Positions 1 through 64,000 of a DNA stretch of 64,000 nt are shown here, in pieces. Source of the DNA: an uncultured Microbacterium sp. GTDB lineage: Bacteria; Actinomycetota; Actinomycetes; Actinomycetales; Microbacteriaceae. Made by a program: the position numbers and the translations under genes. The notes beneath the pieces were generated by a model, which did not search any database, was not told where the DNA came from, and was given only the letters and a program-made list of their open reading frames with translations. The stretch spans positions 84,154-148,153 of the forward strand of contig NZ_CAURGG010000009.1 in the NCBI RefSeq assembly GCF_963524805.1. Direction: 5' to 3'. Within the stretch, counting starts at the first letter, position 1. Every line of letters begins with the position of its first letter.

Positions 1-504
1 GGCTCCGGCGCCCTCGATGCGGCTGCGAAGCGTCGCGTGCTCCGCAGCTTCGAGCGCTTCGTCGCCTTCGAAGAAATTGGGCTGACCCACGCCGGTCTCG
101 ATGAAGCTCGCCAGGCTGCCCCGGATGTATGTCGCCCACGCGTTCGAGCACGCGCCGTAGCATTCGACCTCGGGCCTGAGCCCTTCATGCGTGAACGTCA
201 CCTCCGTGCCGGCGGGGGACGGGGTGATGTCGAACCTCACCGTCGTGCCGTTCCACTCCTGCTTGTCATCGACGAAGCTCAGGTAGCTGCCGGTGACGAC
301 CCATTCGACCTGGCGACCTGGTTCGAGCTTCGTCACCCGGAACCCGCTGTAATGCAGCCCGGGCACCACATAGACGAACTCGTCGCGCTCGGCTGTGGTG
401 GTGCCCGTGATCCGGCCCCACCAGCCGCCCACGTCGTTGATCGCGTCGTAGACCTCGGAGGGCGTCCTGCGGACCGTGATACTCGCGGTGTAGTCGGCGC
501 TCAT
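1..504 (-). CDS. SRPBCC/AHA1-like domain protein (3' end runs off the window)
   Basis: Not in the ORF track because there is no stop in the window. ATG at 504 after GGGAGG; translates MSADYTASITVRRTPSEVYDAINDVGGWW...VEWVVTGSYLSFVDDKQEWNGTTVRFDI...VTFTHEGL..C..AW, a typical SRPBCC/AHA1 pattern. Confidence 0.8.
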   Translation of the reverse strand, partial: MSADYTASITVRRTPSEVYDAINDVGGWWGRITGTTTAERDEFVYVVPGLHYSGFRVTKLEPGRQVEWVVTGSYLSFVDDKQEWNGTTVRFDITPSPAGTEVTFTHEGLRPEVECYGACSNAWATYIRGSLASFIETGVGQPNFFEGDEALEAAEHATLRSRIEGAGA

Positions 505-543
505 CGTGTTCCTCCCTTGTTCTGGTGCGACGCTAGTCCCGCT

Positions 544-560
544 ACTTGCATCACGCAAGT
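544..560. promoter_or_regulatory. Inverted repeat ACTTGC-N5-GCAAGT, probable HxlR operator
   Basis: Dyad in the 71-bp gap between the divergent SRPBCC and HxlR genes. Confidence 0.5.
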
Positions 561-575
561 GCTAGTGTCGGATCC

Positions 576-1052
576 ATGCTGGGGAAGACCTACGACACGC
601 AGATCTGCTCGATCGCGCGCTCACTCGAGCTGGTCGGCGAGCGCTGGAGCCTGTTGATCATCCGCGACGCCCTGTTCGCCGGAGTCACGCGCTTCGGTGA
701 CTTCCAGCACAACCTCGGCATCGCCACGAACGTGCTCGCCGCGCGCCTGGATGCGTTCGTCAGCAGTGGCATCATGCGCCGCGAGGGTTCGGCCGACTAC
801 ATGCTCACGGCGAAGGGCAGCGCGTTGGCCACGGCGCTGATCGCCTTGACCGAGTGGGGAGACGAATGGGCAGCGCCCGGTGCGCCGCCGATCCTCTATC
901 AGCACGGCTCATGCGGTCGGCACGTCAGCGCACAGGTCGTGTGCGAGGAATGCGGCGTGATCGGATCAGGGGAGGCGAAGGTGCAGATCGGACCGGGGAT
1001 GCCGGCGGAGTACGTCGCCGCGCGGCGCGGTGGCCGGCGGGCGGTGGGGTAG
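576..1052 (+). CDS. HxlR-family winged-helix transcriptional regulator
   Basis: CSIARSLELVGERWSLLIIRDA...RFGDFQ..LGIATNVLAARL...Y.LT.KG; ATG 576 is 7 nt after TAGTGT. Confidence 0.9.
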   Translation: MLGKTYDTQICSIARSLELVGERWSLLIIRDALFAGVTRFGDFQHNLGIATNVLAARLDAFVSSGIMRREGSADYMLTAKGSALATALIALTEWGDEWAAPGAPPILYQHGSCGRHVSAQVVCEECGVIGSGEAKVQIGPGMPAEYVAARRGGRRAVG

Positions 1053-1066
1053 CAGCGGCTGTCGGA

Positions 1067-1729
1067 CTACTCGGTCGTCGTCGCGCCCGTGTAGAACGCG
1101 AACGTCGCATCCGCCGCCCGGGCTGCATCGTCCGGTGCGGCACCGGCCGCGATGTGCGCATCGCGCCAACCGTCCGCCGCCCCCCGGTAGAAGGCCCGAC
1201 CTTCGTCCGTGATGACCCAGGACGGGAGGGCCTCAGGATTCCGTTCCCCTCCCCGGGCCAGGTGCAGCGCGAGCCCGAGCAGGCCACCGTCCCATCCGAC
1301 GCCTGTCGCTCCCGGTCCGAACTGGTCCCAGAATCCCGAGGGGATGTCCGACTGTCGAGACGTGTGCTCGAGCTCGAGGGTGGTCAGCTCGTCGGTGACC
1401 GCCGTCAGCCGCACCGCGAGCCAGGTGACGCCACCGCCGTACTCCCAGGTCACCCGATAGTGCGCGCTTCCGTCGTCGGGGGGCGCGCACTCCAGCACCT
1501 CGCCGCCGGCGTTGCCTTCCAGCTGGTACCTTCCTCCGAGCCTCAGGTCGCCCGAGATCGGCAGGAACCATCGGCGGATCCGCTCGCCGCTGGTCACGGC
1601 ATCCCAGACATCTGCGATCGGGCTGGGATAGCTCTGCGACAGCGTCTGCACGAAAGAGCGCTCGTCGTCGACTGTTTCCTCGTGCAGGCTCCGCTCCACC
1701 GCCGCTACCTGGGCGTCGACATCCACCAT
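1067..1729 (-). CDS. SRPBCC-family protein
   Basis: VWDAVTSGERIRRWFLPISGDLRLGGRYQLEGNAGG...GPGATGVGWD; start trimmed to MVDVDAQ; lies directly downstream of the ArsR gene. Confidence 0.85.
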   Translation of the reverse strand: MVDVDAQVAAVERSLHEETVDDERSFVQTLSQSYPSPIADVWDAVTSGERIRRWFLPISGDLRLGGRYQLEGNAGGEVLECAPPDDGSAHYRVTWEYGGGVTWLAVRLTAVTDELTTLELEHTSRQSDIPSGFWDQFGPGATGVGWDGGLLGLALHLARGGERNPEALPSWVITDEGRAFYRGAADGWRDAHIAAGAAPDDAARAADATFAFYTGATTTE

Positions 1730-1730
1730 G

Positions 1731-2132
1731 TCAGTTCTCCTCTTCGGAATCGTCCTCGTCGGATGCCCCGGTCGGGGCATCCGCGTCCGCGGCGACTGCG
1801 GCGGACGTCCTTCGTGCGCGGCGTCCGCGAGCCAGCTCTGTGCCCAGTGCGTCGAGGCGCGGCTGCCACAGCCGCCGGAACGGATCGAACCAGGCGTCGG
1901 CCGCCGCGAGCGGCGAGGCGTCGACGGCATACAGCCGCCGCGTCCCTTCGGACCGCACGGTGGCGAAGCCCGACTCGCGCAACACCCGCAGATGCTGGGA
2001 GACGGCCGGCTGGGAGATCTGAAACTCCCGCTGGATCACAGCTCCGATCTCGCCCGCGCTCAGCTCGCCCCCGGCGAGCAGCTCGAGCACCCGACGCCTG
2101 ACCGGATCTCCGAGGATGTCGAGTGCGTGCAT
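1731..2132 (-). CDS. ArsR/SmtB-family transcriptional regulator
   Basis: LGDPVRRRVLELL...ISQPAVSQHLRVLRESG...GTRRLY. Confidence 0.9.
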   Translation of the reverse strand: MHALDILGDPVRRRVLELLAGGELSAGEIGAVIQREFQISQPAVSQHLRVLRESGFATVRSEGTRRLYAVDASPLAAADAWFDPFRRLWQPRLDALGTELARGRRARRTSAAVAADADAPTGASDEDDSEEEN

Positions 2133-2153
2133 GAAAACAATATTTGCATCGGC

Positions 2154-2165
2154 ACTTATATAAGT
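2154..2165. promoter_or_regulatory. AT-rich palindrome ACTTATATAAGT, probable ArsR operator
   Basis: Perfect 12-bp palindrome about 22 bp upstream of the ArsR start. Confidence 0.55.
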
Positions 2166-2196
2166 CAAGGCCTATAAATAAAGGCCTCCTCCGATG

Positions 2197-2709
2197 CTAA
2201 GGGTGATCCGCCGGACGGGGAAGGGTGCCGTGTTCGAGGAGAAGTTCATACATGCTCTCGAAAACCGCAGCCAGTTCAGCCGACTGCTTCCCGTCGAGTG
2301 CACCGAGGAAGACGGAGCGCACGAAGTCGATGTGACCGGGGGAGGCTCGTGCGAGAAGCGCCCGCCCCTCTGGAGTGAGGCTCACGTCGGTGGCGCGGCG
2401 ATCCTCGGCGTTGGGCTGCAGGCTGATCAGCGAGTCATCCGCCATCCGGCGCGCATGGTGCGAGACCCGGCTGCGCTCCACCCCGATCCGGATCGCGAGG
2501 TCCGAGATCGTCATCGTCCCAGAGGTCTCGCTGGTCAGTGCGACGAGGACGTCGTAGTCGGCGAGGGAGATCCCGCACTCGCTTCGAAGCTGCCTGTTCA
2601 TCTCGTAGCGCAGGCGCAGCTGCACTTTCATGAATGCGTACCAGGCGCGCACCTCGTTGTCGCTGAGGAGCGCATAGGGCGACTCGGGAGGAACCTGGTA
2701 CCGACTCAT
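2197..2709 (-). CDS. MarR-family transcriptional regulator
   Basis: GISLADYDVLVAL...ISDLA....ERSRVSHHARRM...DRRATDVSLTPEG. Confidence 0.9.
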   Translation of the reverse strand: MSRYQVPPESPYALLSDNEVRAWYAFMKVQLRLRYEMNRQLRSECGISLADYDVLVALTSETSGTMTISDLAIRIGVERSRVSHHARRMADDSLISLQPNAEDRRATDVSLTPEGRALLARASPGHIDFVRSVFLGALDGKQSAELAAVFESMYELLLEHGTLPRPADHP

Positions 2710-2716
2710 GGTCTGA

Positions 2717-3079
2717 TCAGTGCAACAGGATCGTGTAGACCCTGGCGAGCAGCCCGTCACGGACGAACCCGATGTCCACGCCGTGGACCACGGGCGCTCC
2801 CTCGGGACCGAACGCCCACGCGAGGTAGCCGAGATCCTGCGCGTGGGAGAAGTCGCCGTCGGGCCGGAACACGAAACCGGGACTGCCGGCCAGGATCTGC
2901 TCCGCCTTCGCGTCCAGCGCCGTGTGACCCTGCACCTGACCCTCGGGGTCCGCGAAGATCACATCCTCGGTGTAGGTCCGGGCAATCGCCTCCCGCCGCC
3001 TGTCGCGATCGCGCTCGCCGAACACCTCCAGCAGGTTCGCGTTCATCAGCTGCTCGAGTTCCTGCATCGCCTGCGTCAT
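2717..3079 (-). CDS. SnoaL-like/NTF2-family protein
   Basis: NLLEVFGERD...AIARTYTEDVIFADP...G.D; TGAAATTTCA palindrome upstream at 3098-3107. Confidence 0.8.
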   Translation of the reverse strand: MTQAMQELEQLMNANLLEVFGERDRDRRREAIARTYTEDVIFADPEGQVQGHTALDAKAEQILAGSPGFVFRPDGDFSHAQDLGYLAWAFGPEGAPVVHGVDIGFVRDGLLARVYTILLH

Positions 3080-3302
3080 GCCGCTCCCTCATTTAGATGA
3101 AATTTCACTCAAGCTAGATCCGGGCCCAGCCGCTGTCAAGTCGCGGGACGGTGATCGGCAGCATCCTCAGCGGCACTCGGCGAGCCGATCACCACCCAGG
3201 CGGATACCGGTGACTCCCACTGACCGGACACCATTGCCTGGGGCAAGGGCCCGGGCTACGGTGAGGGGCACTCTGCCTTTCCCCCCGGCTCTGGAGGTCG
3301 TC

Positions 3303-5105
3303 ATGGTCCACCTCACTCCCCGCTCCGCGCGAAACGGCGTCAGCCTCGCTGTAGCGGCGGCGCTGGTCGTCGCGGCGTGCGCGGTCGCCTCACCCGCATC
3401 GGCGGCGCGTCCGACTCCGCAGGCGCCCTCCACATCGACGGGATACGAAGGTGCAGTTGCTTCGGTCGATGCGGAAGCCAGTGCCGTCGGCCTCGAGGTG
3501 CTGCGCAAGGGCGGCAACGCGGTGGATGCCGCGGTCGCGACGGCCGCAGCGCTCGGGGTGACCGAGCCGTACAGTGCCGGGATCGGCGGCGGTGGGTACT
3601 TCGTGTACTTCGACGCGACCACCGGAGAGGTGACCACGATCGACGGCCGCGAGACCGCTCCGGCCGCCATGCCCGCGGACGCGTTCATCGACCCGCAGAC
3701 CGGCCAGCCTTACCCGTTCGCAGCGGCGGTCTCGTCGGGGCTCTCGGTCGGGGTGCCGGGCACCCTGGCCACGTGGGAGACCGCGCTGGACCGCTTCGGC
3801 ACGACGTCCTTGAAGGACGCGCTGAAGCCTTCGATCCTGCTCGCGACCCGAGGGTTCCAGGTGGATGCGACGTTCGCGCAGCAGACGGCAGCGAACCAGG
3901 AGCGCTTCGCGGCCTTCCCGGCCACGGCGCAGCTGTTCCTGCCCCACGGTGCTCCTCCCGTCGTGGGATCGACCTTCAAGAACCCCGACCTGGCGCGGAC
4001 CCTGCGTGAGATCTCCCTGCGCGGAACGGATGCCTTCTACGAGGGAGCGATCGCGGACGAGATCGCCTCGGTCGTGCAGAGCCCGCAGACCGCGCCCGGT
4101 GCGACCCTTCCGGCGTACCCCGGCTCCCTCACGGCCGACGATCTGGCCGAGTACTCGGTGGTCGAGCAGGCGCCCACGCACGGCGAGTACCGGGGCTTGG
4201 ACGTCTACGGCATGGCGCCCTCGTCCTCGGGTGGCACGACCGTCGGCGAGTCGCTGAACATCCTCGAGAACTACGATCTGTCTGCGTCGAACACGCCGCT
4301 CGCTCTGCACCTCTACCTCGAGGCGACCGCCCACGCCTTCGCCGACCGCAATGCGTACGTCGGGGATCCCGCGTTCGTCGACGTGCCGACCGAGACCCTG
4401 CTGAGCCAGTCCTTCGCCGACGCGCGCGCCTGCGTGATCGATCCTGCGGTCGCCTCGGTCAAGCCGGTCGCGCCCGCCCCGCTCGATGCGACGGGCTGCG
4501 CGGCGGCCGCCGCGCAGGACGCCCCCGACACCGAGAACCTCTCGACCACCCACCTGTCGGTCGTCGACAGGTGGGGCAACGCCGTCGCCTACACGCTGAC
4601 GATCGAACAGACCGGCGGCTCGGGCATGACCGTGCCGGGACGCGGATTCCTGCTGAACAACGAGCTGACCGACTTCAGCTTCGTTCCCAACCCGAGCGAT
4701 CCGAACACGGTGGAAGCAGGCAAACGGCCACGATCGTCGATGTCGCCCACGATCGTGCTCGACGGCGGCGACGTGCGCTACGTCGTCGGATCGCCGGGCG
4801 GCTCGATGATCATCACCACGGTGACGCAGGTGCTGATCAATCGGATCGACCTCGGGATGACGCTGCCGGAGGCTGTCGCCGCGCCTCGCGCATCGCAGCG
4901 CAACACGGTGGCCGTCGCGGCGGAGGAGGCTTTTCGCGCAGCGTATGAAGCACAGCTGACGCCGTTCGGCCATCAGTTCACCACGTCGGCGGAGATCGGG
5001 GCTGTCGCAGCCATCGAAGTGGACGCCGACGGACTGATGACCGCCGTCGCCGAGCCGGTGCGCCGCGGCGGCGGCACGGGGCTGGTGGTGCAGCCGGCCG
5101 GCTAG
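3303..5105 (+). CDS. ggt: Gamma-glutamyltransferase, secreted
   Basis: Signal-like N-terminus; GGNAVDAAVA, SAGIGGGG, IDGRETAP, TTHLSVVD (catalytic Thr), LNNELTDF, KRPRSSMSPT, GSPGG. Confidence 0.95.
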   Translation: MVHLTPRSARNGVSLAVAAALVVAACAVASPASAARPTPQAPSTSTGYEGAVASVDAEASAVGLEVLRKGGNAVDAAVATAAALGVTEPYSAGIGGGGYFVYFDATTGEVTTIDGRETAPAAMPADAFIDPQTGQPYPFAAAVSSGLSVGVPGTLATWETALDRFGTTSLKDALKPSILLATRGFQVDATFAQQTAANQERFAAFPATAQLFLPHGAPPVVGSTFKNPDLARTLREISLRGTDAFYEGAIADEIASVVQSPQTAPGATLPAYPGSLTADDLAEYSVVEQAPTHGEYRGLDVYGMAPSSSGGTTVGESLNILENYDLSASNTPLALHLYLEATAHAFADRNAYVGDPAFVDVPTETLLSQSFADARACVIDPAVASVKPVAPAPLDATGCAAAAAQDAPDTENLSTTHLSVVDRWGNAVAYTLTIEQTGGSGMTVPGRGFLLNNELTDFSFVPNPSDPNTVEAGKRPRSSMSPTIVLDGGDVRYVVGSPGGSMIITTVTQVLINRIDLGMTLPEAVAAPRASQRNTVAVAAEEAFRAAYEAQLTPFGHQFTTSAEIGAVAAIEVDADGLMTAVAEPVRRGGGTGLVVQPAG

Positions 5106-5107
5106 CC

Positions 5108-6208
5108 TCAGGACTGCGGCACGTCGTGCAGCCGAGCCAGGGCCGCGACGACGTCACGGTGCCAGCGCCGGGCGGCGGGAAGCGCGCCGGTGAAGATCGG
5201 CGTGTCGTGGGTCACTCCGAGGTACTGCACCGCGCTTGCGGCCACCCCGGCCGTCCGGAGCGCGGCCGCGTACGCGGCGCCGTCGCCGCGCAGCGGGTCG
5301 TATTCAGCGGTGAGGATCACCGCCTCGGGGAGCCCCGCGTGCGAAGCCGCGCGCAGGGGAGAGGCGAGCGGGTCCTTCGCGTCCGATGGACGCGCCAGAT
5401 AGGTTCGGGCCACGGATCGCAGTTCGCGCAGCGCGATGATGCTCGGGATGCCGAGGGCCCGCGTTGCACGCAGGTCCAGGTGACGGCCCGTCAGGTCTGC
5501 CACCGGCACCTCGAGCAGCTGCAGGCGAAGGGGCACCTTCGTGCGGTCGCGGTTGGCGATCGTCAGGGCTGCGGCGATCGAGGCGCCGGCCGAAGTGCCC
5601 GCGACGCCGAGACGACCCGCATCGATCCCCCACCGGGCTGCGTTGGCGTGCAGCCAGACCAGCGCCGCATGCGCCTGCTCGATCTGAGTGGGGAAGCGGT
5701 GCTCGGGCGCGAGCGCGTAGTCGACAGCGACCATCGCGACGCCCGCGTCGACCGCGCGACGGCGGTTGGCGGCATCCGTCGTCGGATAGTCGATGCCCCC
5801 GATCCGGAAAGCGCCGCCGAAGAAGGTGAGCCACGCCGGAATCAGCTCGTCGGCGGTGGGACCCGGATAGTAGATGCGCACGCGGACCGGCGGAAAGCCC
5901 GCGACCGGAACCTCGTGCTCGGCGATGCGCACCTCCGGCCCCGGAGTGCCCACGGTCTGCAGTTCCCGCCGATCCCATGCGAGGGCCGCACGACGGTGTT
6001 TCGCGCGCGCTCTGCTTCGCTCGGAAACGGATGGCGGCTTCGCCGGCGAAGCTGCAGGAACGACGGTTCCCTGAGGAGAATCGTCACGCGTCCATCCCAG
6101 AAGCGACCGCCACGAAGCCAGGCGCGAACGGATCGCATCGACCCGCTGCCGGATCAGGTACCGCCGGTGCACGCGCAGCCGTTCGGAGAAGAACGGGTCG
6201 AGCGGCAT
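5108..6208 (-). CDS. Alpha/beta hydrolase (HSL-type esterase/lipase)
   Basis: FGGAF, VDYALAPEHRFP, GTSAG nucleophile, AEYDPLRGDG, GVTH; GGAGGAG RBS. Confidence 0.88.
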   Translation of the reverse strand: MPLDPFFSERLRVHRRYLIRQRVDAIRSRLASWRSLLGWTRDDSPQGTVVPAASPAKPPSVSERSRARAKHRRAALAWDRRELQTVGTPGPEVRIAEHEVPVAGFPPVRVRIYYPGPTADELIPAWLTFFGGAFRIGGIDYPTTDAANRRRAVDAGVAMVAVDYALAPEHRFPTQIEQAHAALVWLHANAARWGIDAGRLGVAGTSAGASIAAALTIANRDRTKVPLRLQLLEVPVADLTGRHLDLRATRALGIPSIIALRELRSVARTYLARPSDAKDPLASPLRAASHAGLPEAVILTAEYDPLRGDGAAYAAALRTAGVAASAVQYLGVTHDTPIFTGALPAARRWHRDVVAALARLHDVPQS

Positions 6209-6340
6209 TTCGAGCTCCTCCGGGATGGGGCTTCCATCGTAGGTGGCGGCTGGGGATGGCGGCTCGGACGGGGCCTGCATCAGCCGGACCGCGCGCGCAA
6301 GCCCCGTGACGGGCTGAAGATCCTGACGTTGTGTGGGACG

Positions 6341-8017
6341 ATGAGCACCGCTTCCCTCGTGACGGCCGAGCGCGCGCCGCGCGCGCCCTCCGCCCAGCCG
6401 CGCGTCAGCGTCGTGGTCCCGGTGTTCCGCCCCGGTGCCGGCATCGATGAGCTGATCGCGTCCCTCGACCGGCAGACCCTTCCTGCGTCGCAGTTCGAGG
6501 TGCTGCTGTGCGACGACGGATCCGGCGACTCGACGCTCGGTCGCCTCGAGCAGATCGCCGCGGCCCGCCCGCATGTCCGGGTGCTGCCGCTGTCGCACAC
6601 CGGCTGGCCGGGAACCCCCCGCAACCACGGCATCGATGCGGCATCCGGCATGTACGTGTTCTTCGCAGATCAGGACGACCGCCTGTTCGAGGGCGCGCTC
6701 CAGCGGCTGTGCGACTACGCGGACGAGCAGGAATCGGACGTCGTGATCGGCAGAGTCGTCGGCGTCGGTCGCCCGATCCCGCGCGCCATCTTCCGGCGGG
6801 ACGTGCCGCAGGCGGTGCTCGGGACCGATCCGCTGCTCGAGCTGCTCACTCCTCACAAGCTGTTCCGCACGGAGTTCCTCCGGCGCAACGCCATCCGTTT
6901 CCCGGACGGGCGGGTGCGCCTGGAGGACCACCTCTTCGTGATGAAGGCGTACTTCACCGCCGGCACGATCTCGATCCTCGCCAGCGCACCCTGCTACGCG
7001 TGGCTCAAGAACAAGGGCAGCGCGAGTTCGTCGCGGATCGACCCGGCGACCTACTTCCCGCACCTCGAGCGGGTGCTGGATCTGGTGGAGGAGAACACCG
7101 AGCCCGGAGCGCTGCGCGACGACCTGCTGCGGCACTGGTACCGCGGCAAGATCCTCTCGCGCCTCGGCGGTCGGCGGATGCTGCGCTATCCGGACGACTA
7201 TCGCGCGCGGTTCCTCGACGTCGTGGTCCCCATCGTGCGCTCGCGGTTCTCGGAGGCCGTCGAGCGGGAACTTCCCTTGCCGCTGCGGGTCCGCTCGGTC
7301 CTCCTGCGGCACGGCCATCGCGACCAGCTCCTGCGCCTCGCGGAGTTCGAAGCCGCGATGACGTGCGAAGCCGACGTGGCCTCGGTGCGGTGGACGCGGC
7401 TGGGCAAACTCGTCCTGACGGTGCGCTATCGCTTCGTCCGTGGCGGAGAAGACGCCCTGCTCTTCAGCGACGCCGCCGACAGCACGACGGATGCCGGGCG
7501 CCCCGGTGTCAGGCCGGTCTCGCAGTGGCGCCCTCCGGAAGGCCTGGCGGAGGTTCTGGATCCTGCCATCCTGGATGCGACCGGCGACCTCCAGCGCGAT
7601 CACGCCACCCTGGCGATCCGGGACCCCTCCGGCGAGGAACGACGAGTGCGGGGCCGGATGTCACTCGGCGGAACGACGGCGGCCTTCACGATCGATCCGG
7701 TCCACCTCTACGCCCGCGGGGATCGATCCGCCGGCGGCGCGCTGGTGACCCGCGTGCGGCATGCGGGCTGGAGCTTCGACGCACCGCTGACGGCCGACCC
7801 GGCGATGATCGCGCGCGTGCGACGTTCGCCGCTGCTCGCCGGGCGCACGGTCGAGCTGCGCTCCGACCCAGAGGGCACGGTGGAGATGCGTCGTGGCGGG
7901 CCCCATGGACGCCGCAGGGATGCCGTCGCCCGAGCGGCGCGAAGAGCGTGGGCGTTCGCGCGCTCGGCATCGCGCGCGCTGCGCGCAAGCGAAAGTCCTC
8001 CGCCCCCGGCGAGGTAG
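6341..8017 (+). CDS. Glycosyltransferase family 2 with C-terminal extension
   Basis: VSVVVPVF...DDGSGD...GWPGTPRNHG...FFADQDD...LEDHLF. Confidence 0.88.
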   Translation: MSTASLVTAERAPRAPSAQPRVSVVVPVFRPGAGIDELIASLDRQTLPASQFEVLLCDDGSGDSTLGRLEQIAAARPHVRVLPLSHTGWPGTPRNHGIDAASGMYVFFADQDDRLFEGALQRLCDYADEQESDVVIGRVVGVGRPIPRAIFRRDVPQAVLGTDPLLELLTPHKLFRTEFLRRNAIRFPDGRVRLEDHLFVMKAYFTAGTISILASAPCYAWLKNKGSASSSRIDPATYFPHLERVLDLVEENTEPGALRDDLLRHWYRGKILSRLGGRRMLRYPDDYRARFLDVVVPIVRSRFSEAVERELPLPLRVRSVLLRHGHRDQLLRLAEFEAAMTCEADVASVRWTRLGKLVLTVRYRFVRGGEDALLFSDAADSTTDAGRPGVRPVSQWRPPEGLAEVLDPAILDATGDLQRDHATLAIRDPSGEERRVRGRMSLGGTTAAFTIDPVHLYARGDRSAGGALVTRVRHAGWSFDAPLTADPAMIARVRRSPLLAGRTVELRSDPEGTVEMRRGGPHGRRRDAVARAARRAWAFARSASRALRASESPPPPAR

Positions 8018-8031
8018 GGGGCGGAGGACTT
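7993..8031. terminator. Probable bidirectional terminator hairpin
   Basis: AAGTCCTCCGCCCCC / GGGGGCGGAGGACTT 15-bp arms at the junction of convergent genes. Confidence 0.7.
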
Positions 8032-8040
8032 CGCGTCCGA

Positions 8041-8421
8041 TCAGGCCAGAGCCTTGGCCTTCAGGCTGTCGAACTCCGCCTGGGTGATCGCGCCGGAGTC
8101 CAGCAGCTTCTTGGCCGACTCGATCTCCGCGGTGGGCGAGGACGAACCGCCCGCCACCTCGCGGATGTAGCTGTTCTGCGCCGCCTGAGCCTCGCGCGCC
8201 TCGGCGACCTTGCGTTCGGTCATGCCGCGTCCACGTGCGATGAGGTAGATGAAGGCGGCGAGGAAGGGCAGGAACACGAGGAAGAGGACCCACAGAGCCT
8301 TGCCCCAGCCGTTGAGGCTCGGGTCACGGAAGATGTCGATGATGATGGTGATGAAGATCCAGATGCACGCGATGGCGACGTACACCCAGAAGATCCAGAT
8401 GAAGAATTCCCAAATGTTCAA
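8041..8421 (-). CDS. Membrane protein with PLDc_N-like TM hairpin and SHOCT domain
   Basis: DIFRD..L.GWGKALW...LPFL...YLIARG; C-terminal EIESAKKLLDSGAITQAEFDSLKAKAL; TTG start. Confidence 0.85.
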   Translation of the reverse strand: MNIWEFFIWIFWVYVAIACIWIFITIIIDIFRDPSLNGWGKALWVLFLVFLPFLAAFIYLIARGRGMTERKVAEAREAQAAQNSYIREVAGGSSSPTAEIESAKKLLDSGAITQAEFDSLKAKALA

Positions 8422-8527
8422 TTGACTGCCTTCTCTGTCGGTGGCGGCGAAATCGCGGCCGATGATGGGACCATCCTCAACGCCCCGGTCGCGCTGTGCG
8501 TCATGCCGAAGGGGTGACTTTCGCCCA

Positions 8528-9997
8528 TCAGTTGACCGCCGAGGTCAGTCGTGCCAGCCCGTCGAAGAAGGTCGATTTCACCGGCTCCTGACGCCATTGC
8601 TCGAGCGTGAGCTCGCGGCCGGCATCCCGGTAGCCCTGCTCCACCGCTCGCATCCCGCGCACGAACGACGCCCCGCGCACGAGCAGGGAGGACTCGGCGT
8701 TGAGGCTGAACGAGCGGATGTCCATGTTGCTGGATCCGATGAAGGCGATGTCGTCGTCGATCGACATGTGCTTGGCATGCAGGATGTACGGCGCGGGGTA
8801 CATGAAGATGCGCACGCCCGCCTCGAGCAGGTCGCTGTAGTACGAGCGCTGCGCGTGCCCCACGAGCCACTGGTCGGCCTGTTCCGAGACGAAAAGCTGC
8901 ACCTCGAGGCCTCGCTGGCAGGCCGTGGTGATCGCGTAGACCATGGCCTCGTCAGGAACGAAGTACGGGCTGGTGATGATCACCTTCTCCGTCGCGCCGT
9001 AGATGAGCGACAGGAACATCCGCAGGTTGTTCTCGGTGGGGTAGCCGGGCCCGCTCGGCACGACCTGGCACACGAGAGCGTCGGGCGGGTCGTCCCTGAT
9101 CAGCTCGGTACCGGGAACGTGCTCGGACTCGAGCAGTTCGCCGGTCTCGATCATCCAGTCCGACAGGAACACGGAGTTGACGGATGCCACCACGGGCCCG
9201 GTCAGGCGCGTCATGAGCTCCTGCCACTGCAGGCCGCGCTTGATGTTCTTGGGGGAGTCGTACGTGCGCGCGATCAGGTTCTGCGATCCCATGTAGGCCA
9301 CGTGCCCGTCGACGACCACGAGCTTGCGGTGATTGCGCAGATCGGGCCGCTGGTATTTGCCCTTCAAAGGCATGACGGGCAGCATCCACGCCCACTTCAC
9401 GCCGATGCGGTCGAGTTCCGCGAAAGACTCCTTGCTGCCGGGGATCTTCGCCGACGGGAGGTGATCGGCCAGCAGCCGCACCGTGACGCCGCGCGTGACG
9501 GCGCGCTCCATCGCGGCGAAGAACCCCCGAGTCGTCTCGTCCCACGCCACGATGAAGAACTCCACGTGCACGAACGTCGTGGCGGTGTCGATCTCGGCCG
9601 CCATCGCGTCGATCGAGGCCTGATAGTCGCCGAGCAGGGTCGCGGTGTTCCCGCCCACCGCCGGAAGGGCGGTGAGCCTGAGGTTCTGATCGACCAGGCG
9701 CTGGAACCAGCGCGGCCACGTGGCGGCCTCCACCGGCTCGGTGCGGTCGCCCACGCGTTCAGCGATGATGGCGTCGACCCGCGTCTGGGCGTCGCGGCGC
9801 TTCTTCGGCAGGCGGAAGCTGCCGATCAGCAGGAACAGGATGATGCCCACGTAGGGCAGCAGGGCGATCAGCAGCAGCCACGCCATCGCGGCCGTGGGCT
9901 TGCGTCGACGCGGGATGATCAGCAGCGCGGCGATGACGATCGCGGCATGAACGGCGACGAGGAGGATCGTGACGAGGTCGGAGGCAGCATTGTCCAT
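8528..9997 (-). CDS. cls: Cardiolipin synthase
   Basis: Two HKD motifs (RNHRKLVVVDG, LHAKHMSIDD), N-terminal TM helices, GSSNMDIRSF. Confidence 0.93.
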   Translation of the reverse strand: MDNAASDLVTILLVAVHAAIVIAALLIIPRRRKPTAAMAWLLLIALLPYVGIILFLLIGSFRLPKKRRDAQTRVDAIIAERVGDRTEPVEAATWPRWFQRLVDQNLRLTALPAVGGNTATLLGDYQASIDAMAAEIDTATTFVHVEFFIVAWDETTRGFFAAMERAVTRGVTVRLLADHLPSAKIPGSKESFAELDRIGVKWAWMLPVMPLKGKYQRPDLRNHRKLVVVDGHVAYMGSQNLIARTYDSPKNIKRGLQWQELMTRLTGPVVASVNSVFLSDWMIETGELLESEHVPGTELIRDDPPDALVCQVVPSGPGYPTENNLRMFLSLIYGATEKVIITSPYFVPDEAMVYAITTACQRGLEVQLFVSEQADQWLVGHAQRSYYSDLLEAGVRIFMYPAPYILHAKHMSIDDDIAFIGSSNMDIRSFSLNAESSLLVRGASFVRGMRAVEQGYRDAGRELTLEQWRQEPVKSTFFDGLARLTSAVN

Positions 9998-10128
9998 TTG
10001 AGCGTCACGCTATCGCCCCCTTGCATGCGGCGCCTCATCCCGCAAGGACGAAAGGGCTGCCCGCCCCCTCGGATAGGCTTCCCGTGCGATCCGCGCCGCG
10101 ACGGCGATGGCGCGAGAGGGACGAGCGC

Positions 10129-10923
10129 ATGGCCACCACACCCCCGGGCTGGTACGACGACGAGCGCGGCGCGCTGCGCTGGTGGGACGGCGCGCAGTGG
10201 ACCGAGCACGTGCAGACTCCGGATGCCGAGTCTGCCCCCGGCGACGCGCCGGCCGCGCCGGTGGCCGGGTCGCCGGCCTCCGCTGTGCCCGACGAGCTCG
10301 CGTCCTCGGGTGATCACGTGCCCTCCGCGCCCCCGGGGTACCCCGGCGGCTTCCCGGGAGGGTCGGCACCCTCGGGAGCGTTCATCGCGGCGACAGAGCC
10401 GAAGAAGTCGAAGCTGTGGATCCTGTGGGTGGTGCTGGGTGTCGCCCTGATCGGCCTCGTGGTGCTCGCCACGGTGCTCATCCCCGTGCTGATCGGCGTG
10501 TTCGGCGGCGCGGCGGGCGGCGGCAGCAGTTCAGGCGCGAACGGCGACGACGAGGCTGCGGCCGTGGCGGCCGTGCAGCTGTACGACGACGCGTGGGCGA
10601 CCGGAGACTGCGAGAAGTTCGAGGCCGCGACGACGCAGAGCTTCCGCGAGGCCTCGGAGATCCCGGATTGCGCGTCGTTCACAGCGGCGTCGCAGGGCTT
10701 CGTCGACTCGGTCGAGGATTACGAGCTCACCGTCGTGTCGGTGGAGTCGGAGACGGACGAGCAGATCACCGTGACGACCGCCGAGACCTATCTGAGCAGG
10801 TACGACGAGGACGGCAACCCGACGGACGAGGCGCTGCCCTTCCAGGATGACATCGTGTACGTCCTGGTGCCGTCCGACGACGGCTGGGCGATCGACTCGG
10901 CGGCCAACCAGGCCGCGGGCTGA
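10129..10923 (+). CDS. DUF2510-domain membrane protein
   Basis: PPGWYDD..G.LRWWDGAQWT, Pro-rich linker, one TM helix, acidic external domain. Confidence 0.8.
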   Translation: MATTPPGWYDDERGALRWWDGAQWTEHVQTPDAESAPGDAPAAPVAGSPASAVPDELASSGDHVPSAPPGYPGGFPGGSAPSGAFIAATEPKKSKLWILWVVLGVALIGLVVLATVLIPVLIGVFGGAAGGGSSSGANGDDEAAAVAAVQLYDDAWATGDCEKFEAATTQSFREASEIPDCASFTAASQGFVDSVEDYELTVVSVESETDEQITVTTAETYLSRYDEDGNPTDEALPFQDDIVYVLVPSDDGWAIDSAANQAAG

Positions 10924-10929
10924 GGAGCC

Positions 10930-12210
10930 TCAGGCTTCGGCGATACCGGCGTCGGGCGTCTGACCGGCCGGCCGCCGCAGGGGTGTCACCGATCCCTCCA
11001 GCGCGGCAGGGTCGATTCCGAAGACGGCGGCCAGCCCGGCTTCGAAGTTCGCGACGCGTCCACCGGCCGCGAGCTCGCGCGCGCGCTGCGTCGGGTCGTG
11101 CAGCAGCGCGCCCGCGAAGTGGCGCAGCGCCTCGGCGACGGCGGCCGACTGTTCGGCGGGGACCGATTTCGAGGCGAGCCGGGTCAGCTCGCTGTCGAGC
11201 GCATCGAACACGTGGCGGCGCAGCGCGACGATCGCCGGCGCCGCGATCTGCTCGGCCGCGAAGGCTCCGGCGGCCGAGGAGACCAGCACGCGTGCCGTCG
11301 CGTCGGGGGCGAGCATCGGCAGGCGGGCGTGCGTGGCGATCAGCTCGAGATCCATCAGCTCGACGCCCGGCAGTCGGCCGACGGCAGGGTCGACGTTGCG
11401 AGGAAGCCCCAGGTCGATGATGGTCCGGCGCGCGTCGTCGGGAACGTCCTCGACGGTGACGGAATACGTGTTCGTGCACGTGATCACGACCTCGGCCGAG
11501 GCGACGGCATCCCGCAGATCGTGCTCGGCGCGCACGCCGTACTTCTCTGCGAACCGCTCGGCGCGACCCGTGAGCGAGTAGACGGCCAGCTGCGAGACGC
11601 CCAGGGTGCGCAGGGCCGCAACGGTCGTGGCGGCATAGTTGCCCGTGCCGACGATCAGCGCGCGGGTCTGGCGCCAGTCGGTCACCCGGGTGCCGGCGAG
11701 CTGCAGCGCGAACTGCACGAGGGATCTGCCGGCCTTGCCCAGCGAGGTGGCGGCGCGCACGTCGCGCGAGACCTTGGCGGCCCGCTGGAACGCGGTGTCC
11801 AGCTCCGGAGTGGTCGTGTGGGCGCTGCGGGCCGTCTCATACGCGCGCCGCACCTGGCCGGCGATCTCCTCTTCGCCCACGGCCAGGGACTCCAGCCCCG
11901 AGGTCACCGCGAACAGGTGGTGCAGGGCGGGAGCCCCCACCATCACCTCAGCGCGCTCTCGCAGGGTGTCGTGCGCGAGCCCGGCCGCTCCTGCGAGGCC
12001 CCGCAGCGTGCTCTCTGCGATGCTGGTGTCGGCGCCGGAGGCGACATCGAGATACGCCTCCACGCGATTGCACGTCGAGACCAGCACCGCCCCGCGCGCG
12101 CGGCCATCCTCTGTCAGGGTGGTCGCCGAGGAAGCCGTCACGGCCTCCGAGAGGCGACCGAGCAGATCGAAGTCCGCCGTCCGGTGGGACACGGAGACGC
12201 AGAGCAGCAC
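10930..12210 (-). CDS. hemA: Glutamyl-tRNA reductase
   Basis: SHRTA, VSTCNRVEAY, HLFAVTSGLESLAVGEEEIAGQV, IDLGLPRNVD; GTG start 6 nt after TACCAT. Confidence 0.93.
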   Translation of the reverse strand: MLLCVSVSHRTADFDLLGRLSEAVTASSATTLTEDGRARGAVLVSTCNRVEAYLDVASGADTSIAESTLRGLAGAAGLAHDTLRERAEVMVGAPALHHLFAVTSGLESLAVGEEEIAGQVRRAYETARSAHTTTPELDTAFQRAAKVSRDVRAATSLGKAGRSLVQFALQLAGTRVTDWRQTRALIVGTGNYAATTVAALRTLGVSQLAVYSLTGRAERFAEKYGVRAEHDLRDAVASAEVVITCTNTYSVTVEDVPDDARRTIIDLGLPRNVDPAVGRLPGVELMDLELIATHARLPMLAPDATARVLVSSAAGAFAAEQIAAPAIVALRRHVFDALDSELTRLASKSVPAEQSAAVAEALRHFAGALLHDPTQRARELAAGGRVANFEAGLAAVFGIDPAALEGSVTPLRRPAGQTPDAGIAEA

Positions 12211-12323
12211 CCCTCCATGGTACGTAACCATGGCTGAGCAGTGGTCCCGCGTGACGCATGGGCCGGAGCGAGCACGCGGGGCGCGGGCCTTCGGCATCGC
12301 CGGGCGGTGGGACAATGGTCCAT

Positions 12324-13400
12324 ATGTCTTCCCCCGCATCGCACCCGCTCGGTGACGGTCGGACCGCCGAGTCTCCGCTGATCCGAGCACTGCGCGGCGA
12401 CCGTCCGGAACGGACCCCCGTCTGGTTCATGCGTCAGGCCGGGCGCAGCCTGCCGGAGTATCGGGAGCTGCGTGTGGGCACCGCGATGCTCGATGCGTGC
12501 CTGAACCCCGAGCTCGCCAGCGAGATCACCCTTCAGCCCGTGCGCCGCCACGGCGTCGATGCCGCGGTCTTCTTCAGCGACATCGTCATCCCCCTCCGGC
12601 TCGCCGGCGTGCCGGTCGAGATCGTCCCCGGGCGCGGTCCCGTGCTCGAGACGCCGATCCGCTCGGCCTCCGACATCCTGCGTCTGCGCCCCATCGATCC
12701 CGACGCCCTGGACCCCATCCGCGAGGGCGTCGCGCGCACGGTCGCCGAACTCGGCAGCACCCCCCTCATCGGGTTCGCGGGTGCGCCGTTCACCCTGGCG
12801 TCGTACCTGGTCGAGGGCGGCCCGTCGAAGGATCAGCTGCGCGCGCGCAGCCTCATGGTGTCCGATCCCCACGCCTGGGCGCAGCTGCTGAACTGGTGCG
12901 CCGACGTGTCCGGGGCGTTCCTGCGCGCCCAGGTCGAGGCCGGCGCCAGTGCGGTGCAGCTGTTCGACTCGTGGGTCGGGTCGCTGTCGCGCCACGACTA
13001 CCAGCGCCGGGTGGCTCCGCACTCGCGGCGGACGCTCTCCGCCCTGCGCGGTCTGGACATGCCGGTCATCCACTTCGGCGTCGGCAGTGGCGAAGTTCTC
13101 GATCTGATGGCGGGCATCGGGGCGGACGCGGTCGGCGTGGACTGGCGGCTTCCGCTCGATGAGGCGTCGCGCCGGCTGGGCGGCGACGTCGTGCTCCAGG
13201 GCAACATCGACCCCGCCTGGCTGGGAGCGCCGTGGGACAAACTCGAGGCCCATGTGCTGGATGTCCTCGAGCGGGGAAAGGCCGCCCCGGCACACGTGGT
13301 GAATCTCGGTCACGGTGTGCCGCCCGAGACCGACCCCGACGTGCTGACGCGCATCGTCCGCCTGGTGCATGACGCGTCGATGGGCGAGCGCGCGGTCTGA
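12324..13400 (+). CDS. hemE: Uroporphyrinogen decarboxylase
   Basis: PVWFMRQAGRSLPEY, FSDI, GFAGAPFTLASY, QGNIDP, NLGHG. Confidence 0.96.
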   Translation: MSSPASHPLGDGRTAESPLIRALRGDRPERTPVWFMRQAGRSLPEYRELRVGTAMLDACLNPELASEITLQPVRRHGVDAAVFFSDIVIPLRLAGVPVEIVPGRGPVLETPIRSASDILRLRPIDPDALDPIREGVARTVAELGSTPLIGFAGAPFTLASYLVEGGPSKDQLRARSLMVSDPHAWAQLLNWCADVSGAFLRAQVEAGASAVQLFDSWVGSLSRHDYQRRVAPHSRRTLSALRGLDMPVIHFGVGSGEVLDLMAGIGADAVGVDWRLPLDEASRRLGGDVVLQGNIDPAWLGAPWDKLEAHVLDVLERGKAAPAHVVNLGHGVPPETDPDVLTRIVRLVHDASMGERAV

Positions 13401-13411
13401 TCGGCCGACCC

Positions 13412-14749
13412 ATGCCTCTGCTGCCCGACGGCTCCTTCGCACCCGCCTCATCCCGCCCGCGGGTGCTGGTGGTCGGCGGCGGCGCGGCGGGCCTCGTGAT
13501 CGCGCGAGATCTGGCGCGCGCGGGCGTCGCCGTGACGATCCTCGAGGCATCCGATCGGGTCGGCGGTCAGCTCGCGTCCGCACGAGTCGACGGGCTCGAG
13601 GTCGATACGGCGGCCGAGTCGTTCGCGACGCGCAACGGGACGGTGGCGGCGCTGGCCGCCGAGCTCGGGCTGGGCGAGGACCTGGTGCGGCCGCTCGAGC
13701 GTCCCGCGTGGGTGATCGGCGCCGGAGGGCGCGCACATCCGCTGCCGGCCGCGAGCGTCCTCGGCATCCCCGGCGACCCGCTCGCGCACGATGTCGCGTC
13801 CGCGATCGGTCGCCTTCGCACCTGGCGCGCCGCGCTGGACCGGCTGTCGCCCCTGCGACCCCCCGAGGCGTATCGGTCGCTCGGAGATCTCGTTCGACGT
13901 CGGATGGGCGCGGGAGTGCTCACCGAACTCGTCGCCCCCGTCGTGCGCGGGGTCTACTCGACCACTCCCGACGAGCTGCCGCTCGCGCTTGCCTCTCCGG
14001 GCCTGCCCGACGCGCTGCGCGCGAACCGTTCGCTCGGCGCGGCGGTGCTCACTCTGCGTGCGGCCAGCGCAGCAGGCTCTCAGGTCGCGGGGCTGCGCGG
14101 AGGCGTGCACCGCCTCGCGACAGCCCTGGCGATGGATGCGGCCGCTCATGGGGCGCGGATCATCCTGGGTGCGCGCGTGACCGGCGTGGATGCGACCGGC
14201 GTGACGCTCGCCGACGGAGAGGTTCTGGAGGGGCGGGTCGTCATCGCCGCGGCGTCTGCCGCCGGCCCCGCGCCCCGCACGCGCGCCATCACCGTCGCCG
14301 TCGCCGTCCTCGACGCCCCCGACCTCGATGCCGCGCCGCGCGGGACCGGCGCACTCATCACATCAGGAGCCCCGGGGATCACCGCACGCGCGTTGACGCA
14401 CTCGTCGGCGAAGTGGGCGTGGGTGGCCGATTCGCTGCCGACGGGCCGCCACCTCGTGCGGCTCTCGTACGATGAATTGCCGGATGATCCGGAGGCCACG
14501 GTGGCCGCAGACCTGCGGGCCGTGACGGGCGCCCGGGTCGGCCCCATCCGCGACCTCCACGTGCGCACATGGACGCGGACCCTGCAGGCGGCGCCCGCAC
14601 CGCCCGGCGGGATCGCGGTCGGCGAGGCGGCCGGCACGACCGGACTGGCCGGGATCGTCGCCGCCGCTCGTGCGAGGGCACAGCGGATCATCGGCGAAGC
14701 GGACAGCACAGACGCGAAGGCCGCCCGTTCGGGCGGCACGGAAGGATGA
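13412..14749 (+). CDS. hemY: Coproporphyrinogen/protoporphyrinogen oxidase (HemY/CgoX)
   Basis: GGGAAG FAD motif, EASDRVGG, AESFATR, ALTHSSAKW; position in the hem operon. Confidence 0.85.
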   Translation: MPLLPDGSFAPASSRPRVLVVGGGAAGLVIARDLARAGVAVTILEASDRVGGQLASARVDGLEVDTAAESFATRNGTVAALAAELGLGEDLVRPLERPAWVIGAGGRAHPLPAASVLGIPGDPLAHDVASAIGRLRTWRAALDRLSPLRPPEAYRSLGDLVRRRMGAGVLTELVAPVVRGVYSTTPDELPLALASPGLPDALRANRSLGAAVLTLRAASAAGSQVAGLRGGVHRLATALAMDAAAHGARIILGARVTGVDATGVTLADGEVLEGRVVIAAASAAGPAPRTRAITVAVAVLDAPDLDAAPRGTGALITSGAPGITARALTHSSAKWAWVADSLPTGRHLVRLSYDELPDDPEATVAADLRAVTGARVGPIRDLHVRTWTRTLQAAPAPPGGIAVGEAAGTTGLAGIVAAARARAQRIIGEADSTDAKAARSGGTEG

Positions 14750-14751
14750 GC

Positions 14752-15444
14752 ATGACCAACGAGACCTCCGAGCGGGTCGGCTACGCACTGTGGGCGGTCT
14801 TCGCCCGCCCCGTCGGCCAGCGCGCGGGATCCGACCCCGACAGCACCATGCTCGACACCGCGACGTTCCAGACGGCGGCCGCCGGCCTCGAGGCCTCGGG
14901 CGTGATCCTGCGCGGCATCTACGACGTATCGGGGCTGCGCTCCGACGCGGACATCATGCTCTGGCTCACCGGCGATGACGCGCAGCGTCTGCAGTCAGCG
15001 CTGCGCTCGCTGCGGCGGACCGCGTCGCTCGCGCCGCTCGTTCCGCGCTGGAACGCTCTGGGCGTGCACCGCGATGCGGAGTTCACCCGCGACCACGCGC
15101 CGTCGTTCATGCGCGGCCTGCCGCCCAAGCAGTGGGTGAGCGTCTATCCGTTCGTCCGCAGTCTCGACTGGTACATCCTCCCCGAGGACGAACGCCGCGG
15201 GATGCTGGGCGAGCACGGCCTGAAGGGGCGCGACTTTCCGCAGGTGCAGCCGAACACCGTCGCCGCTTTCGCGCTCGGAGACTACGAGTGGATCCTCGCG
15301 CTCGAGGCCGATGACCCCATCCACCTCGTCGACATGATGCGGCACCTGCGCGCCACCGAGGCGCGGCGCCACGTCCGCGAAGAGGTCCCGTTCTTCACGG
15401 GCCGGCTCATCGGCATCGACGAGCTCGCGGAGGTGCTGTCGTGA
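14752..15444 (+). CDS. hemQ: Coproheme decarboxylase (HemQ/ChdC)
   Basis: RGIYDVSGLRSDAD, AEF...H.P, YPFVRS.DWY, FALGDYEW, REEVPFFTG; alternative start at 14746. Confidence 0.92.
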   Translation: MTNETSERVGYALWAVFARPVGQRAGSDPDSTMLDTATFQTAAAGLEASGVILRGIYDVSGLRSDADIMLWLTGDDAQRLQSALRSLRRTASLAPLVPRWNALGVHRDAEFTRDHAPSFMRGLPPKQWVSVYPFVRSLDWYILPEDERRGMLGEHGLKGRDFPQVQPNTVAAFALGDYEWILALEADDPIHLVDMMRHLRATEARRHVREEVPFFTGRLIGIDELAEVLS

Positions 15445-16622
15445 CCGAGGCGGCTGAGCCGATCCTGGGGGCGAGCGAGGCCGCGGCATCCGGTCAGCCG
15501 CACGTGACGCAGGGAACGCCCTACGACGGCATCCTCCTCGCGGGCTTCGGCGGACCCGAGGGACAGGACGACGTCATCCCGTTCCTGCGCAACGTGACCC
15601 GGGGGCGCGGCATCCCGGACGAGCGGCTCGAAGAGGTGGCCCACCACTACCGCCACTTCGGCGGCATCAGCCCGATCAACGCGCAGAACCGCGCGCTGAA
15701 GGCGGCGATCGAGGCCGAGCTCGCCGCCCGCGGCATCGACCTGCCGGTGTACTGGGGCAATCGCAACTGGGCGCCCTACCTCGAAGAGGCGGTGCAGGAT
15801 GCCGCTGCGGCCGGCGACCGGACGCTGCTGGCGATCGCCACGAGCGCGTACAGCTCGTATTCCAGCTGCCGGCAGTACCGCGAGGACCTCGCCCGCGTCC
15901 TGACCGAGACGGACCTGCTGGGGACGGTCACGATCGACAAGGTCCGCCAGTTCTTCGACCACCCGGGCTTCGTCCACGCGTTCACCGAGGGCGTCACGAA
16001 CGCGGTCCGCGAGCTGATCGCCGACGGGATCGCGCCGGGCCGCATCCGGGTCCTGTTCTCGACCCACAGCATCCCCACCTCCGACGCGCAGCGCTCGGGA
16101 CCGCGGGATCGCGACTTCGGTCCCGGCGGGGCGTACGCCGCCCAGCATGAGGCCGTCGGAGGCTTCGTGATGGACCGCGTGATCGAAGCGGTGCCGGAGG
16201 CCTCCGAGACCGGGTGGGAGCTGGTCTACCAGTCGCGCTCGGGCCCGCCCACGCAGCCGTGGCTCGAGCCGGACGTGTGCGACGTGATCGGCGAACTGCC
16301 CGGCCGCGGCATGGAAGCCGTGATCATCGTGCCGCTCGGCTTCGTCAGCGACCACATGGAAGTGATGTGGGACCTCGACACCGAGGCGATGGAGGCGGCG
16401 CAAGAGGCCGGCATCCGTGCCGTGCGCACGCCGACCCCCGGCGTGGACCCGGCGTTCGTCAGCGGACTGGTCGACCTGGTCGAGGAGCGCCGAAACGGCA
16501 CGCCCGCCGCGGAGCGTCCGCACCTGACCGATCTCGGACCCTGGTTCGACGTCTGCCGCCCGGCATGCTGCGAGAACGTGCGCGCCGGGTTCAAGCCCGC
16601 GGTGTCGGGAGTGGCCCCATGA
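15441..16622 (+). CDS. hemH: Coproporphyrin ferrochelatase
   Basis: FGGPEG..DVIPFL, GGISPIN, YQSRSGP...WLEPD, GFVSDHMEV.WDLD. Confidence 0.95.
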   Translation: MTEAAEPILGASEAAASGQPHVTQGTPYDGILLAGFGGPEGQDDVIPFLRNVTRGRGIPDERLEEVAHHYRHFGGISPINAQNRALKAAIEAELAARGIDLPVYWGNRNWAPYLEEAVQDAAAAGDRTLLAIATSAYSSYSSCRQYREDLARVLTETDLLGTVTIDKVRQFFDHPGFVHAFTEGVTNAVRELIADGIAPGRIRVLFSTHSIPTSDAQRSGPRDRDFGPGGAYAAQHEAVGGFVMDRVIEAVPEASETGWELVYQSRSGPPTQPWLEPDVCDVIGELPGRGMEAVIIVPLGFVSDHMEVMWDLDTEAMEAAQEAGIRAVRTPTPGVDPAFVSGLVDLVEERRNGTPAAERPHLTDLGPWFDVCRPACCENVRAGFKPAVSGVAP

Positions 16623-17566
16623 CGGCCATGTCCGCACCGGGAGCTCCACTGCGGGTCGGCACGCGTGCGAGCGCGCTCGCGGTCGCCCAGACCTCCGCGA
16701 TCGCGGCGCACCTGGGCCCGTACGAACTGGTGACGATCACCTCCGAGGGCGATCGCTCCTCGGCGCCGCTCGCCTCCCTCGGCGGCACCGGCGTGTTCGT
16801 CTCCGCCCTGCGCGACGCGCTGCGGGCCGACCAGGTGGATGTCATCGTGCACTCGATGAAGGACCTGCCGACCGGTCCTGCCGAGGGCATCGTGCTCGCG
16901 GCCGTTCCGGTGCGCGCCGACGCGCGCGACGCCCTGGCCACCCGTGACGGGGTGACGCTGGCCGGGCTCCCGACCGGCGCGCGCGTGGGCACCGGATCGC
17001 CGCGGCGACGCGCGCAGCTGCTCGCCGCACGACCCGACCTGGACGTGGTCGGCATCCGGGGCAATGTCGACACCCGCCTCGGCCGCCTGTTCGACGCCGA
17101 CGAGGACCGCCGGGTCGACGGGCTCGTGCTCGCCGCCGCCGGCCTGGAACGTCTCGGGCGACTGGGCGAGGCATCCGAACTGCTCGATCTGGCGATCTGG
17201 CCGACCGCGCCCGCCCAGGGCGCCCTCGCCCTCGAGGTGCGCGCCGACGCGCCCGCCGCGCTGCGCGCACGGGTCGCCGCCGTCGATGATGCGTCGACGC
17301 ACCTCGCCGCCGCGGCCGAGCGCGGCGTGCTGGCCCGGCTCGAAGCCGGGTGCTCGGCGCCGATCGCCGCCCACGCGACAGTCTCGGCGCGATCGCGCGA
17401 GGGCGCCGCCATCACGCTCACCGCGACGGTCTTCGCGCCCGATGGCCGCAGCGAGCTGACGGTGGTCGAAACCGGCGCCGATCCGCTGGAGGTCGCCGAT
17501 CGCGTCGCCGCCGCGCTGCTCGAGCGCGGAGCCGCCGCCCTGGCGCCGCTGGGAAGCGCGCGATGA
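16619..17566 (+). CDS. hemC: Hydroxymethylbilane synthase
   Basis: GTRASALA, EGD, GVFV, VHSMKDLP, GTGSPRR, RGNVDTRL, AGCSAP. Confidence 0.95.
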   Translation: MTAMSAPGAPLRVGTRASALAVAQTSAIAAHLGPYELVTITSEGDRSSAPLASLGGTGVFVSALRDALRADQVDVIVHSMKDLPTGPAEGIVLAAVPVRADARDALATRDGVTLAGLPTGARVGTGSPRRRAQLLAARPDLDVVGIRGNVDTRLGRLFDADEDRRVDGLVLAAAGLERLGRLGEASELLDLAIWPTAPAQGALALEVRADAPAALRARVAAVDDASTHLAAAAERGVLARLEAGCSAPIAAHATVSARSREGAAITLTATVFAPDGRSELTVVETGADPLEVADRVAAALLERGAAALAPLGSAR

Positions 17567-17585
17567 GCGCCGGAAGGAAACAGCC

Positions 17586-18584
17586 ATGACCACGACGCCC
17601 GTCCCCGACATCCGTCCGCGCCGCACCCGCAGCACCCCCGGGTGGCGGCGGCTGGTGGCGCAGACGCGCCTGCACCCCGCGGAACTGGTGCTGCCCATGT
17701 TCGTGCGCGAGGGCGTGAGCGAGCCCGTGCCGATCGCCTCGATGCCCGGTGTCGTCCAGCACACGCTCGACTCGCTCAAGGGTGCGCTGCAGGATGCGGC
17801 CGAGGCGGGCGTCGGGGGCATCATGCTGTTCGGCGTGCCGGAGCACAAAGACGCGATCGGCTCGGGCGCCGATGACCCCGACGGCATCCTCAACGTCGCG
17901 ACCCGCGTCGCGGCCGCCGAGGTGGGTGACGCGCTGGTCGTGCAGACCGACCTGTGCCTGGACGAGTTCACCGATCACGGCCACTGCGGCGTGCTCGATG
18001 CCGGCGGCCGCGTGGACAACGACGCCAGCCTGGACCGCTACCGCTCGATGGCTCTCGCTCAGGCGTCGGCCGGGTCAGCGCTGCTGGGACTCTCGGGAAT
18101 GATGGACGGGCAGGTGCGCGCGGTGCGCGACGTGCTCGATGCGAACGGCCATCAGGATGCCGCGATCCTCGGCTACGCGGCGAAGTACGCCTCCGCCCTC
18201 TACGGGCCGTTCCGCGAGGCCGTGCAGTCCTCCCTCGAAGGCGACCGCCGCACCTACCAGCTCGATCCGGCGAACGGACGCGAGGGCGTTCGCGAGGCCG
18301 CCATCGACATCGACGAGGGCGCCGACATCGTCATGGTCAAGCCCGCCTCGCTGTACCTGGACGTGCTCTCGCGCGTGGCTGCGGCATCCACCGTCCCGGT
18401 CTGGGCCTACCAGGTCAGCGGCGAGTACTCCATGATCGAGGCGGCCGCCGCGAACGGCTGGATCGATCGTCGCCGGGCGGTGCTCGAATCCCTCGTCTCG
18501 ATCCGCCGTGCCGGTGCCGACGGCATCCTGACCTATTGGGCCGTCGAGGCTGCTCGCCTCATCCGGGAAGGGCACACCGCATGA
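17586..18584 (+). CDS. hemB: Porphobilinogen synthase
   Basis: [49 protein letters not shown]. Confidence 0.96.
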
Positions 18585-19918
18585 GCAACGAGACCGAGTT
18601 CGCGCGTGCCCAGGCGGTCATTCCGGGCGGGGTCAACTCGCCCGTGCGCGCGTACCGCTCCGTCGGCGGCACCCCCCGCTTCCTCGTGTCCGCCCGTGGT
18701 CCGTACGTGACCGACGTGGACGGCCGCGAGTACATCGACCTGGTGTGCTCGTGGGGTCCCGCCCTGCTCGGGCACGCACACCCGGACGTCGTGCGCGCTG
18801 TGCAGGATGCCGCCACCCGGGGTCTCTCGTTCGGCGCGACCACCCCGGGCGAGGCCGAACTCGCCGAGCTTCTGCGCGAGCGCACCACCGTGCTGGGCAC
18901 GCGTCAGTTCGATCGCGTGCGGCTGGTCTCCACCGGCACGGAGGCCACGATGACCGCCGTGCGGCTGGCGCGCGGTGCCACCGGCCGCGACCTGATCATC
19001 AAGTTCGCCGGGCACTACCACGGCCACTCCGACGGCCTTCTGGCCGAATCCGGATCGGGCGTCGCCACTCTGGGCCTGCCCGGATCCGCCGGCGTCCCCG
19101 CCGGTGTCGCGGCGCTCACGATCGTGCTGCCCTACAACGACCTGGCTGCGGTCGAAGAGACCTTCGCCGCCCACCCCGGACGGATCGCGGCGGTCATCAC
19201 CGAGGCGGCGGGCGCGAACGCGGGCGTCCTCGTGCCCGACCCCGGCTTCAACCAGGCCCTGTGCGAACTCGCGCACCGTGAGGGCGCGCTGCTGATCGTC
19301 GACGAGGTGCTCACCGGCTTCCGCGTGAATCGGGCCGGATGGTGGGGCCTGGAGGCGGAGCGCGCCGGCGGCGCGCTGTGGACGCCTGATCTGGTCACCT
19401 TCGGCAAGATCGTGGGCGGCGGGCTGCCGCTGGCCGCGGTGGCCGGTCGCGCCGAGATCATGGAGCTGCTCGCCCCGTTGGGGCCGGTCTACCAGGCGGG
19501 CACGCTGAGCGGCAATCCGATCGCCGTCGCGTCCGGCTTGGCGACCCTCCGCGCGGCCGACGAGGGGGTCTACGCACGGATCGTCCACTCCGCGGCCCGA
19601 TTGTCGGGTGCGGTCGAAGACGCCTTCGCGGCCCAGGATCTGCCCGTGGAGGTCTCGCGGGCCGGCAACCTGTTCTCTCTCGCGTTCCGCGCGGGCGCCG
19701 TGCGCGACTACGACGACGCGAAGCACCAGGACGCCTGGCGCTACCGCGCATTCTTCGGATCGATGCTCGCGCAGGGCATCAGTCTGCCCCCCAGCGTGTT
19801 CGAGGCGTGGTTCCTGTCGGCCGCGCACACCGACGTGGAACTGGACCGCATCGTCGCCGCGCTGCCGGCCGCCGTCCGCGCCGCGGCGGACGCCCCGGAG
19901 CCGGAACCGGCAGGATAG
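18581..19918 (+). CDS. hemL: Glutamate-1-semialdehyde 2,1-aminomutase
   Basis: [51 protein letters not shown]. Confidence 0.96.
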
Positions 19919-19923
19919 GCAGC

Positions 19924-20736
19924 ATGCCCGAGATCGCAGCGCCCGGCACCGAGCCCAGGGGCGCGAAGTACATCCTGACGTGCCTCGGCATCGGACTGCT
20001 CGCCGGGCTCATGTCGGGACTCTTCGGGGTCGGGGGCGGAACGGTGATCGTGCCGCTGCTGGTGCTGATCCTCGCGTACGACCAGCGGCTGGCCGCCGGG
20101 ACCTCGCTTGCGGCCATCGTCCCCACCGCCACGGTCGGGGTGATCTCGTACGCGCTGGCCGACTCGGTGGCGTGGATCCCGGGACTGATCCTGGCCGCCG
20201 GCGCGGTCGTCGGCGCGCAGATCGGCACCTGGCTGCTCCCCAGGGTGTCGCTGATCGCGCTCCGGTGGAGCTTCATCGCCTTCCTCGTCGCGGTGATGGT
20301 GAGCCTGTTCATCGTCGTCCCGTCCCGCGATGCCGGTCTGCCGCTCACGGTCTGGTCGATCGTCGGCCTGGTGGTGCTGGGCCTGGTCACCGGCACCGTG
20401 TCCGGCCTCATCGGGGTCGGTGGCGGCATCATCGTCGTGCCCGCGCTCATGCTGTTCTTCGGAACGAGCGACCTGATCGCGAAGGGCACGTCGCTGCTCA
20501 TGATGATCCCGGCCGCGATCTCGGGCACGGTCGGCAACCTGCGTCGCGGCAACGTCGACCTGCCCGCCGCAGCACTCATCGGAGTGGCGGCGATCACGAC
20601 CACGACCCTCGGCGCGTGGCTGGCCCGACTTCTGGATCCGTTCTGGGCGAATGTGCTGTTCGTGATCTTCCTCGTGTTCATCGCCGTCCAGCTCGCGGTG
20701 CGCACGATCCGCGCCGGCCGCGCCGCTCGCACGTGA
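19924..20736 (+). CDS. TauE/SafE-family permease
   Basis: Two repeats of G..SGL.GVGGG.I.VP...A.GTSL; hydrophobic throughout. Confidence 0.88.
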   Translation: MPEIAAPGTEPRGAKYILTCLGIGLLAGLMSGLFGVGGGTVIVPLLVLILAYDQRLAAGTSLAAIVPTATVGVISYALADSVAWIPGLILAAGAVVGAQIGTWLLPRVSLIALRWSFIAFLVAVMVSLFIVVPSRDAGLPLTVWSIVGLVVLGLVTGTVSGLIGVGGGIIVVPALMLFFGTSDLIAKGTSLLMMIPAAISGTVGNLRRGNVDLPAAALIGVAAITTTTLGAWLARLLDPFWANVLFVIFLVFIAVQLAVRTIRAGRAART

Positions 20737-20780
20737 GCTGCCGCCGTCGGCGCCCGCGACGGCCTCGGTAGGATTGTCCG

Positions 20781-21230
20781 GTGCCAGTCAATCCCGAGCT
20801 CGTGGGACGCGTGTTCCCCCCGACCGCGCCCTACCTCGTCGGCCGTGAGAAGGTGCGGGAGTTCGCGCGCGCCGTCTTCGCCGACGACCCCCAGCATCTC
20901 GATCCCGCCGCCGCGCGGGCACTCGGCTACCCGGATGTGGTGGCTCCGGCGACCTTCGCGATCGTCGTGCAGGAGCAGACCCTGCAGCAGCTGCTCGCCC
21001 AGCCGGATTCCGGCATCGTGCTGCAGAACGTGCTGCACGCCGAGCAGCGCTTCCGGTACACGCGCCCCATCGTGGCCGGCGACGAGCTGACCGGAACGCT
21101 CACCGTCACCGCCGTCCGCGGGATGCGCGGCAGTGCGATGGTCACCAGCGACGCCGAGATCACCGATGCCACGGGCGCGCACGTCGTCACGGCGACCTCC
21201 GTGCTGCTGGTGGGGGAGGGCGAGAAGTGA
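20781..21230 (+). CDS. MaoC-like hotdog dehydratase, HadA-type subunit
   Basis: VGREKVREFARA, DVVAPATF, VLHAEQRFRYTRPIVAGD. Confidence 0.88.
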   Translation: MPVNPELVGRVFPPTAPYLVGREKVREFARAVFADDPQHLDPAAARALGYPDVVAPATFAIVVQEQTLQQLLAQPDSGIVLQNVLHAEQRFRYTRPIVAGDELTGTLTVTAVRGMRGSAMVTSDAEITDATGAHVVTATSVLLVGEGEK

Positions 21231-21640
21231 GCGCCGTCGGCGACGTGCAGGTCGGCCAGACGGTCGCCGAGCGGACGGTCCATCTGACACGTGAGTCGCT
21301 CGTGCGCTATGCCGGCGCCTCGGGCGACTTCAACCCGATCCACTACCGCGACGACGTGGCGGCATCCGTCGGTCTTCCCGGCGTGCTCGCGCACGGGATG
21401 CTCACGATGGGCTTGGCCGTCGAGACCATCGTGGCGTGGCTCGGCGACGCCGGTCGCATCCTCGAGTACGGCGTGCGCTTCACCCGGCCCGTGGTCGTCG
21501 ATCCCGAGACCGGCGCAGACCTCGTGATCGTCGCGAAGGTGGGGGCGATCGATGACGAGTCGGCGCGCATCGACCTGACCGTGACGTCGGCTGAGGCGAC
21601 GGTGCTCGGCAAGGCGCAGGTCCGCGTCAGACTGCCGTAG
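21227..21640 (+). CDS. MaoC-family dehydratase, HadB-type subunit
   Basis: YAGASGDFNPIH...GVLAHGMLTMG hydratase motif. Confidence 0.9.
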   Translation: MSAVGDVQVGQTVAERTVHLTRESLVRYAGASGDFNPIHYRDDVAASVGLPGVLAHGMLTMGLAVETIVAWLGDAGRILEYGVRFTRPVVVDPETGADLVIVAKVGAIDDESARIDLTVTSAEATVLGKAQVRVRLP

Positions 21641-21643
21641 CCC

Positions 21644-22780
21644 ATGCCCGACGTCGAACCCATTTCGCTCGCGCAGCTGACCACGCTGCGCACCGGCGGC
21701 CTCCCCGCGCGCATGATCGATGCGCACACCACCGAAGAGCTCATCGGCGCGTTGCGCGAAGGGTGGGGGCAGGGCGACGAGCTGCTCGTCGTCGGCGGCG
21801 GATCCAACCTCTTCGTCGGCGACGACCCGTTCGAGGGCACCGTCGTGCGCGTGCTCACGAGAGGCATCGAGCGGATGCCGTCCCCTCGGCCCGGCTACGC
21901 ACGGCTGCGGGTCCAGGCCGGCCACGACTGGGACGAGCTCGTGGCCTACGCCGTCGCCGAGGGCCTGGGCGGTATCGAGGCGATGTCCGGCATCCCCGGC
22001 ACCGTCGGTGCGGCGCCCGTGCAGAATATCGGCGCGTACGGTCAGGAGATCGTCCAGACCCTCGCCGCGGTGGAGCTGATCGACGAGGGCGCGGACGAGG
22101 TCCTGACGGTCCCGGCATCCGAGCTCGGCCTGGGCTTCCGGACGTCGGTTTTCAAGCACCACTACGGATCGGTCGCGGCGCGGCCGGCGGTGATCCTCTC
22201 CGTGACGTTCGAGCTGCCCGAGGTGGGCCACGGTGATCGGCCGGTCGCGGGCGATCAGCTGCGGACGGCCCTCGGCCTCCAGCCCGGCGCGGAGGTGTCG
22301 CTCGCCTGGGTGCGCGAGCACGTGCTGGAGACCCGGCGGCGGAAGGGAATGGTGCTCGATGCCGACGACCCCGACACCTACAGCGCGGGCTCGTTCTTCC
22401 AGAACGCGATAGTGTCGGCGTCCTTCGCCCGGACGCTCCCTCCCGAGTGCCCGCGGTGGCCGGTGACCCCCGACCTCGACCCGGTTCTGGTGATCCCCCT
22501 CGCCTCCTATGACGGCTACGTGCCGGCCGCGGTGAGTGAGGAGTCCGACGTCAAGGTGAGCGCCGCCTGGCTCATCGAGCACTCCGGCCTTCGCAAGGGG
22601 TTCAAGCTGCCGCGATCGCGCGCGGCCCTGTCGAGCAAGCACGCACTGGCCCTCACCAATCGGGGGAGCGGCTCGGCCGAGGAGCTCGCCCAGCTGGCCC
22701 GGTTCATCCAGGGACGCGTGCAGTCCGAGTTCGGTCTGGTTCTGCAGCCCGAGCCGGTGCTCGTGGGCGTCGAGCTCTAG
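21644..22780 (+). CDS. murB: UDP-N-acetylmuramate dehydrogenase
   Basis: TTLRTGG, GGGSN, GIPGTVGAAPVQNIGAYG, SAGSFF.N, SAAWLIE, KHALALTN, L.PEP. Confidence 0.95.
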   Translation: MPDVEPISLAQLTTLRTGGLPARMIDAHTTEELIGALREGWGQGDELLVVGGGSNLFVGDDPFEGTVVRVLTRGIERMPSPRPGYARLRVQAGHDWDELVAYAVAEGLGGIEAMSGIPGTVGAAPVQNIGAYGQEIVQTLAAVELIDEGADEVLTVPASELGLGFRTSVFKHHYGSVAARPAVILSVTFELPEVGHGDRPVAGDQLRTALGLQPGAEVSLAWVREHVLETRRRKGMVLDADDPDTYSAGSFFQNAIVSASFARTLPPECPRWPVTPDLDPVLVIPLASYDGYVPAAVSEESDVKVSAAWLIEHSGLRKGFKLPRSRAALSSKHALALTNRGSGSAEELAQLARFIQGRVQSEFGLVLQPEPVLVGVEL

Positions 22781-22812
22781 CCTGGGCGCTCCCGCCCCTC
22801 GTCCCTCTCTGC

Positions 22813-22892
22813 CGAAAGCCCGGTCCGTCACCCGACACGCCGGGCGGCGGCATCCCGTCACGGCGTGTCTGCGTGACCGACCGGGCTTTTCG
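22813..22892. repeat. Long imperfect hairpin (about 30-bp arms); terminator or REP-like
   Basis: CGAAAGCCCGGTCCGTCACCCGACACGCCG ... CGGCGTGTCTGCGTGACCGACCGGGCTTTTCG. Confidence 0.65.
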
Positions 22893-22914
22893 CATCAGTC
22901 GTTCTGCGGACACC

Positions 22915-22936
22915 GGCTTCAGCGCGGCTTCAGCGC
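22915..22936 (+). promoter_or_regulatory. Tandem 11-bp direct repeat GGCTTCAGCGC x2, probable OmpR-type operator
   Basis: Perfect repeat 20 bp upstream of the response regulator; a matching motif lies at 24967-24984. Confidence 0.65.
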
Positions 22937-22956
22937 GCATGAGCCACGATGGACTC

Positions 22957-23634
22957 ATGCGACTGCTCGTGGTGGACGATGAGCCGCGCCTGGCCGAAGG
23001 ACTCAAGCGGGGGCTGGAGGCGGAGGGCTTCGCCGTCGACGTCGCGCACACCGGGACCGACGGGCTGTGGCTCGCCCGCGAGCAGCAGTACGCGGCGATC
23101 CTGCTGGACATCATGCTCCCCGGCATGAACGGGTACGTCGTGTGCCGGACCCTCCGGGACGAGCAGATCTGGACGCCGGTGCTCATGCTGACCGCCAAGG
23201 ACGGTGAGTGGGATCAGGTCGAAGGACTCGACACCGGTGCCGACGACTACCTGACCAAGCCGTTCTCGTTCGCCGTGCTGCTCGCCCGGCTGCGCGCCCT
23301 CATCCGTCGCGGCGCCGGTGCGCGCCCGGCGATCCTGGCCGTCGGCGATCTCACCCTCGATCCGGCCGCGCGCGAGGTGCAGCGCGGCGGCACGCCCATC
23401 GAGGTGACGACCCGCGAGTTCGCGGTGCTGGAATTCCTCATGCGGCGCGCGGGCGAGGTCGTGCCGAAGTCCGAGATCCTCGACGGCGTCTGGGACTTCG
23501 CCTTCGAGGGCGACCCCAACATCGTCGAGGTCTACGTCGGGCATCTGCGCGCGAAGATCGACCGGCCCTTCGGCCGCGAGAGCATCCGCACGATCCGCGG
23601 CGCAGGCTACCGGATCGGCGCGGACGATGCCTGA
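22957..23634 (+). CDS. OmpR/PhoB-family response regulator
   Basis: LLVVDDE, LLDIMLPG, MLTAK, GADDYLTKPF, NIVEVYV.HLR.K, TIRGAGY. Confidence 0.95.
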   Translation: MRLLVVDDEPRLAEGLKRGLEAEGFAVDVAHTGTDGLWLAREQQYAAILLDIMLPGMNGYVVCRTLRDEQIWTPVLMLTAKDGEWDQVEGLDTGADDYLTKPFSFAVLLARLRALIRRGAGARPAILAVGDLTLDPAAREVQRGGTPIEVTTREFAVLEFLMRRAGEVVPKSEILDGVWDFAFEGDPNIVEVYVGHLRAKIDRPFGRESIRTIRGAGYRIGADDA

Positions 23635-24958
23635 CGGCGAGCGGCAGCGGCCCGGCATCCGCATCCGGATCACCGCCGTGGCGGCATCCATCGTCGCCCT
23701 CGCGCTCGCCCTCGGGGCCGTCGGCTTCTGGGTCACGCTCAGCACCGCCCTGCACGCGCAGGTCGACGCGGCCGGTCGGCAGGACGCCGAGGCGTTCGCC
23801 GATCAGGTGGATGCCGCCGGACCGCAGTCGCTGCCGGACATCGACGACGAGCGCTTCTGGCAGGTGATCGACCGCGACAGCGGCACCGTCGTCGCCGCCA
23901 GCGACGCCGCCGAGGATCTCGGCGCGCTCGCCGATCGCGAGGGCGCTGCCCCCGGGCTGATCCGCCTGGATTCCGAAGACGCGCCGTTCGCCGTGGCGGT
24001 CGAGCGGGTCGGCGGCGATTGGATCGTGGTCGCCGGCCGCAGCACAGAGGAGATCGACGCGACGCTGGCCACCGTCGGGCTGCTGCTCGCTGTCTCCGTG
24101 CCGATCGTCGTCGGCGTCGTCGCGCTGACGACATGGTTCGCCGTCGGGCGCTCGCTGGCCCCCGTCGAACGCATGCGCCGCCAGGTCGAGCGGCTGTCGG
24201 CATCCGACCTGTCCTCGCGCGTCGACAAGCCACCCACCCGCGACGAGATCGGACGCCTCGCCCACACGATGAACGGGATGCTGTCGCGGCTCGAGGACTC
24301 CCAGCTCGCCCAGCGTCGATTCATCTCGGACGCCTCGCACGAGCTGAAATCCCCGCTCGCGTCGCTGCGCCAGTACGCCGAGGTCGCCAGGGCTCACCCC
24401 GACCGCATCAGCTCGCAAGAGCTCAGTGACGCCGTCCTGGACGAGGGCGCTCGTCTCGAGCGGCTCGTGCAGGGGATGCTGGTGCTCAGCCGCGCGGACG
24501 AGGGCGCTCTCGCGCTCACGGTGACCGACGTGGACCTGGACGATCTGCTGCTCGTGGAGGCGGGACGTCTGCGCGCGCTCGGCGCGATCGACGTCGACGT
24601 CGGCGGTCTTCATCCCGCCCGCGTCCGGGGCGATCTGGGGCTGCTGCGGCAGGTCACCCGCAACCTGGCCGACAACGCCGCCCGGCACACTCGGGGGCGC
24701 GTCGCGCTCGGCGCGACGCAGACGTCATCGGGCGCGCTGTTCACGATCGAGGACGACGGCGAAGGCATCCCCGAGGCCGAGCGCGGCCGGGTGTTCGAGC
24801 GGTTCATCCGCCTCGACGAGGCCCGAGCGCGGGATGCCGGCGGCAGCGGGCTGGGCCTGGCGATCGTGCGCGAGATCGTGCGTGCGCACGGCGGAGACGT
24901 GCGTGTGGATGCCGGGCGCTGGGGCGGTGCGCGCTTCGTCGTGTCGCTTCCCGGCTGA
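23627..24958 (+). CDS. Sensor histidine kinase (HAMP-HisKA-HATPase)
   Basis: Two TM segments, DEIGRLA.TMN, DASHELKSPL, NLADNA, DDGEGI, GSGLGLAIV. Confidence 0.95.
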   Translation: MPDGERQRPGIRIRITAVAASIVALALALGAVGFWVTLSTALHAQVDAAGRQDAEAFADQVDAAGPQSLPDIDDERFWQVIDRDSGTVVAASDAAEDLGALADREGAAPGLIRLDSEDAPFAVAVERVGGDWIVVAGRSTEEIDATLATVGLLLAVSVPIVVGVVALTTWFAVGRSLAPVERMRRQVERLSASDLSSRVDKPPTRDEIGRLAHTMNGMLSRLEDSQLAQRRFISDASHELKSPLASLRQYAEVARAHPDRISSQELSDAVLDEGARLERLVQGMLVLSRADEGALALTVTDVDLDDLLLVEAGRLRALGAIDVDVGGLHPARVRGDLGLLRQVTRNLADNAARHTRGRVALGATQTSSGALFTIEDDGEGIPEAERGRVFERFIRLDEARARDAGGSGLGLAIVREIVRAHGGDVRVDAGRWGGARFVVSLPG

Positions 24959-24966
24959 GCGCCGTC

Positions 24967-24984
24967 GCTTCAGGCTGGCTTCAG
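24967..24984 (+). promoter_or_regulatory. GCTTCAG-N4-GCTTCAG direct repeat upstream of the PepSY gene
   Basis: Same heptamer and 11-bp period as the repeat at 22916-22933. Confidence 0.6.
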
Positions 24985-25034
24985 CCGCCGCGCGGGATCG
25001 TGGTGTCCTCACCCGTTCCGAGCAGGAGGACCCC

Positions 25035-25439
25035 ATGCGCACACCCGTCATCTGGATCGTCAGCACCGTCGCCACGGTCGGGCTGATCGCCGCCGGCACC
25101 GCCGTCGCGCTCGCCGCGACCTCGGCCCCGAGCCCCGCCGTGGCCGATCCCTCGCCGTCGGCATCCCTCGTCGACGACAGTGATGTGCGATCGGCCTCGG
25201 CCGTGCCGTCCGCGTCGGCGGCATCGGACATCGAAGCCGCGATCGCGGCCGCACTGGCCGCGGCCGGCCCCGGAACGGTGGTCGACGCCGAGGTCGATGA
25301 CAACCCCGACTACGCCTACGAGATCGACGTGCGGCGCGACGCCGGCGGCGTCGTCGAGGTGAAACTCGACGCGGCGCTCAGGGTGGTCTCGTCCGAGGTC
25401 GACGACCGCGGCTCCGACGATCGCTCTTCGGACGACTGA
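25035..25439 (+). CDS. Secreted PepSY-domain protein
   Basis: AGGAGGA RBS, signal/TM segment, AIAAALAAAGPGTVVDAEVDD...YEIDV.....VVEVKLD. Confidence 0.8.
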   Translation: MRTPVIWIVSTVATVGLIAAGTAVALAATSAPSPAVADPSPSASLVDDSDVRSASAVPSASAASDIEAAIAAALAAAGPGTVVDAEVDDNPDYAYEIDVRRDAGGVVEVKLDAALRVVSSEVDDRGSDDRSSDD

Positions 25440-25639
25440 CCCGTCGTTCTCGCGGCAGCCGGCCGGGGGCCGACCTCGATGAGATCGCCCAACCGCGCCC
25501 GGTGGTCCGGATGCAGGTTGGCGGTCGCGGCGGCCAGTTCGGTGAGTGCGCTGATGAATCCCATGTCGGCTCCTTTGTGCGGTCGTTCGCTCAGTGCGAC
25601 GAACGAGAGCACGCGGGATCGACAGTTCCGCGCGGAGTT

Positions 25640-26842
25640 CTAAGAGCCGAAGAGCTCCTGCATGCGGCGGACGCCCTCACGCAGCGGCTCGTCGCCCAGG
25701 GCGTACGACAAGCGCAGGTAGCCGCTCGGGCCGAACGCCTCGCCCGGCACCACCGCGACCTCCACCTCATCGAGGATCAGGTCGGCGAGCTCCAGCGACG
25801 TCGTCGGCGTCTTGCCGCGCCACTCGCGCCCGAGCAGACCCTGCACATCGGGATAGACGTAGAAGGCGCCCAGCGGGTTGGGCACGGTGACGCCGTCGAT
25901 CTTGGCCAGCTCCTCGACGATGAGCTTCCGGCGCCGGTCGAACGCGAGCCGGAAGTCCTCCGCCTCGGTCTGCGGCCCGGTGAGGGCGGCCAGGGCGGCG
26001 CGCTGCGCGATGTTGTTCACATTGCTCGAAAGGTGCGACTGCAGGTTGGCCGCGACCTTGATCGCGTCCTTCGGGCCGACCATCCAGCCCACGCGCCAGC
26101 CGGTCATCGCGTAGGTCTTGGCGACGCCGTTGACCAGGATCGTCTGACCTGCCACATCCGGCACGGCCTCGACGATCGACATCGCGCGGGCCCCCTCGTA
26201 GACGAGGTTCTGATAGATCTCGTCGGTGATGATCCAGATGCCGTGCTCGAGCGCCCACTCGCCGATCGCCTTCGTCTCATCGGGCGTGTACACCGATCCC
26301 GTCGGGTTCGACGGCGAGACGAAGACCAGCACGGTCGTGCGCTCCGTGCGTGCCGCCTCGAGCTGCGGGACCGTGACCTTGTAGTCCTGCTCCGCTCCGG
26401 CGAACACCTCGACGGGGGTGCCGTCGGCCAGGGCGATCGCCTCGGGATAGGTCGTCCAGTACGGCGCGGGAAGCAGCACCTCATCCCCGGGGTTCACCAC
26501 CGCCTGGAACGCCTGGTACACCGCCTGCTTTCCGCCGTTGGTCACGACGATCTGCGAAGCGTCGACCTCGAGGCCGGAGTCGCGCAGGGTCTTGGCGGCG
26601 ATCGCCTCCCGCAGCACCGGAAGCCCGACGGCGGGCGTGTAGCGATAGTTCGCCTTGTCGTGCAGGGCCTCGGCGGCGGCATCCACGATGAACTGCGGCG
26701 TGGCGAAGTCCGGCTCGCCGGCCGCGTAGCTGATCACGGGTCGTCCGGCAGCCTGCAGGGCCTTGGCCTTCGCGTCGACCTTGAGGGTCGCCGACTCGGC
26801 GATGGCGGAAAGCTTTCGAGAGAGTGGAGCTCGTTCTGTCAC
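25640..26842 (-). CDS. Class I PLP aminotransferase (aspartate aminotransferase-like)
   Basis: [49 protein letters not shown]. Confidence 0.92.
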
Positions 26843-26947
26843 GGTACGAGCGTAGCCGCCCGGCCGTGCCGGGCCGAGGGAGCTGCCCTCCAAGCCGACA
26901 GGTTCCGCCGGGGCGCGACCCTGACCGCGCGCCCCGGCAGAACCGGA

Positions 26948-27286
26948 TCAGGCGAGATCGAGGGGCCAGGCCGGTCGCAGCTCGATGATCCCCGAGGTGG
27001 CCATCGGATGCCGCGACGCGATCTGGATCGCCTCATCCATGTCCGCGCAGTCGAGGATGTCGAATCCGGCGATCCACTCGTGCGTTTCGGCGAAGGGTCC
27101 GTCCGTGACGTTCACACTGCCGTTGCGGCGGCGGATGGTCTTCGCGTCGGACGGCGGCCGCAGCCGATCGCCGTCGACGGCCTTGCCGCCGCCGTAGGTC
27201 TCATCGACCCACTCCTGGATCGTGACGGGTGGCTCTTCCGTGCCTTCCCGGCTCGGATCCACCACTACGAGCATCAGAAACTTCAT
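26948..27286 (-). CDS. YciI-family protein
   Basis: VTDGPFAETHEWIAGF.I.DC..MDEA...A..HP...IELRP. Confidence 0.88.
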   Translation of the reverse strand: MKFLMLVVVDPSREGTEEPPVTIQEWVDETYGGGKAVDGDRLRPPSDAKTIRRRNGSVNVTDGPFAETHEWIAGFDILDCADMDEAIQIASRHPMATSGIIELRPAWPLDLA

Positions 27287-27383
27287 CGCGTGTCCTTCCT
27301 CTGGAGCGACGTTACGTGAAGGGCGTCGAACGCCGCGTCAGCCGATCGACAAAGTCCGCGAAAAAGATCTCAGGCCTCGGCGA

Positions 27384-28832
27384 TCAGCCCGTCGGGGCGG
27401 CCCTCAGCAGGTCGCGGGCGGCCAGGCCGATGATGGCGCTGTAGGTCGGATACGCGAACTTCACCCGGGCCAGAGTAGCGACGTCGATGCCCGCGGCCAT
27501 GGCCGTGGTGACGGACTGGATGACCTCGACCGCGTTCTCGCCCACCGCGTGCGCGCCGAGGATGAGCTCGCGGCGGTTGTCGGCGATGAGCTTGAGGAAC
27601 CCGACGCCGCGGTCGTCGATCACCGCGCGCTCGAGGTGGTCATAGCGGGCGACGGCGACGACGCACTGGGGATCGCGGGCCCGCGCCTGCTCCTCGGTCA
27701 GGCCCACGCCGGCGTAGTCGGGGTCGGTGAACCCGCCCGCCGGCAGCAGGTGGTGGGGCGTGCGCCGATTCGCTCCCAGCACCGCGTTCTCGGCTGCCGC
27801 CTCTCCCTCGAACTGGGCCGCCTGCACGAGCATGTCCCTGCCGTTCGCATCCCCTACGGCGAAGATGTGCGACGCCGAGGAGTGGAAGTAGTCATCGACG
27901 GGGATGGCCGAGCGCTGCACCTCCACGCCGGCGTTCGCCAGCCCCAGGTCTTCGACGTCGGCCGGCCAGCCGGTGGCCATCACCACCGCGTCGAACACGT
28001 CGACGTGCTTCGCCTGTGCGTCAGTCCAGGTGAGGGCGATGCGGTCGTCCTCGGCGGAGGCCAGCGACTCGACGCCCGAGATCCCCGTGTGCACGGACAT
28101 GCCCTGCGCGAGGAAGGCCGCGGTGACCACGGCCGAGATCTCGGCGTCAGAGGCCATGAGCACCCTGGGCGCGAGGTCGAGCAGGGTGACCTCCGACCCG
28201 AGCGAATCGAAGACCGTGGCCAGCTGCATCCCGGTGTTGCCCGCGCCGATGATCGCGACGCGACGCGGCAGCCGCGGCAGATCCAGCACGTGCTCGGGAA
28301 CCGTCGCCAACTCCGCGCCGGGGATCGGCAGGCGGCGGGAATGGCCACCCACGCACACGATGATCCGGGATGCCGTCACCCGGCGCCCCGACTCGAGCGC
28401 GAGTGTGTGCGCACTCTCGAAGCGCGCACGACCCTCCTGCCGCAGCACGATGCCGGCGTCGGTGAAGCGAGCGGGTTCCTGCTTGATGGCGCGGACGCCG
28501 TCGACGCGTTCCCGCACGCGGGCGACGGTGCCGGGCCAATCGATCACGGGAGGTCCGACCTCGATGCCGTACGCATCGGCCGAGCGGATCTCCCGCATGA
28601 GCCGGGCCGCTTTGGCGAGCACGCGGGTGGGCACGCAGCCGGTGTTCACACACGTTCCGCCCGTGCGGTCGGTCGCCTCGAGCACGACGACGCGCGCGCC
28701 GAGCTCCGCAGCGCGCAGCGCGGCTGCGGTGCCCGCGGGGCCCGCTCCGATGACGGCGACGTCGTATGTCTCGGCAGGCGCTTCTGCCGGGGCATCCGAT
28801 GTCGATGTTCCGAGGGCTTCCGCGATGCTCAT
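27384..28832 (-). CDS. Pyridine nucleotide-disulfide oxidoreductase (lipoamide dehydrogenase-like fold)
   Basis: GAGPAG, GGTCVNTGCVP, GAGNTG, IFAVGD, dimerisation domain. Confidence 0.85.
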   Translation of the reverse strand: MSIAEALGTSTSDAPAEAPAETYDVAVIGAGPAGTAAALRAAELGARVVVLEATDRTGGTCVNTGCVPTRVLAKAARLMREIRSADAYGIEVGPPVIDWPGTVARVRERVDGVRAIKQEPARFTDAGIVLRQEGRARFESAHTLALESGRRVTASRIIVCVGGHSRRLPIPGAELATVPEHVLDLPRLPRRVAIIGAGNTGMQLATVFDSLGSEVTLLDLAPRVLMASDAEISAVVTAAFLAQGMSVHTGISGVESLASAEDDRIALTWTDAQAKHVDVFDAVVMATGWPADVEDLGLANAGVEVQRSAIPVDDYFHSSASHIFAVGDANGRDMLVQAAQFEGEAAAENAVLGANRRTPHHLLPAGGFTDPDYAGVGLTEEQARARDPQCVVAVARYDHLERAVIDDRGVGFLKLIADNRRELILGAHAVGENAVEVIQSVTTAMAAGIDVATLARVKFAYPTYSAIIGLAARDLLRAAPTG

Positions 28833-29001
28833 GTGCGTCCTTCCGACAGGTGACGATCGACCTTCAGTGTCGCATCGACGCACGTCCCTCAGGCCGGATG
28901 CAGGCCGCCCGCTTCGCCCGTGAGACGACAACTGCACGTCGAGACTGTGGGGTTTGCCCACGGTCTCGACGTGCAGATGTCGTCTCAGCGGAAAAGAGAG
29001 G

Positions 29002-30597
29002 TCAGCTGAACTGGTTCATCGTGTTGTGCTGGCCGCCCGCCTTGAGGGCGGCATCCCCCGCGAAGTACTCCTTGTGGTTGTCGCCGATGTCGCTGCCCGC
29101 CATGTTCTGGTGCTTGACGGTGGCGATGCCCTCGCGGATCTCGCGACGCTGGACGCCGCGCACGTAGGCCAGCATGCCGTCGTCGCCGAAGTATCCCTTG
29201 GCCAGGTCATCCGTGGACAGGGCGGCCGTGTGATAGGTCGGCAGGGTGATCAGATGGTGGAAGATCCCCGCCCGCGCGGAGCCGTCCCTCTGGAAGGAGC
29301 GGATCTTCTCGTCGGCCAGCCGCGCGAGCTCGGTGCCGTCGTAGTCGACGCTCATCAGGTCGGAGCGCTCGTAGGCCGAGACGTCCCTGCCCTCCTGTGC
29401 CAGCAGGTCGTACGCCTGCTGGCGGAAGCTGAGCGTCCAGTTGAACGACGGACTGTTGTTGTAGACGAGCTTCGCGTCGGGGATCTCCTTGCGGATCTCG
29501 TCCACCATGCCGGCGATCTGCTCGATGTGCGGCTTCTCGGTCTCGATCCACAGCAGGTCCGCCCCGTTGCGCAGCGCGGTGATGCAGTCCAGGACGCAGC
29601 GCGCCTCGCCCGTGCCGGCGCGGAACCGGTACAGGTTGCTGGCCAGGCGCCGGGGCCGCAGCAGTGCGCCGTCGCGCTTGATGACCACGTCGCCGTTGCC
29701 CAGGTCCGCCTCGGAGATCTCCTCGACATCGAGGAACGCGTTGTACTGGTCGCCGAGGTCGCCCGGCCGGTTCGTGACGGCGAGCTTCTGCGTGAGGCCC
29801 GCGCCGAGCGAGTCGGTGCGGGCGACGATGATGCCGTTCTCGATCCCCAGCTCGAGGAACGCGTAGCGCACCGCGTTCATCTTCGCGATGAAGTCCTCGT
29901 GAGGAACCGTGACCTTGCCGTCCTGGTGGCCGCACTGCTTCTCGTCCGAGACCTGATTCTCGATCTGGATGGCGCACGCCCCCGCCTCGATCATCTTCTT
30001 GGCGAGCAGATACGTGGCCTCGGGATTGCCGAAGCCCGCGTCGATGTCGGCGATGATCGGCACCACGTGGGTCTCATAGGTGTCGATCTGCGACTGGATG
30101 AACTCGACCGCGGTCTCGTCGCCGGCGGCGCGGGCCTTGTCCAGCCGCGAGAACATCAGGTCGAGCTCTCGGGCATCCGCCTGGCGCAGGAACGTATACA
30201 GCTCCTCGATCAATGCCGGGACGGCGGTCTTCTCGTGCATCGACTGGTCGGGGAGCGGGCCGAACTCCGAGCGCAGCGCGGCGACCATCCACCCGGACAG
30301 GTACAGGTAGCGCTTGTTCGTTGTCTTCAGATGCTTCTTGATCGAGATGAGCTTCTGCTGGCCGATGAACCCGTGCCACACGCCCAGCGACTGGGTGTAC
30401 ACCGCCGAATCGCTGTCGTACTCCGCCATGTCGCGGCGCATGATGTCCGCGGTGTACTGCGCGATCTCCAGGCCCGTCCGGAAGCGGTTCTGCGTCCGCA
30501 TGCGCGCGACGGACTCGGGGTCGATGGCGTCCCAGCCCGTGCCGCTGCGCACCTTGAGTGCGCGGATGGCGTCGATGTCGTTCTGATACTGCGTCAT
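29002..30597 (-). CDS. aceA: Isocitrate lyase (long, QCGH type)
   Basis: YLSGWMVAA, DIDAGFG, QIENQVSDEKQCGHQDGK, ARTD, WIET, YNNSPSFNW. Confidence 0.95.
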   Translation of the reverse strand: MTQYQNDIDAIRALKVRSGTGWDAIDPESVARMRTQNRFRTGLEIAQYTADIMRRDMAEYDSDSAVYTQSLGVWHGFIGQQKLISIKKHLKTTNKRYLYLSGWMVAALRSEFGPLPDQSMHEKTAVPALIEELYTFLRQADARELDLMFSRLDKARAAGDETAVEFIQSQIDTYETHVVPIIADIDAGFGNPEATYLLAKKMIEAGACAIQIENQVSDEKQCGHQDGKVTVPHEDFIAKMNAVRYAFLELGIENGIIVARTDSLGAGLTQKLAVTNRPGDLGDQYNAFLDVEEISEADLGNGDVVIKRDGALLRPRRLASNLYRFRAGTGEARCVLDCITALRNGADLLWIETEKPHIEQIAGMVDEIRKEIPDAKLVYNNSPSFNWTLSFRQQAYDLLAQEGRDVSAYERSDLMSVDYDGTELARLADEKIRSFQRDGSARAGIFHHLITLPTYHTAALSTDDLAKGYFGDDGMLAYVRGVQRREIREGIATVKHQNMAGSDIGDNHKEYFAGDAALKAGGQHNTMNQFS

Positions 30598-30646
30598 TTC
30601 GGTTCCTTGTCTGAGAGTGTCGATGGATGTGTGCCAGACCGTGGCG

Positions 30647-32332
30647 TCAGGACTCGTCGATCTCGACGAGGTACTTCGCGTACGCCGGCAGGGTGAGGAA
30701 TGCCGGGAACTCCTGACCCAGCGCCACCTCGCGGAAGATCTGCGCGGCGTCGTCGTAGCGGTCGCCCGCGAGTCGGTCGAGACCGCTCAGCACCTGGACG
30801 ATCAGATCTTCGATGTACTCGCGCGTGATCCGGTCGCCCTCCTCGGTCGAGCGGTCCTGATGGATCCACTGCCACACCTGGCTGCGTGAGATCTCGGCGG
30901 TCGCGGCGTCCTCCATGAGGTTGTCGATGGCCACCGCTCCCAGCCCCCGCAGCCAGGCCTCGATGTAGCGGATCGCCACCGACACGTTCGCGTGCACGCC
31001 GGCTGCCGTGACCGGGCGCCCGATGTGCACGTCGAGCAGATCCCGTGCCTGCACCTCGACGTCGTCGCGCTGCCGGTCGATCTGATTCGGACGATCGCCG
31101 AGCACGGCGTCGAACTCCGCCTTCGCGGTCGGAATCAGGTCGGGATGAGCCACCCACGTCCCGTCGAAGCCGTCGGCTGCCTCGCGCTTCTTGTCGGCGG
31201 CGACCTTCTCGAACGCGCGGGAGGTCACCTCGGGGTCGCGGCGGTTGGGGATGAACGCGCTCATGCCGCCGATCGCGAAGGCGCCCCGCTTGTGGCAGGT
31301 CTTCACGAGCAGTTCGGTGTACGCGCGCATGAACGGCACCGTCATCGTGACCTCGCTGCGGTCGGGCAGCACGAACCGTGCACCGCGGCCGCGGTAGTTC
31401 TTGATGATCGAGAAGATGTAGTCCCACCGGCCCGCGTTCAAACCCGCGCAGTGGTCGCGCAGTTCGAAGAGGATCTCCTCCATCTCGAAGGCGGCCGGCA
31501 GCGTCTCGATGAGCACCGTCGCGCGGATCGTCCCGTGCGGGATGCCGATGTACTGCTCGCTGAAGGTGAAGACGTCGTCCCAGAGCTTCGCCTCCTCGCT
31601 CGATTCGAGCTTGGCGATGTAGAAATACGGTCCCCGCCCGTTCGCGATCAGGCGTTCGGCGTTGTGGAAGAAGTAGAGGCCGTAGTCCACGAGTGATCCG
31701 GATGCCGCCATCCGGCGCCCTGTGCGGTCGGTGAACTGCACGTGGGCTTCGCTCAGGTGCCAGCCGCGGGGCCGCATCACGATCGTGGGGGTTCGCTCCG
31801 CGGTGACCTCGTACGTCTTGGCCGGTGCCGTCTGCGACGCCGGGCTGGTGAAGGACAGCTCGCCGCGGATCGCGTCGCGCAGCGACAGCTGCCCTTCGAT
31901 CACGTTCTTCCACGTCGGGCTCGTCGCGTCCTCCTGGTCGGCGAGCCAGACCCGCGCCCCCGAATTCAGGGCGTTGATGGTCATCTTCGGGTCGGTCGGA
32001 CCGGTGATCTCGACCCGGCGGTCCTCCAGCCCCGGACCCGCGCCCGCCACCCGCCAGTCCGCGTCCTCGCGGATGTGCGTCGTGTCGTCGCGGAAGCGCG
32101 GGTCGTGGCCGTTGCCGATCTCGAAGCGACGGCGCATGCGGTCGGCGAGGCGGTCATGCCGGCGCGCGGCGAACCTGTGGTGCAGCGCCGTGAGAAACGC
32201 CAGGGCCTCGGGCGTGAGGATCTCGTCGTAGCGGGTGCCCATCCGGCCGACGACGTCGAGGGAGGGCTCGGTGGACGGGGTGAAGAGGGGACCGGTGCGC
32301 GTGCGCATCGGTGCGGCGGTTGCAGGTGTCAT
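30647..32332 (-). CDS. aceB: Malate synthase A
   Basis: DRRVEITGP, NALNSGA, D.ED, VMRPRGWH, GLNAGRWDYIFS, LMEDAATAEISRSQ. Confidence 0.95.
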   Translation of the reverse strand: MTPATAAPMRTRTGPLFTPSTEPSLDVVGRMGTRYDEILTPEALAFLTALHHRFAARRHDRLADRMRRRFEIGNGHDPRFRDDTTHIREDADWRVAGAGPGLEDRRVEITGPTDPKMTINALNSGARVWLADQEDATSPTWKNVIEGQLSLRDAIRGELSFTSPASQTAPAKTYEVTAERTPTIVMRPRGWHLSEAHVQFTDRTGRRMAASGSLVDYGLYFFHNAERLIANGRGPYFYIAKLESSEEAKLWDDVFTFSEQYIGIPHGTIRATVLIETLPAAFEMEEILFELRDHCAGLNAGRWDYIFSIIKNYRGRGARFVLPDRSEVTMTVPFMRAYTELLVKTCHKRGAFAIGGMSAFIPNRRDPEVTSRAFEKVAADKKREAADGFDGTWVAHPDLIPTAKAEFDAVLGDRPNQIDRQRDDVEVQARDLLDVHIGRPVTAAGVHANVSVAIRYIEAWLRGLGAVAIDNLMEDAATAEISRSQVWQWIHQDRSTEEGDRITREYIEDLIVQVLSGLDRLAGDRYDDAAQIFREVALGQEFPAFLTLPAYAKYLVEIDES

Positions 32333-32458
32333 GTTCCTGTCTTCCTGTGAGCGAGTTCGTGAACGTGTGCGCGGGACGCTCCAGCTCGGCGTGTGTGCCG
32401 GCCGGCATCCCGAGATCCGCGTCTGGATCGTCCGTGCTGGTCGTGTCTCCACTCTGCG

Positions 32459-32515
32459 GTGAACTTCCGTGGACACCCCGACGAATCGACGTGTGAACTT
32501 TCGGGAGAATTCTCC
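32459..32515. promoter_or_regulatory. Candidate RamB-type operator: GTGAACTTCCG / GTGAACTTTCG repeats plus palindrome GGAGAATTCTCC
   Basis: At 32459-32469, 32493-32503 and 32504-32515, between aceB and the divergent regulator. Confidence 0.45.
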
Positions 32516-32535
32516 TTTCGTGACAGAATCACCGT

Positions 32536-34014
32536 ATGCAGACCAGGAACAGCCGCGATGCCGGCCCCGACCTCCTCGACGATGGGGAGGTGGACTCCCT
32601 CACGATCGGCCGCCGCATCCGGCAGCTGCGCACGGCGCGCGGCATGACGCTCGACGACCTGGCAACCGCCGTCGAGCGCGTGCCGAGCCAGCTGTCCATG
32701 ATCGAGAACGGCCGGCGCGAGCCCAAGCTGACGCTGCTGCGTGCGATCGCCCGCGCGCTCGGGACGACCCTCGATGCCCTGCTGGAATCCGAGCCGCTGG
32801 ACGAGCGCTCGGCGATGGAGATCGCCCTCGAGCGGGCGATGCGCGGTCAGACGTTCCAGGCGCTCGGCATCGCGCCGTTCCGCATCGGCAAGACCGTGCC
32901 CGATGAGGCGCTCGCGGCCATGCTCGCGCTGCAGAGCGAGATCGAGCGACTGCGCGACGAGCGGGCCGCGACGCCGGAAGAAGCCCGCCGGGCCAACGTC
33001 GCGCTGCGCCGCCTGATGCGCACGCAGAGCAATCACTTTCCGGAGCTCGAGCAGCAGGCGGAGCGCATCCTCGCGGCCGTCGACCACCCGGGCGGGCCGC
33101 TGACCCAGCGGACGGCATCCGACATCGCCGCCCATCTCGGGTTCACCCTGCACTACGTGCGCGATCTTCCGCAGACGACCCGCAGCGTCGCCGACATCAA
33201 GAACGGCCGGCTGTACCTCTCCAGCCGGCTGGCGTCCAAGGGCGACCCGCGCACCGCGGTGCTGCAGGCGCTGTCCAGCCGCATCCTCGGCCACACCGAG
33301 CCGACCAGTTACGCGGAGTTCCTGCGCCAGCGCGTGGAGACCAACTACCTCACCGGTGCGCTGCTCGTGCCCGAAGAGCACGCGGTTCCGTTCCTGCAGG
33401 AGGCGAAGGGGCGGCGGGCGATCTCGATCGAGGACCTGCGCGACGCGTACTCGGTGTCGTACGAGACGGCCGCGCACCGGTTCACCAACCTCGCGACCGT
33501 GCATCTCGGCATCCCGGTGCACTTCCTGAAGGTGCACGAGTCCGGCACCATCACGAAGGCGTACGAGAACGACGACGTGAACTTCCCGACCGACCGGCTG
33601 GGGTCGATCGAGGGGCAGATGTGCTGCCGGCGGTGGACCTCGCGGGTCGTGTTCGACGAGGACGACCACTTCAACCCGTACTACCAGTACACCGACACCG
33701 GCAACGGAACGTACTGGTGCACGGCGCGCGTGGAGCTCTCCAGCGAGGGCGCGCATTCGGTCTCGGTGGGGGTGCGCTTCGATGACACCAAGTGGTTCAT
33801 CGGCCGCGACACCCCGAACCGCGGAGTGTCGAAGCACTCGGTGGAGGTCTGCTGCCGCCGCGCACCGGCCGATCTCGAGGCGAGCTGGCGCGAGAACTCG
33901 TGGCCGAACGTCCGCACCCCCCGCACGCTGCTGGCGACCCTGCCGACCGGCGCCTTCCCCGGGGTCGACACGACGGATGTGTACGAGTTCCTCGAGGCGC
34001 ACGCTCCGCGCTGA
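32536..34014 (+). CDS. XRE-family RamB/PrpR-like regulator of the glyoxylate shunt
   Basis: N-terminal HTH (IGRRIRQLR...LSMIENGRREP), VSYETAAHRF, Cys-containing C-terminus; divergent from aceB-aceA. Confidence 0.8.
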   Translation: MQTRNSRDAGPDLLDDGEVDSLTIGRRIRQLRTARGMTLDDLATAVERVPSQLSMIENGRREPKLTLLRAIARALGTTLDALLESEPLDERSAMEIALERAMRGQTFQALGIAPFRIGKTVPDEALAAMLALQSEIERLRDERAATPEEARRANVALRRLMRTQSNHFPELEQQAERILAAVDHPGGPLTQRTASDIAAHLGFTLHYVRDLPQTTRSVADIKNGRLYLSSRLASKGDPRTAVLQALSSRILGHTEPTSYAEFLRQRVETNYLTGALLVPEEHAVPFLQEAKGRRAISIEDLRDAYSVSYETAAHRFTNLATVHLGIPVHFLKVHESGTITKAYENDDVNFPTDRLGSIEGQMCCRRWTSRVVFDEDDHFNPYYQYTDTGNGTYWCTARVELSSEGAHSVSVGVRFDDTKWFIGRDTPNRGVSKHSVEVCCRRAPADLEASWRENSWPNVRTPRTLLATLPTGAFPGVDTTDVYEFLEAHAPR

Positions 34015-34057
34015 CCTCGCCGGTTGGCAAGGCCTCACGCGTGAGCCTCGGCCCTTC

Positions 34058-34120
34058 CGTCGACTTGTCGTATATGTCGGCGCAGCGCGGCGTGTCGCCG
34101 ACATATACGACAAGTCGACG
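34058..34120. repeat. Perfect 25-bp-arm palindrome (REP-like)
   Basis: CGTCGACTTGTCGTATATGTCGGCG-N13-CGCCGACATATACGACAAGTCGACG. Confidence 0.85.
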
Positions 34121-34146
34121 CGGGGGGAGGGATGCCGGGCGGCGGG

Positions 34147-35526
34147 TCACCGCCCGGAGATGAGGTCCGCGAGGTGCGCGAAGGCCGATGTGCGGGTCGA
34201 TCGGCCGCGAGACTCCGCGCGATCGGCTGTGCGATAGGCCGCGTAGATGCCCTGCACCGCGAGCCAGCGCAGCGGCTCGATCTCCCAGCGCCGGGCGCGG
34301 TGGCCGACCCAGGGCAGCCGGGTCAACTCGGTGTCGCGGCGCAGCACGAGGTCGGCGAGCGTGCGTCCGGCCAGATTCGTCGCGGTCACCCCGGTGCCGA
34401 CGTACCCGCCCGCCCAGCCCAGCCCGGTTGCGGCATCCAGGCCTACCGACGCCGACCAGTCGCGTGGCACGCCCAGAACGCCGGCCCACGCGTGCGCGAT
34501 CGGCACGTCGGCGGCGGCGGGGAAGAAGTCCCGCAGCAGCGACGCGAGCGCGGCGATCGTGTGCTCCTGCGTGCGGCCATCCGTATCGACGCGCGATCCG
34601 TACCGGTACGGCACCCCGCGGCCGCCGAACGCGATGCGGTCATCCGCCGTGCGCTGGGCGTACATGTAGACGTGGGCGAAGTCGCCGAGCACCTCGCGTC
34701 CGTCCCAGCCGAGCTGCTCCCAGACGGTCGCGGGCAGCGGCTCGGTCGCGATCATGGACGAATTCATCGGCAGCACGGCGCGGTGCTGGCCGCGGAGGTC
34801 GGGAGTGAAGCCCTCGGTCGCTCGCAGCAAGAACGGCGCGGTGACCACTCCGCGATCGGTGACCGCGCGGCCGGGGGAGAGCTCCGCGACCCGGGTGTCC
34901 TCGTAGATCGGCACGCCGAGTCGTTCGACGACATCGGCGAGCCCGCGGGCGAGCTTCGCCGCGTGAAGGCGCGCCGCGTGCGGATGCCATACCCCGCCCA
35001 CCGCGCCGGCGATCGCGATGCGGGAGCCGGTGGTCGCGGCATCCCATTCCTCGACGTCCGTTGCGGGCCAGGACCGCTCCGCTGCCGCGAACGCGCGCAG
35101 TCGCGCCAGCTGCGCGGGGGAGCGCGCGACGTTCAGCTCGCCGCCCTTCACGATGTCGGCGCCGATGCCCTCGCGCTCAGCCACGGCGATCACCTCGTCG
35201 ACCGTGTCGTTCAGCGCGCGCTGCTGAGCGATCGCCGCATCCCGGCCGTGCGTGGCGACGTACTGCTCCCGGCCCCCGGTGACGGAGTTGGTCAGCCACC
35301 CGCCGTTGCGGCCCGATGCGCCGAACCCCGCGAAGCGCTGCTCGATCACGGCGATGCGCAGATCCGGCTGTGCGCGCTTCAGGTAGTACGCACTCCACAG
35401 GCCCGTGTAGCCGGCGCCGACGATGCAGACGTCGAGATCGATCGAGCCGGGCAGGGGCGCTCGCGGCTCCGGGATGCCGCCCTGCTGCGTCCACCAGAAC
35501 GACACGGCGCCGTTGATCACGACCAT
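34147..35526 (-). CDS. FAD-dependent oxidoreductase (DAO family, PuuB-like)
   Basis: IVGAGYTGLW.AY, GASGRNGG, AWAG.LG, GGYVG.GV; adjacent to polyamine genes. Confidence 0.8.
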   Translation of the reverse strand: MVVINGAVSFWWTQQGGIPEPRAPLPGSIDLDVCIVGAGYTGLWSAYYLKRAQPDLRIAVIEQRFAGFGASGRNGGWLTNSVTGGREQYVATHGRDAAIAQQRALNDTVDEVIAVAEREGIGADIVKGGELNVARSPAQLARLRAFAAAERSWPATDVEEWDAATTGSRIAIAGAVGGVWHPHAARLHAAKLARGLADVVERLGVPIYEDTRVAELSPGRAVTDRGVVTAPFLLRATEGFTPDLRGQHRAVLPMNSSMIATEPLPATVWEQLGWDGREVLGDFAHVYMYAQRTADDRIAFGGRGVPYRYGSRVDTDGRTQEHTIAALASLLRDFFPAAADVPIAHAWAGVLGVPRDWSASVGLDAATGLGWAGGYVGTGVTATNLAGRTLADLVLRRDTELTRLPWVGHRARRWEIEPLRWLAVQGIYAAYRTADRAESRGRSTRTSAFAHLADLISGR

Positions 35527-35624
35527 CCGCACAGGGTATCCGCGCCCCGCCCCTGGTTCGTCCGTCGTCTACGCACGGGTGGCGCCGGGTTTTGCGTACA
35601 CGGGTGACGAACGAAGCAGAAGGG

Positions 35625-37154
35625 TCAGGAGGTGAGCCGCAGTGCGGCCCACACATCGGCGCGGGCCGCGAACGAGCCGAGGTCGGAATCCAGCGCCTTC
35701 TCCGCGGTGGCGATGCGCGCGCGGACGGTGTGGCGGTGCACACCGAGGGCGCGCGCGGTCGCCTCGTGCGAGCAGTCGTTCGCCAGCCACACCTGCACGG
35801 TCTCGAGCAGTGATGTTCCCTGCTCGCGGTCGTGCTGCCGCAGCGGTGCGAGGGTGGCTTCGGCCACCGTGCGCGCCTCGGGCGAAGCCGGGACCGAGAG
35901 CACTCCGGCCGCCGCGACGTCTTCGAAGCGGGTGACCCCGGGTCCGGGGCGGTCGCGGGCCAGCTGCGCCTGATCCGCCGCCACCGCGAACGCGTCGTAT
36001 CCCGCCGGCGCCGACACGCCCATCCGCTCATCGAATCTCTCGGCGAACTCCTCGAGCAGATCCGATCCGGATGCCGGGACCACCAGCACCAGCCCGTCGT
36101 CGCCGCGACCGAAGAACAGCCCGCCGCGGCGCTCGTCCGCCCGCAGCTCGAGCCACTCGCGCACGGCATCCCGGCGGCCGGCGGCAGCATCGGTCATCGC
36201 CACGAGCACCGGCGGGGGGGGCAGGCCGCCCCACAGATCCCGGGCGACCCGACGAGCCAGTGCGGGATCGTTGCCCAGCAGGGAATTCACCAGGCCCGCC
36301 CGCAGCAGCGTGCGCGCGCGGTCCAGGCCCTGCTGCTGCTCGAGCGCGAGGCCGGCCATCGCGACGACCGCCGTCACCACTCCGCGCCCCTCCTGATCGA
36401 GGTCGCCGGCCGCCATCGCGATCACCCCGCGAAGGTGCCCCCCGCGGCCCAGTGTCTGCAGAGTGAACGCCGTGCCGCCGATCCTGAGCGAGGAGGCGGC
36501 GCGCGCACCGCGGCGCAGCACCACTCCCACCTCGGTGCCCAGCTCGGCCGCCGCGGTGGTATCGAGGGCGGCCGGGTGCTCACGCGTCAGCGTGCCCGCC
36601 GCGTCGTAGAGGCCGACCCAGGCGTCCAGCTGCCGGGCGAGCTCGGCCAGCGTCGCGCCCAGTCCGTCGGGGCGCAATGCGGCGAGCGAGATCGCCTTCT
36701 GCGCGGCGAGCGCCCAGCTGCGACGCGCGTACGACTGGGCGGCGATCGCCTCGGCGCCGGCGCGGGCCACCGCGATGAAGGGCGTTCGATACGGAACCTC
36801 GAACAGCGGCATCCGCTCGTCACGGCACGCTTCGGCCAGGGCAGGAGGGATGCCGTCGCGGACGACCTCGGTTCCGAAGCCGAGTCCCACCACCCCGCGC
36901 GCCGAGAGGCGCCGCACGTACGCCCGGTACACGCCGGACTCGTCCTCGGCACCCTCGAACTGCGTCCCGGTCGTCAGGAGCGCGAGACCCTCGGAGAGGA
37001 ACGGCGTCGGGTCCGCGAGATCGGAGCTGTGCACCCAGCGGATCGGAGCATCCAGAGCCGCGTCGAGCTCGGACGCATCGCCTTCCAGGCGCAGGTGCAG
37101 ATCCCGCCGCCCCAGCAGCGCCCGCAGGGTGGGCGCGTCGGCTGTCGTGGCCAT
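35625..37154 (-). CDS. PucR-family transcriptional regulator
   Basis: IRWVHSSDLADPTPFL, LFEVP..TPF, C-terminal ATARALGVHRHTVRARI. Confidence 0.92.
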   Translation of the reverse strand: MATTADAPTLRALLGRRDLHLRLEGDASELDAALDAPIRWVHSSDLADPTPFLSEGLALLTTGTQFEGAEDESGVYRAYVRRLSARGVVGLGFGTEVVRDGIPPALAEACRDERMPLFEVPYRTPFIAVARAGAEAIAAQSYARRSWALAAQKAISLAALRPDGLGATLAELARQLDAWVGLYDAAGTLTREHPAALDTTAAAELGTEVGVVLRRGARAASSLRIGGTAFTLQTLGRGGHLRGVIAMAAGDLDQEGRGVVTAVVAMAGLALEQQQGLDRARTLLRAGLVNSLLGNDPALARRVARDLWGGLPPPPVLVAMTDAAAGRRDAVREWLELRADERRGGLFFGRGDDGLVLVVPASGSDLLEEFAERFDERMGVSAPAGYDAFAVAADQAQLARDRPGPGVTRFEDVAAAGVLSVPASPEARTVAEATLAPLRQHDREQGTSLLETVQVWLANDCSHEATARALGVHRHTVRARIATAEKALDSDLGSFAARADVWAALRLTS

Positions 37155-37252
37155 TCCCGCTCCGATCGATGTACGCAGGGTACGGTTGCTCCTCACAGAA
37201 TGTACATCGCGGCACGTGCGGGCGCGGCATCCTCCGGCCTACGCTCGCGACC

Positions 37253-38620
37253 ATGAGCACGACTGCATCCGACACTCTCATCGCACCCGTTCCCGTCGGC
37301 GGACCGGACCTGCCGCAGGAGCGGCGCATGGTCACGAGCATCCCGGGGCCCCGCTCGCAGGAGCTGCTGGCGCGCAAAGCCGCCGCCGTCGCCGCCGGCG
37401 TGGGTCACACGGTGCCCATCCAGGCCGTCGCTGCGGGCGGCGGCGTGGTCGTGGATGCCGACGGCAACTCGCTGATCGACCTCGGTGCCGGCATCGCGGT
37501 GACCACCCTGGGCAACGCGCACCCGAAGGTGGTCGCGGCCGTGCAGGAGCAGGTCGCCCAGTTCACGCACACGTGCTTCATGGTCTCGCCGTACGAGTCG
37601 TACGTCGCCGTCGCCGAAGCTCTCAACCGCATCACGCCCGGCTCGCACGCCAAGAAGTCCGCCCTGTTCAACTCGGGCGCCGAGGCGGTGGAGAACGCGA
37701 TCAAGATCGCCCGCAAGTACACCAAGAAGCAGGCGGTCGTCGCGTTCGATCATGGGTACCATGGCCGCACGAACCTGACGATGGCGCTGACCGCCAAGAG
37801 CATGCCCTACAAGAGCGGGTTCGGACCCTTCGCGGGGGAGATCTACCGCGCGCCGATGTCCTACCCCTTCCGCGACGGCCTCAGCGGTGCGGATGCCGCG
37901 CGCAAGGCGATCTCGATCATGGAGAAGCAGGTCGGGGCCGACAATCTCGCCGCGGTCATCATCGAGCCGATCCAGGGCGAGGGCGGGTTCATCGTTCCGG
38001 CCGACGGGTTCCTGCAGGACCTGCAGGCGTGGTGCCGCAGCAACGACGTGGTCTTCATCGCCGACGAGATCCAGACCGGGTTCGCCCGCACCGGCGCGAT
38101 GTTCGCCAGCGAGCTGATGGGCATCGAACCGGACCTCATCACGACCGCCAAGGGCATCGCCGGCGGGCTGCCGCTCGCGGCGGTCACCGGCCGTGCCGAG
38201 ATCATGGACGCCGCGCACACCGGCGGGCTGGGCGGGACGTACGGCGGCAACCCGATCGCCTGCGCGGCCGCGATCGCCGCGATCGACGTGTTCGAGAACG
38301 ACGGGATGATCGAGCGCGCCCGCGAGATCGAGACGATCCTCACCAGCCGGCTGTCTCAGATGAAGGCGGACGACCCGCGGCTGGGCGACATCCGCGGTCA
38401 CGGAGCCATGATCGCGGCCGAGTTCGTCGTGCCCGGAACCGGTGACCCCGACGGCACCCTCACCGGCGCGATCGCCAAGGCGTGCATCGCCGAGGGCGTC
38501 ATCGTGCTCACGTGCGGCACCTACGGCAACGTCATCCGCTTCCTGCCTCCGCTGTCGATCTCCGACGAGCTGCTCCACGAGGGTCTCGACGTCCTCGCCG
38601 CCGCCTTGAGCGCGGCCTGA
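37253..38620 (+). CDS. gabT: 4-aminobutyrate aminotransferase
   Basis: FTHTCF, NSGAEAVENA.K, YHGRT, EPIQGEGG, ADEIQTGFARTG, AKGIAGGLP, GGTYGGNP. Confidence 0.92.
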   Translation: MSTTASDTLIAPVPVGGPDLPQERRMVTSIPGPRSQELLARKAAAVAAGVGHTVPIQAVAAGGGVVVDADGNSLIDLGAGIAVTTLGNAHPKVVAAVQEQVAQFTHTCFMVSPYESYVAVAEALNRITPGSHAKKSALFNSGAEAVENAIKIARKYTKKQAVVAFDHGYHGRTNLTMALTAKSMPYKSGFGPFAGEIYRAPMSYPFRDGLSGADAARKAISIMEKQVGADNLAAVIIEPIQGEGGFIVPADGFLQDLQAWCRSNDVVFIADEIQTGFARTGAMFASELMGIEPDLITTAKGIAGGLPLAAVTGRAEIMDAAHTGGLGGTYGGNPIACAAAIAAIDVFENDGMIERAREIETILTSRLSQMKADDPRLGDIRGHGAMIAAEFVVPGTGDPDGTLTGAIAKACIAEGVIVLTCGTYGNVIRFLPPLSISDELLHEGLDVLAAALSAA

Positions 38621-38703
38621 GTCATCCGCGTGGGATCCGGTGGGGGAGCCGGTCCTGCGCGGTGTCCGCACTTCCCGCAGCAGCATCGAGCAAAGGAGCC
38701 GAC

Positions 38704-40062
38704 ATGGTCGAACTGAACCGTGACGTCGTGATCGTGGGGGCCGGCGCCGCCGGGCTGACCGCCGCCAACGAATTGAAGAAGGCGGGCCTGTCGGTCGCGG
38801 TGCTCGAAGCGCGCGACCGCGTCGGCGGGCGCCTGCACACCGACGTCATCGACGGGGCGATGCTCGAGATCGGCGGACAGTGGGTCTCGCCCGACCAGCA
38901 GGCACTGATCGATACGGTGGCCGAGCTCGGCCTCGAGACCTTCAGCCGCTACCGCGACGGCGACAGCGTCTATGTCGGCCCCGACGGCGTGGCCCAGCGC
39001 TTCACGGGCGAGATGTTCCCGGTCTCGGCCGAGACCGAACGCGTGATCGCCGACATCACCGACCGCCTCGATGCCATGGTCGCCGAGATCGACCCCGACC
39101 GGCCCTGGGCGCACGAGCGGGCGGCCGAGTGGGACCACGTCACCTGGGATGCCTGGCTGCGCGCGCAGACCGATGACGACGAGGCGGTGCGCAATCTCGC
39201 CTTCGCAACGGGGTCGGCGATGCTGACCAAGCCGACTCACACCTTCTCGCTGCTGCAGTCGCTCCTGATGGCGGCATCCGCCGGCTCGTACTCGCACCTG
39301 GTCGACGCCGATTTCATCCTCGACAAGCGGGTCGTCGGCGGGCTGCAGCAGGTTCCGCTGCTTCTGGCCGAGCGCCTGGGCGAGGACGTGTTCCTGAACC
39401 AGGCCGTCCGCACCCTCGAGTGGGGCGACAGCGGCGTGACGGCGATCGCCGACGGCATGACCGTCCGCGCGCGTTTCGCGATCCTCGCGCTCGCGCCCAA
39501 CCTCTATCCGCGCATCTCGTTCGTGCCGGCGCTGCCGCGGCTGCAGCACCAGATGCACCAGCACATCTCGATGGGCTTCGTGATCAAGGTGCACGCGGTG
39601 TACGACCGTCCGTTCTGGCGGGAGCAGGGCCTCTCGGGCACCGCCTTCAGCCCGTACGAGATCACGCACGAGGCCTACGACAACACGAACCACGGCGACG
39701 AGCGCGGCACGTTGGTCGGCTTCGTCTCCGACCAGCGCGCCGACGACGTCTTCCGCCTCTCGGCCGAGGAGCGCCGGGAGGCGATCCTCGAGTCGCTGTC
39801 GCACTACTACGGGCCCGAAGCGAAGAATCCGGTCGTCTACTACGAGAGCGACTGGGGCAGCGAGGAGTGGACGCGCGGTGCGTACGCCGCGAGCTTCGAC
39901 ATGGGCGGGCTGCACCGGTACGGAGCAGACGCGCGCGAGGCCGTGGGACCCATCAGCTTCGCGTGCAGTGATCTGGCCGGGGCCGGGTACCAGCACGTGG
40001 ACGGCGCCATCCGCATGGGCCGGCTCGTGGCTTCGCAGATCCTCGACGGGGCTCGCGCGTGA
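38704..40062 (+). CDS. puo: Putrescine oxidase (flavin amine oxidase)
   Basis: GAGAAG, EARDRVGGR, LEIGGQWVSPDQ, EEWTRGAYA, GYQHVDGA; polyamine gene context. Confidence 0.85.
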   Translation: MVELNRDVVIVGAGAAGLTAANELKKAGLSVAVLEARDRVGGRLHTDVIDGAMLEIGGQWVSPDQQALIDTVAELGLETFSRYRDGDSVYVGPDGVAQRFTGEMFPVSAETERVIADITDRLDAMVAEIDPDRPWAHERAAEWDHVTWDAWLRAQTDDDEAVRNLAFATGSAMLTKPTHTFSLLQSLLMAASAGSYSHLVDADFILDKRVVGGLQQVPLLLAERLGEDVFLNQAVRTLEWGDSGVTAIADGMTVRARFAILALAPNLYPRISFVPALPRLQHQMHQHISMGFVIKVHAVYDRPFWREQGLSGTAFSPYEITHEAYDNTNHGDERGTLVGFVSDQRADDVFRLSAEERREAILESLSHYYGPEAKNPVVYYESDWGSEEWTRGAYAASFDMGGLHRYGADAREAVGPISFACSDLAGAGYQHVDGAIRMGRLVASQILDGARA

Positions 40063-40949
40063 GCGGGCGCATCGTCGCCGGATACACGGCCACGGAAGCG
40101 GGAGAGGATGCCGTCGCGCTCGGTGCGCGCCTGGCCGCGGCATCCGGTTCCGATCTCGAGATCGTGGTCGTCCTTCCCGCCGACGACCGCAGCGTGATCA
40201 CTCCGCCCGACGCGAGCTACGACCGCTACCTGCGCGGTCAGGCCGCATCGTGGCTCGAAGCGGCCAGCGCACTGGTGCCGACGGAGGTCTCGTTCGCCAC
40301 CAATGTCCGCTTCGCCGACTCGTTCGCCGAGGGCCTCGTCGCCGCCGCCGAGGAGTTCGGCGCCTCGCATATCGTCGTGGGGGCCGCCAACGGCGGCCTG
40401 CGCGGTCGTCACCGGCTCGGTTCGGTCGCCACCGAGCTGCTGCATTCCGCCACCGTGCCGGTCGTCCTCGCGCCGGAGGGCTCCCGGCGGATCGACCCGG
40501 CGACCGGGGTGACCCGCATCACCGCGGCGATCGGCACCCGTCCGGGCGCCGATGTCCTGCTCGAAGAAGCGACCTCGCTCGCCGCATCCACCCGCGCCGA
40601 ACTGAGGCTGCTCTCGCTCGTGACAGTCGACCTCCCGCCGAGCGTGGACACCGGCGTGATCAGGGTCGCCGGCGCGGCCCACGCCGACCAGGTGCTGGCC
40701 CAGGCGCGCGCGACCGTCGCGGGCGCCGGTGACGCCGACGTCGTCGTCGGCCGCGGTGACAGCATCGAAGACGCCGTGCAGCACCTCAGCTGGGAGCCGG
40801 GGGAACTGGCGATCGTCGGCTCCAGCCGGCTCGCGCAGCCCCGCCGGCTGTTCCTCGGTTCGACAGCGGCGAAGATGCTGCACGAACTTCCCGTTCCCAT
40901 GATCGTGGTCCCGCGCACGCGCGCCACCACCGAAGGAGGATCGCGATGA
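40059..40949 (+). CDS. Universal stress protein (tandem USP domains)
   Basis: IVVG...LGSVATELLHSA.VPV; second domain GS..FLGSTAAKML. Confidence 0.88.
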   Translation: MSGRIVAGYTATEAGEDAVALGARLAAASGSDLEIVVVLPADDRSVITPPDASYDRYLRGQAASWLEAASALVPTEVSFATNVRFADSFAEGLVAAAEEFGASHIVVGAANGGLRGRHRLGSVATELLHSATVPVVLAPEGSRRIDPATGVTRITAAIGTRPGADVLLEEATSLAASTRAELRLLSLVTVDLPPSVDTGVIRVAGAAHADQVLAQARATVAGAGDADVVVGRGDSIEDAVQHLSWEPGELAIVGSSRLAQPRRLFLGSTAAKMLHELPVPMIVVPRTRATTEGGSR

Positions 40950-42514
40950 GCGATCGCACAGGCGCCGCGGCGCCGCTCGCCCCCGTCGGCGAAAAGGGCG
41001 CCCCGACCGGGCTCTCGTCCAAGGGGCTGAGCGCCGGCACCGTCGGCCTGATCGGCGCCGTCGTCATCGGCATCTCCTGCATCGCGCCGGCCTACACGCT
41101 GACGGCCGCCCTCGGACCGACCGTGTCCGAGGTCGGCTTCCAGGTGCCGGCGATCATCATCGTCGGATTCATCCCGATGCTGCTGGTCGCCTTCGGCTAC
41201 CGCGAGCTCAACCGCGCGATGCCCGACTCCGGCACCTCGTTCACGTGGGCGACGCGGGCATTCGGCCCGTGGGTCGGCTGGATGGCCGGCTGGGGGCTGA
41301 TCGCGGCCACGATCCTCGTGCTGTCCAATCTGGCGGGCATCGCCGTCGAGTTCCTCTTCCTGCTGATCGACCAGATCGCCGGCAGCCCGGGCACGATCGC
41401 CGAACTGGCGTTCAACCCGTTCATCAATGTGGCGGTGTGCCTGCTGTTCATGCTCGGCGCCACCCTCGTGTCGTACCGCGACATGCAGACGACCCAGAAG
41501 CTGCAGTACTTCCTGGTGACCTTCCAGGTGCTCGTGCTCGTGATCTTCTCGGTCGCCGCCTTCGTGCATGTGGCACAGGGGAATGCGTTCGACGCCAGCC
41601 CGGTCGAGCTGTCCTGGTTCAACCCGTTCGCGGTCGGCGACTTCGCCGCCGTGGTGGCCGGCCTGTCGCTGTCGATCTTCATCTTCTGGGGGTGGGATGT
41701 CACCCTCACGATGAACGAGGAGACGAAGGACCCGGAGAAGACGCCCGGTCGCGCCGCAACCCTGACGGTGCTGGTGATCTTCGCGCTCTACCTGCTGATC
41801 TCGGTCTCGCTGCTGGCTTTCGCCGGCACGGGCGCCGAGGGTCTGGGCCTGGGCAACGAGGACATCCAGTCCAACGTGTTCTTCTACCTGTCGGGGCCGA
41901 TCCTGGGGCCGTTCGCGTTCCTGGTGTCACTGGCCGTCCTGACCAGTTCGGCGTCATCGCTGCAGTCGACGTTCGTCTCTCCGGCTCGCACGCTGCTCGC
42001 GATGGGACACTACGGCGCCCTGCCCAAGCGGTTCGCGGAGGTGAGCCCGCGATTCTTCACGCCGGGCTTCGCCACGATCGTGTCGGCCGTGGTCGCGTCG
42101 GTCTTCTACGCCGTCATGCGCTTCATCAGCGAAGACGTGCTCTGGGACACGATCACCACGCTCGGCATGATGATCTGCTTCTACTACGGCATCACCGCGT
42201 TCGCGTGCGTCTGGTACTTCCGCAAGCAGTGGTTCGACACGACGCGCAATCTGTTCTTCACGTTCCTGTTCCCGCTGATCGGCGGCATCATCCTGCTGTT
42301 CCTGTTCGGCAAGACGCTGATCGACAGCATGAGCCCGGACTACGGCAGCGGCTCGAACATCGCCGGCCTGGGTCTCGTGTTCATCCTGGGCGTGGTGGTG
42401 ATCGGCGTGGGCATCGTCATCATGATCTGGCAGGCCATCAAGCGGCCCGCCTTCTTCCGCGGCGAGACGATCTCGCTCGACGCGCCCGCCAGCCTGCGCC
42501 GCCCGCGCCGGTGA
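40946..42514 (+). CDS. APC-family amino acid/polyamine permease
   Basis: About 12 TM segments, IAPAYTL, PDSGTSFTW, FWGWD...NEETKDP. Confidence 0.9.
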   Translation: MSDRTGAAAPLAPVGEKGAPTGLSSKGLSAGTVGLIGAVVIGISCIAPAYTLTAALGPTVSEVGFQVPAIIIVGFIPMLLVAFGYRELNRAMPDSGTSFTWATRAFGPWVGWMAGWGLIAATILVLSNLAGIAVEFLFLLIDQIAGSPGTIAELAFNPFINVAVCLLFMLGATLVSYRDMQTTQKLQYFLVTFQVLVLVIFSVAAFVHVAQGNAFDASPVELSWFNPFAVGDFAAVVAGLSLSIFIFWGWDVTLTMNEETKDPEKTPGRAATLTVLVIFALYLLISVSLLAFAGTGAEGLGLGNEDIQSNVFFYLSGPILGPFAFLVSLAVLTSSASSLQSTFVSPARTLLAMGHYGALPKRFAEVSPRFFTPGFATIVSAVVASVFYAVMRFISEDVLWDTITTLGMMICFYYGITAFACVWYFRKQWFDTTRNLFFTFLFPLIGGIILLFLFGKTLIDSMSPDYGSGSNIAGLGLVFILGVVVIGVGIVIMIWQAIKRPAFFRGETISLDAPASLRRPRR

Positions 42515-42548
42515 CGGCAGACTTGATCTACCAGCGAACGGAGAACCC

Positions 42549-43913
42549 ATGAGTGACTACAAGGTCGTCAACCCCGCCACCGGCGAGACGCTCGCCGAAT
42601 ACCCCCTCACCACGGATGCCGAGCTCGAGCAGGCGCTCGCTGCCGCCTACCAGGCCGCCAAGGGGTGGGCTCTCACCTCGGGCGTCGCGGAGCGCGCCGG
42701 GCTGCTGCGCCGTGTCGCCGAGCTGCACCGCGAGCGGCGCGACGAGCTGGCCGCGACGATCGTGCGCGAGATGGGCAAGCCGCTGGCTGCGGCCGTCGGC
42801 GAGGTCGATTTCGCCGCGGACATCACCGAGTTCTACGCCGACAACGCCGAGAAGATCATGGCCGACCAGCCGATCGACATCCTCGCGGAGGGAACGGCGG
42901 TCATCCGCCGGTCCTCCCTCGGGGTGCTGCTGGGGATCATGCCGTGGAATTTCCCCTACTACCAGGTGGCGCGGTTCGCGGCACCCAACCTCCTGATCGG
43001 CAATCCGATCCTGCTCAAGCACGCCCCGCAGTGCCCCGAGTCCTCGGCGGCGATCGAGGCGATCTACCGTGACGCGGGCTTCCCGGACGGCGCCTACACG
43101 AACCTGTACATCACGAACGACCAGGCCGCCGCGGTGATCGCCGACCCGCGCGTGCAGGGTGTTTCGGTGACGGGCTCCGAGCGGGCAGGTTCGGCCGTGG
43201 CCGAAGTGGCCGGGCGCAACCTCAAGAAGGTCGTGCTCGAGCTGGGCGGGTCCGATCCGTTCATCCTCCTCTCCACCGACGACCTCGAGGGTGCTGTCAC
43301 CGCGGCGGTCGAGGCGCGTCTGGACAACACCGGACAGTCCTGCAATGCCGCGAAGCGCTTCATCGTGGCCGACGGCCTGTACGACGCGTTCCTGGAGAAG
43401 TTCACCGCGCAGATGACGGCGGCCAAGGTGGGCGACCCGTTCGCCGAAGACACGGTGCTCGGACCGCTCTCGTCCGACCTCGCGGCCGAGCGCCTCGCCG
43501 CGCAGGTCGACAAGGCGGTGTCGCAGGGCGCTCGGCTGGTCGCCGGGGGCTCGCGTGACGGCGCCTACTACGCGGCGACCGTGCTGGCGGACGTCACTCC
43601 GGAGATGGACGCCTACCGCGAGGAGTTCTTCGGCCCCGTCGGTGTCGTCTACCGCGCCGCCGACGAGGACGAGGCGGTCAAGATCGCCAACGACACCCCC
43701 TTCGGTCTCGGCTCCTACGTCTTCACGACCGACCAGGCCCAGGCCGAGCGGGTGGCCGACAAGATCGACGCGGGAATGGTCTACGTCAACCTCGTGCTCG
43801 CGGACTCGCCGGAGCTGCCGTTCGGCGGCGTAAAGCGCTCGGGGACGGGCCGTGAGATGGGCCTGCTGGCCGCCGACGAGTTCGTGAACAAGAAGCTCGT
43901 CCGCATCGGCTGA
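42549..43913 (+). CDS. gabD: NAD(P)-dependent succinate-semialdehyde dehydrogenase
   Basis: MPWNFP.YQ, TGSERAG, LELGGSDP, GQSC, EEFFGP, PFGGVKRSG. Confidence 0.88.
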   Translation: MSDYKVVNPATGETLAEYPLTTDAELEQALAAAYQAAKGWALTSGVAERAGLLRRVAELHRERRDELAATIVREMGKPLAAAVGEVDFAADITEFYADNAEKIMADQPIDILAEGTAVIRRSSLGVLLGIMPWNFPYYQVARFAAPNLLIGNPILLKHAPQCPESSAAIEAIYRDAGFPDGAYTNLYITNDQAAAVIADPRVQGVSVTGSERAGSAVAEVAGRNLKKVVLELGGSDPFILLSTDDLEGAVTAAVEARLDNTGQSCNAAKRFIVADGLYDAFLEKFTAQMTAAKVGDPFAEDTVLGPLSSDLAAERLAAQVDKAVSQGARLVAGGSRDGAYYAATVLADVTPEMDAYREEFFGPVGVVYRAADEDEAVKIANDTPFGLGSYVFTTDQAQAERVADKIDAGMVYVNLVLADSPELPFGGVKRSGTGREMGLLAADEFVNKKLVRIG

Positions 43914-43923
43914 GTTCGCCGCG

Positions 43924-44538
43924 TCAGCGGGCGGCGCGGGCCTCGGCGATCGCCTCGTCCGCCCACGCCACCTGCTGTGCGGTGCCCCACCGCTCGGCGG
44001 CCGCGCGCGAGCGCTCGAAGGCCGCGAGAGCGTCGTCGATACGACCCTCCTCGAGGGACGTCCACCCGGCGTTGCTGTGCAGACCCACCGCCCATTGCCG
44101 CGTGCGCGGATCGTCGGTGCTCTCCAGCAGCGCGAGCGCCTCGGTCGTCCAGTCCGCCGAGTGCGCGGCATCCGCGATCGCCAGCATGTGCAGGGCATCG
44201 ATCCGCAGGAACAGCAGATCGGCGGATGCCGCCGCCTCGGCGGCGGCGGCGAAGAACGGCACCGCCGCCGACGGCTCGCCCTCCGAGTTGCGCAGGCGCC
44301 CCCGCTCGAGGGCGACCCGCACTCGGACGACTGCGGCATCGGAGACGATCCCGTCGAGCACACGATCTCCCTCGGCGAACGAGTCCTGCAGTCCGAGCGC
44401 CCGGGCAACCTGCGTCGCCAGCTCCGCGCGGTCGTCGGCATCCGGCGCGGAGGCCGCCGCCTCCCGGAGCCGCGTCTCGGAAGCCGCCGCATCGGCGAAG
44501 TCCCACAGGGCGTCCAGCCGGGTCTGGTCCAGGGCCAT
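43924..44538 (-). CDS. TPR-like helical protein
   Basis: LWDF.D...SE.R, TQVARALGLQ, LERGRL.NS, DALHMLAI; ATG 6 nt after TACGAT. Confidence 0.75.
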   Translation of the reverse strand: MALDQTRLDALWDFADAAASETRLREAAASAPDADDRAELATQVARALGLQDSFAEGDRVLDGIVSDAAVVRVRVALERGRLRNSEGEPSAAVPFFAAAAEAAASADLLFLRIDALHMLAIADAAHSADWTTEALALLESTDDPRTRQWAVGLHSNAGWTSLEEGRIDDALAAFERSRAAAERWGTAQQVAWADEAIAEARAAR

Positions 44539-44704
44539 ACGACGATCGTACGGTCTCGCCCAGTTCGCCCGCATGGGGCCCATGCCGTACACTGGAGCAT
44601 GCAGTTGAAGTCTGCATTCTTTTGCCGTGCCCGGCGTTCGGGCCAGCTCCCTCTCGTACAGGTTGTGGTGGAAGACTGTGGGCATCCCGAGGCCGTCGGC
44701 CTCT

Positions 44705-44777
<73 letters not shown>

Positions 44778-44822
44778 CGCGTCAGCCGAAGCTGACACAT
44801 GGAAGGTATTCAGGTGGGTTCG

Positions 44823-45083
44823 ATGGTCCAAGAGGAGCCGAGGGGCGAGGTCGTCCCCAGTGGCGCACCCCGCGAGAAGAAGCCCAACGTCTTCGCTCGC
44901 ATCGCCCTGTTCATCCGTCAGGTGCTCGCAGAGCTGCGCAAGGTCGTCACACCGACCCGCCAGGAGCTCATCAAGTACACGGGTGTCGTGCTCGGCTTCG
45001 TCGTCGTGATGATGGCGCTGGTCTACGGACTGGATCTGCTGTTCGTCTGGGTGACGACCGTCGTCTTCGGCGTTCCCGCCTGA
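44823..45083 (+). CDS. secE: Preprotein translocase subunit SecE
   Basis: FIRQVLAELRKVVTPTRQEL followed by a TM helix. Confidence 0.95.
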   Translation: MVQEEPRGEVVPSGAPREKKPNVFARIALFIRQVLAELRKVVTPTRQELIKYTGVVLGFVVVMMALVYGLDLLFVWVTTVVFGVPA

Positions 45084-45148
45084 CCCCCTGAGTTGCACCG
45101 CGGGGCGGGTCCTCGGATCCGGCGCCCCCGAAACGGAAGAGAACGCAA

Positions 45149-46288
45149 TTGTCTGAAAGATATGTCGACGACGCCGACTGGGCGACCGCTGCCGAGCAGT
45201 CCTCGGAGGATGACGAGGCCCAAGAGGGCAACATCCTCGCCGAAGAGGACCGCGCGAACACGCCGGCCGAGCACCTCGCGGTGCACATCGTCGACGACGA
45301 GGCCGACGGCCTCGAGGATTCCGACGACATCGACATCGACGACCCGGAGGCGGACGCGATCGTGAACGACGCTCTGAACATCGACCGCACCGACGAGGCG
45401 GAGGCCGCCGCGGAGGTGCTCACCGACTCGCTGGCCGAGGAGGAGGCGGAGTACGCCGCCGAGCACGCCGACGACGTGACCCCCTACGACGGTCCCGACA
45501 TCAACGGCGACGAGGACGAGCCGGTTCTCGACGATGAATTCGTCGCCGAGGTGGATGCCGCCGCCGGCGTCGTCGACGAGGTCGAGGCCTCGGTCGACCC
45601 GGCCGACGCCGCGACGCCCCCCGCCGACCTCGACGCCGCAGACGACGAGGACGCCGAAGAGGCGGAAGAGGACCCGTACGAGGCGTTCCGCGCCGAACTG
45701 CGCACGCTGCCCGGCAAGTGGTACGTCATCCACTCGTACGCCGGCTTCGAGCGCAAGGTGAAGGCGAACATCGAGCAGCGCAAGTCGACGCTCGAGGTGG
45801 AAGAGGACATCTACCAGATCGAGGTCCCGATGGAGGACGTCGTTGAGATCAAGAACGGCCAGCGCAAGATGGTCACGCGCGTCCGGATCCCCGGTTACGT
45901 GCTCGTTCGCATGGAGCTCAACGAGGACACCTGGTCGGTCGTTCGTCACACCCCCGGCGTCACCGGCTTCGTGGGCAACGCGCACAACCCGACGCCCCTG
46001 CGCTTCGAGGAGTCCTTCAACATGCTGAAGTCCCTCGTCGAGGTGAAGGAAGTCGCTCCGGCCAAGGGTGCGGCCACCAAGGGCGGCCACGCTGTCGCGC
46101 GCAGCATCCCGGCAGAGGTGGACTTCGAGGTCGGCGAGACCATCACGATCAAGGAAGGCTCGTTCGCGGGCCTGCCCGGCACGATCAGCGAGATCAAGCC
46201 CGAGAGCGGCAAGCTCACGGTGCTGGTGTCGCTCTTCGAGCGCGAGACCCCGGTCGAGCTGTCGTTCGACCAGGTCACGAAGCTCTAG
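45149..46288 (+). CDS. nusG: Transcription factor NusG with long acidic N-terminal extension
   Basis: [30 protein letters not shown] domain, [13 protein letters not shown] start. Confidence 0.95.
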
Positions 46289-46300
46289 CAGCATCCGTTC

Positions 46301-46335
46301 ACGAAAGCGCCCCGTCAGTGACGGGGCGCTTTCGT
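46301..46335 (+). terminator. Terminator hairpin after nusG
   Basis: ACGAAAGCGCCCCGTCA / TGACGGGGCGCTTTCGT. Confidence 0.8.
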
Positions 46336-46366
46336 CGTTGCGGCCGAGGTCGGGCGCGGCTGCGTT

Positions 46367-46424
46367 GATGTACACGATGACGGATGCCGGAGACCCGACG
46401 CGTCCGCAATCGTGCACATCTCCG
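46367..46424. repeat. Palindromic repeat family 1, left copy
   Basis: Hairpin GATGTACACGATGACGGA...TCCGCAATCGTGCACATC; its reverse complement matches 47370-47427 at 47/58 positions, ungapped (manual count). Confidence 0.85.
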
Positions 46425-46531
46425 CTCCTTCACGCGCTGTCGCCTCCTCCCCAGCGGTTCAGCCCGCGCGCGGCATCCCCGTCGCACGCGGGACGCGAGC
46501 GATGCACCCCGCGGAGCGGGAGCCTGCCGGG

Positions 46532-47362
46532 ATGGGATACGTGAGGGATGCCGTCGTCGCAGCGGGCGGAGTGGCCCGCGTCGCCACGCTGAGAGCTGAC
46601 GGGCTGCCGCGCCGCGCGATCGCGCAGGCAGTTTCGGTGCAGGCGCTGATCCGCCCGCGCAACGGCTGGGTTGCACTGCCGGACGCCGATCCTCTGCTCG
46701 TGGCGGCCGCGCGCGCCGGGGTCGTGCTCTCCTGCATCACGCAGGCCGAACGGCTCGGGCTCTGGGTGTTCAGTGACGGGGCGGTCCACGTCGCGGCCCC
46801 GCAGCATCGGCATGTCGGCGAGGTCAAGACCGGCACTCGGGTGCATTGGTCCCGCCCACTCGTGCCGAGGCATCCCGATGCTCTCATCGACCCCATCGAG
46901 AACGTCCTGGCGGCGGTTGCGAGCTGCCAGCCCCACGAACGGGCGCTCGCCGTCTGGGAATCGGCATTGCGGCACACGCTCGTGACGCGAGAATCGATGA
47001 GAAGGATGCCGCTGCCCGCGGTGGCGCGCTCGCTGCTGGAGAGCTGCTCGCTGCATTCGGACTCCGGGCTCGAGACGTTCATACCGGTACGCCTCCGGTT
47101 CCTCCGCCTGCAGATCCGTCAGCAGGTGTGGCTCGCGGGGCATCCGGTCGATTTCCTCATCGGCGACCGCCTCGTGCTTCAGATCGATGGCGGACACCAC
47201 GTCGGGTCCCAGCGGCGCAGCGACATCGCCCACGACGCGCAGCTGACGCTCATGGGCTACCACGTGATCCGCATCGACTACGTGCAGGTCATGACGGGCT
47301 GGCCGGATGTGCACGATGTGATCGTGCGCGCCGTCGCGCAGGGACTTCACCGGGCGGCGTGA
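46532..47362 (+). CDS. AbiEi-like N-terminus plus DUF559/Vsr-like endonuclease domain protein
   Basis: N-terminal GGVAR...L...G......A....LIRPRNGW; SDSGLET; C-terminal QQV.LAGH.VDFLIG.RLVLQIDG.HH....R..D...D..L...GY.VIR. Confidence 0.8.
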   Translation: MGYVRDAVVAAGGVARVATLRADGLPRRAIAQAVSVQALIRPRNGWVALPDADPLLVAAARAGVVLSCITQAERLGLWVFSDGAVHVAAPQHRHVGEVKTGTRVHWSRPLVPRHPDALIDPIENVLAAVASCQPHERALAVWESALRHTLVTRESMRRMPLPAVARSLLESCSLHSDSGLETFIPVRLRFLRLQIRQQVWLAGHPVDFLIGDRLVLQIDGGHHVGSQRRSDIAHDAQLTLMGYHVIRIDYVQVMTGWPDVHDVIVRAVAQGLHRAA

Positions 47363-47369
47363 GGAATGA

Positions 47370-47431
47370 CGGAGTTGTGCACGATGACGGAAGACTCGGC
47401 CCTGCGGCATCCGTCATTGTGCACATCTCCG
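47370..47431. repeat. Palindromic repeat family 1, right copy
   Basis: CGGAGTTGTGCACGATGACGGA...TCCGTCATTGTGCACATCTCCG, starting 8 bp after the stop codon. Confidence 0.85.
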
Positions 47432-47597
47432 TGATCCTGCCCGCGGGAGTCCGGGTGGAGCAGGCCGGGAGTAACGGGAAGCTGATCGGGTAGACTAGAG
47501 AGGTTGCGCCCATCGCGCGACGAAACCCCACCGCGTCCAGGGCTTGCCTGGTTCGCGGAAGCGCGCCCGGATCGGGCGCTCGAAACGAAGGAACACA

Positions 47598-48029
47598 ATG
47601 GCACCGAAGAAAAGGGTGACCGGGCTGATCAAGCTGCAGATCAAGGCAGGTGCGGCCAACCCCGCACCGCCCATCGGTCCGGCACTGGGTCAGCACGGCG
47701 TCAACATCATGGAGTTCTGCAAGGCGTACAACGCCGCGACGGAGGCCCAGCGCGGCAACGTCATCCCCGTGGAGATCACCGTCTACGAGGACCGCAGCTT
47801 CACGTTCATCCTCAAGACGCCCCCGGCGGCCGAGCTGATCAAGAAGGCAGCCGGCGTGTCGAAGGGCTCGTCGACCCCGCACACGACCAAGGTGGCCAAG
47901 CTCACCAAGGCGCAGGTGCGCGAGATCGCCGAGGTCAAGCAGCCCGACCTGAACGCGAATGACATCGAGGCCGCCTCGAAGATCATCGCCGGCACCGCCC
48001 GCTCCATGGGCATCACGGTTGAGGACTGA
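47598..48029 (+). CDS. rplK: 50S ribosomal protein L11
   Basis: [32 protein letters not shown]. Confidence 0.98.
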
Positions 48030-48043
48030 GGGGGATAACGACC

Positions 48044-48733
48044 ATGGCTACCAAGTCCAAGGCCTACCAGGCCGCCGCCGCGAAGATCGCGGCTGACAAG
48101 TTCTACACGCCCACCGAGGCCGTCGCGCTGGCGAAGCAGACCGGCTCGGCGAAGTTCGACTCGACCGTCGAGGTCGCGCTCAAGCTCGCCGTCGATCCCC
48201 GCAAGGCGGACCAGATGGTGCGCGGCACCGTCATCCTGCCCCACGGCACGGGCAAGACCGCTCGCGTCATCGTGTTCGCGACGGGTCCGGCCGCCGAGGC
48301 CGCGATCGCCGCGGGCGCAGACGAGGTCGGTGGCGCCGAGCTCATCCAGCGCGTCGCCGACGGCTGGACCAACTTCGACGCCGCCGTGTCGACCCCTGAG
48401 CTCATGGGCCAGGTCGGTCGCCTCGGAAAGGTGCTGGGTCCGCGTGGCCTGATGCCGAACCCGAAGACCGGCACCGTGACCCCCAACCCGGCCAAGGCCG
48501 TCGAGGAGATCAAGGGCGGAAAGATCGAGTTCCGCGTCGACAAGCACGCCAACGTGCACTTCGTCGTGGGCAAGGCGTCCTTCTCGGAGGACCAGCTCGA
48601 CGAGAACCTCAAGGCTGCGCTCGAGGAGATCATCCGCCTCAAGCCGTCCAGCTCGAAGGGTCGCTACATCCAGAAGGGCGCGGTCTCGACCACGTTCGGC
48701 CCCGGCATCCCGCTGGATGTCAACGCGCTCTGA
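48044..48733 (+). CDS. rplA: 50S ribosomal protein L1
   Basis: [33 protein letters not shown]. Confidence 0.98.
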
Positions 48734-48774
48734 GCATTCTGTGGTCGAGTAGCGCGAAGCGCATCGAGATCCGC

Positions 48775-48808
48775 GAAAGGGGCTCCGCCGGAAGGCGGGG
48801 CCCCTTTC
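48775..48808 (+). terminator. Terminator hairpin after rplA
   Basis: GAAAGGGGCTCCGCC...GGCGGGGCCCCTTTC. Confidence 0.7.
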
Positions 48809-48944
48809 CGTGCGCGGGGCCCGCTGGCCCCGCGCGAGGAAACGAAACGTAACCCGATGCGCCTCGGACACTGAGGGCATGCTGTACTGGAGGGTCCTGC
48901 CCGGTGAGACCGGGCCGAAATCCCCCCCCAGGAGCAACACAGCC

Positions 48945-49751
48945 ATGTCACGCCGTACCCGTTTCGCCACGCTCGCCGCCCTCACCGCCTCCGCAGCCCT
49001 CGTCCTCGCGGGCTGCAGCGGCTCCTCGGCGCCTGCGTCCTCTTCCGCCGACGACGATCTCGGGCTGGTCTCGGCCGGTACCCTCACCGTCGCGACCGAG
49101 GGCACGTATCGCCCGTTCAGCTTCCACGACGAGACCGGCGAGCTCGTCGGCTTCGACGTCGAGATCGCCGAGGCCGTCGCCGACAAGCTCGACCTGGAGG
49201 TGAAGTTCCAGGAGACGCAGTGGGACGCGATCTTCGCGGGGCTCGAGGCCGGACGCTTCGACCTCATCGCGAACCAGGTGTCGATCAACCCCGAGCGCGA
49301 GGAGAAGTACCTCTTCAGCGCGCCGTACACCGTCTCTCCGGGCGTCATCGTCGTTCCCGAGGACGACGACTCGATCTCGAGCTTCGCCGACCTGGCCGGA
49401 AAGACCACCGCCCAGTCGCTCACCAGCAACTGGTACGAGCTCGCTCAGGACAGCGGCGCCACCGTCGAGGCCGTGGAGGGCTGGGCGCAGGCTGTCGCGC
49501 TGCTCACGCAGGGACGGGTCGATGCCACCATCAACGACGAGCTGACCTTCCTGGACTACGAGAAGACGGACGGCCCGACGGGACTGAAGATCGCCGCGGA
49601 GACCGATGACCCCGCCAGCAGCGCCTTCGCGCTGACGAAGGACAAGCAGGCCCTCGTCGATGCGATCGACGAGGCGCTGTCCGAGCTGCGCGACGAGGGC
49701 GTGCTCGCCGAGATCAGCGAGAAGTACTTCGGAGCCGACGTCACGTCGTAG
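48945..49751 (+). CDS. Polar amino-acid ABC substrate-binding lipoprotein (cystine-type)
   Basis: Lipobox LAGC; TEGTYRPF, GFDVEIA, ANQV, QSLTSN. Confidence 0.88.
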   Translation: MSRRTRFATLAALTASAALVLAGCSGSSAPASSSADDDLGLVSAGTLTVATEGTYRPFSFHDETGELVGFDVEIAEAVADKLDLEVKFQETQWDAIFAGLEAGRFDLIANQVSINPEREEKYLFSAPYTVSPGVIVVPEDDDSISSFADLAGKTTAQSLTSNWYELAQDSGATVEAVEGWAQAVALLTQGRVDATINDELTFLDYEKTDGPTGLKIAAETDDPASSAFALTKDKQALVDAIDEALSELRDEGVLAEISEKYFGADVTS

Positions 49752-49806
49752 CCCGGACGATTCCGGCCGCCGCCTCGGGCGGTGGTCGACACGGTGAGGA
49801 GGGCGC

Positions 49807-50472
49807 ATGAACGAGACCTGGACGCTGGTCGTCGAATCGTTCTGGCCGCTGCTGTGGGCCGGCCTTCGCGGCACCATTCCGCTCGCACTGGCCTCTTTCG
49901 CGATCGGGCTCGTGCTGGCTCTCGGCGTGGCGCTGATGCGCATCTCGTCGAATCGGGTGCTGTCGAACATCGCCCGCTTCTACATCTCGGTGATCCGGGG
50001 CACGCCGCTGCTGGTCCAGCTGTTCGTGATCTTCTACGGCCTGCCGTCGCTGGGCATCGTGGTGGACCCGTGGCCCGCGGCGATCATCGCGTTCTCGCTG
50101 AACGTGGGCGGCTATGCGGCGGAGATCATCCGCGCCGCGATCCTGTCCGTTCCCAAGGGGCAGTGGGAGGCCGGTCACACCGTCGGGCTCTCGCACACCC
50201 GGACGCTGACCCGCATCATCCTGCCGCAGGCCGCTCGAGTCTCCGTACCTCCTCTGTCGAACACGTTCATCTCGCTCGTCAAGGACACCTCGCTCGCCTC
50301 GCTCATCCTGGTCACCGAGCTGTTCCGCCAGGCGCAGATCATCGCGGCGTTCACCTACGAGTTCATGACGATCTATCTGGAGGCGGCGTTCATTTACTGG
50401 ATGTTCTGCCTGGTGCTCTCGGCCGGACAGAGCGCGCTGGAACGGAGGCTCGACCGCTATGTCGCCCATTGA
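49807..50472 (+). CDS. Amino-acid ABC permease
   Basis: [34 protein letters not shown]. Confidence 0.92.
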
Positions 50473-51277
50473 CACGCCCGGCTCCGACCCGCTCGCCCCA
50501 CCGGTGGCGGCCTCCGGAGAGCTCCTGCTGCGGGTGACGGGCCTGACGAAGAGCTTCGGCGCAACGCCGGTGCTCAAGGGAGTGGACTTCGAGGTGCGCC
50601 GCGGCGAGGTGGTGTGCCTCATCGGCCCGAGCGGATCGGGCAAGACCACGGTGCTGCGCACGCTCAACGGACTCGAGACACCCGACGGCGGCACGATCGA
50701 ATTCGCGGATGCCGCACCCGTCGACTTCGCGAGGCCGCCGACCAAGGCACAGCGCATCGCGTTGCGCGACAGGTCTGCGATGGTGTTCCAGCAGCACAAC
50801 CTGTTCCCGCACCTGACAGTGCTCCAGAACGTGATCGAGGGTCCCGTCCGCGCCCACCGGGTCCCGAAGGCCGCGGCGATCGCCCGGGCCGAGGAGCTTC
50901 TCGAACGGGTGGGCCTGACCGAGAAGCGCGACGCGTTCCCGTTCGAGCTGTCCGGCGGTCAGCAGCAGCGGGTCGGCATCGTGCGTGCTCTCGCGCTGCA
51001 GCCTGATCTGCTCCTGTTCGACGAGCCCACGAGTGCGCTCGACCCCGAACTGGTCGGGGAGGTGCTGGTCGTGCTGAAGGAGCTCGCCGATGACGGGTGG
51101 ACGATGGTCATCGTCACGCACGAGCTCGCCTTCGCCCGGGAGGTGGCCGACGAGGTGCTCTTCTTCGACGACGGCGTGATCCTCGAGCGCGGGGCGCCGC
51201 AGGACCTGCTGGTCAATCCGCAGCACGAGCGCACGCGGCGCTTCCTGGACCGCATCCTGCGGCCCTTCGAAGGCTGA
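50459..51277 (+). CDS. Amino-acid ABC ATP-binding protein
   Basis: [31 protein letters not shown]. Confidence 0.93.
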
Positions 51278-51279
51278 GC

Positions 51280-51549
51280 TCAGCCCCGTACCTCGAAGCC
51301 GTGCGCGCCGGTGGGAGCGGCATCCGTCACCATGGCCGTCTCGACGCTCGCGCCGGGTGGTCCCTGCGCCATCCAGGCCAGCACTTCGTCGACCTGCGCG
51401 TCGGTGCCTTCGATCTCGGCTTCCACGCTGCCGTCACGGAGGTTGCGCACCCAGCCGCTCGCCCCCGCTTCGTCGGCGACCATGCGCAGCGTGTAGCGGT
51501 AGCCGACCCCCTGCACCATGCCGTTCACCCTCACGTGGACGCGCTTCAT
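51280..51549 (-). CDS. Acylphosphatase
   Basis: G.VQGVGYR, GWVRNL.DGSVE, GPP.A.V. Confidence 0.92.
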   Translation of the reverse strand: MKRVHVRVNGMVQGVGYRYTLRMVADEAGASGWVRNLRDGSVEAEIEGTDAQVDEVLAWMAQGPPGASVETAMVTDAAPTGAHGFEVRG

Positions 51550-51608
51550 GGGTCCATCGTGCCGGGAAGGCCGTGCGAAGGCCAGGCGGGCGATGCCAGG
51601 ATGCCGAC

Positions 51609-51962
51609 ATGGGAACCGTCGATGAGTACCTGAACGAACTCGACCCCGACGACCGCGCGGCGATCGAGCGGGTCTACCGCCTCGCGCACGGCGAAGTGCC
51701 CGATTCCGAGCAGGGCAAGGGCTATGGGATGGCCGCGCTCATCTACCAGGGAAAGCCGCTGTTATCGGTGATGCGGGCCAAGAAGCACATCGGCATCTAC
51801 CCGTTCAGTCCGGATGCCGTCACCTCGGTCGCCGCCCAGGTGCAGGCGGTGCCCGGCAGCGGTCTGGACAAGGGGACGATCCGCTTCCAGCCCGAACACC
51901 CGCTGCCGGACGAGGTGATCCTCGCCCTCGTCCGCTTCCGCCGCGATCAGATCGACCGCTGA
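51609..51962 (+). CDS. DUF1801/YdhG-like protein
   Basis: TVDEYL..L, YGM....Y.GKP, KKHIGIYPFS, KGTIRF....PLP. Confidence 0.8.
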   Translation: MGTVDEYLNELDPDDRAAIERVYRLAHGEVPDSEQGKGYGMAALIYQGKPLLSVMRAKKHIGIYPFSPDAVTSVAAQVQAVPGSGLDKGTIRFQPEHPLPDEVILALVRFRRDQIDR

Positions 51963-51980
51963 CCTGCTTGCGGCGGGGGC

Positions 51981-52637
51981 TCAGTGCGGCAGGACCAGGC
52001 TCACCCCCATCAGTATCATGACGACGGCGATCACCGCGTCGAGGATGCGCCATGCCCGGGGAGTGCTCAGCCATCTGCCGAGATAGCGCGCGCCGAAGGC
52101 GAGTCCGAAGAACCAGACCACGCTGGCGAGCATCGCCCCGGCGGCGAAGATCCACCGGTCTTCGCCGTGTGTGTTCGCCACCGTTCCGAGAAGGAACACC
52201 GTGTCGAGGTACACGTGCGGATTCAGCCAGGTCAGCGCGAGGCAGGTCAGTGCGACCGGAAGCGCCTTGGTCGCCGTCAGCATGGCGAGAGGCGCCGTGC
52301 CGTGCGGCGCGGCCGAAGAGGCGTCGGCGCCCTCGGCCTCGAGCGTGTGCCCGGACGGCCGCCAGGCGCGCCGTGCCGCCAGCAGGCCGTAGCCGACGAG
52401 GAAGACCGCGCCCGCCCAGCGCACCACGTCGACCAGCCACGGCACCGCGTGCAGCACCAGGCCGACGCCCGAGACACCCAGGGCGATCAGTGCCGCGTCC
52501 GAGACGGCGCAGATGGCCGCGACGAGCACGACGTGCTCGCGCCGCAGCCCCTGGCGCAGCACGAAGAGGTTCTGCGCGCCGATCGCGATGATGAGCGAAA
52601 GGCCGAGACCGATGCCGGCCAGGAGTGGGGAGATCAC
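51981..52637 (-). CDS. lysE: LysE/ArgO amino-acid exporter
   Basis: LIIAIGAQN.FVLRQG, TWLNPHVYLDT. Confidence 0.9.
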   Translation of the reverse strand: MISPLLAGIGLGLSLIIAIGAQNLFVLRQGLRREHVVLVAAICAVSDAALIALGVSGVGLVLHAVPWLVDVVRWAGAVFLVGYGLLAARRAWRPSGHTLEAEGADASSAAPHGTAPLAMLTATKALPVALTCLALTWLNPHVYLDTVFLLGTVANTHGEDRWIFAAGAMLASVVWFFGLAFGARYLGRWLSTPRAWRILDAVIAVVMILMGVSLVLPH

Positions 52638-52705
52638 GCTTCGACGCTAGGCGGCTCAGGATATTCAGTCCAGTTCATGATTCTCACGTTGCATTAGCAT
52701 GACTG

Positions 52706-53632
52706 ATGATGCGCATCCCACCGGAGCTGGCCGACACCCTCGCCGTGGTGGTCGATGAGGGCACGCTGGATGCGGCCGCGCGCCGCCTGCACATCACACC
52801 TTCGGCGGTGAGCCAGCGGATCAAGACGCTCGAGCAGCAGCTCGGCCGCGTTCTGCTGGTGCGCTCCAAGCCGGCGCGGCTCACGGAGGCCGGCACCGCC
52901 GTGGTGCGCATGGCACGGCAGATGGCGCTGCTCGAGCATGACGCCCTCGCGCAGCTGGGTGGTGACGGCGAGGAGGGTGCGCGCACGCCCGTACCCTTGG
53001 CGGTGAATGCCGACTCGCTCGCGACCTGGTTCCTCGAGCCGCTCGCGCGCCTGTCGCAGCGGCATCCGGTCGTGTTCGAATTGCACCGCGACGACCAGGA
53101 CTTCACCGCAGCGCTGCTCGAATCCGGCACCGTCATGGGGGCGGTCACCTCCCGCGCGACGGCGGTTGCCGGGTGCCGGGTCAGCGGCCTCGGGGCCATG
53201 CGCTACGAGGCCGTGGCCACCCCCGCGTTCGTGGAGCGGTGGCTGCCCGGGCCCGGGTCGCTCACCGAGCTCGGCAGCGCGCCGCTCGTGGACTTCGACC
53301 GTCGTGACGATCTGCAGACCCGCTGGCTGGCTGTGTGCGGCATCGACGGCGCGCGGGTCGGCCGGCACTTCGTACCCGCGTCGAACGACTTCGCCGCGGC
53401 CGTCCGTCACGGGCTGGGCTGGGGGCTTCTGCCGCGGTTCCAGTCGCAAGAGGCGTTGGATGCCGGAACCCTGGTGCTGCTGGGCGGACCGCCGATCGAC
53501 GTGCCCCTTTACTGGCAGCAGTGGAATCTGCGCTCGCCCCTGCTGGATGCGATCGCCGATGAGATCGTGGGGGAGGGGCGCCGCGTGCTGGCCCCGCTCG
53601 AGGAAGCGGACGGACCGGTCAGTCGTCGCTGA
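52706..53632 (+). CDS. lysG: LysR regulator, ArgP/LysG type
   Basis: HITPSAVSQRIK.LE, AVNADSLATW, VPLYWQQW; divergent from lysE. Confidence 0.88.
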   Translation: MMRIPPELADTLAVVVDEGTLDAAARRLHITPSAVSQRIKTLEQQLGRVLLVRSKPARLTEAGTAVVRMARQMALLEHDALAQLGGDGEEGARTPVPLAVNADSLATWFLEPLARLSQRHPVVFELHRDDQDFTAALLESGTVMGAVTSRATAVAGCRVSGLGAMRYEAVATPAFVERWLPGPGSLTELGSAPLVDFDRRDDLQTRWLAVCGIDGARVGRHFVPASNDFAAAVRHGLGWGLLPRFQSQEALDAGTLVLLGGPPIDVPLYWQQWNLRSPLLDAIADEIVGEGRRVLAPLEEADGPVSRR

Positions 53633-54650
53633 CGCGGAGCACGATCTTCCCCCGCGTGTGACCCTTCTCCAGCTCGGTGTGCGCTGCGGCGGCATCCGCC
53701 AGATCGAAGACGCGGTCGATGTAGACCTGCACCGCTCCGGAGTCCAGCAGCCGGCCGACGGTGGCCAGCGCGCCTCCGTCGGGGATGACCTTGTAACCGG
53801 TGGCGCGGACCGCGACCGCCGCTGCTGCCTCGGCGTACCCGGGCCAGGAGCCCGAGGGAACCAGGATGTAGAGGCCGCCCGGCCGGATGACCGTGAGCGA
53901 GCGCTCACCGGTCCTGTCGTGGACGTTGCCCACGAGGTCGATGACGACGTCGACCTCGGCCACGACGTCCTCGAATCGGGTGGTCGCGTAGTCGATCACG
54001 ACCGAGGCGCCCAGTTCCCGCAGCCAGGACGCGTTGCGGCCGGATGCGGTCACGGTCACATGCGCACCGAAGTAGGCGGCGAACTGGACGGCGAAATGGC
54101 CCACCCCGCCGCTGCCGGCGTGGATGAGGATCCGCTGCCCCTCGTGGGCGTGCGCCGTCTCGACCACCAGACCCCACGCGGTGAGGGCGGCCAGCGGAAC
54201 ACCCGCCGCTTCGACGTGCGACAGCGAGGCGGGCTTGCGCGCCACGGACTGCGAGGGAACGACGGCGTATTCGGCGTAGCTGCCGCCCGACCGGGGGAAC
54301 GGCACCATGCCGTAGACGGCGGTACCCGGGGGCAGCGGGTGGGACTCATAGGGCGCCCGCACGACGATGCCGCTGAAATCGAATCCCAGCGCCGCCGGGT
54401 ACGAGGCGATGGCCGCAGAAACGCCCGCACCGCTGCGGGTCTTCGCGTCGATGGGGTTGATGCCCGCTGCGACGACGCGCACGAGGAGTTCGCTCAGGAT
54501 CGGAGTGGGGACCTCGACCGACGACGAGTGAAGGGAATCGGGGGACCCGGTGGCGTCTATCACCGCCGCCCGCATCGTCTCGGGGGGATCTGCGACCGCG
54601 ACCGGGATGGACTCGGGAACGGACGCGGGTCGCAGCGGCCGGAATCTCAT
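53619..54650 (-). CDS. NADP-dependent quinone oxidoreductase (MDR family)
   Basis: AGINPID, GSYAEY, PLAALTAW, HAGSGGVG, GHTRGKIVL. Confidence 0.88.
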   Translation of the reverse strand: MRFRPLRPASVPESIPVAVADPPETMRAAVIDATGSPDSLHSSSVEVPTPILSELLVRVVAAGINPIDAKTRSGAGVSAAIASYPAALGFDFSGIVVRAPYESHPLPPGTAVYGMVPFPRSGGSYAEYAVVPSQSVARKPASLSHVEAAGVPLAALTAWGLVVETAHAHEGQRILIHAGSGGVGHFAVQFAAYFGAHVTVTASGRNASWLRELGASVVIDYATTRFEDVVAEVDVVIDLVGNVHDRTGERSLTVIRPGGLYILVPSGSWPGYAEAAAAVAVRATGYKVIPDGGALATVGRLLDSGAVQVYIDRVFDLADAAAAHTELEKGHTRGKIVLRVSDD

Positions 54651-54799
54651 GGGTCGCTCCTTCCGGGTGCATGTCGGCTTCGGCAGCACTCGTTTGCTGG
54701 TGGACCCAGTCAAGCCTGACTATGTCTCGCCCGTGTTACGCGGGTGCTACCGGCTGAACAAGCCGGGCCGGAAGTTTCGTGTGGCCGCCGAGCACGGGA

Positions 54800-55258
54800 T
54801 CAGGGCGTCTCGCCGGCGGTGAGCGCGTGCAGCAGTCGCGTGAGATCGCTGATCTGCTCGACCGACCACCCCTCCAGGGTGTCCAGAAGGACGCTCTCCT
54901 GCGGAGCCCGGGCGGCCGCCAGGCGCTCCAGGCCGCTTGCCGTCGGGGAGAGCAGGCTCGATCTGCCGTCGGCAGGATCCGGTGTGCGGGTGACCAGGCC
55001 CAGCTCCTCGAGTTCGCGCACCGTGCGACTGATCTGGCCCTTGTCGGCCATGAGCGACTCGGCGAGGCTGGACAGGGTCACGCTCTCGCGGCGCACGATC
55101 GTGGTGAAGACCTTGTATGCGCCGGGAAGCATGCCCGGGCTCACCCGCTGCGCGTTGTCAGCGAGTACCCGCCGCATGCGGCTGATCAGCTCGCCGAACT
55201 CGGACTCGAGGGCGCGCACCGCGTCGGTGCGCGCTCCTCGTGTTTCGTCGTCCATCAC
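54800..55258 (-). CDS. MarR-family regulator
   Basis: LAESL..DKGQISRTVRELEELGLV.R.PDP.DGR. Confidence 0.9.
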   Translation of the reverse strand: MMDDETRGARTDAVRALESEFGELISRMRRVLADNAQRVSPGMLPGAYKVFTTIVRRESVTLSSLAESLMADKGQISRTVRELEELGLVTRTPDPADGRSSLLSPTASGLERLAAARAPQESVLLDTLEGWSVEQISDLTRLLHALTAGETP

Positions 55259-55267
55259 CGTCGGAGA

Positions 55268-56986
55268 CTACCGGTTCGCGCGGCGCGAGTCGGACGAAGC
55301 GGACTCGCGGGTCGCGGCATCCGGAATTCGATTCGTGCCCGTCCCGGCGAGCACCTCCATGCCCTCCGGCACCGAGACGGTGGCCAGGTCCGCTTCACTT
55401 GCGCGCATGCGCTCGCTGGTGGTCATGCGCGTCAGCGGGGTGTTCGGCAGGAAGACGATCGCGATGAGGCTCACCACGGCGAAGGGGACCGCGATGAGGA
55501 ACGAGTGCGAGATCCCCTGGGCGTAGATGTCCTCGAAGATGACCCGCAGCGATTCGGGCATGGCGGAGACCTGGGGCAGCGTGCCCGACGACAGCGTGTC
55601 GGCCCACTTCTGCGCATTCGCGCCGAGGCCCGCGATCGCGGTGGCGATGTCGTCCTTGCCCGAGGAGACCAGTTCGGTCACCCGTGCCGCGAGGGCGGCG
55701 CCCATCAGGGAGACGCCGATCGTGCCGCCGAGGCTGCGGAAGAACGTGACGCCCGAGCTGGCGACGCCGATCTCGCTCGGGTTCGAGGTGTTCTGCACGA
55801 CCAGGACGAGGTTCTGCATCGTCATGCCGACGCCGGCGCCCAGAAGGAACATGTACAGCGACACGAGCGCGAAGTTCGTGTCGTAGTGGATCGTCGAGAG
55901 CAGGTACGACCCGGCGATCAGCAGCGCCCCGCCGAGGATGAGGAACGGCTTCCATGTGCCGAGTCGCGTGATGAGCGCGCCGACGCCGATCGAGGCCAGC
56001 AGCAGCCCCGCGATCATCGGGATCGTCATGAGACCTGCCTGGGTCGGCGTGGCGCCCCGGGCGAGCTGCATGAACTGGCTGAGGAACACCGACGCGCCGA
56101 ACATCGCGATGCCGGTGGCGATCGAGGCGATCACCGCCAGGGTGAACGTGCGGTTGCGGAACATCGAGAGCGGGATGAGCGGCTCCTTCGCGCGCAGCTC
56201 GGTGACGATGAACAGGATCGTGCCGAGCACCGCGCCGCCGACCATCAGGAGCGTCTCGATGCTCCACCACTCGAACGAGTCGCCGGCGAGGGTCACCCAG
56301 ATCAGCAGCAGCGAGACGGCTGCCGAGAGGAACACGATGCCGAAGTAGTCGATCGACACCTTGCGCTTGGCGCGGGGAACGACGTGCAGGGTGCGCTGCA
56401 GGATGATGAGCGCGAGCACCGCGAAGGGAAGGGCGACGTAGAAGTTCCAGCGCCACCCGAGCGTGTCGGTGATGACGCCGCCCAGCAGCGGGCCGCCGAT
56501 CGTGGCGACGGCCATCACGGCGCCGAACAGGCCCATGTAGCGGCCGCGCTCACGCGGGCTGATGATGTCGGCCATCAGCACCTGGCTGAGGGCGGCCAGA
56601 CCGCCGGCGCCGATGCCCTGCACCGCGCGGAAGGCGATGAGCATCTCCGGGCTCTGCGAGAAGCCCGCGGCTGCGGTGGCGAGCACGAAGATGGCGATCG
56701 CGATCTGGATGAGCAGCTTGCGGTTGAACAGGTCGGCGAGCTTGCCCCAGATCGGTGTGGAGATCGCCGTGGTCAGCAGGGTCGCGGTCACGACCCAGGT
56801 GAAGGAAGCCTGCGTGCCGCCCAGATCGTGGATGATGACCGGCAGCGAGGTGGAGACGACGGTCGAGGCGAGCATCGAGACGAACATGCCGAGCAGCAGC
56901 CCGGACAGGGCCTCGAGCACCTGGCGGTGCGTCATCTTCGGCGCCTGGAGTTCTTCGGTGGCGTGAGGGGTTGGGGGCGTGGACAT
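55268..56986 (-). CDS. MFS drug:H+ antiporter (EmrB/QacA type)
   Basis: WGKLADLFNRK, RAVQGIGAGG, PRERGRY, GPLLGG...GWRW.F; about 14 TM segments. Confidence 0.92.
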   Translation of the reverse strand: MSTPPTPHATEELQAPKMTHRQVLEALSGLLLGMFVSMLASTVVSTSLPVIIHDLGGTQASFTWVVTATLLTTAISTPIWGKLADLFNRKLLIQIAIAIFVLATAAAGFSQSPEMLIAFRAVQGIGAGGLAALSQVLMADIISPRERGRYMGLFGAVMAVATIGGPLLGGVITDTLGWRWNFYVALPFAVLALIILQRTLHVVPRAKRKVSIDYFGIVFLSAAVSLLLIWVTLAGDSFEWWSIETLLMVGGAVLGTILFIVTELRAKEPLIPLSMFRNRTFTLAVIASIATGIAMFGASVFLSQFMQLARGATPTQAGLMTIPMIAGLLLASIGVGALITRLGTWKPFLILGGALLIAGSYLLSTIHYDTNFALVSLYMFLLGAGVGMTMQNLVLVVQNTSNPSEIGVASSGVTFFRSLGGTIGVSLMGAALAARVTELVSSGKDDIATAIAGLGANAQKWADTLSSGTLPQVSAMPESLRVIFEDIYAQGISHSFLIAVPFAVVSLIAIVFLPNTPLTRMTTSERMRASEADLATVSVPEGMEVLAGTGTNRIPDAATRESASSDSRRANR

Positions 56987-57035
56987 GGCATCCTTCGGAG
57001 CGTGCGAACGGGGATGTCGGCAACGGCGGCGACTT

Positions 57036-57097
57036 GTTGATCTGAGTCAACTGTTGAACTAGGTCAACTATATAGGTAATGGTTGACGGGCGTCAAC
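57036..57097. promoter_or_regulatory. Three GTTGA-N6-TCAAC palindromes, probable MarR operators
   Basis: At 57036-57051, 57053-57068 and 57082-57097, upstream of the MFS-MarR operon. Confidence 0.75.
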
Positions 57098-57111
57098 TAT
57101 TCCCGTTCGGG

Positions 57112-57795
57112 TCAGTCTGCGAGGGCGAGGGCGCGGAAGGGCTCGCGCGGCGTGGGGCGCGGCATCCGCTGATCTTCGAGCGTTCGGCGGGACAGCATGG
57201 TGCGCCGGTGGAGTTCGTCGATCAAGGTCGTGGCCAGGCGCACCAGCGTGCCGATCTCGGCCTCGTCGCGATCGACCCAGGCGCACCGGGGCTCGTCGTC
57301 GACCGGGACGAAGCCGTCGTGCTCCTCCCAAGCAACGAGCGTGCGCTCGGCACCGAGGACATGCTGCTGCCACCACACCTGACGCAGATACGACCGGGGG
57401 ATGCTGCGCCACGACTTGTTGGTCGTCTTGATCTCGCAGAGGATCACGCGGCCCTCGGAGTCGATGACCACGCCGTCGGGGGTGGCGAGGTGCCGCTTCT
57501 CGACCTCGGCGTGGAACAGGGCGCTCGAGGGCAGGATGCCGTGGGTCGCGGCGACCCAGCGGGCGATCTCCGGCTCGCGGACGCGGCCGTGCGCGGTGTA
57601 CGCGTTGCCGGAGAACCCGGAGCCCATGAGCTTGGCGTCAGCGGCCTTGGCGATCGCGTTGGTCGAGGTCAGGCTCGCGACATCGGTCGCGGTGATCCCT
57701 CGCGAGCGCGCGCGCGTCCAGGCGACCCGATCGCGGGAGTCCGCGACGATCCGCGCGGCGAGCACGGGATGCATCGCGGCGAGTTCTGGGGTCAC
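57112..57795 (-). CDS. YqaJ/lambda-exonuclease-family nuclease
   Basis: W...R..GITATD, HG..REP, ATPDG, EIKT, Y..QV.WQ; GTG start 7 nt after TAGCCT. Confidence 0.85.
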   Translation of the reverse strand: MTPELAAMHPVLAARIVADSRDRVAWTRARSRGITATDVASLTSTNAIAKAADAKLMGSGFSGNAYTAHGRVREPEIARWVAATHGILPSSALFHAEVEKRHLATPDGVVIDSEGRVILCEIKTTNKSWRSIPRSYLRQVWWQQHVLGAERTLVAWEEHDGFVPVDDEPRCAWVDRDEAEIGTLVRLATTLIDELHRRTMLSRRTLEDQRMPRPTPREPFRALALAD

Positions 57796-57887
57796 GTGTT
57801 CGAGGCTAACCCCGCGGCGGGACATCGTGCGCCCGCGTCCTCGCGTGTCCGGGAGACGGCTGCCATGACGGCGAGGTCCCTTCGCGT

Positions 57888-57974
57888 TTGCGCGAGATCA
57901 CCCCGTGTTCGCGAAGTCACCCGCCGCCATCGCAGGGGGCGCGTGATCTCGCGAAGAACAGGTGATCTCGGGCG
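57888..57974. repeat. Palindromic repeat family 2, copy A
   Basis: Four CGCGAGATCACCC-like units (two forward, two reverse); 73/87 identical to the reverse complement of 62244-62330 (manual count). Confidence 0.9.
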
Positions 57975-58071
57975 TTGTGGGGACTCCTCCCCAACTACCC
58001 GAGTCGGCGGGAAGTCCGCTGATGCAAGGATCTGCACCGCGCACCGGAGAGGCGCGCGTCACGATTCTCAC

Positions 58072-59055
58072 GTGCGCAGCCTCCGCCTTGTCGAACTGAG
58101 GGACTCGGTCCGGACGCGAGAGCAGCTGCTCATCGACGGCTGGCCCGCGTGCGAACTGGATCGGACGGGTCCGGGCGCGAGCTTTCGACGCGTGCACCGT
58201 AATCGCTTCGTGTCGTCGGAGCTGTGGGCAGATCTCTGGCCCGAGTCCCGCCATCGGATCGAGCTGTGCGCTGCCGTTCAGGAGATGCGGGGCGGAGCCG
58301 GCGTCGCTTCACACCTCTCCGCCGCCGTCGCATGGGGGCTGCCGCTGTTCCGGCACGTTCCGCGCGAGGTCGAGTTCACGATCCACGGACGTCTGCGCGC
58401 CGCGACGCGGGCGGGAATCCGCCGACACCTCAACGCACTGGATCAATCCGATGTCGTCGTGATCGACGGCGTTCGATGCACCTCGCTCGAGCGGACGGTC
58501 TTCGATGTGGCGCGCGTATACCGGGCAGAGGTGGCCCTGGCGTGTATGGACGCAGCACTCAGGTCGATCTCGGTTGACGGTCAGAACTGGGATGCCGGTG
58601 CGCATGCGGCTTGGAAGGACCGGATGTCTGCGAGGGCACGCGAAAGCGCGGGCGCACGCGGCATCAAACAGGCGCGTCGGCTCATCGACATCGCTGACGG
58701 TCGCGCCCAGTTGCCCGGCGAGAGCGTGAGTCGCCTTCAACTTCTCCGCCTCGGATTCGCTCGGCCCGACCTGCAGGTGCCCGTCGCCGGTCCCGCGGGC
58801 CGGACCTACTGGGTGGACTTCAGGCTGGGCGATGTCGCGGCGTGGGGTGAGTTCGACGGCAAAGACAAGTACCTCGACGAAGCCATGCGCCGCGGCAAGA
58901 CCATCGAAGAAGTGGTGCTCGATGAGAAGAAGCGCGAGGACTGGATCCGAGGCACCACTCAGGGGCGCTTCGCTCGCTGGGGAGACGAGCACATCGGGAG
59001 CCCGCAGGCCCTTCGCGTCCGACTCGCTGCTTTCGGCATCCATCCTCCGCGTTGA
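58072..59055 (+). CDS. AbiEi-like protein with C-terminal PD-(D/E)XK/DUF559-like nuclease domain
   Basis: SHLSAA.AWGLP, TSLERTVFDVAR, D.AL, PGES.SR, P.LQV, VDF......GEFDG..KY, EK.REDWIR; GTG start 6 nt after CACGAT. Confidence 0.75.
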   Translation: MRSLRLVELRDSVRTREQLLIDGWPACELDRTGPGASFRRVHRNRFVSSELWADLWPESRHRIELCAAVQEMRGGAGVASHLSAAVAWGLPLFRHVPREVEFTIHGRLRAATRAGIRRHLNALDQSDVVVIDGVRCTSLERTVFDVARVYRAEVALACMDAALRSISVDGQNWDAGAHAAWKDRMSARARESAGARGIKQARRLIDIADGRAQLPGESVSRLQLLRLGFARPDLQVPVAGPAGRTYWVDFRLGDVAAWGEFDGKDKYLDEAMRRGKTIEEVVLDEKKREDWIRGTTQGRFARWGDEHIGSPQALRVRLAAFGIHPPR

Positions 59056-59057
59056 GC

Positions 59058-59142
59058 CGCGAGATCACCCGCTGTTCGCGAATCCGCACATTGCACACAG
59101 CGACAGTGGGTGATCTCGCGAACAGAGGGTGATCTCGCGAAA
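59058..59142. repeat. Palindromic repeat family 2, copy B
   Basis: CGCGAGATCACCCGCTGTTCGCG...GGGTGATCTCGCGAACAGAGGGTGATCTCGCG, 2 bp after the stop; aligns ungapped with copy C at 63/85. Confidence 0.9.
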
Positions 59143-59151
59143 GAGGCCGGG

Positions 59152-59553
59152 CTACAGCCCCGCGACTCCGGCCTCGGCGACCGAGTGGTCCTGCTCGCCC
59201 GAGCCGCCGCTGACACCCACGGCGCCGACGACGACTCCGTCGCGGACGAGGGGGATGCCGCCGGCGAAGATCGCGACCTTGCCGCCGTTCGTGTTCTGGA
59301 TGCCGAAGAACTGCTGGTTCGGCTGCGAGTTGTCTCCGAGGTCCTTCGTGGAGATGTCGAACGCCTTCGAGGTCCAGGCCTTGTTGATCGAGATGTTGAC
59401 GCTGCCGATCCAGGCGCCGTCCTGCCGGACATGGGCGACGAGATTGCCGCCCGAGTCGACCACGGCGATGTTCATCGGCTGACCGATCTCGGTCGCCTTC
59501 TTCTCGGCGGCGGCGATGACGCGACGGGCGTCTTCGAGGGTGACGGTGGACAT
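59152..59553 (-). CDS. GlcG/HbpS-family heme-binding protein
   Basis: IAVVDSGG, R.DGA, KAWT, FAGGIP, GAVGVSGG....D. Confidence 0.9.
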   Translation of the reverse strand: MSTVTLEDARRVIAAAEKKATEIGQPMNIAVVDSGGNLVAHVRQDGAWIGSVNISINKAWTSKAFDISTKDLGDNSQPNQQFFGIQNTNGGKVAIFAGGIPLVRDGVVVGAVGVSGGSGEQDHSVAEAGVAGL

Positions 59554-59593
59554 GGGTGTGCTCCTAGCGTGTTCGGTGTACTCGGGATGGGGT

Positions 59594-60814
59594 TCAGGCG
59601 GCGATGTAGCCGTTGGGGTTGAGGACGTACTTGGTCGCGGCCCCGGCGTCGAACTCGGCGTAGCCCCGGGGGGCGTCGTCGAGCGAGATGGCCTTGGCGT
59701 TGACGGCGGCGGCGATGTGCACCTTGTCGTGCAGGATCGCCATCATCAGCTGCCGGTTGTAGCGCATGACCGGGCACTGGCCGGTCGTGAACGACAGCGA
59801 CTTCGCCCACCCGGTGCCGAGGCTGATCGAGAGCGACCCGACTTTGGCGGCATCGTCGACGGCGCCCGGATCCCCGGTCACGTACAGACCCGGGATGCCG
59901 ACCGCCCCGCCAGCGGCAGTCACATCCATCAGCGAGTTCAGCACCGTCGCCGGCGCCTCCTTCGCGGACGCGCCGTGCCCTTCGCTGCGCGCTTCGAAGC
60001 CGACGGCGTCGACCGCGGCGTCGACCTCGGGTACGCCGAGCAGCTGCTCGAGCTGGTCAGGTACGGCGCCGGAGCCGACATTCACGGTCTCGCATCCGAA
60101 GCTGCGGGCCTGGGCGAGGCGGTCCTCGTTCAGGTCTCCGACGATGACGACGGCGGCGCCCAGGAGCTGCGCTCCCGCGGCGGCGGCAAGACCCACCGGC
60201 CCCGCGCCGGCGATGTAGACCGTGGAGCCGACGCCGACTCCGGCCGTGACCGCTCCGTGGAAGCCGGTCGGGAAGATGTCGGACAGCATCGCGAGGTCGA
60301 GGATCTTCTCCAGAGCCTGATCGCGGTCGGGGAAGCGCAGCAGATTCCAGTCCGCGTAGGGCACGAGGACGTACTCCGCCTGACCGCCCACCCAGCCGCC
60401 CATGTCGACGTAGCCGTAGGCGCTGCCGGGGCGGTCGGGGTTGACGTTGAGGCAGATGCCGGTCTTGCCCTCCTTGCAGTTGCGGCATCGCCCGCAGGAG
60501 ATGTTGAACGGCACCGAGACGATGTCGCCGACCCGGATGAACTCGACATCGGGGCCGACCTCGACCACCTCTCCGGTGATCTCGTGGCCGAGCACCAGCC
60601 CGGCGGGAGCCGTGGTGCGTCCGCGGACCATGTGCTGGTCGGAGCCGCAGATGTTCGTCGCCACGGTGCGCAGGATCGCGCCGTGGGGGATCTTGCGACC
60701 CACGTTGGCCGGGTTCACACCGGGGCCGTCGTGCAGTTCGAAGTCGGGGTAATCGGTGTCGATCACCTTCACGACTCCAGGCCCCTCATAGGCGACCGCT
60801 CTGTTTCCAGACAT
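59594..60814 (-). CDS. fdhA: Glutathione-independent formaldehyde dehydrogenase
   Basis: TNICGSDQHMVRGRT, GHEITG, CGRC..C....C, GGWVGGQAEY, LSDIFPTG, GIPGLY. Confidence 0.9.
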   Translation of the reverse strand: MSGNRAVAYEGPGVVKVIDTDYPDFELHDGPGVNPANVGRKIPHGAILRTVATNICGSDQHMVRGRTTAPAGLVLGHEITGEVVEVGPDVEFIRVGDIVSVPFNISCGRCRNCKEGKTGICLNVNPDRPGSAYGYVDMGGWVGGQAEYVLVPYADWNLLRFPDRDQALEKILDLAMLSDIFPTGFHGAVTAGVGVGSTVYIAGAGPVGLAAAAGAQLLGAAVVIVGDLNEDRLAQARSFGCETVNVGSGAVPDQLEQLLGVPEVDAAVDAVGFEARSEGHGASAKEAPATVLNSLMDVTAAGGAVGIPGLYVTGDPGAVDDAAKVGSLSISLGTGWAKSLSFTTGQCPVMRYNRQLMMAILHDKVHIAAAVNAKAISLDDAPRGYAEFDAGAATKYVLNPNGYIAA

Positions 60815-60942
60815 CTTCGTCCTCTCTCCCGACCCGTCGTACCGGCTCTCTTCGAGACTGTCTGGTTCGTTCGAGTGGGTCGATCGCTCCTCGGGGTCGT
60901 TGTGCCCACCCGAACGGGTAGCGGCGTCCCTAGGGTGGGGGG

Positions 60943-62232
60943 ATGACCTCCGTGCAGAGCCATCCGGTCGACGACGTCGTCGAGCGGGACCTCATCCTCA
61001 TTCGCGGACTCGCGGACGTGTTGACCGCGCCGCCGGCTCTCATGCCTCGTCGGCTCTCGATGCTGCTGCATCCGATGGTCACCCACTCCGCCCTCGTGTT
61101 CCTCGTCGCCGATGCCACCGGAGGTCAGCGCTACGGCACCGGAGCTGCCGCGTTCGTCGACGGAGTCTCGTTCCTCGCGCTGGACGAAGTGCGCCGCCTC
61201 CTGCACCCGGGTCATACGCGTCGCGCGGTGATCGCCACCGCGACGGGCCAGATCGAGGCCCTGCACGCGGTGTCGGGCAACGGCGCGCTTCTCGTGCTGG
61301 CCGAGCCCGGCGATTCGCGGGCGGATGCCGCCGTCCTCGCGCTCTGGAACATCGTCGCCCTGCGCGCGCAGGAGCTGGCCGACGCCGCGCCGCCCGACTA
61401 CCTGCAGCTGGCGCGGGCGACGTCGAGCGTGCGCATGGAGGCGCTGACGGAGCTGGCCGATCAGTACTCCACGACGCTGGAGTCGGTGCTCGCGGCGCTG
61501 CGCTCGACCACGCTCGATGATCGGTCGGCCCGCCGCACCGCGACGCAGATCGCGGCCGAGGGCATGGTGCACCTGCGAACGGCGAGCGACAGAGTGCGCA
61601 CGTTCACCGAAGAGCCGGTGACCTCAGCGTTCGAGCGCCTGCGCGATGACCTGCGCCCGCTCGTGCGCTACCGCGACATCGATGTCCAGTTCGTCGAGCC
61701 GCCGGTCGACGGCCGCGCCCTGCCGAGCGAGATCGCCCACGGGGCGCGCGCCGTGGTACGGGGGTCGATCCTCGCCCTCGTCGACCGGCACGATGTCAGC
61801 CGCGTGCGCGTGCAGTGGGACTGCGACGGCACGAACCTGCTGATCAACGTGCGCGATGACGGCCCCGGAGACCTGTCCGAAGAGAGCGTGCAGCTCCGGC
61901 TGGTCCGCCAGCGGGTCCTCGCCCTCAACGGCCGGCTCGCGTTCGAGGCCACGCCGGGATGGGGGACCGAGATGTCGGTGGTGATGCCCCTGGATCCGCC
62001 GCCCGCGCTGTCCGCCGCTCCTCCGGCCTGGGATCTCGGGCCGCGCGAGGGCGAGGTGCTGGAGCTCCTGATCGCCGGGCAGCGCAACCGCGAGATCGCC
62101 GCGCACCTGGGCATCAGCGAGAACACTGTCAAGTTTCACGTCGCGAAGATCTTCCGCAAGCTCGGAGTCGCCTCCCGCGCCGAGGCGACGGCCTTCGTCC
62201 TGGCGCACCGCCCGGGCACCGGCGGCCGGTGA
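60943..62232 (+). CDS. LuxR-HTH regulator with an upstream HATPase-like region
   Basis: VRDDGPG...L..L.G......PGWGT; C-terminal REGEVLELL..G.RNREIA..LGISENTVKFHV. Confidence 0.8.
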   Translation: MTSVQSHPVDDVVERDLILIRGLADVLTAPPALMPRRLSMLLHPMVTHSALVFLVADATGGQRYGTGAAAFVDGVSFLALDEVRRLLHPGHTRRAVIATATGQIEALHAVSGNGALLVLAEPGDSRADAAVLALWNIVALRAQELADAAPPDYLQLARATSSVRMEALTELADQYSTTLESVLAALRSTTLDDRSARRTATQIAAEGMVHLRTASDRVRTFTEEPVTSAFERLRDDLRPLVRYRDIDVQFVEPPVDGRALPSEIAHGARAVVRGSILALVDRHDVSRVRVQWDCDGTNLLINVRDDGPGDLSEESVQLRLVRQRVLALNGRLAFEATPGWGTEMSVVMPLDPPPALSAAPPAWDLGPREGEVLELLIAGQRNREIAAHLGISENTVKFHVAKIFRKLGVASRAEATAFVLAHRPGTGGR

Positions 62233-62243
62233 GCGAGCGGCCC

Positions 62244-62330
62244 TGCGCGAGATCACCCGCTGTCCGCGAGATGACACGCCCCGTGCGGCGGGGGAGGGTG
62301 ACCTCGCGAACACGGGGTGATCTCGCGCAA
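62244..62330. repeat. Palindromic repeat family 2, copy C (no adjacent nuclease gene)
   Basis: TGCGCGAGATCACCCGCTGTCCGCGAGATGAC...GTGACCTCGCGAACACGGGGTGATCTCGCGCAA. Confidence 0.9.
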
Positions 62331-62376
62331 GGGCGCGGGGAGGCGGCGGCGATTTTGCGCGGCGGCGGGCATCGCG

Positions 62377-62611
62377 TAACCTGGAACCCAGCCGAAGACC
62401 GCTGGTCATCGACGTGCGTGCAAGCGTACGGAGATCGAAGCTCTGCAGTGCAGGGGCCCGCGCAGGTGTACGACACGAATCTCCTCCGAGAATCCAGCTC
62501 CGTGCGCTTGCGCCGGAGCTCTTTTCATCTGTCGAGTTGAGAATCGATGAGCGGATGCCGTCGGCCGGCGCCCCGCCATCGTGGAGCGTCTCGTACACAC
62601 AAGGAGTGGCC
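62377..62611 (+). promoter_or_regulatory. rplJ promoter and L10 leader
   Basis: TAACCT -10-like box, CCGAAGACCGCTGGT...CCCGCGCAGG and a terminator-like AGCTCCG...CGGAGCTCTTTT hairpin before rplJ. Confidence 0.6.
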
Positions 62612-63127
62612 ATGGCGCAGAAGGATGCATCGGTCGCCGAGCTCACGAAGCATTTCGAGGACTCGACCGCCGTTCTGCTGACCGAGTACCGCGGTCTGAC
62701 GGTTGCCCAGCTCAAGGAGCTGCGCAACAGCATTCGTCAGGACGCGGAATACGCCGTGGTGAAGAACACGCTGACCAAGATCGCTGCCAACAAGGCCGGG
62801 ATCTCCACGCTGGACGAGGACCTCAAGGGTCCCTCGGCCATCGCTTTCGTGCACGGTGACCCGGTCTCCGTCGCGAAGGGTCTGCGCGCCTTCGCCAAGG
62901 CACACCCTCTTCTGGTGATCAAGGGCGGGTACTTCGACGGTGCCGCCCTGACCGCCGATGAGGTCAACAAGCTCGCTGACCTTGAGAGCCGTGAAGTCCT
63001 GCTGGCGAAGCTCGCCGGTGCGATGAAGGCCTCGCTGTTCGGCGCCGCATATCTGTTCAACGCACCGCTGTCGAAGGCCGTTCGCACGGTCGACGCGCTG
63101 CGTGAGAAGCAGGAGTCCGCCGCCTGA
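62612..63127 (+). CDS. rplJ: 50S ribosomal protein L10
   Basis: EYRGLTV.QL.ELR, VVKNTL, GPSAIAF. Confidence 0.98.
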
Positions 63128-63167
63128 TCAGGGCGCGGCTGACAGAAACCCAAGCAAGGAGAAAATC

Positions 63168-63554
63168 ATGGCAAAGCTCAGCACCGACGAGCTGCTCGAC
63201 GCGTTCAAGGAGCTCACGCTCATCGAACTGTCGGAGTTCGTCAAGAAGTTCGAGGAGACCTTCGAGGTCACCGCCGCGGCGCCCGTCGCCGTTGCAGGCC
63301 CGGCTGCTGCCGGTGCCGCCCCCGCCGAAGAGGTCGAGGAGCAGACGGCGTTCGACGTCGTGCTCGAGGCCGCCGGCGAGAAGAAGATCCAGGTCATCAA
63401 GGTCGTCCGCGAGCTCACCGCTCTCGGCCTCGGCGAGGCCAAGGCCGTCGTCGACGGTGCACCGAAGGCTGTCCTGGAGGGCGTCTCCAAGGAGGCGGCC
63501 GAAAAGGGCAAGGCTGCTCTTGAAGAGGCCGGCGCGACCGTCACCCTCAAGTAG
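63168..63554 (+). CDS. rplL: 50S ribosomal protein L7/L12
   Basis: [38 protein letters not shown]. Confidence 0.98.
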
Positions 63555-63568
63555 TCACTTCTTCACGA

Positions 63569-63601
63569 AGAAGGCCCCGGATGCTGCATCCGGGGCCTTC
63601 T
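63569..63601. terminator. Bidirectional terminator hairpin
   Basis: AGAAGGCCCCGGATGC / GCATCCGGGGCCTTCT between convergent genes. Confidence 0.8.
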
Positions 63602-63602
63602 T

Positions 63603-64000
63603 TCACGTTCCGGGTCGTTCGACCACCAGCCTGTCGCCGTCCCAGGCGACCGGCATCCCGTCGGTGATGCCCCCGACGAACTCGCCGTCCGGGCCGAAGT
63701 TGCGGAACGCGAACAGCAGCCACCTGCGGTCGTCGCGGGGGCGCAGCAGGCGACCGACGTACAGGTCCTGGTCGGCCAGCGGGTAGGCGCGATCGATGTG
63801 GAAGGGGCCGGTGAGCGAGTCTGCCGGCGCCGCCCAGATCGCGCCGCCCGGGAACGCCGCACGGCGTCCCTCTGAGGCCTGAGGGGGCAGGCAGGAGAAG
63901 ATCAGCACGGGCCGGCCTTCGATCTCCTCCACCTGCATGACCTCGAGCTGGCCGAAGCCGTCGTCCGCGGGTGAGCTGAGCGGTGGTCCGACCTGCCAGC
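63603..64000 (-). CDS. Beta-propeller glycoside hydrolase (GH32/GH68-like), C-terminal part only
   Basis: WQVGPPL...GFGQLEV.QV..I.GRPVLIFSC, LTGPF, LYVGRL, FVGGITD; the start lies outside the window. Confidence 0.65.
   Translation of the reverse strand, partial: WQVGPPLSSPADDGFGQLEVMQVEEIEGRPVLIFSCLPPQASEGRRAAFPGGAIWAAPADSLTGPFHIDRAYPLADQDLYVGRLLRPRDDRRWLLFAFRNFGPDGEFVGGITDGMPVAWDGDRLVVERPGT

Follow-up and report, generated by a model that had tools for sequence, protein, structure and literature searches.

The genome that contains the window (the whole 64,000-nucleotide stretch of DNA analysed here), from a soil bacterium whose homologue names point to Microbacterium, carries 16 loci in which an AbiEi-like module is joined to a Vsr/DUF559 nuclease, most of them flanked by a palindrome family of their own and preceded by a promoter motif also found at DNA-uptake genes. 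Private palindromes combined with such a motif make it likely that these loci form a repeat-spreading system that is on during DNA uptake. The underlying reading, in which a nuclease and its cognate palindrome constitute a repeat-associated system, is supported by the computational tests of the sequences, which it passed.

Genes and their cognate palindromes

The original prediction was that two loci in the window share one layout of palindrome, spacer, nuclease gene, and second palindrome, and this was borne out at both:

46367..46424, no strand, Family A palindrome, upstream copy (hairpin fold and family model)
46445..46482, + strand, two-box DnaA-box-like leader motif of locus 1 (boxes 46445-46454 and 46473-46482; a weak copy, score 13.7)
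46532..47362, + strand, nuclease gene 1, 276 aa (AbiEi-like module, residues 1-173; Vsr/DUF559 domain, residues 176-272)
47370..47431, no strand, Family A palindrome, downstream copy (hairpin fold and family model)
57888..57973, no strand, Family B palindrome, upstream copy (9-bp site four times, 19-bp spacing inside each arm)
57985..58021, + strand, two-box DnaA-box-like leader motif of locus 2 (boxes 57985-57994 and 58012-58021; score 16.8)
58072..59055, + strand, nuclease gene 2, about 327 aa (gene 1 family, catalytic motif retained; predicted GTG start)
59058..59142, no strand, Family B palindrome, downstream copy (hairpin fold and family model)

The spacers upstream of genes 1 and 2 are 107 and 98 bp, and the downstream palindromes begin 7 and 2 bp past the respective stop codons. 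All four flanking palindromes fold far better than their shuffles (z -3.6, -6.3, -5.8, and -9.5). Locus 1 sits between nusG and rplK and locus 2 is intergenic beside yqaJ and an HbpS-like gene, with all of these neighbours intact, and no methyltransferase partner is present at either locus. The two proteins are divergent (20% identity) and the models of families A and B show no overlap, both as predicted.

The layout exceeds chance, as matching palindromes (shared repeat of at least 28 bits) were present on both sides of 11 of the 16 own-genome loci compared to 6 of 298 control ORFs, the other five loci having no clear pair. Paired palindromes were also found at 23 of 29, 28 of 31, and 36 of 63 loci in three homologue sets, and outside the genus the layout was seen at 33 of 59 loci, with no clear pair at 26. 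The contig scan was made with a single-protein query and returned 2 loci; the diverse alignment had no usable stretch. The family was found in 35 of 81 genomes of the phylum, its members currently being labelled 'DUF559' or 'AbiEi antitoxin'. The downstream copy had been described as inverted, which is true of both window loci but not as a rule: among 42 genus loci at 40 bits or more, 26 pairs were direct, 8 inverted, and 8 tied, and a fixed inverted orientation was rejected.

Palindrome type tracks protein clade, as anticipated. Mantel tests gave rho 0.23 and 0.31 between protein and palindrome distances. Within the locus-2 clade, proteins more than 60% identical have the palindrome in common in 86-93% of pairs, and less similar proteins in 10-14%. 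Repeat number likewise tracks the cognate gene genome-wide: of the 10 genomes that carry the cognate clade of one family, 8 have at least 5 pattern matches to that family, as do 3 of the 91 other genomes, and in two of these three the same palindrome flanks a sister gene. Both the co-phylogeny and the co-occurrence overstate independence, because each gene is linked to the repeats beside it and the genomes are related to one another. For Family A, pattern matches were highest in G152 (11) and G012 (4), and among the 60 genomes tested it is these two that have orthologues of at least 70%; the search pattern overlooks the two copies in the own genome owing to mismatches. Some palindrome families are orphans: G007 has 6 pattern matches and the cognate gene was not found there; G151, with one A copy, is counted among such cases.

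Predicted fold and palindrome geometry

The gene 1 product was modelled from an alignment (pLDDT 95), which was used in place of a single-sequence prediction (pLDDT 35). In this model, residues 1-173 appear to form the whole AbiEi two-domain fold (6y8q; Z 10.4, rmsd 4.1, 172 aligned), and the nuclease domain is predicted to resemble that of I-Bth0305I (PDB 3r3p; Z 12.8, rmsd 2.0, 93 aligned). The catalytic residues are near-invariant across 125 homologues (E181 in 124, D207 in 125, E/Q217 in 124, and D219 in 117), and dN/dS was 0.12-0.23 in 9 of 9 pairs, indicating purifying selection. Pfam matched the gene 1 product to DUF559 (E=1.5e-7) and gave no match for the gene 2 product, and the NCBIfam search assigned no family. 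Because PADLOC AbiEi models match up to 7 of 14 paralogues and AbiEi is described as binding promoter inverted repeats (PMC7319586), the proteins could be read as type IV antitoxins that lack a partner or as defence nucleases acting alone, with the palindromes serving only as autoregulatory operators. We regard this as very improbable, since a search of the own genome (G000) found no PF08843 match for an AbiEii toxin, the genes stand alone, and palindrome copies are located after the gene as well as behind unrelated genes throughout the genome.

Fourteen palindrome families were modelled in the own genome with no mutual overlap, totalling 132 copies at 2-26 per family. Ten of them also occur away from the flanks of their gene, Family B counting 14 copies in all, and four do not, among them Family A, whose two copies both flank gene 1. 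The following solo palindromes lie in the window:

28921..28987, no strand, family framing paralogue G000:C8:134871-135923 (26 copies)
34058..34120, no strand, family framing paralogue G000:C12:3024-3983 (12 copies)
35556..35616, no strand, family framing frameshifted paralogue G000:C1:704701-705717 (20 copies)
62246..62327, no strand, Family B, behind a LuxR-family gene

Ninety of the 132 copies are within 50 nt of a stop codon, mostly just behind it, and 55 of 132 lie between convergent genes versus 172 of 1498 gaps, these intergenic and orientation counts being approximate as they rest on a crude gene caller that missed part of the family genes. Proximity to stops, together with the similarity of the gene 1 model to RAP-domain structures (Z 7.7-9.6), would suit terminators or mRNA stabilisers served by a RAP-like RNA-processing enzyme. 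There is little to recommend this explanation, as the transcribed strand has no G-U excess (44 G-U versus 46 A-C in 51 elements), Rfam found only a tRNA across 44000-64000, and one private family per paralogue is left unexplained. Selection on RNA structure was not supported by either the G-U or the covariation test, the latter covering six families, of which one exceeded all shuffles, four showed no covariation, and one was tied at the shuffle maximum.

The original prediction also likened these loci to REP/RAYT systems, a likeness that stands for layout and evolution but probably not for chemistry, since there is no sign of base-pairing selection. Consistent with the prediction that no transposase is involved, no Y1/HUH transposase (PF01797) was found genome-wide in G000. 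A RAYT-like mechanism, in which the enzyme recognises the palindrome when folded into a hairpin or cruciform, as might happen in single-stranded DNA that enters the cell or on the lagging strand, and excises it for reinsertion, would accommodate the strong hairpins, the REP-like positions between convergent genes, the single-stranded DNA supplied by competence, and the nicking of mismatches by Vsr (described in PMC3239194). It is nonetheless improbable given the arms lacking covariation in most of the tested families, the AbiEi fold for double-stranded DNA binding, the direct site repeats, and the lack of HUH/Tyr chemistry for rejoining ends. An internal period of 18 or 19 bp ranks first in both genus sets and in 7 of the 13 own-genome families, so that the palindromes look like four double-strand protein sites at this spacing and not like hairpins constrained by pairing. 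Inspected by eye, 13 families had no common GTAG or CGTC tag in their consensus or at their ends.

Leader motif, genomic context, and mobility

The two-box DnaA-box-like motif, searched with a matrix trained on 60 loci from other genomes, scored at least 16 in the leaders of 13 of the 16 own-genome loci; among the 3122 other genes called, 14 reached this score. Of the remaining three loci, locus 1 has its weak copy and two have none. The other targets of the motif include recA, comEA-comEC, comF, yraN-comM, a tadA-type ATPase, ssb, and DUF4192, and the nuclease genes are thus likely expressed with DNA-uptake and recombination genes; DNA-uptake regulation in Actinobacteria is described as unknown in the available text of PMC4322843 and PMC8467076. 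Outside the genus, the two-box matrix performed no better than on the reverse strand (4 of 60 forward and 4 of 60 reverse), and only single boxes were enriched (G032, G108). The scale of 16 loci and the motif common with competence genes both go beyond the original prediction.

An upstream context is common to 26 of 32 locus-2 relatives, and the nusG-rplK gap holds different paralogues in different genomes, suggesting that the genes are mostly sedentary and that one site can carry different cassettes in different species. Conspecific soil metagenome contigs have both window cassettes in place at ~98-99% identity, and they yielded neither an empty site at strain level nor an excision joint. Joints skipping locus 1 were set aside as probably belonging to other organisms, their sides being short (23-36 letters). 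One rival explanation is an autonomous insertion sequence with MITEs, whose cassette transposes whole with the palindromes as ends. It would fit the finding that the nusG-rplK and yqaJ-rplJ gaps occur both with and without a cassette, and also the low GC3 of the family genes (14 of 14 tested below the 14th percentile). We give it very little credence, because the own-genome genes are each single-copy and divergent (closest pair 57% identity) where near-identical copies would be expected, contexts are conserved, end orientation is not fixed, and visual inspection of four families showed no target duplications.

A domesticated competence accessory is a less remote alternative, though still unlikely. 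The nucleases and palindromes would then serve the host during transformation as lineage marks or recombination hot spots (Chi- or DUS-like), with copies accumulating through selection or biased uptake and not through nuclease copying. The shared leader motif, the purifying selection, the sedentary genes, and the scarcity of mobile carriers (no match in a phage collection and 2 plasmid records, both partial) all agree with this. A selfish or semi-selfish element fits better because the family present at a given site changes rapidly, with different paralogues in the nusG-rplK gap, because some genes are frameshifted or truncated (2 of the 16 own loci, and also in G006, G152, and G007), and because each family has just 2-26 copies.

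Proposed mechanism and comparison with known systems

Building on the observed gene-palindrome pairs, their specificity by clade, the co-occurrence of genes with repeats, the conservation of the active site, the fold, and the shared promoter motif, we propose that each predicted site-specific nuclease likely binds its own palindrome family as double-stranded DNA. AbiEi-type monomers would occupy four sites, two per arm and 18-19 bp apart with the arms inverted, and the Vsr domains, we infer, would meet across the palindrome centre as in I-Bth0305I. This arrangement has precedents in AbiEi-family monomers that bind inverted repeats only when these are cognate (PMC7319586) and in a dimeric Vsr-fold homing enzyme that cuts a pseudo-palindrome (PMC3239194). 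Nicking or cutting at palindromes would then lead, by recombinational repair, to new copies and cassette swaps; insertion at new sites would need host functions because a Vsr nuclease cannot itself join DNA. Limiting expression to competent cells would provide RecA, ComM, SSB, and incoming DNA for repair and lessen self-damage. Copies would persist mainly in neutral gaps behind stop codons, and the gene itself would seldom move, replacement or breakage in place being more frequent. On balance, we favour this account of a competence-coexpressed, cognate-palindrome nuclease whose cutting lets repair seed copies and swap cassettes, in effect a RAYT-like partnership on restriction-type chemistry. 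More tentatively, such loci may represent phylum-wide actinobacterial repeat spreaders other than transposases, in which fast-diversifying AbiEi-Vsr nucleases with private four-site palindromes, under an uncharacterised competence regulon, use transformation to home, convert, and seed repeats.

Like the REPIN/RAYT systems described by Bertels and Rainey (2011, PMC3116915) and the REPtrons and TIRtrons of Di Nocera (2013, PMC3733652), these are single-copy, sedentary enzyme genes beside their own dispersed extragenic palindromes, with several distinct, co-evolving enzyme-repeat pairs per genome. They differ in that the enzyme is AbiEi plus a Vsr-type PD-(D/E)XK nuclease and not HUH/Y1, that a genome has up to 16 loci with 2-26 copies each and not hundreds, that the repeats have an 18-19 bp site periodicity without pairing covariation or a GTAG/CGTC tag, and that the genes carry a competence-gene promoter motif in hosts of the phylum Actinomycetota. 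The EDxHD homing endonuclease I-Bth0305I (PMC3239194; PDB 3r3p) is described with the same order of N-terminal DNA-binding region and C-terminal Vsr-fold nuclease, catalytic acidic residues, and a long pseudo-palindromic target, whereas the present loci are intergenic, with no intron, intein, or interrupted host gene, and their putative target lies to either side of the gene and is scattered, where a homing target would be lost on insertion. The two-domain fold across residues 1-173 is shared with the AbiEi/Rv2827c type IV antitoxins (PMC7319586; PDB 6y8q, 1zel), a family described as binding two or four inverted repeats with cognate specificity, but here it is fused to a conserved nuclease, has no toxin partner or bicistronic operon, and has sites on both sides and genome-wide. 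The catalytic domain, and the usual database label, are those of Vsr, DUF559, and REase_MTES_1575 (PMC3424549; PF04480, PF18741), although the window loci have no methyltransferase partner and the available text of PMC3424549 makes no mention of repeats or a competence link. A search of mainly open-access main texts found no description of the gene-palindrome association or the promoter motif.

Judging from the sequences, what is new is the leader motif held in common with competence genes, the apparent make-up of the palindromes from four double-stranded sites, and mostly sedentary genes with site-wise cassette replacement. REP-type repeats have one known dedicated enzyme class and other palindrome families are described as having none (PMC3733652), so the present proteins would be a second, unrelated candidate class, in a phylum barely covered by those surveys. 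If true, many orphan extragenic palindrome families of actinobacteria would be accounted for and thousands of natural protein-DNA specificity pairs would become available. The promoter motif connects the family to DNA uptake, and an element riding on transformation would be unusual, as the mobile DNA examples reviewed in PMC12378983 mostly block it. A large protein family labelled 'DUF559' or 'AbiEi antitoxin' gains a testable role, and as the predicted target is written beside each gene, its specificity rules can be tested directly.

Nuclease genes and their flanking palindromes

The layout claimed in the original prediction holds at both loci of the window, where a palindrome is followed after about 100 bp by one gene and then by a second palindrome 7 or 2 bp past the stop codon.

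Nuclease loci in the window
46532-47362: locus 1, nuclease gene (protein 1) framed by family A palindromes; neighbours, nusG and rplK, in whose gap it lies
58072-59055: locus 2, nuclease gene (protein 2) framed by family B palindromes; neighbours, a yqaJ-type gene and an HbpS-like gene

The four palindromes gave folding z-scores of -3.6 to -9.5, and solo copies of four palindrome families also occur within the window. By eye, a -10-like hexamer was seen 6 nt upstream of the start codon at both loci (46520-46532 and 58060-58072) and in many homologues, a position that suggests leaderless transcripts. The adjacent nusG ORF (45149-46288) carries a long acidic N-terminal extension.

The window occupies C9:84154-148153 of the source genome, G000, which the names of homologues place in Microbacterium. 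An iterated profile search of G000 recovered 18 family ORFs representing 16 loci, two of them frameshifted, with pairwise protein identities of 15-57%. Upstream and downstream flanks had a common repeat of at least 28 bits at 11 of the 16 loci compared to 6 of 298 control ORFs. With two loci lacking a clear element excluded, 14 palindrome families were modelled, comprising 132 copies (1 to 26 per family; 2 for family A and 14 for family B) with zero overlap, which bears out the claim that the two window repeat families are unrelated. Copies outside their own flanks were found for 10 of the 14 families. According to a crude gene caller, 122 of the 132 copies are intergenic, with 55 flanked by convergent genes compared to 172 of 1498 in the background; for 90 copies the nearest stop codon is no more than 50 nt away.

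The largest contig, C1, is poor in palindromes (5 copies versus 27.7 expected, one locally clustered family excluded), and at C1:431923-432564 it has a shorter ORF weakly related to protein 2 (E 2.6e-4) and seemingly without a nuclease domain. The octamer GGATGCCG occurs 2094 times in G000 versus ~315 expected, and its complement 2149 times versus ~345; it is possibly an uptake- or HIP-like signal, and nothing relevant to it was found in the literature searched.

The predicted pairing extended to homologues. The nuclease family is present in 35 of 81 phylum genomes, a tally that counts two unpublished genomes left out of later analyses. Palindrome pairs flank 23 of 29 locus-1 relatives and 28 of 31 locus-2 relatives, as well as 36 of 63 loci in a mixed subset of the phylum matches (6 partial and 4 contig-edge rows removed), among which the loci outside the genus account for 33 of 59. 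Protein clade predicts palindrome type, as co-phylogeny would have it (Mantel rho 0.23 and 0.31), a correlation that linkage alone could produce; genome-wide abundance is more telling. Of the 10 genomes carrying the cognate clade of one family, 8 had at least 5 pattern matches to it, versus 3 of the 91 others; such matches are not copy numbers, and related genomes are not independent. Two of these three exceptional genomes have a sister gene framed by that same palindrome; G152 combines 3 matches with a truncated cognate gene, and G007 holds orphan palindromes of the family. The B pattern had 12 matches in G000 and zero in 89 of 100 congeners, and numbers of A-type elements were highest in the pair of genomes that hold close orthologues. 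We consider the association of nuclease gene and palindrome near certain.

Predicted fold, palindrome structure and known systems

In the predicted structure of protein 1 (276 aa, pLDDT 95), residues 1-173 match the AbiEi antitoxin over its full length (Z 10.4, rmsd 4.1, 172 aligned), while residues 176-272 match the catalytic domain of I-Bth0305I (Z 12.8, rmsd 2.0, 93 aligned), NGO0050 (Z 12.6) and Vsr (Z 10.5). The predicted catalytic residues are kept across 125 homologues (E181 in 124, D207 in 125, E/Q217 in 124, D219 in 117), and dN/dS was 0.12-0.23 in 9 of 9 close pairs. Protein 2 (~327 aa), which had no Pfam match, was assigned to the family by profile and has the same motif.

In 7 of 13 G000 families and both genus sets, the palindromes had a top internal period of 18 or 19 bp, and outside the genus a weaker peak was seen at 19-20 bp; elements with the 18-19 bp period consist of a short site repeated four times, two per arm. 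The transcribed strand showed no preference for G-U pairs (44 versus 46 A-C, 51 elements), and arm covariation exceeded all shuffles in one of six families, itself comprising two subfamilies. Judged by these sequence features, double-stranded DNA binding sites fit better than RNA or single-stranded hairpins. Binding of the cognate palindrome by the nuclease is likely. In the portions of PMC7319586 consulted, AbiEi and Rv2827c act as monomers on their own inverted repeats, two or four in number, and do not bind each other's. The flanking copies, claimed to be inverted, are so at both window loci but not as a rule (26 direct, 8 inverted and 8 tied, n = 42).

The proposed match to REPIN/RAYT stands for layout and evolution but fails for the enzyme, which differs from that described in the sections consulted of PMC3116915 and PMC3733652, so the loci are not members. 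No Y1/HUH transposase was found in the 99.99% complete G000, nor was an AbiEii toxin. Three further classes were rejected for these loci: the AbiE pair, the intron homing endonuclease and the IS. No description of the association was found in the literature searched, supplements aside, and the parts consulted of PMC2267715, PMC8467076, PMC12378983, PMC3424549, PMC12306157 and PMC12089995 do not mention it. The system is real and widespread, and apparently undescribed in print; its mechanism is putative.

A two-box motif shared with competence genes

The leader that runs from the upstream palindrome to the start codon contains a motif of two boxes spaced 27-28 bp apart, each resembling a DnaA box. 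A matrix trained on 60 loci from other genomes scored at least 16, the threshold, at 13 of 16 G000 loci (16.8 at locus 2, only 13.7 at locus 1, none at two loci). Of 3122 other called genes, 14 reached that score, and wrong spacings used as controls gave 5 and 7 hits.

Two-box sites at competence and recombination genes in G000
C1:818875: recA
C1:309145: comEA
C1:194435: yraN-comM
C6:138915: comF
C5:182305: tadA-type gene

Of 19 proteins checked behind 20 high-scoring sites, 3 proteins had no Pfam match; the Pfam names of the others were recA, ComEA, ComEC, YraN, ComM-type chelatase, ComF-type, TadA/T2SSE ATPase, DUF4192, DUF222-HNH, GIY-YIG, Ogt, WXG100, FtsK, M23, DUF6459 and DnaB, and a second ssb was noted by eye. 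Upstream of recA (L181) and the DUF222-HNH gene (L182), the two boxes are followed by a second motif, which resembles the mycobacterial PafBC promoter. From motif occurrence, the two boxes probably mark a G000-wide competence and recombination regulon, with the WXG100, FtsK, DUF4192, DUF6459, DUF222-HNH, GIY-YIG and ogt genes as further members. In the parts of PMC4322843 consulted, comEA/EC and tad genes form the transformation machinery of Micrococcus luteus.

The matrix fails outside the genus, where single boxes in 59 leaders exceeded shuffles (11 versus 0.9 forward, 9 versus 0.8 reverse). A loose box core was present in all 9 nuclease leaders of G032, in 7 of 12 from G108, and in 3 of 3 sampled competence genes in each genome; in G117, G086 and G084 it was mostly missing from nuclease leaders and competence genes alike.

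The mechanism that we favour, by a modest measure, is that the AbiEi module would bind the cognate palindrome in double-stranded DNA, paired Vsr domains would nick or break DNA, expression would occur only in competent cells, and repair that depends on RecA would copy palindromes and swap cassettes. Cutting as the cause of palindrome spread, and co-induction with competence genes, are what we infer. The main rival, that the system serves the host in transformation, seems to us improbable. Under the favoured cut-and-repair mechanism, the nuclease would have no joining chemistry to carry a palindrome copy to a new, non-homologous site.

Site occupancy and neighbouring stretches

The nuclease genes are mostly sedentary. 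Upstream context is common to 26 of 32 locus-2 relatives, and 33 locus-1 relatives are distributed over 12 contexts. By eye, the nusG-rplK gap at 23 loci held this clade in 2, a different paralogue on the opposite strand with other palindromes in 3, a solo palindrome in 4, other genes in 3 and a tandem array in 1, and was empty in 10. The gap between yqaJ and rplJ holds, in G006, a truncated cassette that belongs to another family; in G020 one decayed palindrome replaces window positions 57888-62328. Both cassettes are in place in conspecific soil contigs, among which no clean empty site was found; phage records gave zero family matches and plasmid records only 2, both partial.

The 57888-62328 stretch, missing as a whole from the equivalent G020 site, has three B palindromes around the nuclease, HbpS-like, alcohol/aldehyde dehydrogenase and LuxR genes, and at C4:164833-166015 of G000 a B pair surrounds an acetyltransferase-like ORF; such B-bounded stretches are possible cargo units. 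Tandem expansions in steps of ~19 or 38 bp lie beside nuclease genes at L207 (G006:C34), L160, L163 and G000:C13:1972-2117, which suggests that the site unit was duplicated by slippage or through nicking.
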